Below, in pieces: positions 1 to 64,000 of a stretch of 64,000 nt of DNA (position 1 is the first letter of the stretch; each line of letters starts with the position of its first letter). Where the stretch lies: assembly GCA_903813345.2 (NCBI GenBank), contig CAIIXF020000001.1, forward strand, positions 17,236,001 through 17,300,000, in the 5' to 3' direction. Under the pieces are notes generated by a model. The model was not told the DNA's origin. It made no database searches and worked only from the letters and a program-made list of their open reading frames with translations. The DNA is from Owenia fusiformis. Its lineage: Eukaryota. The position numbers were made by a program, and so were the translations under genes.

Positions 1-1950
1 TTGAAAAATATACAGGCTGGGCCAAAAGTGGTAAAAAGGTTTTGATTTCCATTTTTATGCTTCTGAACAGACGTAATGCTAACTCGGGAGAAAAAATTCC
101 AATAGTAGCAAATCCAAGAACAAAACATTTTTTCAAATCACTCATAATTTTGAACTCAACATGATAGCAATTTTGAAAATCAGTGGCTAATTTTACATCT
201 AAAGTTCAAAATCCAAAATTTGTTTTGAATGTCCTAAACAAGGATGCAAGATTGTGTTTTATAACCACTTGGGCAAAGCAAAATTAACTTTTACTTATTC
301 AGATTCAATGAAGGACCATTGACATTTTTATTAGGACAAGACAACCCCAAAAACAAATACATATAATTATGTCAAAATGCTTTTCTTACATTTTGTCTTA
401 TAAGTGAAGTAGCTTCATCACAGTAAAAACAAGTTTTAACATCTGTTTGCTGATTTGAAGAGTATAAAGGTGTGTTTCTCGTATTTGTTAGCTCATATCC
501 TTTGCCCTTCCTTAATCAATCAAATTCAATCTTTACAATTACATGTATTCCCTTTTGTTGAATTCATGAAATCAATTTTCTCAATTCAATTGACCCCCTT
601 GCTAACCATTTATTTCCCCCCTCCGTCTCTGTTTCCCAATTCCCCATTGCTCAATTTCATCAATGTCAAGTATTTCGTAAATAGACTCTCCTCAATTTCA
701 TCATTCCTTATTGTAAATTACACTATTTTATCACTTTCTATAATTAATTTTGTATACACCACATTGCTCAATCGTATCATTCCCCATTCTGATACTCACA
801 GCATCTTTCTGTTTCACCAGAAACATGCATCTCAAGACAGAGAAGAAATGAGATACCATGGTTTATCATGATGATCATTCCCCATTAATACCCCAACCCT
901 TAATTTCATATAATTGCCCATTGCTCCATTAATCCACATTCACTTAATTTAATAGAATTATTAAGCTAAATAATTCATTCAACTCAAATCGCTCTGCTCA
1001 ATCAATTCAACCAATCACACTATTTACTAAAGTAAAACTAATCCTAATAGCTCAAAGTATCTTTATCTCTCCTTCCCCTATTGAAACGGCATTGTATTTC
1101 ACATATGGCTAACCGCAATGAAAATGGCTCATCATTAAACAGTTTTATTAACACTTGCCAAGTTGGCTTGTTTTATATGAGTACAAATGTACTTAGATTT
1201 AACCAGTGGCTACTTACCAGTTCTATATTAATTTTTCTGTTTTAATGAGCATCCTTGTTGAAAGTACCATAATGAGCATTCCACATGTAAGTGTGAAATA
1301 TGTAAGACACATTACTACTTAGCTAACACTTTAAAACACTTCTTTCATGCATGATGATGATGCATGATGCAGGATCATTTCAATTGTTTTTCATTATCTA
1401 ATGATATACTATATTTTATAACGCTAGAATGCCATAAAGACTGAATCTAAAGGTACGAGAATACAGACCAGACCTGTTCATAATTTCTGCCAGTTGCGCA
1501 ATAGCAAGACAACCAAAAGTACAAATAACAAGTTTCTAATTATTGCTCGATGCAAGACAGTATGGGACAAGTAACATCAAAATAAAGAAAATTGACCATC
1601 CTAATCATATAGTACTAATGTATACCATATGTGTCTCAATTTATTGTATATGTATGTAGGTCTATTTCAAAGAAGACCAGAATCAAACTATTTTAAAGGG
1701 TAAAACAGATCTAGGTGAACTGAAGATAACCTGATATTTATTGTTCAGAATTTACAATTAAGAGATCCTGTTTAGTTGAAGGGGCTCACATCTAGGCTTG
1801 GACCTGGACCTGCCTAGTATAAGTACAATATGTACAGTATAACCTATATTTGTGGAACATGCTTGGTACCTCAATATAATCTTCCGCTTGGGAGGTGTTC
1901 CACTTTACATTAAGTTTTAAGTAACAGAACTTTTAGAAGTGGTCCACTTA

Positions 1951-2090
1951 TGCCTGGGTCACATTTGCTCCGATCCATCAGCCGGCACCTGGCCGAGTGA
2001 GTGTTTTGTTCAATATTATATTCAATTCTGAACAAAATAATCAATCGGCCGGGCGCCGTAGTGAAAATCGGAGCAAATGTGACAAAGGCA
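1951..2090. mobile_element. 140-bp palindromic MITE, PIF/Harbinger-like (TTA target duplication)
   Basis: Left TGCCTGGGTCACATTTGCTCCGAT pairs with right ATCGGAGCAAATGTGACAAAGGCA. Inner arms also pair imperfectly. TTA flanks both sides (1948-1950, 2091-2093). Confidence 0.6.
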
Positions 2091-5000
2091 TTATGGAGGT
2101 ATTCCATTTGCAGAGATGTTCCACTTTGCAAGTTTCACTGTACATATATCAGGTCTGTAAAAAGGTCCATCCTTAGTCCAAGGGTATTTAACTTCTTTTT
2201 GAATTGAAAGAGCATTGATGAAACCTTTTGATGAAAAATGAAAAAGTCATATGGAGATGTTTGTTTATGACTATGAAATGAGGCCAGCCAGAATAAAGTC
2301 ATATATAGTCTTATATTAATCTTATCCAAACAACTATAACACCCTCAGGTGATAATAATACCAAAGTCACTGGACTGAGCCCATTTAAGAAAGTTATTAA
2401 ACTTATCCACCCTTAAAAGTTGTCCAACTACAGGTATACCTTCATATGAAATGCCATTATACATGTATATACACTACCAAGAAATGTTTTAAAATTTTGC
2501 GTTGCGTTAACATCCTTGTTAACATAGATACAGAGCATTGTACATGTTAAATTGCCTAGCAACAACAGGAAAATGACTTTAGAACACGGATGTTCTGTTG
2601 TACCATTAAAATGTAATAGGCAATAAATAATGTTTATTTGAAAGCATTTGAACTTTTACAGACTATACTGCTGCAGTAAACATTTGTAATGAAATGTTAT
2701 AGGATGTTATATTATGAGAGGCCATTTATTCAGGCATCAAAACAAATATCCATATTTTTTTAATGATCTTTTCTTTTTGTCATTTAGCTAATTTTCCCCT
2801 CGCCTAGATATGGACCACACTCCCTCCCAGTCATTTTTGGTTTACCTCATATATTTTTAACTCACCATGTCCCTTTTTTGTTTTCAGTCCATTATTGGCC
2901 AGAATGAGTTTTACTTTAGCATCATCTGTGGCAATTGTTTTACTAAAGTGATAAATGACTAAATAATACATTATATGTAACTTTTAACAGATAAGTATAA
3001 TTTTCATCATAATTTTGATCAGACCAATCATTATCTCATGAGTCATACAAAATTCATCAAACTATATAACTGAGCCAGCTAGTGAGGGTTTTCAAAAAAC
3101 CAAGACACCAAGTCTTATCTTTCTTAATTCCCAAGGTTTCCAAATCCCACTAGGAAGAGATGATTAACGCCCAGTTAAGGTTCGACAATTTTGTATGTTA
3201 ATTAATAAAACATAAAGCTGATTTGTTAAATAAAAGAAATATTGCCAAATGTAGGTTGTATAGCCAAAAAATCATTGGGCCTTCAATTTTTTCTTAATTT
3301 CAAATACAGCATGCAAATCTTTCTTTTCAGAACCTATTGAGCATAAAACTATATAAATTATATAGAAAATATACTTAAAGTGATACTTTACAAAGAATTC
3401 ACCTTACTGGGACAAATAAATAAGTATGTCAATCTCACTATTTTATATCTTTTTACTGGCTGCAAAAATGTGAACCCATTTTGAAAGGTTCAATAGCTAA
3501 GTAGGTAGTTTTATAACATACAATTCATATATTTGTTCATTGCTTGATTTAGGCGTTGCCAGTTATAGTTAGGGAGCTATAATATTTACCCTGCACACTG
3601 TGCCACATGTAAACAATCAACATTATTTGCTCCGTAAGCAGATTTAGAATTCCTCAGTGGATATATGCAATATAATTATTGATTGATAATGAATAATTGA
3701 TAAAATCACTCAAAGAAGTTTCAGAAATTACCCTTCAAAGAGGACACATGTTGATTTATAGCCATAAAAAATGATTATCAATCGCAAGTTACTAATATTT
3801 CCATACCATACCACAACTTCGTATGCGAATACCTCCCCTGAATAACCCAACTGACATTCTTCAAATAACAGGCTATTGGAAAGCGTGTTTTTCAAAAATC
3901 TTATTATGTGGGGGTGTTATATATATTAGGATCATATTATAATCAATTACCCAGGATAATATTCAAAGGCTAATAAATATCAAATTTCAAATTTCCTGGA
4001 TTCAGAATATAGATCAGAACTAAAATAGAATAATCCTATATCAAATAACAGGGGAAAATGTCCATCATGATGATAATATATCGAAGCAAACAAACAACTT
4101 AAAGCAAGGAAAATACTTCACTAAAAATCAAAATGCCATTGTTCTGTCAATAAACTACAGTATACTGTTAGACAAAATGAGTTTGAACTCAACCAGAATG
4201 ATCCTACAACAACCAGGAAAATATTGAACTCTGAATGATATTTAATTGCCAGTATCTATGTCTCTCAAACACGTGCTTATAAGTTTGATAGGAAAAAGGT
4301 CCTTTACATTGCAAACCACTGTCTTGTTATAAATTCTGAACAAGAAAAATGTGACCACCAGTTATTGGAAGTTGTAAGAATTTGTTACAGACACTTAACA
4401 CGGAATGCTGACTATCCCGTCATTCACAAAAAACTTCTGGTGGTGCAATAAAAATTAAATATCTACAATATGAGGCAAACTTCTCACAATTTTGATGCTC
4501 AATCAAGTTCTAGTTCAGAATGACTACAGTATCTCTAATAACTTAGAGAGTAAGGTTTTAGAATCATTAGGCACTTTTTCATGTCAGACTGTCATGGGAA
4601 TGCTAGAAGGTTATCAGCCGTACTAACTAAATGTATACAGGTAAGACTTTGATGTGTGGATTTTCAAATATCCTCTGATTTTTGAGACAGGAATATCTAC
4701 TTCAGATGATTGTTGATGTTCGATAGTCAATGAGTCAATTCAGGAAAATCACTACATAACCAAGGAGGCTTGGCTCCCAGGGTTCCAACTCAAAATTCTA
4801 CCATAAATAAAGGTTCTGATTACAAAATTTGAATTCAAACTGCCGCCATTTTGTTCCCTTCAGAATTTGAATCGCAAGTTTTGGTTTTATTTCCAAACAA
4901 AAAATTCTAAAAGATACAAGAAGTGATCAAGATATTGGTTAGAATCTTTTCCTTTTGAACTGGTGATTATGAATTTAAAGTCAGTTATAATATCAGAAAC

Positions 5001-5350
5001 TCAAAACATTTTCATTCTTGGAAAATATTGAGATGCGTCCCTGTGAGCCATCCTCCCTGCTATAGAACTGTGAGAAACACACGGACCCAAGTATTTTACA
5101 GAAGACCGCAACTTACAATGTGTACAGTAAAGTTATGGCAATGCCAATTTCTATGGTTCAAAAGTAACATGGCAACAGAATGCACAGAATACAATTGCAC
5201 GGTTAGATACACACAATCTAAAATATATAAAACTTTTTTCTTTGATTAATATGTGTTTATGTTTTCATCTGAAATTGCTTCGTGGTCCAATGATTGGTTG
5301 TTTGAAAAACAATTCACATGTGGAATTCTATAACCTTGTCACAGTCATTC

Positions 5351-5745
5351 TAGAGTCCATTTCACTGCTTCATTTCGTCAGTAGAACGGCAAAAATAAGA
5401 AATTGGGAGACCATTGTGCAATAATATATGGAAAAGTATATTCATAATGTACATGAATGACATTTGTATATCTTGGATTGCTTCTAGTTTGGCTTATAAA
5501 GTGTGTGGCCTCTTATATTGGGATGCTTCTCTGCCATATTATTTTCAATAAGATTAACATGGCTGAAATTCTTCAAATTACAAGACGGCAAAGGCTTATT
5601 GCACATTAAACTAAAAAATCGGAAATATACAAATGTCATTCATGTATATTATGAATATACTTTTCCATATATTATTGCACAATGGTCTCCCAATTTCTTA
5701 TTTTTGCCATTCTACTGATGAAATGAAGCAGTGAAATGGACTCTA
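5351..5745. mobile_element. MITE with about 120-bp near-perfect terminal inverted repeats
   Basis: 5351-5471 (TAGAGTCCATTTCACTGCTTCATTTC...) is the reverse complement of about 5625-5745 (...GAAATGAAGCAGTGAAATGGACTCTA) with few mismatches. Termini read as TAG..CTA, or as GAG..CTC within a TA duplication. Confidence 0.8.
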
Positions 5746-8700
5746 GGCTCACAAGAGACTCGTTATTCTCTTACCTACATTAGAGGACTATAAAGTTGAT
5801 CGAAGAGAGTAACCTACTTCACAAAGGGAGGCTACAGTGGCCTACAGTCCTAAAAGTTCTTAGTGGTAAAAATTCTATTTCATTTTCAACTTGAAATTCA
5901 AATTCCAATGCTTTGAATGGCTACGAAAATCAAACTTGCAAAATTGAAAAACTTTTGATCGAGCTTTTTTCGAGGATAAAAAGGTATAGTTTCCAAATAC
6001 CTATTCAATAAAGGACAGATGTACCTTTATCAGCGAAACAACATCAATTTTACATGTGAAAGTGTGAGATTTGATACTATTAATCGATGAAATAAAGAGA
6101 GCTTCGTAAAAAGTAACTTTCTTACCTGTTGTTGTGGTTTTCGGAATGAATGTTTACCTGTGATTTGATTGGACGCGAAATACGGCAGCGCATGGGAACG
6201 ATAAACCACCGAATATCTAGCTGAGGAAATGCAGGTAAACAATGCCTCAGTCTAATGCAGACCTAATGCAGTATACACCGATTGTAAATGAATAACAAAC
6301 AATTCTCTACTGTAACAATACTATTTCATGCAATATTATCCCTGAGCTTATAAGATCCTACTACAAAACGATCTGGACAATATTTGTGTTTCTTTGGCCA
6401 AGTCTTGTAAAACAAAAATAAATATAGCCAAAAGTTTAAACCACTTTCGATTTTGTCCTACCCAATATTATCAAAGTGTGTTAGGCCCATCTTAAACCAC
6501 GGACTTCTCTTCGGGTCAGTGGTGAAGCTTTAATTTTGAAGAACTTTTTCTTTTAGTTGTCACACACATACATTGTTTATCAATTATTTACACAAACTCA
6601 TACATCCATAAAGCATATAAAGTCAATCAGTCTTTTCATGAAATATTGTATGAACAATTGAACATTGGTTGACTACAATGGTAAATAAATATTTAAAACA
6701 TGATAAAAACTTATTTTCATTCTAGATAAGTAAGCTTAGAAAGATTAGCAAATTAAGAAAATGTTTGTTCGAGAAATGATGATTTAAAAAATATTTTGCC
6801 ACCTGAGAGGCATCTCAACGTGTCCTCGTGACCTAATCACAACTTTTTGAAAATACTTTTCTCATCTATTTTCTAAAATGGAGGAAAATTCAAATATTTG
6901 AAAATTATAAGATGAACAACTTTTTTTCGAAAGTCTCATTTTGGTTCTATAAGTCATAAACGGTAATAGGCTTATTTGAAATTAAAAAGTTTATAACTTT
7001 TAAACCTTTGCACAGGGCCTTTGGTGAACCTAACATGTACTTAGTCACTATGGATCATGACAACATTACATGACTGTAGGATGACATATCAGATTTGAAA
7101 AACGTACTTAGGTCAGAAAGTAATACAGTTATGCAGTTACCACGGTAACGACGTGACGAGCGTTGAAACACCTATTGCACATAAATATAGATGAGATGAA
7201 AACTACATACACATCTTTCCATCGGTACTAAGTTTGTATATCATCTTCAAGTTAAGATCGTAATAGGCTATATCATATTTACACAACTGACCCCTGCACT
7301 GGATGATAACTTCACGCCCCCCCCCTTTATCCACACCCAACGCATTTTCCCAAATCTGATGGCAGCTCACTAACAATATATCAATCTCACACCAATTGAT
7401 TAAAACCTTAAACATAGGAGTTACTATGGTAATTCATTTGAAATTATCATTTTATATTTCAACTAGTGAAAAGCATAACCCAGAAATATTGGTAAATACG
7501 GTATCGATAAAAAGATGGCAATGTGTCGCACTTTCTCAAGTAATACAAGTCATTTAAACAGCAATGCCATCTTTCTTTCCGTACAAAACTTTTTATTGAT
7601 CCAACATCGAACTTGATACAGGAACATCGGTTCCCCATTCATTACCAACTATATGGACGTCAATAAGCAAACCCCCTTGCCATCTTTCCCCAATGAGGAC
7701 ACTTTTCAAAAAATCCATGGGAAGGGGAGTTCACTTTTGACAACTTTGGTCCAAAATCACTTGAAAAGTGCTCAGAACGGTGAAAACGAACTGGATTTTG
7801 AAAGAATCCCCGGGAAAGAATCGTTATCCTTTTGAACTAGTCTAATGTTTTTTTGTCGAATAATCCATAGAAATGAATCTGCAGAAGACACTATATGATC
7901 AACAGTGTTAAATGCAAAAGTTAAAATAAGGAATAATTACCGAAAAAGTTGATTATACCACTGTACATTCGATCTCATGCTAGATACCGTATATACTGTC
8001 TTATTATAATCCATATTATTAGTCCCATTGGCCAAAATAGACTGGGTATAGGAGGCACGATTCAGTATAATAAATAAAGAATATCATCAGATCATTTTGA
8101 ATGATAGGGCTAAGAACCTACCTGTGGTACGTATGTAAAATATATTTGCTGAGCAAAAATCATTTAGAAAATAATTATCCAATAACCCAAACAATATTTT
8201 GACGCACAAAGGAACAATGTTTAACCCCCTCTCCAGCTATCACAATCCGAAATCATAGTCTAGCTACAAGCCCCACTACATACCTTGCCCGTTGGGTTGA
8301 TGAAGTAAATAGGGGGAGGGAAGGGGGGGGGGCGGTCCACAGTCTTGAGGCAAGAGACTACCGATTATTTTTTGTTATTGACAGAAAATAAAACTATGAA
8401 ACTAGCGGACAAAGACGCAAGCCATACCAGAATGGAAAGTTATGAGATGTTTGAGATGAACTGCTAGTTGACACCCTACCTTAGGGACACGTTCGTGATT
8501 ATACCTATTCTGTCAGGCAAATTAATTTATATTCGTTATTGTAACATCACATGGGATATCAATCTAAGGGCTCTTGTTATGCAATATTCTGGAATAATTA
8601 TCCATTTCTGAATTAGTTCTTTTACATCCCAAAAGCGTCTCTTTTATCTGATAACAAAGCTAGTAATTAGCGTCAACTTGCTTGAGTAAATTATTTATAT

Positions 8701-10479
8701 GCGGAGATCTGTTTCTTAGATGATATTATCTATTTCAATCGGAAGACGACATGAGTCGTAACAATTCAATTCAACATGAACCAAAACGATCGTTGACCTC
8801 TGACAGGTCAAACGTATTTAATGTGTACAACGTAGTTTTCATAACATTAATGGACAAGGGAGAGGGGGGATGACCCCCCTCTGGCATTTCAAAAGTTGAA
8901 GAGGTACAGTAAAAAGTGTACCATATTGTAGGTCATTCAAAACTCTCGAGGGGGTGTATTAAAATCTCAAAAAGTAGGTCGAATGGGGTCAAAAGTAGGT
9001 CAAGGTAACATAGGGGTGAGCTTTTTCGCGTGTTTTTTACTTTTTTCAGTCAAAAACAACATTATAATGCTCTAAAACCCAAAAAGGTATTAAATGTGAT
9101 AGATGTACATAGTTTCTACTTTTTTAAGACAAAAACCGTGGGTAAATACCTTTCCTAGATCCAGAGATAGGTAGTTTGGTCGAAAATTTGACGAAATGAA
9201 ATATCAAAAAATGGGGAATGGGAGACAAATCATAGCTCAAGACCTAAGATACTAAATAGATAAGATATTTTTAAAAGTAACCTCCCTGGACATACCCCTG
9301 GCTATAATATAGCATGTTACATATAATCACATGTTTGACTCCATATATTTACTGATTTGTGAAAAATATTTTGAAATAAATAACACACAACTAAAACACC
9401 AAATACAATTTACACTCACCCACTTGTTTTTTACCTACATGTACTTCAAATAATTGTGTAATATTTTGATAAATATATACTTTCAAGTTTGTAAATTATA
9501 TGCATATTAAGTTGGAAAAATGACTAAAAATAGCTGCGAAACATAACTTGAAATCTTGGGGTAGGGGAGACAAAAAAATTGTACAAAACAAATAAAGACA
9601 TGGTTATATGATTTTGCAAACATCTGACAAACATGTTCAAGACCTTCCAGAAAAAATGTCATGGATATATGATCACTGGTTTTTGAAAGAAACAATTTTT
9701 TACTCAAATTATTTGGATCGAAACGCGAGTCGCGGACCACAATATAATATTGAAAACTTCGTCTCTCAGTTAACAAAAGTCAGATTACCTTGTAATATGG
9801 CTTTTTTGAAAGGGTATTTGATAAACTATATGGTCTATATTAAAAAGAAAGTAAAAAGAACCAGATTATATTTCTATTCTATGAAACCATAGAGATGGTC
9901 TGATTTTCAAGCAATTTCTGAAAAAAATCCCAAGTTCCCACCATCCTAACTCAGCCAAATTACCCCCTATCACCTCGGTGTTTGCACAAAAATGATCTTT
10001 TTTCTGTACCTATAGGTACTACGGCTATATTGGCAGAGAAGAACTGGGAGAAAATCCAGAAGGGGGGGGGGGGGGGGTCGGTAGCGGTGGAAGATATCGT
10101 TGAACTGTGGTCCCCACGAATGATATATGAATAAATTATCATACAGCTCCAGAGTTCCCATGTCATATAAGCCAGATTTGGTTCAAATATCAAAGCATAA
10201 CATCAACTATAAGATGGTTTAATTCGATAAAAATATCGAAATCGACACTTTCTAAAAAGCTCTCTTTTAAGAAGTGAAGTCGAACGAATGCAAAGGGTAA
10301 TGATGACTGTCAGAAGAACAAGTGGCTGTATGAAGTTTGACAGGTAATCATTGATAACTGAATGATTAATTAAGAATTTTGTGATTTCATTGTTCCACTA
10401 GAGAACCCAAGACTGATCCAATAGGCCTTGGTCACTAACTTACCATGACATAACGACTTGCAATTGATCGTTGCCTAAA

Positions 10480-11034
10480 ATTATAAAATTGGGGGATGAA
10501 GGTAAAGTCCGTGAAATATTTGCATGTTTGCACTTACAAGAGCTAGTCCACTTGGATAATGGATTAACTAATCAAGCGTTCATTTATTCATTTCGAAAAT
10601 AGATACCTTTTTATGATATTTTCTATGCTCCTTCATCAAGACGGTTCAACATTTCTTAATGCATTGCTCTGCCGCACAATACTCCATATACAGGCAAGAA
10701 CTTAAGGAATGTTTTAGTAAGCACAATTTCGAGTTTTCGTTCAATACAATTCTTGGGATAAATGTTGTGCCAAATCCAAATGCAATTGTTCTCTTAAAAG
10801 AGATAGCACAAATTATTTTCAAACAATATAAAGCGCGGTCTAACAGTGACTGTGTTTGAGACACTTGCAGTGCCTGACTCAACCGTACGAGCATTTTGCT
10901 CATTGAATAGTCTAACATGTATATAATTTTGTCATAATTTTGAACTTTTATTTTACATTACTGTACATATAAATTGTATCTCCATTTTATTATGGGCAAT
11001 AAAGATATACAATACAATACAATACAATACAATA
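10480..11034 (+). mobile_element. Decayed 3' end of a LINE (CR1/L2-group-like)
   Basis: Frame reads KTVQHFLMHCSAAQYSIYR (about 10638-10694), resembling the LINE ORF2 C-terminal HFLxxC..Y...R motif. It is followed by a short GAGCA-TTT-TGCTC hairpin, AATAAA (10998-11003) and a (CAATA)n tail to 11034. The 5' boundary is approximate. Confidence 0.55.
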
Positions 11035-11164
11035 GAAATCATGGCCTTCTATTAGATCTTTTCTATTAGTTCCTTTCTAGAAACTATTTATAGTTGACAA
11101 ACAGAAAGGTGTGATGAGTATCAGAATGCTGTTCCTCGCAGCACATCCGACGATGCCAGGAATG

Positions 11165-11338
11165 CCGGTGTGAAAGAAATGATGGTCCCCCGGGGATTAT
11201 GGTCCCCTTTCTTAACGGTCCTTACTGACCCTGATTGCGTATAAGATAATGAGGGAAAGAGTTGTATTGAGGTCACCATATAAATCAATTGAGAGTAGGG
11301 ACCATAATTTGATAGGACCTCCTACCCTTTTACACCGG
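11165..11338. mobile_element. 174-bp MITE with CCGG termini and 5-bp TSD
   Basis: CCGGTGTGAAAG pairs with CTTTTACACCGG, and ATTATGGTCCC pairs with GGGACCATAAT. GAATG flanks both ends (11160-11164, 11339-11343). Confidence 0.65.
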
Positions 11339-13239
11339 GAATGGTAAAACTAAAGGAATTATGAATATAATTACTTCTTATATGTGACTAATGATCAAAC
11401 ATTCATCTCAACATGTTTATGTATTTTCCAAAGAAAAGCACATCCTTTCAGGAGTAAGGTTGAAATCGCGTCTTTATAAATGACCACATATAAATTACAC
11501 TCAAAAAGACATGTCAGCTGTAAAACAGGCAGCGCGATAGCATATATATCTAAATAAATCATTTAAAAATCATTTGGGTTAGATGCATTTTTATTGTTAA
11601 TTGAAGGTATATTGGAAGTTCCACCAAACACCTGGGGCAGATCAGCAAGATATTGGCATTCTTGACCAGTGGCTGGGAAATTATGCAATTTCATAGAACG
11701 GAACAATAAGTTCACGTTCATTGGTTCTTGCTCAATACTTCGTATTTCCCTTGCTTTGATCCGGTTATGGCTTCAGTCTAAATACCCTCATCAATAGAGC
11801 TTATGAATTTCAATGTATTTACAAAAGAATAATGGAAAGGAAAGATTTTGTAATGTTTGTATATATAGCCCCATGGCTTTGGGATAAGACGCCTTTCATT
11901 AACAAGAATTGATCAGTTGCAGAATTGCTTTGCCCTTTGTTCTTCTTTTATCACAACTTTTTGGTTATTATTGGGCAGTTTTTCATTGCATTAATTTCAT
12001 AGATTTTTTTGTAAAGATGCAAACCGTATTAATCATTTAATGTTCTTTTTAAATAAATTATGGTATCGTTTTCTGCTACATCAGTTTTACTCCTGTAAAG
12101 GCCTACCTAACATATTATAAATATATAATTAAGTTAATCCTTACATCAAAGACTTAATCTCAAAAACTACATCTATAACGAATGAATTGCCGATTTACAT
12201 GTTATAAATACAGATTATAATGATATTCAAAGGATCGGAATGGGAAATAACCATGGGAAAATTTTTACTTTTGGGGGCGGGATCGAGGGGGTTATGGGGT
12301 ACAAATAATGCTTTGCAGTGAGAGTTGATATCATTGGGGCAGTTGATCATATGAAAGGGTTTGTAAACTACAAGAGGAACTCGTGATATTTTGCTGTTCT
12401 TGTGTCGGGAAGGGTGAAGGGAATAGATGGGCAACCTTGCACTGTATCTACAATAACGAAAGAAAATACATAATTTACATTATTGAATTACACGGGATGA
12501 ATGTTGAATTACATACTAAGTTCAATGGAAAGTTTATTTCTGGTCCGAGTAGTACACTTAGTTTGTCCATTCACGCAACACCATATACAGCTGCTAAAAG
12601 AGACCACTGAATTAAATATTGGGCCTATCAAAATACACGCTGAATATACCGGAAACCTTTCTATGGCATTTCACTTATTTGTAAAAGTGTAACAAAATTC
12701 AGGTTTATTTCATCAAGAACAAAGCAATGCTAAGTTGTTAAATATTAGAATTGATCTGGAAATGAATGGTAAACGTTTAAGTTAGCGGTTCCTTTGTTAT
12801 GATGCTTGTATTGGATGTAACATACCTTACCACGATGCCGTCATCGATAGCACAGTTTTAAATAGCACATGAACGAGTCCCTACCAACTGTCCAAATATA
12901 ACTAAAATAAAATACATTAGTTCTTTCTATACTTTTATAATTTTGAAAACACACATCGATGATATTTACCTATTAATCGTTATAACACCGTCACGGTGAA
13001 TACTTCAATCAATCAAGAATATCACTATCTGAATATTTTGAGCAAAACAATTAGATAAAAAATTCAAGTTACTCCCGCCCCCTAGCATAGATGGTTGGAA
13101 TAATATTCCGTCACCTTGTTTGTCTATTATCTCGGGGTATGTCACCAAACATCCTAATATTGAAAGAGCAAAATTGTTTCTTGAATTGGTCGTTGAGTTC
13201 CATTAGAGATTGATCGGTAAATAGTCATTAGCAAGAATG

Positions 13240-13730
13240 ACCAGTAGCCAATCAAAAGCCGTTTGAATTGTGCCCAATCCTTGGCTCACCTGTCCGGATA
13301 AGCCAGCTAAGCTTTTCAACAGCATCTGATTCGGATCAACTGCGCACGACAACGGATCAGCAGAGCGAACCGCACAAGTTGATATTGGTCATTCAGAAGA
13401 GACATTTAAAGTGTAAACTTTAAACATTATCAACAAACATTAAATGCAAAAACGTACGAACATTTCTTTGGAAAAATAAGTTTAGAGGTTTCATCACGAA
13501 ATTGTTCAATAAAATTATTATAAAAAGTATATTAAAGAGTGCGAAAAATCGAGCAATAGTGGCTTTAGGACTTAAACCAGCGATCAGGGTATTATCTCCC
13601 CGTGACTGACCACCCTCAAGAGGCGCTTTTTACTAGATCTTAAATCTTGTTAGGCGCTTACGGCAAGTTGTAAGCGGTTTTGTATGATCGGCTGGCCAGT
13701 AGAGTTGTTGAACAAGGAAAGGCTCATAAG
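13240..13730 (+). promoter_or_regulatory. Putative promoter and non-coding first exon of the zinc-finger gene
   Basis: CCAAT boxes (AGCCAATCA about 13247, CCCAATC about 13273) and a CACCTG E-box. Candidate donor AAG|GTTAGT at 13730/13731 and candidate acceptor TTGCAG ending 13988, 16 nt before the SNAG ATG. Inferred only. Confidence 0.3.
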
Positions 13731-14004
13731 GTTAGTACTTATCCCTAAAATATTACCTATAATATTAACAATGTCAAAACTTAAATTTCTTTTGGGTAAA
13801 TGGTTCCAGTTTAATGATATGGTTGTTACGTAAAAGTATTCGGAGATTTATGGGATTTGTATTACAGTTATGTATAATAAAACTTGAAACCTCGTTGACA
13901 AGCCGAGAAGGGCGTGAAGAGATTTCGAAAACACAAATACTTCACCGAGTAAATACAAACCTTATGATGATGATTTAAAAAATTGCAGGGAACCAGAATA
14001 AAGG

Positions 14005-17000
14005 ATGCCCAGGGTATTTCTGTGTCGGAAAGAATCCCCTAATTCGGAACATATGGCCACGGAAACTGCCACTCAGATTAAAACAGAGACCGACCGAGAG
14101 TCAGGTGAGATAGCTGCTAATTTAATTTGTATTTTCTTCTCATATTGCGTGACTTATGGGCGGATTTAATTAAATATGTCGTTCAAAGGGAGATAATTGA
14201 TTTAATTTCAAATAAAACATGTTATCAATTTGTTAAAGATTATATCATCTGAAAATGTAACCGACACTTATTGATATCTTCAGAATTTTTTCAATGAATT
14301 CACAGGCCGAAGTTTGGCTAAAATTATTTTCAATCACTTTCATAAAGGCAGAAAAAATTCCCGATGCAATTTTTGATTTCAGTTTTTTTGACTTAAAATC
14401 GTTTTGATTTTAAACATTTATTTTGTCTTAGAAATCATTTTGATGTATTTTAAACGACAAACATGGATGATTTGGATTATCAATACCTAAAAAGGCACAC
14501 CATGCTCATCCTAATTAGAAATTAATATTTTCTGGTAATTGATTATCAGTTAATGTGGGGTGTGAAGACAACTTTCATGCCGAGATAATCGGCTCATAAC
14601 AGTTACAAATGGTGAAGTCCAGTTGATATTATATCCTCTTTAGCATTGTTTTGTCTCACACAATGAATGGACTCATCATTGATAACATAACGTTTGGCGT
14701 TGATTGCAGACACGCTTCCCGAGATAATTAACGAAATGCGATCTCACAACTTTTCAACAATGAAGGACATAAGAGATACACACATAGATATCCATCCGTT
14801 ATGCAATTGTCTTCAATTAATACTAATGAAATGGTAAAGTGTTGAAAAGATAGAGTGGGCACTGGAAACATGATGATTTTATTCGTGTTCCATGTCGTTG
14901 ATATCATTTTGCTAAATTCGGAAATGGTAGATTTATGTAGTGTCAATATACTAGATAAAGTAAACGATTCCTCAAAATTACAAAAATAATGTTCCGAAAT
15001 TTAGAAAATCAGTTAATTTGCAGTTAGATTACATGGCAATCAACTTGACAAATGTCACTAGTCCTGACAACAGGATAAAACAAACTAGAGCGGGTTAACA
15101 AAGTTCGTTTGACATCGAAAATCTTCGATTTCAGCTAAATCAAACTTACATTCTAGATTCCAAATATTTCGTCACAAAAATTGGTAAAGTCTATTTGTAA
15201 ACAACCAAAGAAAATACTCAAACATCTCCGAACTTTAAAGAAAATTCAACAAAATTGATCTGGACTCTTGAATACTGAATATTTTGCCAATGAAACGTGC
15301 CATTTGGAAACTACATTCATAAACGTATACAAATATTAGGAATTGATTTAATTATGGACCAAATCCATCAAATTATTATTTATATCAAAGTATATTAAAA
15401 TGTTAAAACGTCGACTGTTGCCATCTGGTTTGCCTGTGAAATGTTACAAAGCCTTGCGCAATGTTTTCAAAGAGAATTAATAGCATTTCCTTATGGTATT
15501 GATGGGCAGACGGCCCAACAACGGTCCACCTGCCCCGATGATGCGGTGACTTTATCCAATTTATTTTCATATAATAGTATTGCTTGTAAATTATAATTTT
15601 GAGCAAAACTAAATTGATGTTTTATTTGCATGTCAAAGCAGGTAATTTGAAGAAGTTGGTGTTTTGTTTGTATTACGAACAGGTTATTCAATTCTTCCGA
15701 TCGTCAACGTATTTGTTGAATCCTAAGAAGTTTGCAATGAGGGATACTTATTTTATCCAGATAACCTAAAATTGCTATGTAAAAATGACTCACTGACGTC
15801 GATTTTCACCTGTTTTCGTTTTGAAATGGCACACCTTAATTAAATGCATGTATACAACATATACAAACCGTGTTGTCATTTTGGTATTTATTCTTTAGTA
15901 GGTATGGATGTTGACGTAGTTGACGGCCCAATTCAAGGTCCTGCTGATAGCACCAGCGACCCCACCGACGATCCAACACCCTCTCCCGACAGATCAACAA
16001 CACCGCCATCAGATTTCCACGCGTCAGAAACATCGGCTTTTAGTAAAATAACCAAACCCCTAAGTTCCAAGGATTCTTTATTCCGCCCTTATAAAGATTT
16101 AGTGGAGAATCAGCGAGTTCATCCCTCAACCCCAGTATTCAACCCAGGTCTGCCAGTACAGTCCAATCACTTTATGCCACATCCAAACATTTCTTCTGAT
16201 TTTTTCAAGCATGCCCCTGGTTTAATACCAGAACAAGAGCTCTATAAAAGGTACCTGGAGTCAAAGTCAATGTTCAAATTCTCTGGTTTTCAAGATCCAA
16301 GGATCCCTCTAACCAATTATTACCTAAATCTCATGAAGCTCGCCCCTCAAGAAGTATCTCGACCCGAAGACCTTTCAATGCCTCGCCCAAGAGATTCCCT
16401 TGCTCTTGATGCCCAACGATCGTCTAGTCGGTGCAGTTCCCAGCTTTCCCCACCCGAGAGTTCTGGACCCTCAACGTCAGTATCAAGTTCTAATGTGGAA
16501 TCCCCTGCTTCGGTAGACTCGATCAAGAGAGAAGTTTCTCAACCCTCAGCGTCTCCATCACCTCCGCATGTTCTCGCGTCCAGCACCAATATGTTTCATC
16601 CAGCATTGCCACTACTTAGTATCCCGAGATTCACATTGGGACCAATGTCATCAGGGGCACCTTTCGGTGTAATGCCTGCCGGGGGATTGCCAGGGATGAT
16701 GCCGCAGATGGGATTAGGATTGGCAGGAATGGCTGGGTTTCTGGGACAACAACACCTCGGTTTAGGGATCCGAAAAGAGCCGGGGAATGACAAGCCAGCT
16801 CCTGTTAAGAAATACAAGTGTGATGTTTGCGGCAAAGCCTTCTCTAGAAGTAATACACTCGTCACACATAAGGTAATTATAATTGATATTTCAATGGTGA
16901 ATTAATACATTCTAAGCTAGATGCTCAGTTCATGACGTATTCAATGTTTTGGCAAATAATGGAGTTTTTGGATTTGTGGTTTTATCTGACATCTCTTTGT

Positions 17001-20000
17001 CATTAAGCTGTATGTTTTGGGGTTTCAAATCTTATTTATTAAATTGTGAATTATCGCAAACTCTGCTTTACGCAGGTGTAAGTCATCATCCACCACTTCA
17101 GAAATGTTCCCACGTTCGTTAATCTCATCTAGACTAACGCAAACCACTGTGAAGTGCAATAGATGAAAATATAAAGCATTCTAGTGTAGCAACCGATATA
17201 ACTATAGCCTTTTAGGTTTACCATTGGGAAGGTCCTATTGTGAAGAGATCAGTTTGTTTTGGGAATCGCGCAATTCAATTGTCAAAATACAATCAGAATG
17301 CACATAAATGTAATAACGAAAGAATGGAAATAAAACCGATATGCTAATATTTGGTGATTGTATTTTTCATATGTATACTGTCTGTGTATTTCACGCACTT
17401 GATCACTGTAGGAGTCAATCTCTCTGCTTTTCTTAATGGGGCTTGAAATGACATTTCGTTTATGAAGGATTTAAATCTCCATAGGCAGTGCCAGAAGCGA
17501 TCGCTCAAAAGGTAGTTGTGTCAATCAACTCAAGTGCGTAAACATCGTACATACTCCATACACTTTCAAAATTACTTAATTCACTTTCTCTGACCACAAT
17601 TTTTCAGCTTATTCTATTAAAATTAAAGAATTGTGTGAATTTAAAATGGGAGTTAGATGTAACAAAAGCTTCGCAGCGGTTCTATAAATATGTTCATAGG
17701 CCATTTACCAAGATTGGAAAGTTAAAACCGACTGTTCAAAAGATCTATAAGGTAAATAGGCTATCAATGTTTGATGTAGTGAAAGGCAGTATTTATGACC
17801 TGATAATCTGGGATATGTAACTCCTAAACGCTATTGTTGGTCCGGTGTTCTTGCACACCTTACTTATTGGACATAATTCAAATTAATCAACCGTTTTGAA
17901 TTTAATACAGATCCATATGGCAAATATGTTAAACCATTGCAGCATAAACATATAATTCACCAAACATTATGAACATAATAGAAAATTAATGCAGGAATTA
18001 AGATACCTCGAGGATGAAATTTTATTTGATATCTTAATTTGGCTAAATTATATTCGTATAGTTGAAGGCAATATTCGTTAGATTTACTTATGAAAACAAC
18101 GTGTATGGAATTAGATTAATGGAATATATGAACGATGTCAAATAAAGCGATCGGCTTTGCCCCTCAATAATAAGAGTTTTCATTATTGAAATAAGATTAT
18201 GTAACACTAATGGTCAGTTTTAATGGAACCTTTAATCTTCAGATGCCGAATGAGCCAAGCCCGTTCTCAGAGAAACCATAAGAAACTGTTCACAGTCCCG
18301 GTGATTTGATGTAAAATCATGGTTTAGAATATGTGTAAAATTATGTTTTCTGATATTGCTTTTGATTAGATTTACTTTTTCTAATCTTTTTTTGTTTCAA
18401 AATTACAATAATAAAACCAAGCAAATACAATAATGAAATCTAGCAAAATGGAGAGATACAAGTCTTGACTTTGAGAAAGCGTTTTATAATCTTTTTCTTG
18501 TTTCAAAATTACAATAATAAAACCAAGCAAATACAATAATGAAATCTAGCAAAATGTAGAGTTACATGTCTAGACTTTGAGAAAGCGTTTTCTCATCTTT
18601 TTTGTTTAAAATTACAATAATAAAACCAAGCAAATACAATAATGAAATCTAGCAAAATTGGAGGGTTACATGTCTAGACTTTGAGAAAGCGTATGACTCT
18701 GTATGGATCTAGACCATTAGAACAGTTCACTCTTGCACCAAGGTACTAATCTTTATGTTTGAGAGGGAAATGGATGGCAACACATGATTTGATCCAATCC
18801 ATATACAGTTGAAGTTAATTCAGGTAGCTAATAAAGGGAATGTAGTAGGATATATTGAGTCATTGTGTTACATCATTGCCATTACGTTTGGCTAGTTGCA
18901 TTGCCCCATCGCAATTAGTCAGTCATTGTTTTCATGGTAGATCAATAGGACTTATTCTGTTTGTGCTCATATCCATAACTTATGGACGAATCCATTCATA
19001 TCAATTGCTGCTCGATGTGTATCGTTTTAATGGCTTAAGTCAGGGCAATTAGCATCTATACATTATACCTTTATTACATCACTATCATTTGGTTATTCCA
19101 CGGGATTATAGTTTTGCTAGACTCCATTTTGAATACAAGCAAAGTCAGTCTTTTGTTTAAAATTATAATAGAACAATAGTCTGTAATGTGATACATGGGT
19201 ATAGATATTTCGAAAGTGTGTCTTAAAGACACAGAACCAAGACCCTGGGTCCTGTTATCCAATCAAAAAGTAGTTTTCATTAACCAATAGAAATTCACAC
19301 CGATTGAGCCAATCACAGCCTTCAAAACAAGATTTTTAAAAATGGCCACCAAAATAGTAAACAATAACATAGCAGTAAAATTTTGTACTCACATATATAT
19401 GCATTGGTTTCTCATTTAATAATCCACTAAACAATATTATAAGAGCATATAATCCAAATAGTAGTTACTATAGTTAATGTGTATACTATTATATTTAATT
19501 AATCCGAATAAGAATATTTCATTGTGTAAGTCTAGCTGAACTTATATCCATTCACTGGTAAACATGTCCTTTATATTCAATGCCAGGTGGATTCGGGAAC
19601 CATTCTCTCACTTGTGTGACAACACATGTGGGCATTATCTCCCTTTTATGGTATATTATACTTCTGTCACTACTTTTGGAAGCTGCCTTTTTGGTTAAAT
19701 AGTTAGGATGTCTCCATAGTCCTAGATTGTTTATCATTCTCCAAAATTCCTTGTACAGTTTTCTCCTTGTTATAATGTTTGACAATGATGGAGTTGCATT
19801 TGTTGTCCTCCAAAATGGCTCATACTTGGCTTCATTGACAACACATGGGTTCCAGAAACAATGCGGACAATCATGTGACTCTTCATTAGAACTAGGGGAA
19901 TCATTGTTAGGAGGCTGCGGAGGCTCTGTAGATACATGTTGTGGTATCATACCAGTCAAAATGCTGATTGACTGACTTGCTTGACTTTCGTCTTCTGTTG

Positions 20001-23000
20001 AAGAATCAGTGGCTACTGTTTCTAAAGAACAAATTGCTACTGTTTCTGAAGAGATACTAGCTGATGTTTTCCTCTTTGCTGCTTTTCTTCTATTCACATT
20101 TACTGTTTTTTCTGTATTATTCAACCTACTGTTCTTGTAGCTGTCCTCAATGGGGTCAAAGTTCCAGTCATAGTGATCATATAGGGATTCTATCACTAAC
20201 CTCTGTTCCTCAGTTACATTTATCTTCAAGCTGTAAGTTCTGCTTTCCATTTCACTGCTTGAACTTCAAACATAAAATGACACTGTTTCTTGGATCATAG
20301 ATTTAGTTTTTAGAATCTGAAAGACCAGTGAAATGCAGCTTGATAAATGTATATTACTATGGGAAAACCAAGGCTTTCTCCAATTCTTGGAGGTTTTAAT
20401 AATAAATACTCTCTGGTGGATTCATCATCTGGAATCTCAGATATACTCACTCGGGAAGGTACATTAAATGTTGAATGTCACCAGAAATCTAACATATAAT
20501 CTTCATATGTGGAAGAGTGTAATTTGTTCACCCCTGTGTTCATGATATGGTACATCCACATGAACTCTTGTAAGGTCCAAATCTAGGTTTCTATTGATGT
20601 GACCATGATTGATAATTAATAAACATGACTCCCTGACTTTGTCAATGAGGCATGTAGAAAATCTCTTGAATTTCCCAATTTTTCAATTTTATAGCTAAGT
20701 GGTGAAAGCAGGCAAATCCTAGACCTCTGAGATTTTTAATTGGGGCTGTACCACTTATGTGCCTCATGGCATAAGTTGCAAACAGTTACCTGGATTTTTT
20801 ATTTTTCTGAACTTTCATCATTAAATTATGGCTAGAATTTGAGTAAGAACAAAAAAGAAATGTGGTTATAATGCAACAATAAAATATGGCTTATCATTTT
20901 TGCACTCCCTAGCTTAATAACTAAAATAAATATAATTATGGTTATATATTTCCCACACTGTCACATCCCTAAGGTACACCCTTTGCCTAAATTGCCATGT
21001 GTTTTCAACTGTTACATTTGTGCCTTTTCACATATCTTACTAACAGTTACTAGGCAAGACACACATTGTAGCAATCCTAAACTGTATGATGGCAAGTAAA
21101 GCTAAGAAAAAGAAGGAATATAGAGAAAAGCATGGGCGTTCCTCAAGATTCTCAATTGAATGTGCAGGAGGTCAAGAGAAGAAGGAAACTTTGCTTGGAA
21201 AAACGAGTAAAATAAAGAAGTTTTTACACCTGAATGGCAATGTAGATGCCATAGAAATAGCATTAGACTATTGGCTAACACACAATATGCCATCTGCAAG
21301 TAGCAACACACATACTTCAGCATCATCTGAAGGCAATCTTGAGCCAGAGTCTTGGTACACACCACTAGAGAGACATGAAACTGAGCAACCAATATTTTTT
21401 ACAACTGAAAAAACTGTCAAAAAACTTGTAAGTTTAGTTGAACATCATAGCAGAATATGTCAAGCGGAACTTCAGTTGCAAGAAGTAGTATTACATGGAC
21501 ATGCAGCAACAATTGCATTTAAATGCCAGGTCAGCGAACATTATGTAAGATGGCCTTCCTCACCCCACTTACCAAATAGCGAGGCTTACGTCAATCTTCG
21601 TTTTTTCTTTGGACAGTTGACAAGTGGGCTACTGCCTTCACAATATGAGAATGTTGTTAAAGCAGTCGGTATGGGCCATCTAGGTTGGAGAAAAGAGAAG
21701 ACTTATACAAATGAATTATCTTCTCATATCAGTGAAGCGATGAAAGAATCTTGCAAAGCTGCCTTAGATGAAGAAAAGGGGACGTATCCTGATGTCGAGG
21801 CAAATGGTATCAATATCATGACGGATGCTCGACATGGTGGTAGAAGAAATGCGTTTGATTGTGATGTGATATGTTTGGGCCACAACAAACACAGAGTTAT
21901 ACGTTCTGAACATGTTTCAAAGGAAGATGAAATGTCATCTCAAAAGCATGAGGCATTGGGTACTAAACGGATGTATGAATTTTTTGATGCTGAACAAGTT
22001 AAAATAAATATTCATGCCCATGACAACAACGGTACAATCAATAAAATAATCCGTGAGCACAGAGGACCTGGTGGCAAGGAAACTTTAAACCAGAATGACA
22101 CATGGCATGCGGCAAAGTCATTCAGTCGTGAAATAAACAAAGTTTGTAAGGGGCCCAAATATAAAGATGGCGAGACGTGGCACTCGGAACTCATAGACAA
22201 ACCCGATGGGGCACGAAAAAGAGCACAGCAAGTTATTCGAAACTGTGATAAGAATCCGAATACAATCAGGATGAAACTAGAGCAAATTCCAAACCATTAT
22301 AAGGACAACCATTTAAATTGCGATGCCATATCAAGCTGTAAAACAAATATCAACTACAGATTAGAGAAAATTAGAATCACCTCACCCATTGCAGAACAAT
22401 TATTATTATCATCAATTAAAAAAACAGAAATTTATAGACACGCTGAACATTATACAGAAGCTATGGACACATTTTATGTTGAGAGCTTCAACAATACGTT
22501 GAATATTTTCCATGATAAGCGTGTTGTCTTTAAAAAGCAACAATTCGAAATAAGAACTAATCTAGCTGTCGTCCACTGGAATGAAAATGTAGACCGTGAT
22601 TATTCCAGCATTACTGAAATTGATGATCCACTGAATCCCTTCAAACAAAGAAAAGTTTTGAAGGACTACACAACTAATTACAAAAACAATATTTGGAACA
22701 AATGGATGGATTCTATATTTTAATTATACAATATACTTATACTTTACCACATTCCATAGATTATTTACAAGATTAATAACATATAAATACAACATGACTA
22801 TGTGCATGTAATTGGATTAACTATCACTGTTGGATATATAAAGATCACATCACTTGAAATGCCTCAGCCAGGATCAGGGTAAGTTAATATCAATAATACT
22901 TCATTTACTGCAGATATTTTAGGCCATGTGCTTTTGTTGACCTCTAAATATGCACGGATCGCCTGTTGTGATTGGCTCATTTCAAAATAGGCTCCTCCTT

Positions 23001-26000
23001 CTCAGTTGTTCCAATATCAGAAATTAAACAGTAATAATTACAAAAGTAAATAATATCTTGGACTGGATTTAACATGTTTCAATGCCTCCTATATTCATAG
23101 ATAACTGTGACAATTTATTGAGTGATAGGGTTTCTATAACTAGAGAAAATGAGGAAAATGTCAGTGAGCTCAGATTTTGTCTAAATTTTGAATTCAGCCA
23201 TGTTTTTTCAACTGATTCAGGCCTTTTATAGCGGGGGTGAGTCTTTAATGGAAGCATTGTTTATGGTATTGTTGATTTATTTCAAGCACACGTTTACTAA
23301 CAACTCCATGTGTAGTAACAAACTTCATGATAACCACACGCTGTGCTTACACCATCTTCTATCTTCCCCCGCACCACTCTGCTCAAACCAACAAAAGACC
23401 AACAATACATTAGACTGTTACTATAGTGAAACATAATAAGTTGGCACTGTTACTATTGTTTCTCCAGATGATTCCTTGGACACTGGGATGCAACTCTTTT
23501 AAATAAGTATTTAGGCTATACCTCATCACCGCAAACTCTTGTAATATGAAAACATAACTTCATATCTTGGAATTGAACATAGTAAATATTATGTGTGAGA
23601 AAGTCAACATACCAAAGACTAGCACTGTCCCATTTGAAAACAAAAGCACGTGTATACTATTTCTAATTGAAAAGCAAAAATACATGACAAACAAGCACAT
23701 GAATCCCCGGGCATGAACCTCATTCAGAATAAGTCATATGATGGCAGCGATAAAAACAGAGATAATGATGTTGAAGTTGATTGCATCGGTGTGACGTCCT
23801 TGGTTTTTATTCAGACTTCAAGAGATTGAAAAAAATTCATAGAAAATTGCCATCATTTTGAATTGCAAAGCTTATATTCTCTGAGGGACTTCTTTGTTAT
23901 TTCACCGAGCAGAATTATATAATAATTGATTGCTCCGCCTTATCAATTATTCTTCTAATTACCGCCGTGCTTTGTGTCAATACGCAGTATTAACTAGTTC
24001 CAATATTTATTCACGTTGGTTGATGTGCGCGCATTGATTGCCTTGGTCAACAGTCTATCCTTACTGGACTAATACCTTTCCCAATGATCGTATTGCAGCA
24101 ACGGTATCAGTCGCATTATAGTCATTCTCTTGTAGTTCCGACTTGTCATCTTCAAAACGAGCTGTCATTAATTTTGGTTTCGAAGACACAGTTCGCATTT
24201 TACCACTTATTGAAGGATAAGGTTTTTGGTTTTTACTTTTTGTGATGATTTTTTTTCAAATATTGTACTTCCATATTTCGAGCCATCTTTTCCTTTTCGA
24301 TGGATGATATTTTTCAAATCATGGCAGTTCTTTGATTGGTCAAAATAGCAGATGGGTTTTGATTATTTAAATACGATTGTTATTGACCAAAAACCGTAAG
24401 CTTTGTCTGCAATCGATATAATCCTGATTAATAAAATGTCACGTCGAAAGACTATCGCAGTTGCGTAAGATCAAGCTTGAGCTAAAGCTAAGAACACGTT
24501 TTGTCTCACACCTTGCATATGTAACAATAGCATAATCTACACAAGGTAATGATCCAATGTATATTTATTCAAATCCTAACAGAAAATTAAAGGGCGCACT
24601 TATTGGTGTACATAAGTTCTTAAGCTTTGTCTCAAATAGTTTCAGCATTGTTAGGCTCGAGCTCTGCACCAGGTCTTGTGTGCATTTGGTTTGGTTTTCT
24701 CAGTGTTGTTCCTTCCACGGTAGTCGGGTCAGTGTGAAGAGCACTTTCCCCGTGTTTACATCAGTTTAGCAAACTCTCATTGACACCTTTCATTCAATAC
24801 TTGACCAAGAGAAAGTGTGTAGAAAGTTGTACATTCGTGTCGGGGATGGAGGTAAACTAATTACAATGCCACAAAGAGCTTTCAAATTAAACACCACTGC
24901 GCTTTTAGAACGTATATCAAATCATCAATGTACGTCACTTCAATTATAACATATAATGTGATGGGATTTATGAGCTGGCCAAATGGACTTGATGATCCAT
25001 TGTATTTTAAGATTGTATTGTTAAAACATTAAATGTGCTTGGTTTATTTACAGAGAATTCACACTGGGGAGAAACCGTTCAAGTGCGAAATCTGTGGCAG
25101 AGCGTTCCGCCAACCCGGGAACCTGACACGTCACCGTCTGACCCACACCACCGTTAAACCGTACGTCTGTTCCACATGCGGCAAAGCGTTCAACAGAGCT
25201 TCAAATCTTCACACACATATGCGCACGCATACCAACTACAAACCTTTTATGTGCCCATTTTGCGGCAAAGGGTTCCATCAAAAGATTGACATGAAGATCC
25301 ATTCCTACACACATACAGGTTAGCCCTTCATGTCTTGTTTCATATACTGTTCCATAATATTTGGCCTTTAACAGGATATAGAACATATAAGTGCATAGAA
25401 ATACAGATTAAATATGTTCATTATGTTATTCATATGCATTTATTTTATTAGGAGAAAAGCCACACAAATGCCGTCTTTGTGGGAGAGGTTTCAAGCAACT
25501 TACGCATCTAACCTACCACATGCGTACGCACTCTGATGACAAAATGTACCACTGCGAGGACTGTGGAAAAGGATTTAATCAGAAAGGAAACCTACAAGCA
25601 CATGTGTTTGGACATACAGGTAAGGCATAATGATTGCATGACTGATAGATCTTGGACTCTTCCATGGATACTTAAAATAAATCATCTGTTTTAAAAGTCA
25701 TTAGGCCAGTATGGTTACATACTGTGGGGTAGGGAGGGGGAGCACATGAGTACGTCAACAAACACATCAACTAAAAACGACCTTCGAGAACAAAAAGACA
25801 AGCACCAACGAGTTATATTCCATTTCTATTAAGAATTATCCATTTTGTGTCTATCGTCATATGTAAAACATTTCACAATCTATGTTACATATCCATAATT
25901 CATTTTACTTACAGGTGAAAGACGACACAAATGTGATGACTGCGGCAAGGCTTTCACACTGGCCAGCACTCTGAACACCCACCAAAGGACACACTTAGAA

Positions 26001-26057
26001 GATAAACATTTACCCGTTGAAAGTCACGAAACGTTTCTTCCAAAATCATTCCCTTAG
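14005..26057 (+). CDS. SNAG-domain C2H2 zinc-finger transcriptional repressor, Fez/Gfi(Senseless)-like, 7 fingers, 548 aa
   Basis: Exons 14005-14104, 15902-16872, 25054-25318, 25452-25619, 25915-26057. All introns are GT-AG with matching phases; total 1647 nt ending in TAG. N-terminus MPRVFLCRK, Pro/Ser-rich middle with FRPY and PEDLS, then fingers CDVC, CEIC, CSTC, CPFC, CRLC, CEDC, CDDC with TGEKP-type linkers. Confidence 0.9.
18381..18692 (+). repeat. Three tandem copies of an about 104-bp unit
   Basis: Unit ...AAAATTACAATAATAAAACCAAGCAAATACAATAATGAAATCTAGCAAAAT...GACTTTGAGAAAGCG starts at about 18381, 18486 and 18592. Confidence 0.9.
18381..19060 (+). mobile_element. Highly decayed LINE reverse-transcriptase remnant
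   Basis: [12 protein letters not shown] (about 18671-18706) matches the non-LTR RT DxxKAFDxV motif. [12 protein letters not shown] (about 18933-18968) resembles QGSxLGPxLF. Confidence 0.5.
19552..20250 (-). CDS. KolX-like accessory protein (Cys-rich; similar to P2X7 C-terminal/Nanor-like domain), 232 aa
   Basis: Intact ORF with [19 protein letters not shown]...LGLW and C-terminal [27 protein letters not shown]. This matches the R.xPxCVVxxIRxxFP..G.Y.G signature of Kolobok KolX proteins. Confidence 0.75.
   Translation of the reverse strand: MESRTYSLKINVTEEQRLVIESLYDHYDWNFDPIEDSYKNSRLNNTEKTVNVNRRKAAKRKTSASISSETVAICSLETVATDSSTEDESQASQSISILTGMIPQHVSTEPPQPPNNDSPSSNEESHDCPHCFWNPCVVNEAKYEPFWRTTNATPSLSNIITRRKLYKEFWRMINNLGLWRHPNYLTKKAASKSSDRSIIYHKREIMPTCVVTQVREWFPNPPGIEYKGHVYQ
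21086..22723 (+). CDS. Kolobok-type (Mutator-like fold) DDE transposase, 545 aa
   Basis: Single intact ORF. Candidate catalytic D (IMTDARH, 21824), D (AHDNNG, 22022), DxxH (NDTWH, 22097) and E (YVESFNN, 22481), followed by DKR..F and [13 protein letters not shown]-terminal H/C-x2-C...C-x4-H zinc-type motif. Confidence 0.85.
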   Translation: MMASKAKKKKEYREKHGRSSRFSIECAGGQEKKETLLGKTSKIKKFLHLNGNVDAIEIALDYWLTHNMPSASSNTHTSASSEGNLEPESWYTPLERHETEQPIFFTTEKTVKKLVSLVEHHSRICQAELQLQEVVLHGHAATIAFKCQVSEHYVRWPSSPHLPNSEAYVNLRFFFGQLTSGLLPSQYENVVKAVGMGHLGWRKEKTYTNELSSHISEAMKESCKAALDEEKGTYPDVEANGINIMTDARHGGRRNAFDCDVICLGHNKHRVIRSEHVSKEDEMSSQKHEALGTKRMYEFFDAEQVKINIHAHDNNGTINKIIREHRGPGGKETLNQNDTWHAAKSFSREINKVCKGPKYKDGETWHSELIDKPDGARKRAQQVIRNCDKNPNTIRMKLEQIPNHYKDNHLNCDAISSCKTNINYRLEKIRITSPIAEQLLLSSIKKTEIYRHAEHYTEAMDTFYVESFNNTLNIFHDKRVVFKKQQFEIRTNLAVVHWNENVDRDYSSITEIDDPLNPFKQRKVLKDYTTNYKNNIWNKWMDSIF

Positions 26058-28528
26058 TCTGTTAGTTATCATATGCCATCCACTTATCAAGTGATTTTGT
26101 TACGAACAAAGTGCATTGTGGTTATGACATGGGTATGACGTCAATTAATAACATTTGACAAACTCCTTGGTTGAATTTATAAGATGATATTCACGAGTGC
26201 TTATCATTTTTCAAATGTCTCCATTTGAGGTTTCTCAATATTTTCATATAAATTGTGCAATTGAAACTGTTATTTGTTTATATATATATACATTTGCCAA
26301 ACATTCCATTTACAACAGGGTGGAATACTTATTTAGATGCAGATCAAGAATAGGTTGTTCTTCCGAAGTTACTCGTTCCATTAGTTTACATTTAAACGTT
26401 ACTCTTAAACTATAATAATGGACAACATGCATCATGATAAACCATGACATCTCAAATCTTCTCAGGGTAAAATAGAAAGATGATATGAGTATCAGAATGG
26501 ACAGCATGGAGTTTGTTAACAATCTGATCCTTTTTCAAAGGCCTTCATTTATGCTTAAATTATAGTAAGTATGAAATACCCTTGCAGCAAGGAAGAACAA
26601 ATTAAACAAACTTATAATAAAAAACAACAACTTAAAATCAATCTTATATTGCTGAATAATATTTATAATGAAGTCCATTAAATTGTATGCCATCTATTGA
26701 CTGTCTTCGAGGAAATTGTAATGTTGGTTGACTTCATTACACGGGGTCGACAACAAGTATTATCCTTTGGAATACTGGTGTAAGATAAAGTGAGACTCTG
26801 ATAAATCAGAATCGCCATGGGTTGACTTGCTATTCAAATATTTGTGTAAATATCACATGATCACCATATATTATTTATTGAATTATAGATGTTATTCTTG
26901 TTGTTTGTTATAGTATAAAATTTCAATAAAGATATAAAAAATAAATACGCACTGTGTATTGTACTTCTTCAGGGTTGAGGATCTCGCTATAAGCGTCTGT
27001 GTTATTGTTCCAGATTCTATTGTAGGTAACCAATGTTGTATGAGTTTCTTAAAGTTTGATACGACAGTAATATGATAGATATTCCTCTCAAAGTTTTTCA
27101 CATATTTAACATATTAATAAGTTTCGAGATATAATCAATGAAAATTGAGAAAAGGTCAAATTTCGAAATTTTTCAAGGTCACATCATAAATTTCTTCAAA
27201 CTGAACACATCTTCTTTAAGCTTCAGATTGGCAAGAGTTCAAATTGAAATTTGAGTTGACCTTTACTTGGCCTTCAAAAGGGCCTCCCTATCCATCCATC
27301 ATTTTTGATTTAGAAACATATATACATCTGAAGATGACTCTATTAGTAGTCATTGTCCAGCACTTGATAGCAAAATACTTTTTCAAAACTGAAAAACTAC
27401 ATGTTCATTTACTATGATAATGGCTATGAAATAGCAAAATGCATTTAAAGATAGCAGCATTTGTATACTACTGCCCGGGTGTGCTAAAACCCTCTAAACA
27501 GGGGGTAGAAAAGCGTCCAGTATTTTCGTCTGGTACAACTGGAGATACAGGACGCAGACCTCCGTTTTCGATCCAGAGAGAGGTAGGTGGGATTTTACTC
27601 GGTGGCCTTTGATCGTTTTACAATGTTTCCTTAGTACCCCGGACAGGTTGAATGATGCAGTCATGTTTCTACTCTATATTTGCAATGAAACAACCATTCT
27701 TATTGAAATTTTCAAGATTTATTCTACAGACAATTTCCAACATGGAAAATAAATATTTTTTCAAAATTTCCAATTTTATGATTTTGACAGGCTTTTTTCA
27801 AAAACACTTCATTGTCAATAAAATACAGATTGTAGATTGGTATGCGAAGGGTTTACGTTGAAAGGTCTGACCAGGAGTGAATAGCGGTCGAATAGTCTGG
27901 TCATTGGTCAAGCTTGAATAGACTGATATGCAAAGAGTTCGTCTGGTAACGGCCTATGAATAGATATTTAGAACAATGCAAAGGGTTTACGACCGGCTGA
28001 ATTGTCTGGTCAAAACATAAAACTAAACCTAAAATAATATTATGATGTTTTGAATGAATTAAAACGTGAAAACATGTAAATAAGTACGCAGATAAAACGT
28101 TTATACTCTTATCTTAGAATGGAATGATTCATGGTTTTAAACATTATAATTGAATTGAATCAATAATCCATTGCCGCAGCTGTTTTAAAATGGCATTTCT
28201 CTCTCAACATTGGGTGGTAACAAGCGATATGATAGCATGGCTGAGTCAGACCTAGAGAATCGAATACAACTATTGATTTAATTTCATTATGAAGCACTGG
28301 AATAAATTTTTAAATTACGTGGGAATTGTAATTATAAATTCAAAACACATTTGCATTCCGTTGGATAGAATAAACATATTAACGGACTTCACCTTAAGGA
28401 GGACAAATCTGAAGCGCTTTATAGCGATATAAATACTTATCATATAAAAACAATTTTAAGTAGAATTACTTTAAAGTGATAACACGTGTTAAATTGGATA
28501 AAGACTGACTGGATTATTATAGATTATC

Positions 28529-31500
28529 ATGGAAGTGTTTAGCCATGTGCACACGCTGTTGTCTTTTTTACTTGCAGTTCTTTTTCTTGTGGACTCAGTC
28601 AGTTCAGGTTTGTATTCACTACGCACTTTGTTGTTATCATTGCCATTGGCCGTAGTTAGGATTCAAAACCAGGGGAGGCAAATTTAAGTGGGAGAGGCAA
28701 AACTTTCCTCCAAAGTGGATATTGTACAGGGTGGTCCAAAAAAGTGAACTGCTTCAACAGGTTGTATTTTCCTTAAAACATGCATGTATTGGCTCATGTT
28801 ATCACATATTGTAAGAAATTTTTGTTGATGCCATAATTCATTCTCAGCCTTGAATTTTGTAGAAATTACAAGACTTAAGCAAACATTCCTAAAATTAGTT
28901 ATTGTGCAAAATGTTACCAATGTGAAGCACGGGAATTGTTGAAACATATTGGATGATCTGAAAAAAACTTTCAGTGAAAGCTTTGAGTCATATTGCATTA
29001 GAATTGGTCCATGGTTAATGAAGATATTGACATTAATATCATATGGGGCCATGTTGTGATTTCACTTAAGATGTTTTCGTCTTTGGAAACTTAGAACATT
29101 TCTACGGATCACAATAACTTTGCAACTAACGGAGGTAGGATGCTAATTTTTACACAATAATGTGCGAGATTCAAAACCAAACAAAGTCAGAAAACATTAG
29201 GTTTTTCAGACTGCGGCTAAGATAGTTGAAGGGTTGAAGAATCGCAGTAACATTTTATCCATTTTCAGTGACGTTTAAATTTGAGGTTAAAATTTCTGCA
29301 AATTTCAAGACTTAAGAAGAATGTATGGTACCAACAAGAATTTTAGACCATCCTCTACAACATGTGAACTATGAAAAAATTCTTGCTGGTAAAAAGGAAA
29401 ATATAGCCCGTTGCAGGGGTTCACTTTTTTGGACCACCCTGTATATAGTTACCAAATGACACAATGTGCTCAATTTCACAATACAAACGTCTAGAAATAT
29501 TTCTTTACAAGAAACTTAGCTTAACTTAGTAATATGGTAATTACTATGGTTTCTTAAATTATGTGTACCATAATTGAATGGTATCATCATACGGTCAGTT
29601 GTAGAAACTTAAATTACAAGTCCTTAAAAGTATCTGTGTCCGTGTATGTGTTTGCGAAACGAATATAAATATCATGTAAAAATGCTGTCAGTTGATACGA
29701 ATTTAATGTTAAGTCAATACAACAAACCGGTGTACATTGGAGTAAGCACACCCTATTACACAAGGGCCAACTTCAGCAATATTGGGCAGTATCACTATCT
29801 AAGTGTGACATTCCTTAGTTTGGCACCAACGTACTGTAGTCAAGACAACAAATCGGTGTACATTGGAGTACTGTAATGACTACATTACATTAGTGTAAAA
29901 CTAAGGGCTGTCACATTTAGATACTGATACTGCCCAATGTTGATGAAGCTGGCCCCTGTGTAATAGGGTGTGCTTACTCCAATGTACGCGAGTTTGTTGT
30001 ATTGGATACATTACGTAAGTTTCAAACTAAGGACTGTGCCATTTAAAGCATTAGACTAATTAGATGAAATATCTCCATATATCAGAGCCTCTCTAAGTCT
30101 TTTTAAACTATCCTATTAGTGGAGATTTAGTTATTTGCTAGATTTGACCCATGTCATTCATTGTTACTTGATTCTTGTTATTGATTTGCATTGAATTGGC
30201 CTCATCCTTCCACCAAGCTTAAATGGGTCTGAAAAGTTGCCATGAACAAACTCATAGATTCTTGGAAGCAAATTGATAGAAGGTCGTGAAAGGCCGAGTG
30301 AAATGCATGAAAAATGTTTTGTCAAATGAAAAAATATGTCGAAAAACCTAAAAATTCAAAACATGATCTTGCATCTCGAATGACCTTTACTGAAGTCATC
30401 AATATGTTTTGATTCAATTTATTACAGTGTTTTCAGAACTAACCAACCAATATAATTATTGCTATGTGAGATAAAGCTGTGATAGACATAGATAATCGGC
30501 CCAGGAATATTTCTAATGCAGGTGTAATTAAACATCATAATGTTTATCATAAACAATAATATCTTATTTTATAAAAGCTGCTGGTCTAAAGCCAATGTCC
30601 TCTGATATCTTCATCTTTCTCCATAACCAGTTTTACCCCAGTTATTTCCAGTTTTACTAGGGGATAATGGGCAAATGTAAATTAAACAACTCTCACCATT
30701 TTACAAATGAGTATGCTTGAGTTGCAGTCCCCATAAAGTAGTCCATAAAGTAGTACTCACTTAACTTACACATACTAGTATACGCTATTCATTGGCGTTA
30801 GCTATTATGACAAAAATGACGTTTTCCATTTTCCTTTATTAAATATCAAAAATAAGGATTTGCCTTTAGTCCATTCCAAGTGTTTTAATACACCAGGCTT
30901 TATAGAATACCAATTCTCCAGAATGGAGTCTTGTATTTAAGATTTTACTTCACATACAAGTGAGAGACAAGTGCCCCTTCATAAAACGAATTTCAAAAAT
31001 CGACTGGAGCTTGGATGAAGAAATTAATTTCGTGATTAGGAAATAAAATGAATATCAGACGATGATGTATTCAAAGATTACAAAATAATCGTACAAACAT
31101 GTTTTTATTTGATTATTGACGAATTTGAACTAGTTAGTGGATTATGTGTATGAGGCGAACACCCTAAAGGTCGTGCCAATTACAAAACCGTACTGTATCG
31201 AACTTTGATTCACTGCAAGTAAAAGTGTGTTTCTTTCAAGAACAGCATTGCTCCATCTGTGCAAATCGTATTATCGATATTTGTTAATAAATTGAAATGT
31301 TAATGAATCAACATGTTTATTCTAGTGTTGATTGGAAATTGTGTAAGCATATCAAACACCATGTCATGTTGAAACTTGGAGGGTCTAGTTCTTGATTGTT
31401 TAGTATTGCCTCATAATGATTTATCAGAGAACTATTTATCTCATGGTTGTATCACAATACAAAACATGTTTCTAGCCAGTACAAGGGATAGTATAGGCTG

Positions 31501-34500
31501 TGGATCACAATATAGCAATGGATCAATGTGTTTAACAGTTACATGCATTTTGCTATGAAGAATATTGACTGTACTTTTGTATTTTTTATTAGTTGGACTT
31601 GGCGAGACATGCATAGATGACGCCGCTTGCACAGGCACAGTACAAGGCTCACTGTGTGATATAAACTCGGTGTGTGTTTGTGATAGGGTCGGCCATTTTA
31701 TTGACGATTCAAATGGTGGATGCGTTTGTGATGCAGCAAATCAATTTGTCTCCGATGGAGGCGACCTTTGCGTTTGTGATGCAGCGAAAAATTTCGCAGA
31801 TGATGGAAATGGTGGATGTGCATGTGATGCTGCTGGAAATTACGTAGATGATGGCAATGGAGTATGTGTGTGTGATGAGGCTAATGGCTTTGGGTTACGA
31901 GACGACGCTTGTAGTAAGTAATATTTATAAACTGGTAATGATTCCGGATACGAAATGGCTGAACACTTGAAAGTTGTATTTTGTTGTTCATAAGTATTCT
32001 TTGTATAAATCTTAAAGGACCCGTGTTAAGTTTGAAATATAGTTTAGTCATTCAAGTATCATTTTTCATGATTTAAAAAACTAAACTTGAAATTTTTTAA
32101 CTTTTATAAATTGATGACTTTCCCGCCATTTTAGAAACAAAAAGTTAAGATTTTAAGATCATCAAATCAGAGACATAAACAAAAAGTTCTTCAAAATCAT
32201 CATAAAAACAACAAAAAAACATCGGAACAGATGAACTAATTTAACACATCAACCGTTGAGTTATCCAACTATCCAATATTGCCCCTTTTGTGTTAACTTC
32301 AGAATTAAAAGTTGATATTGACGGGGACTGCTCTGATCCCACCACTACGTTCTGTTCTGATCCCAATTCCAACTGTGATGGCACATCTTCAAAATGTGCC
32401 TGCAATGCCGATTATGAAAACAAAGAGGGCGTATGTAGTAAGTATAGCCTACACCTTGATTTTATACTTTTCAATTCAACTAGGACTCGTCATGAGACGA
32501 TATTCCGAGACTATGACCTTTTTATTTAAGCCTTTGTAAAAAGAGTTTCGTACTTAAAAGAGAGCGTTTCTCTACTCTAGGAGGATAATGCTCGGTTTTC
32601 CCTGAGACTTACCCCGGGAGACTAACATGATCATGGTCTCAGGTTTTACCTAGGATGAAGAATCCTAGGTTTACCTATTCCTAGGTTTACCTATAGTAAC
32701 ATGCATTGATCAGTGACTTATTTATCCACCAGAGAGGAGTGTTGCCATCGGAGGAGATTGTTCAGATACTACAACGTTTTGTGTTGATGCGAACAGCAAC
32801 TGTGACAACCAGAACACCTGTGAATGTAACACACAATACGAACCTAAAGACGATGTTTGCAGTAAGTGTAGCATCCGAAATTATAATTGCGATAATGTAC
32901 AGGCCCGTAGCCAGATTTTGCCAAAGGGGCGGGGATTTTTTTTAGAAATATCCCGGGGTTCAAATTTGACAATTTCGATCCAAAATCACTCGAAAAGTGC
33001 TTAAAATAGTAAAGATCAATTTGACCAGGGAGGGCTCGAACCACCCGAACACCACCTGGGTACAGGCCTAATGTAGCATAGTGATAGTATCACAGTCGAA
33101 AAGCCACGGGTAATAACGCAGAAAAACACATATAATATAAAACTCGATGAAATATACGACTGAAAATAAACAGTGCAAGAAGCAAACTACATCTAGTAAA
33201 ACATACAGCAAACGAAAAATTCAAAATTTAAATCCGGACCTGTCTTCATGCAACTGAATATCGTTTTATCAGAGTTGAGAGTGGTAGCTGGAGGGAATTG
33301 TTCAGATGCGGCCACCACATTCTGCGTTGATGCCAATAGTAACTGTGACGGTACAGCATGTGTATGCAATGCTGATTGGGTGAACAGAAATAGCATATGC
33401 AGTAAGTGTATAAGACGATTGCTCAAACTTTATATCAAAGGGTAAATTAAATAACAATACTTCTGATAATCCTGTATTGTTACTCTGATGCAGATCTGCT
33501 TGCTTTGACATGGATCATTGCTTGGATTTCATATATATCGGGTGTCCCAAAAAGTGAATCGCTTTTTGTCAAGTATTCTCTCAGCTGTAGATGAGCCTAA
33601 TTATTTGAAAATTTTTACTAAGGAACTATAGTGTATCATTAGCAAGTGCTATAGATATGTAAGAGATGGGTTGCATATTATGCGAGTGTTCTCAAATCAA
33701 AAACACCCACCATGTCAAAATATTAGAAGATATCAAAACATGCCAATAAATGGAAAATCATTACTTAAGTCTGAAAGAAGCTGTTTTCAAGCAGAAATGG
33801 TTTTGTATATTTTTCCATCCCATGACACAATCATTCCGTCCTTTAATATATGCCTATTGGATTTTATGCAATTTTGTTCATAAGTCTATTTATAGTAAAA
33901 TGACTGTAATTCTTGCCCATAATTCCTTGATGATTCATATTCCACCCAAACCGTTCACCTTGAAACAGTTTTCAATAGTTGCCTCATCGCTTATCGCTTA
34001 AAAGTCTTTTTTTGTCCATCCCTCCAAACTGAAATTTTGGAATAAAACGTAATGAAACGTAATATGGAAACAGAGAACACTAGTGAACCAATTCAATAAA
34101 CCTGACACACAGATAAGCTGTTTTTGAGACTAAAAACTGATTGACAGATTGTATCACCTGATAGCATGCACAAATGCTATGACGTATGAAGGACTCATTG
34201 CGCAGTTCTAATGTTGGATTTTTTTGTGACATGCAGTTTTGAATTTGTCAATTCTCACATAAATATGTAACCGATCTCTTACATATTGATACAACTTGCT
34301 AATGATACCCTAAGGCTACAGCAGAGAGCAGATATTACTCTCTTGTTATTTCTAGCGACAAGTAATGGTACATGGCGTTTTCCGATTTTTTTCAGAGGAA
34401 GATAAGGCAGTTGGAACTGAATGTAACACAGTTACATCATATTGTGTCGATGGTAACTCATCGTGTTCAGATGATGGAACGGGCACATCAAAATGTCTAT

Positions 34501-37500
34501 GTAACGATGGATGGGATCAAAGAGCAGACGGCCAAGGAGGATTTCTTTGTCGTAAGAAATTTGACAAGAAAGCATGAAAATTATTTGCAATTGTGTTCTT
34601 GAAATGCTCTGAGAATTTCTGAATGAGAGAACAAGATTTATAACTTCTCAAAAGTGTATATAAATTATAGTCCAAAGTTGTGCTCAAACTGTGCGCTACT
34701 CCTCAAACACATTAGGGAGATTTCGCAACTCACTTATAGCATGTTTATTATACGGAAATAATAAATATGCTATAAGTGAGTTGCGAAATCTCCCTAACAT
34801 CATGTTTATTATACGGGAATAATAAATATGCTATAAGTGAGTTGCGAAATCTCCATAACTCTAGAACTATGTCGAATGTTATCGGGAATGACGTGAGTTA
34901 TAATAAGTGAGTTACGAAATCTCTCTAATGTTATATATCGTCGTTATAATAATATTATCTTCTTTGTTTATTAGAGGTACCAAAGCAGCATGGTGAAGCA
35001 TGTGACACTGGCAATGCACCCTTTGACTACTGTGTCAATGACAATGCTTTATGTGACTCAGTAAATGCTAAATGTGTATGTGACAGTGCAAATTCATGGG
35101 AATGGAGGCCTGCTGCCAAAAAGTGTCGTAAGTCTTACATACAGTAGTGAGTAGAGGCTATCAAACTTTTCAGAAAGATCTCGGTTAGGCTAAAATCTCC
35201 TATTTAAGATCTAAACCCCCAGTTTTAACCATTTAGAATTGATAACAAAGTCATATTACCAAGTAACATAATTTTTCTGTTTATGACTCATCCAATGTTC
35301 TTCTGAGATAATGAGGATTTCAGCAAGGTTCTATCAGGATATCATCATATCGAAAAGGTCAAGGCTTCGAACAAAAGATATACGTTTAAAAAATATCAGA
35401 TACAGACTAGATAAAACATGAAATTAATGAGAGCCTTTTTTATGTTTATATTTTATACTTCATATTACGCAATATTGTTAGTCTATTGGATATTTAGAAA
35501 TAGCATTTTAAAAGCACTTAAAATACACCGTTCACAATTTTCTCAGCCCCAACCAGTAGAAACATGTTACTGGGCATATCTAAATCGTCAATTCTAATAG
35601 TTTAGAATAAGGGTTCTTAAACAGGAGATCTCACTTGGTTTTCCAAAGCTTTGGGTTACATCTAACAACCTGGTTGTTTTGAGAGGGCTGGCTGCTTAGT
35701 TTCAGTAACATTTCTGAATTTGAAATGAAATATTGAAGTCGGACTTATATGATGTTACTTATGATTGTTTTTATTGTGATTGCGTGCCATATTTCGTTTT
35801 GTCTGCATGTGATCTCGAATACCCAAATAGGCTAACGGGAGATAGACGTAATGATCATAAAAAGATGGCAGTACAATCAACACATGTGCACGTTGCTTCG
35901 TTGATGTTTAACATATGAAGTACAGTGCTGCCATCTTTATATTGGCCTAAAATCCGTGTGTATATGTAATGGTTGTTGGGTGTATACTTTCTGGCTGATC
36001 TTGAATTCCATTGTCTTATTTTATGGTCTCTAGAACAACCTAAACTTGTTGGTGAGGCGTGTGATAAGAATACTTCTTACTGTACTGACTCTTTCGCAAA
36101 GTGTGGGGATATAACTAGCTCTGGTTCTGATTCCTGCGAGTGTGATGAGGTAAACCTTTGGTTTTCAAAGGACGAGGCTGGTGTCATTGTGTGTAGTAAG
36201 TATTGCTATATTGATTCTTACTGGGATTCTCGTCAACTGATATTCTTTTGTATCTATTAGACACACTTAAAATGATAACTTATTCCCAATAGCCAATACC
36301 AGGTGTCTCAAATGTTATTACTTGAATTAAATCTTCAGTCTGTCCCTTAATGATTTTCTAATATGATAAGGAGATTGTCAATTGTTTTTATCTAGCACCT
36401 CCTTTAAAGTCCATATTATGAAAAATAACTCATTTTCATTTAGTTTTCCCAATTTGGTTAAATATTTTATATTTGATTATTTTCTTACTTCTGATACTTT
36501 CACCGTTCCAATGTTTTACTAAAATCTTGTCCAAGTATATTATTTTTCTCATGAAATGAAAAATAGAATAAATGCACCCCGATGCGACATACGGTATGTT
36601 TATTATGGCTTTATAAATCTATGTTGTAGAGAGGAGAACATTTGTTGGGAAGATATGTGATGAAAAGTTGAGTTTTTGTGATGACACAAATTCATTATGT
36701 AAAGATGACGGCTGGGGTAGTAGTGTCAATCGATGTATTTGCAAAGAGGAGTACCTAGCTGTAAAAGCTGATAATGGCACATATCAATGCGGTAAGAAAG
36801 CAATAGGACGTTATTCTATAAAGGTCGTTTTTAAGATGACATTGCATAAGTGAAAACTAGATCATATGCTTTGATATTTGGAATGATGACATACCTTTTC
36901 ATGTGTTTTATTTGTAGCTCTGAAAATTACTGGAGATAGTTGCCGTCAATGCGAAGACAACCTAGGTCAGTGTTACGATACAGATGGTGATGAGCAGCGA
37001 GATGGGTGTGTTTGTCCTTCGTCAAGGTCCGGAGATGACTGCACGATATCTCACGGTATATCTGTTTACCCATGATCTCTTACGGTTTAGTTTATATTAA
37101 AGAATATACCAAATGTATTTTCAAGTGCAAGGAAAGTGCTAAAGATATTTTGTCCCGAGGATTGTTGTCTCAATTCGCTCTACCACCCACGTAACTAAAA
37201 AGAAGTCAGATAAAAATTTTGAGGACAAACGACAAACCATGTGCCGGGATAGTGCATATAAAAATCGAGTCTCAATCCCCTTTCTTAGGCATTATTGGTC
37301 CAAGAATATTTCACTTCATTCAATAGCTGCTGTTTGGCAGCGAAGAGGATATGTTCTGAGGGGACTCATACTCAATTTTTATACATGTTTCCGGGCCTAT
37401 GCGACAAACCATTTGATCCGAACTATAGTATATCAGTCTGTATGTTGACCTTGCAGTCAGTGTAAAGTGTACGAGGGACAGCATGAGTGTATGTTACAAG

Positions 37501-40500
37501 CCCCATGAAGGAATTGATTTCTCCGGAGGAGCCTCGGTAGGAGCAACGATGTATCCTTATGGCTACAAGACAATAGAATGCTTGGCTATACCAGCATCTG
37601 GAGGTGACGAATGCGAAGATGGGAATCAACTTTTAAAGATTTCTATCAAAGATGTAGACCTGGCTAGATGTGGAATAAAAGTTCTTAATGAAGTAAGGGT
37701 TTGCAATTGACTCTAATTACTAAAGTAGTCCGTCAGTTAAAATCATTATCCAGACTGACCTATAGAAAGCTATATAATGAGTTTTATCTATTTTAGCCTG
37801 GACTGAAGAAATATGAGACTCTTATTGTGGTCCAAAGAAATCCAAACTCAATAGATTCGAATGATATATCCTTCCGCACTTACTGCACGTTCGATGACGT
37901 AAAGCAGTTGTCTTTTGAAGGAATAGGAGTCCTTGGGTAGGCTAAATAAATACTATATATATAGGGTACAACATGCGTGCATGTGCACGTACAGCTTAAA
38001 CTGAAAATAATTCCAAATGCAAAACTTAAGATAATTCATTGATTATAATTCCATAATCACTATTTAATTTAAAGTTGAATTTTTATTATTTTGCATTTAT
38101 GCTTCTTTCATGTTATCTCAATTCGAAAAAATGATTTAATAAGTTGGATTCATGTATGTGTGGTATTTATTTTAGAGTGCCTGGTAATTCCAACGGCGAT
38201 CATCTTGAAGCAGATATCCGCTTGTCGGTTGTTAATGCCCTCGGTCAAGAAATTCCAACGGGAGTAGCTCTTCGACTTGGCGATAGCATTGAGCTAGTAA
38301 TGTCTTTAGCTGATGATGGTTCGTTGAGTATCATTTTCAAAAAAATTCTTAAATTCAAGCCTAGATAACATCCGTTTTTTCAACACATTGATCGTGACTG
38401 CTATCTCACTCTCGCACTGTGCCGAATCACTAGAAGTTTTATGACAACTCTTTGTTTAAAAGGGGGATAGTGTAAAATATTTTGCCTTAATTTTTTTTAT
38501 TTTGTTTTCAAAGGTACCTATGGATCTATGAAGGTAGAGCGATGTACAATCTCAAGTGAATCAGAAATGCCCAGTACATCGGCTGTAACTATTCCAGTCA
38601 TCACAGATGGGTACATACATTTGCGTTATTTATTTTTATATCACCACTAACAAATGGTGATATCATGTTGTAGTAACCCATTTTTGCAACCGACATGCTG
38701 CATCGACAGTTTGCCAGTCGGCACATGCGACGTTACACTCTTGTGAGCATTTTTAAGTGTTTAATTGATGTATTCTTAAAACTCTTCTTAAATCATCCAC
38801 AATTCATTGAGTCTTGATTTCAATCATAGACATGGACTTCACTTTCATATTTCACTTTTTTCACTTTCATATTTCAGTAAAGCAGATGAATACCTTATTG
38901 TTTATTTGACATTGTAGGTGTCCAACTGATAATCAAGATCATATCACCAATGAAAATACATTCAAAAGAATAGAGGGATCCACTCATTACTTGAAAACAG
39001 GTCCCATCGAAGTGTTTAAACCAAGCAGAGGGACGTCTAGTTATGTTCATTGCACCGTAAAACTGTGTCTCACTAAGAATGAAGAACAATGTAAAATGGT
39101 AAAGTCAATGTTCTTATCAATTACTAACCATCTTCATAAATAAGAAAAAATATTTGCAGCCCGATTTATCTTCTTTAAAAGTAAACTTCATCTACCTAGT
39201 ATAATACAGGGTGGTCCAAAAAATGGGACACTCATATTTAAAAAATAAATATTGATTTTCTTGATGAAAACATGTCATATAATATACCGGTGCATAGGGA
39301 ATTCACTTATCTTTCATTTGGTATATCATAAATCGAAAATTTATTATAATATCTGTCAACCAGCGTCCATAATATAAATTATGTCATTTTCGTTTCAAAA
39401 CAGGTTTTCAAAAACTTGCAAAAATCAGTTTTTATCAACTTTATTTACATAAACAGATGTCCAAAATGTCCACCATTTTGATCAATTATACCCCTCAATT
39501 TTGGCCTAAACTGGTCAAGGGATCATTAATCTGCTGTTGAGACAATGAATTCCACTTCTCAACAATTCTATTCTTTATAATGGCTAGATGGGAGGGGTCC
39601 ATGGTACACTGATGCTTTTAGTTCTCCCAATGCGTGGTAGTCGCAAGAGTTGACACCGGATGATCCAATTATGTTGTTTTTATCATCCATTACATTTTCC
39701 AACAAGATGGAGCTCCAAGCCATAGATCCCACAAGTCTTTAAAGGAAAATGTGCCTAGATTCGCCCCCTCAATCACTGCCTCCGCCACACTCGATTCGAC
39801 TACCACTAATTGGGAGAACTAACAGAATTGGTGTACCATGAATCCTTTACATCTGTTCAGTCCCTAATGGCACAGTTATTGAGAAGTGAAATTAATTGTC
39901 TCAACAGCATATCAATGATGCTATCCGATTGACCAGTTTAGGCCAAAATTGAGGGCTATAATTGATCAAAATGGTGGAAAAAAATGGTCTGTTTATGTAA
40001 ATAAAGTTGACAATAAAACTTGGTTTGGAAAACCCGTTTTGAAACGAAAATGATGTCATTTATATTATGGACGCTGGTTGACAGACATTACAATAGATCT
40101 GAACATATGATATACCAAATTAAAGATTAGTAGATTCCCTATCGACTGGTATATATTATGACATGTTTTGATAAATGAAATCAATATTTATTTTTGAAAT
40201 ACGAGTGTCCCAATTTTTGGACCACCCTGTAGTATTATTCTCGTATATTATAGACGACCTGTCCAGCAAAGTCAGGCGGCAATCGGAGAAAACGTGCAGT
40301 TGATAGTGCTAGCGCAACTGTTAAAGTTGGTTGGAAGGTATTCGGAGAGGGAATCGCAGATGGAAACACAGGTAAAATACAAATATTTTTTCTTAAAGTA
40401 ACTTTCTGTAGATTGAGTGAGTAATTTATTACCACGCAGGACACTTCTGCACTTGTTTCAATTCAATTAAAAAGTGTAGGCTAGATGGATGTCGGCATTA

Positions 40501-40836
40501 TTTACACATGCATTTTTCTTTACAGATAATACCGTAGATACCCCTGTGAATACTGGAACAACCCCAGTCGTTGTGGGTGCCATATGTGGCGTCTTGCTCG
40601 TATGCTTAGCTGCCATACTGGTCCTTGGTGCTATTGCAAATAGGAGGCGTAAACGCAAAGCAGTGGACGCCATGGAATTGAAGACTACCGCGAGTTCGGG
40701 GGCAATTCCGGAAAAACCCGAGCCACAAGTTGTAGCATATGACAACCATGCTATGACTCCAATTGTCAAAATTCACCGACATCGAATTAACGACACACGG
40801 ATCAATCCTGAGAGTTTGGCATACAAGGATTTTTAA
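28529..40836 (+). CDS. Type-I membrane protein with tandem EB/EGF-like Cys-rich modules and a zona pellucida (ZP) module, 929 aa
   Basis: Exons 28529-28607 (signal peptide MEVFSHVHTLLSFLLAVLFLVDSVSS), 31593-31913, 32303-32437, 32733-32861, 33273-33401, 34396-34551, 34975-35127, 36034-36195, 36630-36791, 36918-37055 (EGF), 37457-37692, 37797-37936 (ZP-N, VKCTRDSMSV), 38176-38318, 38514-38610, 38918-39098 (ZP-C, DGCP and HCTVKLC), 40254-40371 (RRKR, VKVGWKVF), 40526-40836 (TM plus RRRKRK). Total 2790 nt, in frame. The donor at 38318 could instead be 38327. Confidence 0.88.
28727..29441. mobile_element. Tc1/mariner-type MITE
   Basis: TA|CAGGGTGGTCCAAAAAAGTGAAC ... GTTCACTTTTTTGGACCACCCTG|TA; imperfect TIR extends to about 48 bp. 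Confidence 0.9.
29715..30004. repeat. Foldback inverted repeat with about 110-bp arms and an internal partial direct copy
   Basis: GTACATTGGAGTAAGCACACCCTATTACAC... (about 29731) pairs with ...GTGTAATAGGGTGTGCTTACTCCAATGTAC (to about 29987). ACAACAAATCGGTGTACATTGGAGTA recurs at about 29845-29870. Confidence 0.75.
32900..33069. mobile_element. Small hAT-like MITE
   Basis: AGGCCCGTAGCCAG pairs with CTGGGTACAGGCCT. TAATGTA occurs at both junctions, consistent with an eroded 7-8 bp TSD. Confidence 0.55.
33538..34310. mobile_element. Degenerate Tc1/mariner-like MITE, right end lost
   Basis: Starts CGGGTGTCCCAAAAAGTG. About 33631-33679 is the imperfect reverse complement of about 34262-34308. Confidence 0.45.
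34712..34929. repeat. 40-bp-stem hairpin plus two further partial copies
   Basis: TTAGGGAGATTTCGCAACTCACTTATAGCATGTTTATTAT-ACGGAA-ATAATAAATATGCTATAAGTGAGTTGCGAAATCTCCCTAA (34712-34797). The right arm recurs at about 34820-34858 and about 34903-34929. Confidence 0.85.
39207..40229. mobile_element. Palindromic non-autonomous Tc1/mariner element with about 440-bp arms derived from the transposase 3' end
   Basis: TA|CAGGGTGGTCCAAAAA ... TTTTTGGACCACCCTG|TA. Arms pair inward to about 39645 and 39795. Remnants FQQDGAPSH (about 39697-39723, +) and VNSCDYHALGELKASVY...DQFRPKLRGIIDQNGGHF (left arm, -). Confidence 0.9.
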
Positions 40837-42331
40837 TTGATGATACATTGACACGATAATGTCACGATAATGTCACTGTGTGTATACCGTGTTCAGATGG
40901 AAACTTGAGTTATGGTTAGTGCATATGAACATATGCATGGGTTAATAATGCAATCAGAACATCAACGAAACTTTTATATGAAACCAGTTGGAAACTATGT
41001 ACCTGACTTGTGTCTGTAACTCAATTTTACTTTCAATGTTTCAATCTTTTGTAATTGTATTTTATACTCATATCTGGTTCTTTTGTCATTGTTTTGTATT
41101 TAGCGTAATGGTAAGACTTACAAAATACTACGAAAATGCATTATTTAAATATGTTTGTAAAATCTGCTCTATTCCTGTTTATATATTTAATATATTTAAT
41201 TAGTGATTAGATATGTACTGATAGTTAAATCATATTTAACAATGTACTTGTACAATTGTATATAGAGAATAGACTAAAAGTTGTTGCTTTCTAATTCAAA
41301 TTTTTTCATTTTATTTTCTTTGATCTTATTTCTACAAAATTATTGCATGCAATAATGTAACTCATTTTTACTGAGCGCATAACCTTGAAACTATACTGTC
41401 AAACAGACAAGTGGTTATTAGATTTTTCCAACTCTTTTTTCATTAAAAATTTTTTTTTCCAAATTAATTTTCAAAAGTTTTTTTCACATTTTTTTCAAAT
41501 ACATTTTTTCAATTTTTTAATAGTATCCGACGATATCACGTCATATGGATCGGATACGATTTTAGTGGTGCATACCAAAATCATCTTGTGTGGTTATCCC
41601 CATATATATTTAGTATCCATCGGATAAATACAAATAAAATCTGTTTTTGTTTATTGACTGAAATTAATACTCTGATATATTTGAGGTTCTGAGGCCCCAT
41701 GCAAAGTTTTAAAAATATTGCTTAATCATCAATTCCTCTCTTATTTTTCAATTAGTTTTCTTTTTATGACAAATTAGTGTTAATAATAGTTCAATAATAG
41801 ATACGTATGACGACAATTTAGGAGCTTCACGTATCACTTTTTGATAACATTGGGTAAGGCTTCAATATAAGACAATCTTGTTTACATGGGTCCTTTAACG
41901 AAATATCAATTGTATCAGTTTGATAAAATTCGTGTTTATCTTTGCATCTTGTAGTCAATAAAGTGTATTCTATCAAAGTTAAGTATATATTTACTATGTA
42001 TATGTATAAATCAATCATTTATGCCAAAACAAGTTCAAAGAAATGGCAGAAAAAATATAAGCACTTGTTTGGTATCGCATGTACAAATAAACAAAATTGA
42101 TTTTTGATATAACAATCCATGTGTTTTGACTAAATCTCAAAAGATTCATTGAGTCAGTTTGTACTAAGTCTAGGTATAAATCAATGAATATATTTAAATT
42201 GTATCAGTACATTTAGATCAATTATATGAGTACTTTTAGAGCAATTTAATGTAAGAGAAATGCATGCAAGTACAAACTTTCTAAATTGTCCCACAATAAA
42301 TGTAACAATAATGTATCAACAGTTATATAAA

Positions 42332-42699
42332 CAAGAGGAGGGAAAGCCCCAGAGTTTAAAGATGACAGACATAATTACCTCTCTTGCTTACCACCTTCGT
42401 TCGTTCGAATTTTCATCGGCTAGTTATCAAATACTACACTTCGATGGGATGTTTTAATTGATATAGGCATATTCCGTACACCTTTCTTTATCTTGATGTG
42501 AAATGAGAAGCTATGATATTGGTTAACACGCCAGAAATGAAAATAATATTATTCGAAGTGTATTTCGAAAATTTTGAAACCGCCATTGATGACGTAATTT
42601 GTTTGCCGACTTTTGACCAATCAGCGACGATGTCATCTCAATACAGATTTACATTATAAGCGTATGTCATCTTTGAACCCTGGTGTTTCTCCCCCTCTG
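42332..42699. mobile_element. Degenerate MITE, about 370 bp
   Basis: CAAGAGGAGGGAAAGCCCCAGAGTTTAAAGATGACAGAC versus the reverse complement of the right end, CAGAGGGGGAGAAACACCAGGGTTCAAAGATGACATAC; TA-rich flanks. Confidence 0.55.
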
Positions 42700-44549
42700 T
42701 ATATAAACGATGATATGTAGACTAAAGATCTGTTGTTTATTTATTTATGGATTCCTATTGTCATAATATTAAGCAATTCTAAATGCTCACAACTCATGAT
42801 TTTCGGATGATTTATCGACCTAAGGTCACCTAAACTAGGTACAATGTACCTATAGGCAATTAATTATGGCAATCAATATCTAGTCTAAACTAGGTAAAAT
42901 ATATTTAATTCGATCGGGTCATCATTTTGCAGCTGCTTATGCCAAAAATTAAGTATATTTAATATCGGGTAAAAAATGATGAAGAAATAAGCTTGACCCT
43001 AACGAAAAAAAAATCCGCAAAAAATAATCAAAATGCACTGGCAACTATTGGAAACGTTTGGTATTTTTTATTATTTTATTATAATCCAAATGCATATTGG
43101 AACCCAAATATTTAACGCTACAACATAGATTACGAATTCAAACTATATATTTGCAATGTTTACGTGTTTCATTGTTGATTGTATTAAAAAAATGAATACC
43201 CTCAAAGGCCCCATGTTAAATCCTCCAAATATTTTTTTCATGAACTGTGAAAAATCGTTTGAGACATGTTTTGAAAAAGTTGACTTTCGAAAAAAGATGT
43301 TAGCTACTCTTGAAATCCAGCCATTTCAGAATTTCAGATTAGACTGTAAAACACATTATTTCCAACACTCCATACGAAAGATCAAGTTGAAGTTTCACAT
43401 AATATACATTTTGATAACATTTGGTAACATTACGATTAAAGTCAACGTAGCTTAACCTTTTCCAGAGGCCTTAATTAAATAAGCACGTCTGATTTTCACG
43501 TCTTGAAACCATGGGAGCCTATGGTGAACCGGGATGGAAACATAAATAGTATACAATTTTAAAAGCTGGGAAGGTAAAAGCGCTTAAATTTCAAGCGCAC
43601 AAGTACTCCACACATGTGGAATAAAAAATGATGCATCGAGGTCTTACCATTTTTTGCAGATTGTTATCTCATTTCAACGCAAAGTTGATTTCATGTCCTA
43701 TTTCATTACACGATGGGATGAGAGTTGAGAAATTAAACATAAGGTAAATGTAAGAACATTTTTTCAAATTTATTATGTTTAAAACATATTTACATTGTGT
43801 ACAATATAAGTCGACAAGATGTTCAAAATATGTACCATTATATGTAATAGTATTTAGGATTGTATGGAAAGGCTGCACATTTAAATCAGTGAAGTTGATA
43901 CAGTAAAGTTGATACCACCCTGTAAATATGACAGTTGGAAATATTGCTCACGTACATGCATGAAGCAAGTGAATGCTTAACCTTAAAATGATAAAATGTT
44001 GCAAGCACCTTTTTCATTTTTACACTTTACTGGACCTGTATGAGTATTATATTTTTCAAGCTTTTTTACCGATTCATAAAGAACATAAGAAAGTTTATCC
44101 GGGTCAGTTGATGATGCAAGTTCGATGGCTGTTTAAACATTTGGAAATCATTGGATCATATTTAATCGATGGAAAGACTGATGTCAGTCCCGTCGTCACT
44201 AATTAGAAATCTGCTTCAAGTACTGACGCAGGTTTAGAAACTTATACTCCATAAATATTAATTACGAAGACATCGACAACATGTTATCCTATCTACATAT
44301 ATTCGAGTGTTATTTTAACAAATATATAGATTTTTACAGCTACAAATTCAAAATAATATATAATACTATGTAGTTTACATCCTATATACAGATTACTTTG
44401 GTATGTAATTCGCCCATGTTGTTTGATTCAAAATTTCTCTAGGGTCAATTTCATTAAAACATTCCTCCTTGAATAAAGTAGACCATTTTAACACGTACTG
44501 ACCATTATACAGGTAAATAAAATGACCTAGTTTTTCAACAATTATGTCG

Positions 44550-47500
44550 TCACATTATGGGTATCTCATAATAATAAAAATTATTTTGTTTCACAAGGTT
44601 TCCTCCTTCCTCATATCTTTTGGAATTAAGTTCACATATGCTAGTTACTACTTCGTCGCTTAAAGTGTGAACCTTATAAGATTCACCAGCAGTCTTGACC
44701 GTTTTGATTTTGCCCTTTGAGGGCTTTTTTGATGGGTCTTTGGAATTTTTAGAATTTTCGGACCCTGATTTCTCAAAGTTGAAAGATTTGCAGCCCTCTT
44801 GTGTTATGCACTCCATTGCACACTGTATTGTATCTTCTTTCATAGTTGTCCTGATTACAGAGCCTACAAGTCGATTATCTCTCTCTCCGGCACGGAATTC
44901 TCCATATCGTTCTCTATCACCCCGGAACACTGCAAAATTATTTGATGCATTATATTTTGTGAATAAAGTGACTGTGATATTTGGCTCAGCTCAAATTTCA
45001 TATATTTCTTTGAAATAACTTGAAAGAGATAATGCTACACATGATTAAAGCAATTTGCAGATATAACATATCATTCGAAATTGTATATTAACACATAGTT
45101 ATGCAAGTATTATCACTTTCTGGTCAGTCAGAACACAAAATACCAGCCACTCTATATAAAAGTACTAAGCAAAGTTAAATTAAGCAAAAACTTGACGCAA
45201 CGTGAAAATTATGAATGATACTATTTATGTTTGGGCAACGCCCGTGTTTTTGTTTTTTTCCCCATTTTGTGCGCGTTGACGAGCGTTGATGATTTTTTTC
45301 AACGTTCAAGGAACGCTCCAGCAACGTCCGGGCGGTGTGACCGGGCCTTTATATGCGTGTCAAGTGTAAGGAGTTATTTCCGATTTGAACCCTGGGCATT
45401 ACACTTACGAGTGCATACAGGTTTATGATTATCCCATCGAACGGAGTTCGGAGGAATATAGGGAACGCCTACGTCCGTCCGTCCAGGCGATCACTCAAAT
45501 AACGTCGACCTGATTTTGTTCATATTTTGTACACATATACCCTATGGGGGTAGAAGTTCTGCTCGAAAGTCGATTTTCAAAATGGCCGCTCGTTTAAAAA
45601 TGGCGGCCATTTTAGTGGTGCCGACTAAGTAATTTAGGTACAATATATAAATTGTAATTAGTAATATGTTTTAAATTCAAAAAGTAATATAGGACATTAA
45701 TAAAGCTAGAAATGTCGATATTTAAGAAACACATGACAGCCATCTTAAAGATATGGCAGCCGTTTTTACATGCTATTTTACGATTTTTGCTGTAACTTGA
45801 ACAGTAGTGGAGCGATTTCGTTCATATTTGAGCATGGTACACTGTCAAGTGACACTTTGGGCAAAAGGTGGCCATTTTTGAAAAGTGGCTTCTATTTTTA
45901 CGTGTATTATTTTACGTTTTTAACTCGAAAAATGGCAGAGCGGGCGACGTGTGTCATTTTGCGTTTTTTACGATAATTCAAAATGTAATAGAGCGTTTTT
46001 GTTTGATATGCGAATACTCACACACTGTCTTATGACACTTTGGCTAGAAGGCGGCCATTTTTTAAGTGGTTGCGATTTTGTTGAGATTTCATATGTGCCT
46101 GCTTAGAAGCATATTATCTGATGGCTAGTGAGCGACCATTTTGTTATTTGTGTTTATATGCTATTTTACGATTTTTGCTATAACTGAAAAAGTGGTAGAA
46201 GGACGCTTTGGCGTTAATGTTTTCTGGTTGAATTTGAATTACTTTAAAAAAATTAATAAGTCAAGGACTGTCACAAATCAGTATTAGCCTAAAGCATATT
46301 GATTCGTGCTTAATTTTTGTCAGACAAAAAGGTACCGTCCCAACAGACCCCCTTTTCTGCCCCCATCAGAATCAAACTTATTTTGCAACGTTTTCATTTC
46401 CAAATGTTGTATAGGTCTGCATGTCATCACGAAAATACAATGCTATACGAGGGGACTTCTGGGACAACCCTCGTATATACTGCTATATGAAAACTTTACA
46501 TGCCAGTAGATGTCTGCTACAGGTTTTCCTTATTTTCTTCATATGATTTTTAGAGAATCAAAAAAGATTCCTCCTTTTATAAAATATAATGTCTTGATTA
46601 ATAGATACACTCGCAAGGAGTATATTAAGCAGGAATCAAAGATAAAAACCATTTATTTCCTGTCTCAATAGGGACACATTTAACAACAACCTTACACACG
46701 GATAATACATTATATCGTAAAGATTAATGGTGAACCCTTCACTCTGACATCATTTGTTTATTAACCCAGATATTGTACATCTCACTGCACAAAGCCATAA
46801 ACTTTAGGATTTATAGAATTGATGCTGAGCTTAGATGATTAGATTCTATTATACTGATGTTTAGGTAGCGTCCAATAAATATCAATAATTAAAGGAAATT
46901 GATAATCTAGCGATATCAGTTGATCAAAGTGCAGGGGTGTATATAATGATTGTGTTTACGCTAGGAAACAATTAACGATTGTGTTTAATTATTATTCCTA
47001 TGTTTTTCCATTCTCCTGGTGTGTGTGTGAAAAAAAGAACAATTGACAAAAATTCTGAATTTATTTCATGTATTCTCTCAGACACATTTAAGGTGCCCAG
47101 ACTTCATCAAATAGCACCTTTGTATGGTCAATGTATATGGGGACAAGCACTTGCTCCCCCTCTGGCACCCCAGCCCTACTCCTCACCCCCCCACAAAACA
47201 ATTGGGAATGTTTGGAAGTTGCATTTGTTAATTTTAAACACTTTAAAAGTGCCCAGAAATCACCAAGTGACATAATGAAATCATAAATAATTCTGACACA
47301 GCATCCCAAAAACTAAAGCATTCATTTACTCAAACAAACACATTAAAAGTGCTCAGTTAGTAAAATTTCCTGTGCTGCCCACTCGCTCCTCTAAGAAGAA
47401 AATGATTAAGAAATCAGAGTTTCTTTAAATTGATTCTATTGCCTTCTAGCACACCCTCCCTATTCCAATGTTTCTCCAAATTGCTCATACAAGATTTAGT

Positions 47501-48038
47501 CTAAAAACAATAAAATACTACAAAATAGGCTGAGTGGCCTTAATATAGAGAGTAACTGACTCCCAACTGACTCCCCTCTGACTTACGCGATTTGATTTAC
47601 GCGGAAAAAATGACAATTTTATTTTCTCTTTATTAAAAACCGCACCCCCTTAGAGAAAAATGTCTTACGGGCCTATCTCTCCTGTGTCATTTATTTTATT
47701 TCCGACGTTCTATAATTCATTCCAGTTCGATCATTTATAATTGGAAATTGACAGCTTAATATTAAGAAAATTGGTCAATAACAGGGTTTTAATACGAAAA
47801 AATGTGTAATTTAGCAATGTAAACAAACGGAAGGAAATAGAAAACTCACATTTGCATTTGCCGTAATCACATTTTACGGTTTCATAGTCATTTCCTTTGC
47901 AGTTAGCTTTTGTCTTTCCACTTTTTCCTATTTCAGTTACCGATGGGCAATCCCGAGTTCGAGTCCGCTTTCCTTTGCCACATGTTCTCGTACAAGCACT
48001 CCAACTGCCCCATTCCCCCCAGTTGTCTTTGGCATTGT
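44550..48038 (-). CDS. TSP1 (thrombospondin type 1) exon plus PAN/apple-domain terminal exon; probably the 3' part of the Ly6-repeat gene, or a separate gene starting at 48090
   Basis: Exon 48038-47850 encodes WGEWGSWSACTRTCGKGKRTRTRDC (phase 1-1, donor GTGAGT). Exon 44929-44550 encodes CAMECITQEGCKSFNF...CELN...YYE and ends in TGA. Phases match. Confidence 0.85.
45428..46200 (+). mobile_element. Helentron-associated (HINE/DINE-1-like) non-autonomous element
   Basis: 5' TTATCCCATCGGAACGGAGTTCGGAGGAATATAG with a short inverted repeat, then a (GTCC)n microsatellite at about 45473-45485 and degenerate internal repeats (AAAATGGCCGC/GCGGCCATTTT; ATGCTATTTTACGATTTTTGCT twice). The 3' end is not defined. 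Confidence 0.5.
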
Positions 48039-48479
48039 CTGAAAGTACCAAGAAAGACAGTGGAATGGCCAGTAGTAGAATTCTAGTCATCTTCAGATCT
48101 ATCTAATTATCGCACTGGTCAACCTATGGCTTTTAAATACACTCTACTATACCTAACCCCTAGAAATGCATAAGATACTCTGTTTGTCTAATTGTATTGT
48201 TAAGTATATTTTTGAACGAACCTTATTAACATTCTAGCAGGCATCCAATAAACTATTAATAAGGAACAGAAAAATAAAAAAAATAACAAAATCATTATTA
48301 TAAGCCAAATAGTGGAGACAATTACGGCAATAAAACTCTAGAATATTGCACAATGCACATACTAGCACCATTTTTTGACATAAGTATCACTAATACATAT
48401 ATTTTCGATATCTAACAAAGTGGTGTTGAAAAGTGGCCCCATTTGATAATAGCAGGCATTGAAAATTGTGGACATTTAC

Positions 48480-49806
48480 ATTGAGCTCCATGTTAATTTA
48501 TCAATCTTCAAAATATCCCCTGATAAACAGTTTTAGATTAATAAAGCCAATATTTTCAGGATGTTACAATAACATGATTATCTTCAAAATAAGAAGGGTT
48601 ACATTTTTTCTTTTACCTAGTTCCAAAGATATTTGCGTTTGAATTTTTGAACTTCCCCATTGGCTGCCACTATATAAACGGCTATCAATATGGTTTTACT
48701 AAAGCATCTTTTTCTCTTAGCCGTTAAAAACTATAAAAGACCTATTTTGAGCCGCATGTTAAATTATCTATCATCAAAAGACCCCCTGCAGAACAGTTTT
48801 AGAGTAATCATGCCAATTCTCCTAGTATGTTGCAATAACATGATTATCCTCAAAATAAGAAGGGCAAATTTTTTTCTTTTACCTAGTTCCAAAGATATTT
48901 GAGTTTGGATTTTGGAAATTCCCCATTGGATGCCATTATAAACGGCTATCAATATGGCTTTACTGAGGTGTCTTTTTCTCAAAAATTCCAAGGTGAAATG
49001 TTCTAGTATTGCAGATTTCTATAGTTAATATATTGATTTAAAAAGAATCAAACAGGTACATTTCTGAAAATTTATTATTTTCGTTATATTTAGCCGTTAA
49101 AAACTATAAAAGACATAATTATCTTCAAAATAAAAATCAAAATCTTTTTGTTTTACCAAGTTCCAAAGATATTTGAATTTGAATTTTGGAAATTCCCCAT
49201 TGGCTGCCATTATTAACGGCTAACAATATGGCTTTTCTAAAGTTTCTTTTTCTCAAAAATTCCACGGTGAAATTCTCTAGAATTGCAGATTTCTATCGTT
49301 AATATATTGAATTGATAAAAATATATTGAGCCCCATGTTAATTTATCAATCTTCAAAAGATCTTTTGCAGAACAGTTTTAGAGTAATAATGACCATTCTC
49401 CGAGTATGTTACAATAACATGAATATCTTCAAAATAGGAAGGGCTGACTTTTTTCTTTTACCTAGTTCCAAAGATATTTGCGTTTGAATAATCCTATTGG
49501 TTGCCATTATAGACCGCTATAAATATGGCTTTACTATAATAGAGTGTCCTTTTCTCAAAAAGTCAACTATGGAATTTTCTAATATTGTATATTCCATTGT
49601 TAATATATTGATTATTTGAAATCAAACAGCTACTTTTCTGAAAATTTCTTATTTTAAACATGATTAGCCATTAAGTTAAAGATTGACAAATTAACATGCG
49701 GCACAATATGTTTTTTATAGTTTTAACAGCTAGATATATTTAAAATAAGAATTTTTCAGAAATGTGCTTGTTTGATTTTTTAAAATCAATATATTAACTA
49801 TAGAAA
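48480..49806. repeat. Irregular tandem array of about 270-300-bp units (4 copies) ending in an inverted copy
   Basis: Core TTTTACC(T/A)AGTTCCAAAGATATTTG...CCCCATTGGxTGCCA occurs at about 48611, 48877, 49151 and 49456. About 49680-49806 is an inverted copy of unit segments. Confidence 0.8.
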
Positions 49807-52676
49807 TCATGCATGTACAATTGAACACTTATCTGACTCCACTAAAATGGGTTGCTCATGAACACTAAATGCAAGGTATAGTAGAGTGAAATACCTCGCC
49901 GTGGCTTTTTATTTATCGGGGGCAAGCAGAAATGTAATTTACAATTCATCCATTAACGAAGAACTTCCCGTGAATTTAATGACCAAGATTCAATTAACTA
50001 TACATATTTGTAATGTTTTGGAAGGGTTTTAATTATGAGTCCTTCATCGCAGTAAAAACCATATTCTACTTCCCGAAAGCTCATCATACGATATCTTGTA
50101 TTACCATATATTTATTCAAATTACATTTTACCATAAACTGAAGTAGATTGTGCATTATGCTAATAACAGCGGATACCTTATTTTTCTTATTATATGAGAA
50201 CAATTAGGATTTGACGCATAGATGTTAAAGGCCTGTAGAGAGAAAATTTGATTTTTTAAACTTTTTCTGAGCTATCAGGGCAACATTTGGCTTAACATCT
50301 TCTTTGACATACCTATTTTCTTAAAATGTATGGATAGACTATCAATTTCAGCGTTAAAAAGCTTAAATTCATTTCAAAGCTTCTATAAAGGGAGTCCCAC
50401 TTATAGATTTTTAAGATCCACCTCGTTTCAAGAGGAATATCAGGGTTTCTTTGGGAAATAATAATAAATATCCAAACTTGTATATTTTGACACTGGTCCA
50501 TGATCGTTGAATGGCCCCTCTGCACTAATTATTGCACTTTTAAATATGAAAAACCCTCAACGAATCTGACCAAATAAAATGTACAAATCCAATATGCATG
50601 TACTTAGCGATATGCCATACTGTTAAACCAGTCATGTCAACAGTGAACAAGATGGCGATATGTACAGATGTTTTGTTTTAGTATTTTGTGTTAGGTATTT
50701 TAAGTTATGTCAGGATTTTTAAGTTATGTCAGGTATCTCAAGTCCAAAAATAAAGATAGTGAGTAATTTTGGAATTTTTCTTCTCCAAGTAAAATATTCC
50801 GCAGCCAGGTCTACGAAGCTTTAAAAGAGATATTTTTAAAAAAATTTGTTTTTTCACATCTCAACAAAATACTTATCTAAAATCGTTAATAAACAGGATG
50901 TTACATCGTATCATTTAGACATGATTCAGAATCTACGGTGAGTTTTGCACCGATCCTACTGTTAAACCAGCAGTAGTCCTTCCATGCTCCAGGAGACATC
51001 AAACAAATATCTCTGGTTGCATGAATAATGCCAGGGCAGGTGATTTTCTAAATCCTATGATCAAAATGCCATAATGCTATACAACCGTCGTTAATCTATA
51101 TCAAAGAATAATGTTATTCCCTTGATTATTTCCCTATCCGCCTCGCCATTGAAAGTAAAAGTGAGAGGATAACAGAGGTATTATATGGCTTTTATCTGAA
51201 GCACTTAAGGTATATTTGTATGATGAGAATACTTTGTTCAAATCAAAACATTTGCGATAAAATTTTGAAATGACATTGCCATGACATTGACATTGCAATA
51301 AGTCTCGGCCCGAGTTTTGGTTTTCAGCTTTTTTATGAAGTGCGGAACTGCTTCAGAATTACTTCTTATATTCACGCCTTTAAGAATTAAGTTTACTTAT
51401 TATTCACATGCACATCTTCAATATCTGCACAATCAGAGAAGATATGAATTAGGAATCTTAAAGAAATCTGAGGATATCTATATCCATACTACATTAATCA
51501 AAATAATGTTGATTAATATTGAAAATTTAAGGCCCATAATTTGATAATGTGCCTAAAATAAAAAAATAAGGCCTAAAAAGGCCAAGTAATGCCAAAAAGG
51601 CCAATTTATTGAGGTCCCTCAAAGGTTTTGAGCCCACATATATTTCTTGGCCAACCCTAGGAGGAGGGGGTAAAGTAGAAAATTTCCAGATTTGCACGTT
51701 AAATTTTCTGCCCGATTCTTTCGCTTAGAGTACACAGGAAATTTACTGTAACTTTGATATTTGCCACGTCAAAGTACACAAATCTTTAATATTGGGTTAT
51801 TCACAAAAATCAATACATTTTTATGTATTAACCAGCGGATTTAATCCCGAGAAAAAAATTGCCTCATTTTCCAGACCTGTGAAAGAATAATTAAATACCA
51901 TTCAATAATTTAATGATAAAAAATCGCCAATGCTTCTTGATAATCTACATGAGCGAAACTTCAGGTGTTATTCAGTTATTCGTCATAATTAGCAATTAAA
52001 TTCTAGATACCGTTCCGATCAATTCTTCTTGATAATAATGTAGTTTCGAACTTAAAATATTTTATCCAAAATGTTCCATCAAATCTTTCTTGGATCGTTA
52101 TATCCTACTCTATAATATTATATTGATTATGCAAGGCTGTCAACCTTCCGTTTGTCATCTTATACCAAAATTGTTGTTTGAAATGGAAATCTCTGCTATT
52201 GACTCCTGAGTTCTGTTTAGGTTGAAAGGAAATTCATAATCAATGTAAATATGAAAAGAATCAATAGGAATGCAATCAAAAGATACATATAAATATCAAG
52301 AAAAAAGATGAATGAGGCATAATGAGAAAACCGACTTATTAGCATATATAATCCTTTAACAATATGCCTTTAAATTTTCCATTCGTCATAAAGATAACAC
52401 ACGTACAAAGAATCACGGTAGAGATGAACGTAACTGTGAAAATATTGTTGTTGTTTTTGATTTGACCCGTTCTGATTGATCCATCGTCTGACGTCAAGAA
52501 AATAAAATACGCTATTTTTGAAGCATAGGATGAATACGTTAATGGGATTTGGGAAATAGAATATAACAGTCAACACTCTATAGAATAGCTGACTTCCTTA
52601 CAAAATAAGATAAAATTCAAATAAATTAATACATCATGTAAGTATGTTAATAACCATATTTGCCCACCTTGGTTAC

Positions 52677-55600
52677 CTTTACCACTTTCTTTGCCCTTTC
52701 CATTTTCTTTTTTGGAAACATCGTCGTCTTTGGTTGATTTATCCTCAGATTTGTCTCCTTTACCTTTACTTTTGTCGTCGTTTTCGTCCTCAGTGGATTT
52801 ATCTTTAGAATAGCCACCTTTACTTTTGTCATCATCTTTGTCCTCAGTCGATTTATCTCCAGACTTATCCCATTTATGTTTACCTTTGTCGTCATCCTCG
52901 TCCTTAGACGATTTTTCATCAGGCTTGACATTTTTACTTTTACTTTTGTCGTCATCTTTGTCCTTAGGCGATTTATCTTCAGACTTGTCCCCTTTACCTT
53001 TACTTTTGTCATCATCTTCATCTTCAGGCGATTTATCAGGCTTTACCCCTTTACCTTTACTTTTGTTGTCATCTTCGTCCTTAGACGATTTATCTTGAGA
53101 CTTTTCTCCTTTACCTTTATAGTCATCTTCGACCTTAGTAGATGTATCTTCTGACTTGTCCCCTTTACCTATACTTTTGTCATCATCTTCATCTTCGATG
53201 GATTTATCTTTAGACTTGTCCCCGTGGCCTTTGTCTTTGTCGTCATCTTCGTCCTTAGACGATTCATCTTCAGACTTGTCCCCTTTACCTTTACTCTTGT
53301 CGTCATCTTCGTCCTCCGCCGATTTATCTTTAGCCTTTTCCCCCTTGTCTTTACTTTTGTCGACATCTTTGTCCTTAGACGATTTATCTTCCGACTTGTC
53401 CCCTTTACCTTTACCCTTGTCGTCATCTTTGTCCTCCGTCGATTTATCTTTAGCCTTTTCCCCCTTGTCTTTACTTTTGTCGACATCTTTGTCCTTAGAC
53501 GATTTATCTCCAGACTTGTCCCCTTTACTTTCAGTTTTGTCGTCCTCTTTGTCCTCGGTCGATTTATCTTCAGACTTATCGCCTTTGTCTTTACTTTTGA
53601 CGTCATCTTTTTCCTCGGTCGATTTAACTTTAGACTTGTCCCCTTTACCTTTACTTTTGTCGTCCTCTTTGTCCTCGGTCGATTTATCTTCAGACTTGTC
53701 GCCTTTGTCTTTACTCTTGTCGTCATCTTTGTCCTCGGTTGATTTATCTTTGGACTTGTCGCCTTTACCTTCACTTGTGTCGTCCTCTTTGTCCTCGGTC
53801 GATTTATCTTTAGCCTTTTCCCCATTGTCTTTGCTTTTGTCGTCATCTTTGTCCTTCGACGATTTATCTTCGGACTTGTCCCCTTTGTCTTTACTTTTAT
53901 CATCATCTTTGTCCATAGACAATTTATCTTCGGACTTGTCCCCTTTACCTTTACTTTTTTCGTCACCTTTGTGCTCAGTCGATTTATCTTTAGACTTGTC
54001 CCCTTTGTCTTTAATTTTGTCATCATCTTCGTCCTTCGACGATTTATCTTTACCTTCATCTTCGGACTTGTCCCCTTTACCCTTACCTTTGTCATCGTCT
54101 TTGTCCCCAGTCGATTTATCTTTAGACTCGTCCTCTTTGTCTTTACTCTTGTCGTCATCTTCGTCCTTCGACAATGATTTAACTTTCGACTTTGCACCTC
54201 TTTTTATCCGTTTCGTTTCGGTAACACTTCCAAATTCTTCATGTTGTTCATTTTCTGTTTTCGAAAAACGATTCAAAGTCCCATTTTGCATAGTTCTGTC
54301 AAAGTTTAATTGAACATTTCTGTGAGCGTTAGACATCTGGGTAGGGTTAGAGTCATCGTTGTTACATAGAGCTTTGGAGCAACATATAAGTTTGTTAATA
54401 TTTTTTTCTGGACACTTCTTTAGGGGAATGCAACCCTTCCACACAATAAACGCATCATTATCGGAGTTTCTTATTGAGCCACAAACCTGTAAATATAATC
54501 AATATTATAATTACCAAGGTGCCAGGTAACACACGAACAAAATAATCGTCACTCATGGTTAGATTTCGTACTTTTGTTTTGTTATAGCTATTTATAAGAT
54601 ATTATAGATTATCTCTTGGATGAAAATTTTCTCTTTTTTCAAACTTGATATAACATATGTAACATAAAGAATCGACTATACTATCCCCAGGCTTAATCCA
54701 TTAGTTCTTATAATTCAAAATGACGAATAAAAGACGTGGGTGTATGTAAGGCTAAATGAGGTCAATAAGAAAATGTTATAATTGACCTGTTCTTAGTGTT
54801 GATTGTTTACTTAAACATTGTATCATTCCACTTTGGAAAGATACTTCATTAGACTTAAACTTGATTCAGGTATATTGATTACAGTGATATGTACCATTGT
54901 ATTATATGAACAATGAGTTTTAAAATAAGTCTAAATATGCTTTAAAACATGTTGTTTGAATTTGCCAAAAAGGTTCAATTGAATTTCATTGACATGCTCT
55001 TAAAAGGGTTTATGATGAAAATGGCTTGATAATATTCTTCTGTCCCGACAATGTATAATTTATGACAACATTGTTCAAATTAAATGTTCCCATAATTGGG
55101 TATACAACCTAATTTACTTTTCTGTCATCGAAGAATCACCGAGGGAAATGATCGTTAATGTTTATTGTTAAGGAGTACAAGTACATGTATAATGAGCAAG
55201 AGATGTCTCTTCTCTAGCTACAATGTCTAAAATTCTTTTTTTAATAAAATTAAATCCGTTGAAATGCAAAGAAATATCATTAAAAGACCATGTGCAGTAT
55301 GGTAAGTGATTTTAGATGGTCATATCTTTCACCATGAGTACTTTCTGGGCATAAACACAGTGGGTTTTATTAAAACAATATGTTTTATTTCAAGTGAAGT
55401 ACCCATGATGATAAAAATATCAATTGAAGAATTCGAAAAATTATGAATAGGGACACCATGTCAATTTTTTTTTCTAAATATTGAACCTATTTACTCAAAA
55501 GAGGATCTTCTTTTTATATTTTTATTGCATGAAAAGATCATTCAACAAGGAGTCTAAAACATCTTCAAATATAGAATGGTATTGAAAGTCTAGTTTGGAA

Positions 55601-56742
55601 GATATCAATTTTCGATGACCAAAATTATGCACAAAACAATGGATAGCGCGAGTTTTTTCCCTATGGGCAAATAACATGGGATATGTGGTTTTTAACTTTC
55701 GCATTTCAATACCCATCCCCTTTTCAGAAATTGTTAATTTAGTGTAGAGGAGATTTTTGATATGTTTAAATTGAGAAAAACAAGATTCTCTTTTTAGACA
55801 ATGAGCCTAACATTCTTAAAAAAGTGCCAAAGGTGAGGTCCTAATCAATAATTTTTCAAAGAGTTAGAATGATATTTTACTATCATGGGCCGGGGACTTA
55901 ACTTGAAAGAAAACATATTGTTTTAATAAAAACAACTGTATTGATGGCCAGAAAGTACTCATGGTGAAAGATACTGTATGATCATCTAAAATCAATTGCC
56001 AAATTGCACATGGACCTTTAATCAAAATACACGTGTTTATATTGTATGAGTGTATGTTGGTGTTGGTTGGGATCATGACCATCTAGTCCATGCCGTTGGG
56101 GAAAGCGGTATGGAAAAAGATGGGATAACGGTCCAACAGAAGTAAAAGAGGCTTGTGGGTCATGAAGGTGTCACTACGGTAAATAGCACTTCCGGGTATG
56201 ACAGTGTTTTTTAATACTTTAAAAACAAAGCCATGGCAAATCCAGTTGTGTATATAGTAAGTTAATGTGTATGTATAGTGAGATATTTGAGGTATTTATG
56301 TAAGTCTAGGTCAAGTACTTTCTAAATTTAAACTTGAAACTTGAATTTTGTGAATTTTTCAATGAATTATCGTAGTGACACCTTAAGTCGTAAAGAGGTC
56401 AGATATAGCATTAGTATATAAAATTTCAATCACCTCATTTTTGTCGCACACCATTGTCATCATTTGTCCATCATTGCACTCTAGTTCACTCTGGCATGCA
56501 AAACATTCTAGCGTAAAAACTAAAAAACAACAGCATTGAATTAGGGGAACGCTAGATACAAATGTATATATATCAAATTATCAAAAATCAGAGAAAGCTA
56601 AAGACAGAACACGAGTTATGATAATTTTGAACAAACCAATATGTAATTATATTCTAAACTGAAAAATAATGCAAACGTTTTTCATACCTTTGTTTAAATT
56701 TAATGCCATTATAACAGCAGCAAAGATCCAATGGTAATCCAT
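52677..56742 (-). CDS. Secreted protein: signal peptide, Ly6/uPAR (three-finger) domain, RIKR site and long Asp/Lys/Glu/Ser/Gly repeat
   Basis: Exons 56742-56688 (MDYHWIFAAVIMALNLNK), 56519-56434 (VFTLECFACQSELEC...VCDKNE) and 54486-52677 (VCGS...KGCIPLKKCP...ICCSKALCN, then repeats). There are 10 Cys, from LxCxxC to CCxxxLCN. With the TSP1 and PAN exons the total is 2520 nt = 839 aa, in frame. Confidence 0.85.
52725..54170 (-). repeat. Coding minisatellite, 60-bp (20-aa) unit, about 24 copies
   Basis: Consecutive 60-nt lines from 53161 to 54000 align in register; consensus approximately DKSTEDKDDDKSKGKGDKSE. Confidence 0.95.
56167..56382. mobile_element. 216-bp Kolobok-like MITE
   Basis: 12-bp perfect TIR GGTGTCACTACG / CGTAGTGACACC with RR..YY ends. 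Flanked by TGAA on the left (probably mutated TTAA) and TTAA on the right. Confidence 0.65.
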
Positions 56743-58418
56743 GTTTATAAATCTAATTTACACTGTGTTTCTTTTGATCACTCATTATTTCTCATCACTA
56801 AAACCATTGTGAGAAACTGATTATTATTTAATAGTATAATCCAAGTTTGCTTTACTCTACATATCTTAATGCCATGTTTCTGAGGCCTCGGTTGGATTAT
56901 TTAATGGTTCCACCTTGTAAATGTCACGGTGGTATTATTATGTCTAGTCAGTAAGTGTCTACTAGGCCCGTTAATCTCTCATACTCTCAAAGTGATCGAT
57001 TTAGTTTACTCGTTTCTACTTCACAATAATAATGGCGTATCCTAGATTAAATGTCCATGTTGCACTTTGGTTTGATGAAACATACATTATTAACAACAAT
57101 TATGATTAAATATCCAATTTGCTTTGTCGTTTTTGTAATTGGGTTTTACGCGTTTTCCCAGCTCTTGCATTAATAAGTTTTTTCTCTCGTCAGTAGCCGC
57201 GATAATAACAACTTTCTTTCTCATTTGATTGTTTTTCGATTTATGATACAAAACTCTAGCCTCTGACACTTAGATTTCAAATAATAATAACGATAATCAT
57301 AGATCGTTTTCTATTTACACTACTGCCTCTGGTTCATTTATGTTAGTAAAGAAATAATAGCTATGATTTCATAATATTTTTTTATGATTTTAATTTAAGT
57401 GGTTAATCAAGATCTTTTTTCAATACTTGATTATACGTTTACTGCTGAATGCACTATTGAATAAACCAAAGGAAATTTTCACTACAGTACCCAACACTTA
57501 AAAACGTATAAGCTATGTACTACGCGTTTGGTTTGATTAGAATATTTCGTATTTGGTGTGGTACTTTTAAATATCTACACAGTGTACTATATCAATCACT
57601 CAATAAACTAACAATAATGAAAAACACATGTTTGAAAACAATCTGCACACCATCAATGATTCACTGAATAGATCCTCACGAACACCTTATATGCGATGTG
57701 CCACAGTATGTAAAGTTGTCTTTGTTGTGTTTATTAATATCTATTGGTTTACAATGTTTTATCAAATTTGCAATAACCAAATTGTTGCACCAGGGATAGG
57801 TTAATAAGTAGGCCTAGTTATACAACTGATACATGAATTCTTGCTGTTCTTACTGCCATTTTTTGGCCAAAATTGTAAATTGATTACTTGATTTATACAC
57901 GCTATCAGATTAATAAAAATGCATTCATCTATATAAATTCTTCATTATTCGTTATGTTACATCATTATTTACTTCATGCCAAAAAAGAGAGCAGAGGTGA
58001 CGTAGCCAAGAAGAAAAAAGCGACGAGGCGAAACATATTTCCAAACCTTACCCAGCTTGCCTGTCAATAGAAGAACACGATGATAACCCATACGTATAGA
58101 GATTGTTCATAATTAAATAAAAAATGATGATTTAAGATTAAAAATCTATAAAAGTTATACAATTCAAAACTCATCATTGCTAGACGAATCTTTCTCAAAG
58201 GATGTGGCAAGTGCACGCGTCTCTGCCTCATCCTAGCTACGCTAGAGGGGTCACATAGGCTTTAGTCCATGGTATGAAATTCCTAAGACGCCTAATTAAA
58301 GAGCTGGTAACACAATATAGTGCAGCGATATTTGCCCTAATATATACATACCTACACATGTCCAGTATTATTTTTTATTGTAGCCGTTCAATATACTTCG
58401 GACTTTGAATAATATGTG

Positions 58419-58821
58419 TCATTAGCAGGGGTCAAAAACGAAATCCCCCTTTTTACAATTTGGAGTACATACTGCTACAGAAGATTATATAAATACATTT
58501 TGAGTGCATGTTTTAGGTTTCCTAATTATAAATTTGAGATTTGGACTGCTATTGTCGGGGATCAACTATCAATAAAGGAGGATGTATTACTCTTCATTGC
58601 CTTACTATATCTTTGGCTGAAACTATTCTGCCCCTAGTTATATATTGCTCAGTTGTTAATAAAACAACAACCAAGACCTGGTCGAAAAAATAAACAAAAT
58701 ATAATAAGCACATTTATGTTATTACACTAATTTAACCACCAGATATAACATTGAAATTATGCTTACACTATAACGTCTTGAAACGAATGAAAATATTTAC
58801 TTTTTTGACCCCTTGTAATGA
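58419..58821. mobile_element. Degenerate MITE, about 400 bp
   Basis: TCATTAGCAGGGGTCAAAAACGAAAT versus the reverse complement of the right end, TCATTACAAGGGGTCAAAAAAGTAAAT. Confidence 0.45.
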
Positions 58822-61081
58822 GAGGCAGTGTTGAATTCCGTTGGAGTATCATAAGATGTTATTTCTTTTACGAATATAAAATCATTACTTATATGTCTAG
58901 ATTACTTTCTATCTAAGTCTCAACAATTTGTTTTACTTTCTATAAGTAATAGATCTTCAAAAGGAACATTTCTACTTCGTTGATATTTACAGTAGCATAT
59001 CTTTTCCCGATATACTCAACTGATATTCCTTAAAGTGTCTTGACCTATTTAACAGATTTAATTTGATTAATACAATTTGATATATTATAGCATTGAAGCC
59101 GTTATATACCAAACAGTTGGATGCCACGTGAATTTCATTTTTGCACACGCTTGGATTGGGGTATCAGACCATATGTTTTCTACATTCACGCGGATTCAAC
59201 GTGAACTTTATTGACGCACATTATATACAAATAGAATTTGGATAATCGCTAATTCCTGGTGGTCAATAGTTTCTGTAGCACCGGTAAATGCCAATATATT
59301 TGAAAGAAAAAATAATTATTCACCTAAATACATGCACAGTGCGTTTTTTAAAATACATCCTAAATAAACGGCAATATAGATCGGTATTAGGTACAACCCA
59401 TCGATTACACATTGATTATTACAGCAGCACCAGCGACAATGATTCTTTCAATTTCAGAATATTTTGGGCTTATCATTCCTTGTCATCTCAATTTTCTCCC
59501 CAAAGTGTATAATATCTTAGAGGAAATCTTAAGAATTTCATTTTATCATTTGGGGGAATTTATACATTTCCTTCATTTTTGCACTTTGACATAAACAACT
59601 TCGCTATTAATTTATGGATCTTGAAACATCACCCTACACGTAATGATCGTACCAATTTTAAATGGCAGTGGTAAAGACGAGCCACGACGGCTAAAATCCC
59701 AAAACATATATCTATAGTACACGGTGATTTTACCTGTTTTAGAAGATATCAAATTGTGCAAGCCATGTCACACTACCCTACCACGCGACCACGTTTTAAA
59801 GGGATACCGGCCACAATTAATGAAGTTGCAAATGGAGGACTTGGGTTTTACCTAGGCCTGTTCTCGATCATATCCCGAGCAAGGTGCCATATCGGTGCTT
59901 ATTCAATGATTATCCTAGGGACATAAGTAAAGTTAAGCTACGCGTTTCTAAGAGAACGTCATGAACATGTTATGTTATGAGCCCCCGGGATTATTTACCT
60001 ACTCTCGACTGTTACAGGAACCTTTACAACTAAGTAAAACTATTGGGGAGAGCTTTCGGAATGTGCCTGGAATGATGGGAAATTATGTAAACTTATTATC
60101 TAGGTCAAAGGTCAACATCCAGGTCAAACTTTATATTTTCAACATTTCGCCAATTATTTGAAAATTTGAAAATGTGCCATTAGTTTTTGATTACTCTTAC
60201 CGATTTTGAGATATGCCGTCTGGAAAGAAGGTCAACAAAAATTGTTTATGGTATCAAAACGATAGGAAATTTTCGATAAAATCGATTTAATGATATCTCT
60301 AGCTCTATGTAAGGTTAATAGTGCTACGCGGAATACGGCATATATTCATGGTTTTGCGGTATTTGTGATACGAGTGAATATGACATAGGCCTACTCATCT
60401 GCGGTATATAGCATAATCCGCAGATGAGTATGGCATATTCCGCATTGAATATGTTGTGCAAATCAAAAGTTTTTGTCATGCTTAAAACTACAGATCTCCT
60501 TAAAACGAGACTTCAAGTGACAATTGAGGACCATTGAGGAATGGAATTAATTCAATATTCAAAAATATTGATTAGGAAAAATACTATAGACCGGCATTTG
60601 AGAATATTGTGCCAGAAATTAACCCACAAAGCCATCATCATTCACCGACTAACAAAAAAAGCGGAAACGTTTTGCTCTGTTTCTTCACATGACATCCAAA
60701 TAGTAATTGCAGATCCATAAGTCCCCCACTATTATGCCAATATAATATTAATGTATCATATCAAGTACATAATAAAGTCTGATTTGTCATATCACAAGCC
60801 TCCATATAATCAAGTCAGCTTATTTAAACACTATTGTCTCCTACTGATTCATAAACTTCATAGCAATCCATATATCGTTAATTCGAACAGTGACATCATT
60901 TTGACCAATAAATCTTTTTTTTATTACTATCACCTATTTCGACAACAGACTCAAAAAATAAATTTTGAAAATATACAATTACTCGTATCGATTTATAGTA
61001 ATTAAATCGGCATCGGGATTCTGTTGTCGAAGTCGGTGAAAGTGAAAAGGGTCTTTTATTTTTTACCTTTTATTGAAAATA

Positions 61082-62021
61082 CGAGGGTTGATCATAAAGT
61101 TCTCATAATATCTCTCTAATTTCTTTATTTTCAATATATTCTAATGAAATTTTCACAGAATGTGCAGCATAAAATGTCTTATTAATTCATCAAAAACATT
61201 TAGTTTAACAGAAATATTAGATAGGAAATGAGAGAAAGCAATTGAGAGAATGGCTCTAATTAACCATGTTAACAAACATAATAAACCCTCATAGATTACC
61301 AAACACGTTAAAATGTTAACTTGAATATGTTGTTAAATGCTTTTACTATTTAGAAAATTGATCATGGGATTGTGTGATGTCATAGGGGATGCTTTAATGC
61401 TTCATTAGATGTGATACCAGAGTATGAGACTCAAAGCTAATGATCAGATATGACTGAGTAAGAGAATCCAACAGATGCAGAGATCTTCAGAAAAATAAAA
61501 GTCATGCTGATAAAATGTTATATGTTAAGTTTGTAAGATACTTTGGTGTCAGACTAAACATGACCTAAAACAAATATATCGCTAAGATATCAAGAAAATT
61601 ACACCCTGCGTGTGGTCTGAATATGTTTAAAATGAACTAAAGGGGCAAAATCAATTTTCCTCCCCTTGGGATATTTGATAAAACAGGCACTTCTTATGAA
61701 GCATATTAATCATCCAATATGAGATCACACAATTCACATGACCATTATAATAGTTCACAACAGTCAAGACCACATATTATTTGACAATTTAATGTGTTTG
61801 ATAGCTTATTTGACAACTTATTATGTATTTAAACATGGTTAATGGGGGCTATTCTAGGTCGTTTTTTATTTGCCCCGGGTGGCTGGATTTCAATTATTCT
61901 AAATATTTTTGCTGGATTAATAAAATATTCCATGCTGCACATTCTTTGAACATTTCATAAGAAAATATTGAAAAATAAAGAAGTCAGAGAGATATTATGA
62001 GAACTTTATGATCTACCCTCG
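61082..62021. mobile_element. mariner-type MITE with long (about 300 bp) degenerate arms
   Basis: TA|CGAGGGTTGATCATAAAGTTCTCATAATATCTCTCT ... AGAGAGATATTATGAGAACTTTATGATCTACCCTCG|TA. Pairing continues inward to about 61385 and 61718. Confidence 0.9.
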
Positions 62022-62453
62022 TATATGCTTTTTTCTTGATGGCTGCAAAAAATATAACAAAAATTGCTAGTTCTATACCTTCTGTTCAATGCCATGTTAC
62101 AATATTTGCGTTGAAATTTACATTTGTTGGGCTGTAAAATCAATTTGATTAAGTTTTCAGTCTTGAAAAATAAGAATTTTAACTTTCTATCGGAAATTAT
62201 GCATTTTTCAAAATGGCCACCAAAAATCACCTTCGCATCTGTGAATGCTACAATGATAAGATTGGTGTCAAAATCTATACAAAAAGGTTTCGAGTCTTAA
62301 AAAGCTTTGTCACCTTAACACGACAGCAAAATGGCTCCCAACAAACATCATAGTGGTCAGTATGTTTAATTTCATCTTTTAATGTTCTTTTTAACGCAGG
62401 TCCTCGTCATCCAAGAGACACCAGAGTATCTTTTAATAACTCGCAATGAACCT

Positions 62454-63302
62454 CACCCTATGCAGACAGAGCCTGTGGGAAATATTGGGTGCGGAGCAAA
62501 TGAGCAGAGGGTGCGGAGCTAACGGTCATTTTTGAATTTAAAATTGGGATATTTCTGAAACTAAGCCGTTTTGGGACTTCAAATATACCAAGATATGTGT
62601 ATTTGACACCAAATATCAATACAATTGTGAAAATAGTAGCGCAATTCATTCTATAGCGACGCAGTGTGCCTTAAACCTTTCCCAGACCTATAAATTTTGA
62701 AATTATCCTTTTAATACTGAGTCCCCAGCATTCATAAAAAATGGTGTTCAAGGTGCACTATCTATACAAATTATTTTTGCATCTTGGAAGCCAGGCAGTA
62801 TCTGGGTGATTTTATAAAAATTCGGAAATTTTTTCAGATATGAGCCCCCTCTAAATATTGGGTGCGGAGCAGCTCCATAAACGTAGCTCCGCACCCAATA
62901 TTTAGAGGGGCTCATATCTGAAGAACATTTCCGAATTTTTATAAAATCACACAGATACTGCCTGGCTTCCAAGATGCAAAAATAATTTGCATGGGTAGTG
63001 TATCTTGAACACCATTTTTTATGAATGCTGGGGACGCAGTATTAAAAGGATAGTCTCAAAATATATAGGTCTGGGAAATGTTTAAGGCATACTGCGTCGC
63101 TATAAAATGAATTGCACTACTATTTTCACAATTTTATTGATATTTGGTGTCAAATACACATATCTTGGTATATTTGAAGTCCCAAAACGTCTTAGTTTCA
63201 GAAATATCCCAATTTTAAATTCAAAAATGACCGTTAGCTCCGCACCCTCTGCTCATTTGCGCCGCACCCAATATTTCCCACAGGCTCTGTCTGTATAGGG
63301 TG
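62454..63302. mobile_element. 849-bp foldback element (arms about 417 bp, 15-bp spacer) with 6-bp TSD
   Basis: CACCCTA...TAGGGTG termini. GAACCT flanks both ends (62448-62453, 63303-63308). Arms about 95% identical by eye; spacer 62871-62885. Confidence 0.92.
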
Positions 63303-63339
63303 GAACCTGCACCTGCAATGGTGAACAATGTACCATATA

Positions 63340-63952
63340 CAGGGTGGGCCAAAAAAAACGCCACTTTTTTTTCAAGACACTATTACTTTTTTATTTTCCA
63401 ACCTACATACCCCTTTTGCAGTTATACAGTGCCAAGGGTTCTAAGTAATAATATAATGTAACAAGTCCTTCAACTGAGATTATATTTGATCTAAAAGAGG
63501 AGTCCAATTGGTCCGCCACCATATTTGATGATAGATTTTAGTTTAAGTCGCCTTGCTGAAATAGCAGTATCAATGAAATGTTAGCATAATTTTTTTCACC
63601 ATGTCTTAATTGCCAGCTTTAGTTGAGCAATTTTTTAGATTGGGTGCCTTCATACCATCTCCTGGAAATCTTCCCTATACTCACTGGGGTTTGCATCAGG
63701 GCTATTGGCTTGGCGGTCATCAGGCCATATCAGTTCAGGAACATTTTGCAAATTATGCTTATTTCTCTTGGCGCACCACATGTTTAAGTGAGACGCTGGT
63801 GACATATTTTATTCAAGTAAAAGTGTATAATTCATGATCCATGGCTAGATAACAACCTCAAGTTTCATTTGCTATGCAAATTATGATTTTGCATCATAAA
63901 TTAAAAAAGTTATAGCATTTTGAAAAAAGTGGCGTTTTTTTGGACCACCCTG
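63340..63952 (-). mobile_element. Internally deleted Tc1/mariner element
   Basis: TA|CAGGGTGGGCCAAAAAAAACGCCACTTTTTT ... AAAAAAGTGGCGTTTTTTTGGACCACCCTG|TA. Minus-strand remnant PELIWPDDRQANSPDANPSEY (about 63677-63739) resembles the WPxNSPDLNPxE motif. Confidence 0.88.
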
Positions 63953-64000
63953 TATATCAGCTAATCTTATCATTGTAACATGGACAGAAGCTACAGAATT

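Follow-up and report, generated by a model that had tools for sequence, protein, structure and literature searches.

Genes and features at the locus

All of the elements considered here, an LU (Ly6/uPAR) domain, an RIKR site, a charged repeat, a TSP1 repeat and a PAN domain, lie on the minus strand of the window, the 64,000-nucleotide stretch of Owenia fusiformis DNA that was analysed. In our preferred reading, to which we give a probability of about 0.68, they form two adjacent same-strand genes, gene A and gene B, rather than one mosaic. The genes are 4.6 kb apart, and none of the 20 minus-strand open reading frames scanned between them scored over the Pfam cut-off. The exons with their phases, the domains, the statistics of the repeat and the two hydrophobic signals were obtained directly in this analysis; we infer that exon 3 of gene A is its terminal exon. 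The features are as follows (a slash marks a splice junction).

56742-52570, minus strand: gene A, three coding exons, 685 aa
56688..56742, minus strand: gene A exon 1, ATG and signal peptide MDYHWIFAAVIMALNLNK, donor AAG/GTATGA, phase 1
56434..56519, minus strand: gene A exon 2, N-terminal half of the LU domain (LxCxxC, Cys1-4), acceptor TTTTTTAG/, donor GAG/GTGATT, phase 0
54361..54486, minus strand: start of gene A exon 3, C-terminal half of the LU domain (Cys5-10, CCSKALCN)
54211..54360, minus strand: polar linker, 50 residues, non-repetitive, one N-x-T sequon (NGT)
54199..54210, minus strand: RIKR, candidate proprotein-convertase site
52669..54198, minus strand: Lys/Asp/Ser/Glu/Gly repeat, 510 residues, no Arg, consensus unit KGDKSEDKSTEDKDDDKSKG (60 nt, about 24 copies)
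52573..52668, minus strand: C-terminal tail GGQ-IWLLTYLHDVLIYLNFILFC-KEVSYSIEC, placed in an intron by the earlier sequence-only reading
52600-52659, minus strand: 20-residue hydrophobic segment within the tail, candidate TM or GPI-signal anchor (Kyte-Doolittle 20-residue mean 1.71)
52570..52572, minus strand: stop codon of the exon-3 frame
48090-44550, minus strand: gene B, two exons, 220 aa
48040..48090, minus strand: gene B start, ATG and signal peptide MTRILLLAIPLSFLVLS, A at -3, in-frame stop 5 codons upstream
47850..48039, minus strand: rest of gene B exon 1, TSP1 repeat (WGEWGSWSAC..CTRTCGKG), donor AAT/GTGAGT, phase 1 (Pfam)
44550..44971, minus strand: gene B exon 2, PAN domain and stop (44550-44552), acceptor ATCACAG/, phase 1 (Pfam)

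In the LU archetype, as given in excerpts of PMC6600238, ten plesiotypic Cys stand in consensus order over 60-90 residues, and the tenth is immediately followed by a non-glycosylated Asn. The archetypal gene has three exons: a signal exon closed by a phase-1 intron, and two exons that encode the LU domain, the second of which (exon 3) also holds the anchor signal. The ATG of gene A at 56742 is followed by a hydrophobic N-terminus (Kyte-Doolittle 10-residue maximum 2.62). The ten Cys, at residues 24, 27, 33, 43, 49, 66, 72, 82, 83 and 88 of the 685-aa model, follow the consensus order within a span of 68 residues (LxCxxC...CCxxxxCN), split between exons 2 and 3 at 56434/54486. Asn89 directly follows the tenth Cys (C88) and continues as N-D, which is not an N-x-S/T sequon, so it has the character of the archetypal non-glycosylated Asn. 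The gene structure also corresponds, with a phase-1 donor on the signal exon, two LU exons, and a hydrophobic tail ending the open reading frame of the putative terminal exon 3, and all splice sites of gene A are intact. The signal peptide and the 10-Cys Ly6/uPAR domain claimed by the sequence-only reading were thus borne out. Ahead of the exon-3 acceptor lies an in-frame 'MSDDYF...IIFT', which was discarded as a possible start because its phase does not suit that phase-0 acceptor.

Searches with gene A returned little. Pfam gave 0 families at E<=10 for the LU half-domains, queried as unspliced halves only, and phmmer against the PDB gave 1 unrelated match (E 1.5). An Atlas feature search with exon-3 residues 1-50 retrieved solely three-finger-clan clusters, at 0.76-0.79, which is below the 0.9 level and was taken only as a lead; the same search with the whole of exon 3 gave no usable match. 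Homologues of the whole exon at E<=1e-3 were absent from the 8000 candidates scored, which were proteins of 350-1117 aa only, and residues 1-96 had none at E<=0.1 among 11 candidates. Since no near-identical protein was found for any exon, the locus seems absent from the searched protein collections. Our search found no literature on Owenia fusiformis and Ly6. Judged from its sequence, gene A is most likely an orphan variant of a known LU kind and not a new mosaic.

Both domains reported downstream were recovered. The TSP1 exon scored 37.5 bits against Pfam TSP_1 (cut-off 21.6, E 2.7e-9) and contains WxxWxxW and CxxTCxxG, which are TSP1 motifs. The PAN exon scored a marginal 22.3 bits against PAN_1 (cut-off 21.4), and it had 11 homologues at E<=1e-3 (best 1.5e-16), all 11 carrying PAN_1; its loop has a Lys/Ser-rich insert of about 45 residues. 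The single-sequence AF2 model of this exon had a pLDDT of 39.9 and was discarded. With the TSP1 exon, the homologue search ('longer' lengths) gave 1 match, a clam ADAMTS16-like protein, and the protein homologue searches found no orthologue with the TSP1-PAN combination.

The candidate convertase site and the charged repeat

Exon 3 contains the RIKR site that had been proposed, with no second R-x-[KR]-R, and the site lies at the boundary between linker and repeat. By the furin motif (R-x-K/R-R, in an accessible region of a secretory protein), it qualifies as a candidate site, and cleavage into a free LU peptide and a charged chain may reasonably be inferred from it.

The array was detected by TRF at 52736-54167 with a period of 60, 23.9 copies and 76% matches, in agreement with the roughly 24 repeats counted earlier. 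The 510 residues past RIKR comprise K151, D135, S74, E50, G47 and R0, with a net charge of -34, and only 4.5% are hydrophobic, so that the description of a chain almost devoid of hydrophobic residues was accurate. The description of alternating acidic and basic blocks was right in that both charges are present, but the blocks are very short, the longest acidic run being 6 and the longest basic run 2. The charges are well mixed, not blocky: kappa was 0.088, compared with a mean of 0.125 (sd 0.017, minimum 0.085) in 200 shuffles. Values near 0 correspond to expanded chains with weak inter-chain attraction in the excerpted text of PMC7503639. With charges better mixed than random, the patterning lends no support to the proposal of a coacervate, and blocky charge as a basis of self-coacervation was down-weighted because kappa fell below the shuffle mean. 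The chain may nevertheless coacervate, as 0.088 is near the 0.1 boundary given in that partial source. No paper about this protein was found in the literature on Owenia tube cement, as judged from listings.

The repeat was also examined for signs of coding. When 16 in-register units were compared with their consensus, pN/pS was 0.38 in the D/K frame and 0.58 and 0.77 in the other two, and the outcome was the same with CpG sites excluded. Changes at consensus AAA Lys codons went to GAA in 7 cases, to AAG in 5 and to AGA in 0. Unit-length variants of 24, 18, 19 and 18 aa all preserve the frame, which has come through at least 4 indels and a nucleotide divergence of about 24%. Other reading frames of the array are open too. 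These patterns suggest that the repeat behaves as coding in the D/K frame, although the pN/pS argument is not decisive.

One precursor or two genes

In the sequence-only reading the repeat exon was spliced from 52677 to 48038, giving a single protein with LU, repeat, TSP1 and PAN. The join is in phase and leaves an open 853-aa frame, and both donor (AAG/GTAACC) and acceptor (TTTCAG/) are acceptable splice sites. However, the proposed acceptor falls at the end of MTRILLLAIPLSFLVLS, which is in frame directly ahead of the TSP1 domain, so that it cuts off an in-frame Met and signal peptide. Among the 419 YYYNYAG acceptor-like sites in the window, 4 had an in-frame upstream Met and a hydrophobic 12-mer with a Kyte-Doolittle value of at least 2.0, and the 2.87 of the signal peptide at 48038 was attained by no other site.

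The donor side has a similar difficulty. Exon 3 contains 16 donor-like sites, defined as at least 7/9 matches to MAG/GTRAGT; the strongest is the first, at 54087, and 52677 is the 15th. All 16 fall on Gly GGT codons and hence in phase 1, which makes phase compatibility uninformative: the TSP1 and PAN exons are indeed in phase with the repeat exon, as claimed, but this carries no weight. So many good donors are most easily tolerated in a terminal exon, because no acceptor lies downstream.

Beyond 52677 the exon-3 frame remains open for 35 more codons, with the hydrophobic segment ahead of the stop. Comparable tails occur at 8 of 639 GGTR sites in the window, 3 of the 8 being this locus and 1 a real TM exon at 40576, and at 120 of 9577 GTR sites over all three frames (1.25%); AT-rich non-coding DNA yields such hydrophobic peptides about 1% of the time. 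In a GPI signal, a small-residue omega site and a short polar spacer precede a hydrophobic stretch that runs to the C-terminus. Here ...GKGNQGG is followed by 1 residue, the 20-residue segment (1.71) and 9 polar residues, to which a TM helix with a short tail fits at least as well as a GPI signal. With His-Asp inside it and the 9 polar residues behind it, the hydrophobic tail departs from the textbook form of both a TM and a GPI signal; Pfam gave no match on it. The roughly 650 nt that follow the stop at 52570 contain no canonical AATAAA; the first ATTAAA is at 51914 and the first AATAAA at 51610. On these sequence features, the likeliest end of the charged chain is a hydrophobic tail resembling a membrane anchor, and not TSP1/PAN. 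The TSP1 and PAN domains that were earlier taken as adhesive parts of a charged chain do exist, but most probably as parts of another gene further downstream, which has an ATG and a signal peptide of its own.

Transcription was followed in three raw RNA-seq runs carrying the same species label, of which 6-12 in 100 of each run were read. Depth was 0-0.3 over exon 3 and 0-0.96 over the PAN exon, a handful of reads. In run X14, depth was 0.86-0.96 on the PAN exon and its 3' flank and 0 in the exon-3 bins; in run X12 it was 0.30-0.31 in the 3' bins of exon 3 and 0-0.04 in the PAN bins. The first mates of the X14 and X12 reads at the gene A and gene B bins were all on the + strand. These depths are a weak hint in favour of separate genes. 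The 52677/48038 joint was not among the 15 of 56 joints listed (at least 3 reads), at a local depth of 0-0.3, and at such thin depth no read was seen that marks where gene A ends or where gene B starts. Run X1 (Logan contigs, guessed to be RNA) was rejected as RNA, since introns were covered about 10x and it behaves as DNA. High-depth RNA bins in the region, at 45368-45834, 48140-48280, 49845-50500 and 55175-56100, are repeats or transposons.

A single secreted precursor of 853 aa, with signal peptide, LU, RIKR, repeat, TSP1 and PAN in that order, is unlikely. It is favoured by the in-phase, open join between AAG/GTAACC and GTCTTTCTTGGTACTTTCAG/, and by the elements being on the same strand 4.6 kb apart with no other domain-bearing minus-strand reading frame between them (0/20). 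It requires, however, that the ATG with signal peptide and the hydrophobic tail with stop both arose by chance, at about 1% each, and that a donor which is not the strongest was used while 14 upstream were skipped. The few RNA reads also go against it, since X14 has PAN reads without exon-3 reads and X12 the reverse. No database protein with the LU-repeat-TSP1-PAN architecture was found in the protein homologue searches with the exons, and no LU+TSP1 or LU+PAN architecture appears in PMC13719153, whose text has 'thrombospondin' 0 times and 'PAN' only within PANTHER. For annelids, the excerpts of that survey list LU-only proteins, carrying either a GPI site or a TM helix at the C-terminus, and receptor-kinase architectures, and nothing else.

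The 16 phase-1 donor-like sites, the first of which is the strongest, and the zero RNA depth over the 5' two thirds of exon 3 in 3/3 runs would also be expected if the repeat were mostly intronic, with an early donor (e.g. 54087 or 54054) giving an LU domain with a short charged tail, or different donors giving variable stalks. The downstream phase-1 acceptor would then be 48038 or lie in an unrecognised exon. We regard this as very unlikely: pN/pS, not decisive in itself, is lowest in the D/K frame, the indels keep the frame, there is no Arg among 151 basic residues, and the few exon-3 reads map to bins 52373-53306, in the tail or towards the 3' end of the array. There is similarly little chance, in our estimate, of a 'length dial', in which different repeat-unit donors are joined to 48038 and produce LU-polyampholyte-TSP1-PAN mosaics of variable stalk beside both stand-alone proteins; were it true, it would be an LU architecture absent from both LU surveys, as far as the excerpts of PMC6600238 and PMC13719153 extend. 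Near-zero expression in three RNA runs, the absence of relatives in our searches, the imperfection of the tail as TM or GPI signal, and the openness of the array in other frames would fit a gene A that is secreted and unanchored, its tail a chance read-through, or a decaying or neutral minisatellite expansion of little function. This is the most improbable of these alternatives, as the LU framework (10 Cys and Asn) and all splice sites are intact, the frame survived about 24% divergence and at least 4 indels, and the chance of such a tail is about 1%.

Proposed origin and comparison with known systems

The two-gene reading can be put as follows. Gene A would have begun as an archetypal LU gene, with a signal exon, two LU exons and an anchor signal in the last exon. 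A 60-nt minisatellite would then have expanded in frame between the LU domain and the hydrophobic tail, producing the 510-residue, Arg-free, well-mixed Lys/Asp/Ser polyampholyte. The product would display its LU domain at the cell surface on a long charged stalk, highly hydrated and probably extended, with a TM helix or a GPI signal as its anchor. By cutting at the one RIKR, where LU domain and stalk meet, a furin-type convertase could release the LU module as a soluble factor. Anchor type, cleavage at RIKR and extended-stalk behaviour are all predicted properties. Gene B would encode a small secreted protein with a signal peptide, one TSP1 repeat and one PAN domain.

If the two-gene reading is true, the striking mosaic vanishes, and gene A becomes an instance from nature of a long stalk, strongly charged and well mixed, that bears one candidate convertase site at its top, its LU-to-anchor linker having grown by in-frame minisatellite expansion. 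The locus would also hold a warning for gene modelling. Gly-GGT-rich repeats make many phase-1 donor look-alikes and pyrimidine-rich signal-peptide codons make acceptor look-alikes; phase-compatible joins between neighbouring secreted-protein genes therefore arise easily.

Gene B resembles the invertebrate PAN_1 secreted proteins P0002-P0012 in its PAN_1 domain (11/11), and TSP1-repeat proteins in its Pfam score and motifs. It differs in that 0/11 of these have TSP1 or LU, the partners being fibrinogen_C, CUB, AbfB and further PAN domains, and in the Lys/Ser-rich loop insert of its own (about 45 residues).

Gene A is closest in plan to the single-LU anchored proteins of the CD59, Ly6 and Lynx type. 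As these are described in the excerpts of PMC6600238, it shares with them three exons, a phase-1 intron after the signal exon, a split LU domain, 10 plesiotypic Cys, Asn after Cys10, a 68-residue domain and an anchor-like signal at the end of exon 3. Unlike them, it has about 560 residues between LU domain and tail (the 50-aa linker, RIKR and the 510-aa repeat), its tail is followed by 9 polar residues, and no sequence relative was detected. GPIHBP1 likewise combines LU with a highly charged disordered segment and is membrane-anchored, the segment contributing electrostatic steering towards its partner (PMC6600238, PMC4755760 and PMC5148603, each in part). In GPIHBP1, however, the disordered part is N-terminal, comes from an additional exon, carries acidic charge only and is short, with at most about 50 residues (PMC6600238, in part), whereas that of gene A follows the LU domain, lies within exon 3, runs to 510 residues and has mixed charge (net -34). 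According to the same excerpts, SP-10/ACRV1 and GPIHBP1 stand alone among human LU proteins in having an exon that encodes a disordered, length-variable segment at the N-terminus. SP-10/ACRV1 is like gene A in joining LU to a long, length-variable, low-complexity segment; that segment precedes the LU domain and has another composition, and the protein is acrosomal and without a membrane tail (PMC6600238, in part). On the two-gene reading, gene A would be a C-terminal counterpart to the GPIHBP1 and SP-10 extensions.

Gene A and its three-finger domain

The features of the two loci, here called gene A and gene B, lie on the minus strand throughout, in AT-rich animal DNA (GC 0.30–0.40). Gene A (56742–52570) has three coding exons and a predicted product of 685 aa, while gene B (48090–44550) has two exons and a predicted product of 220 aa. 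The parts of gene A are as follows.

Exon 1: from the ATG at 56742, 55 nt, minus strand; hydrophobic N-terminus, ending AAG/GTATGA in phase 1
Exon 2: 56519–56434, 86 nt, minus strand; encodes ..LECFACQSELECNDGQMMTMVCDKNE
Intron 2: 1947 nt, between exon 2 and exon 3, minus strand
Exon 3: from 54486, minus strand; long exon opening with VCGSIRNSDNDAFIVWKGCIPLKKCPEKNINKLICCSKALCNN
Polar linker: 50 residues between the three-finger domain and RIKR, minus strand
Repeat: 52736–54167, minus strand; period 60, 23.9 copies, 76% matches (Tandem Repeats Finder)

When the gene A exons were joined in silico, cysteines fell at residues 24, 27, 33, 43, 49, 66, 72, 82, 83 and 88, with Asn89 directly after the tenth and a domain span of 68 residues. 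The Ly6/uPAR three-finger (LU) domain is defined, in the available text of PMC6600238, by a length of 60–90 residues, 10 plesiotypic cysteines and an invariant non-glycosylated Asn after the tenth. The pattern in the predicted gene A product is the LU signature as defined there. Neither LU half-domain, queried alone, gave a Pfam match. With exon-3 residues 1–50 as the query, a language-model feature search returned three-finger-clan clusters only (cobra cytotoxin, TGF-beta receptor II ectodomain, PATE2, SLURP1 and activin receptor domain), at scores of 0.76–0.79 that have the standing of a lead. Homologue searches gave no hit at E ≤ 1e-3 among 8000 candidates scored with the whole of exon 3, and no homologue among 11 candidates for residues 1–96; an Atlas feature search with whole exon 3 gave no usable match.

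According to the same text (PMC6600238), a typical LU gene comprises a signal-sequence exon and two domain exons, three in all, flanked by introns of phase 1, and the GPI-anchoring signal is located in exon 3. The predicted layout of gene A is exactly this archetype. The repeat sits within exon 3 between domain and tail, where it would be expected if a minisatellite had expanded in frame within the linker of an anchored LU protein.

Immediately upstream of the exon-3 acceptor, at 54489–54557 (minus), a Met precedes a hydrophobic run (MSDDYFVRVLPGTLVIIILIIFT). It was rejected as a signal or TM start, its phase being wrong for the phase-0 acceptor, and it serves as a worked example of the ~1% background for hydrophobic-start mimics.

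One protein or two adjacent genes

The sequence-only reading had spliced the repeat exon to the TSP1 exon (52677 to 48038), giving a single LU–repeat–TSP1–PAN protein. The individual elements are real: the LU signature, RIKR and the repeat are present, and the TSP1 and PAN exons exceed their Pfam cut-offs (37.5 bits versus 21.6, and 22.3 versus 21.4). The one-protein architecture is unsupported. Translated in the same frame, the 51 nt that lead up to 48038 give ATG-MTRILLLAIPLSFLVLS; position −3 is A, and a stop precedes the ATG by five codons. These 51 nt place a start codon and predicted signal peptide immediately before the TSP1 domain. An in-frame upstream Met with a hydrophobic 12-mer of KD ≥ 2.0 occurs at 4 of 419 acceptor-like sites in the window, and a KD of 2.87 is reached at 48038 alone. 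The TSP1-to-PAN join is clean (donor AAT/GTGAGT, phase 1; acceptor ATCACAG/, phase 1). A search of 1.84 billion representatives gave 11 homologues of the PAN exon at E ≤ 1e-3; PAN_1 is in all 11, and neither TSP1 nor LU in any of them.

At the other end of the proposed splice, the exon-3 frame runs past 52677 for 35 more codons (..NQGGQ-IWLLTYLHDVLIYLNFILFC-KEVSYSIEC-stop at 52570) and holds a 20-residue segment whose mean hydropathy is 1.71. Similar tails follow 8 of the 639 GGTR sites in the window, three of these being the gene A locus itself and one a genuine TM exon, and 120 of 9577 when all GTR sites and frames are counted.

Although the 52677–48038 join is in phase and open over 853 aa, a single protein would need the in-frame ATG and signal peptide before TSP1 to be a ~1% coincidence, and the in-frame hydrophobic tail and stop to be a second. 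Donor 52677 also has no special status, being the 15th of 16 equivalent donors. These donor-like sites (at least 7/9 matches to MAG/GTRAGT, within 52668–54087, minus strand) are mostly AAG/GTAAAG, the first, at 54087, being the best, and all 16 are in phase 1 because they fall on Gly GGT codons followed by Lys AAA. Gly is encoded in the repeat by GGT more often than by any other codon (20/47), so cryptic donors show no sign of being avoided. We regard the single protein as improbable, and an array that is mostly intronic or variably spliced as slightly more so.

The reading as two adjacent genes explains both the gene B start and the exon-3 tail, and tolerates the 16 donors, since in a terminal exon a donor lacks any acceptor to be joined with; we give it a probability of about 0.68. 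Against it, no canonical poly(A) signal is present within ~650 nt of the 52570 stop, the homologue searches for gene A were negative, and the tail departs from the textbook form of both a TM helix and a GPI signal, with His-Asp inside it and nine polar residues behind it. That gene A is unanchored or decaying appears the least probable of the readings.

RNA coverage was taken from runs X12, X13 and X14, sequenced under the same species label, of which only 6–12 in 100 of each was read; X1 is genomic DNA, with introns covered ~10×.

Read depth in the bins of the two loci
PAN exon and 3' flank, 43967–44900: X14 0.96, 0.86; X13 0.60, 0.32; X12 0, 0.04
Exon-3 3' bins, 52373–53306: X12 0.30, 0.31; X13 0.06, 0.27; X14 0
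Three bins, 53307–54707: 0 in X12, X13 and X14

In all reads of the PAN and exon-3 bins the first mate is on the plus strand, as expected for minus-strand RNA in usual stranded libraries. Because X12 and X14 are reciprocal across these bins, this handful of reads hints at separate transcripts for genes A and B. No junction of either gene was among the 15 of 56 joints listed, at least 3 reads each, in the 6–12 in 100 read.

Several other features of the window were recorded. At 48009 and 47911 the DNA run and the few RNA reads differ in letter from the window, probably as allelic differences; the former gives Gly28 to Ser (own codon count) in the TSP1 W-x-x-W motif region (WGEWSSWS), and the latter is silent. 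High-copy repeats at 45368–45834, 48140–48280, 49845–50500 and 55175–56100 reach a summed word depth of up to 77,000 in the DNA run, versus ~10 for unique sequence, and their transcripts come from both strands in X12, X13 and X14. RNA reads join 48280 to 49845, which suggests that the element's consensus is without the 1.5 kb present here. A C2H2 zinc-finger gene occupies 15844–16905 and 25033–25323 (plus): its first exon is long, rich in Ser and Pro and closes with the first of the fingers, and its second exon carries three (zf-C2H2 9.5e-21). The 8 kb between these exons include, at 19552–22723, a 237-aa antisense ORF and a 559-aa ORF for a Mutator-like transposase (Pfam Mutator 9.9e-16). Cys-rich exons follow one another at 31559–40836 (plus), matching the EB module and DUF5874 weakly and below cut-off. 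The last of them, from 40576 onward, encodes a clear TM helix and then RRRKRK, and together they are probably one type-I membrane protein gene.

The RIKR site and the charged repeat

RIKR is the sole R-x-[KR]-R within exon 3. The 510 residues after it comprise K151, D135, S74, E50 and G47 with R0, are 4.5% hydrophobic and have a net charge of −34; the repeat consensus unit is KGDKSEDKSTEDKDDDKSKG. In 16 in-register units, differences from consensus at codon positions 1, 2 and 3 numbered 40, 19 and 50. Crude pN/pS was 0.38 in the coding frame versus 0.58 and 0.77 in the other two, a contrast that was the same with CpG sites excluded, and the frame is kept in all unit-length changes (24, 18, 19 and 18 aa). 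Consensus AAA Lys codons changed seven times to GAA, five times to AAG and never to AGA. Since G>A (27/109) and A>G (17/109) are the commonest changes overall, the missing AGA, with 0 Arg against 151 Lys, suggests selection against arginine in the repeat. An arginine amid the Lys-rich repeat would presumably make extra convertase sites.

The charged fraction of the repeat is 0.66 and its net charge per residue −0.07. Kappa is 0.088, versus 0.125 ± 0.017 in 200 shuffles, so the charges are well mixed; the longest acidic and basic runs are 6 and 2. In the available text of PMC7503639, chains whose kappa is close to 0 are described as expanded and weakly attracted to one another, and values of 0.1–0.3 as most favourable to charge-driven phase separation. 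On these ranges, an extended hydrated spacer is the better-supported predicted behaviour of the repeat than coacervation.

Proposed products and known LU proteins

The gene A product would be a 685-aa surface protein, type-I or GPI-anchored, in which a polyampholyte stalk of ~500 residues, expanded and strongly hydrated, carries the three-finger domain at its end. Cleavage after RIKR by a furin-type convertase may release LU and linker as a soluble ligand, and the part that stays on the cell would form a charged brush. Gene B would encode a secreted 220-aa TSP1–PAN protein. The earlier interpretation, a precursor cleaved into a free three-finger peptide and a charged chain with adhesive domains, is retained in part: cleavage after RIKR is kept as a possibility, and the TSP1 and PAN domains most likely belong to gene B.

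In the available text of the invertebrate LU survey PMC13719153, five annelid genomes (272 proteins) have two LU architectures only, LU-only and receptor kinase, and LU-only proteins carry a possible GPI site or a C-terminal TM helix; that text makes no mention of thrombospondin, furin, linkers or disorder. Gene A is an orphan variant of the LU proteins, and its closest analogues are GPIHBP1 and SP-10. Like gene A, these combine an LU domain with a disordered extension, but theirs lies on the opposite side of the domain.
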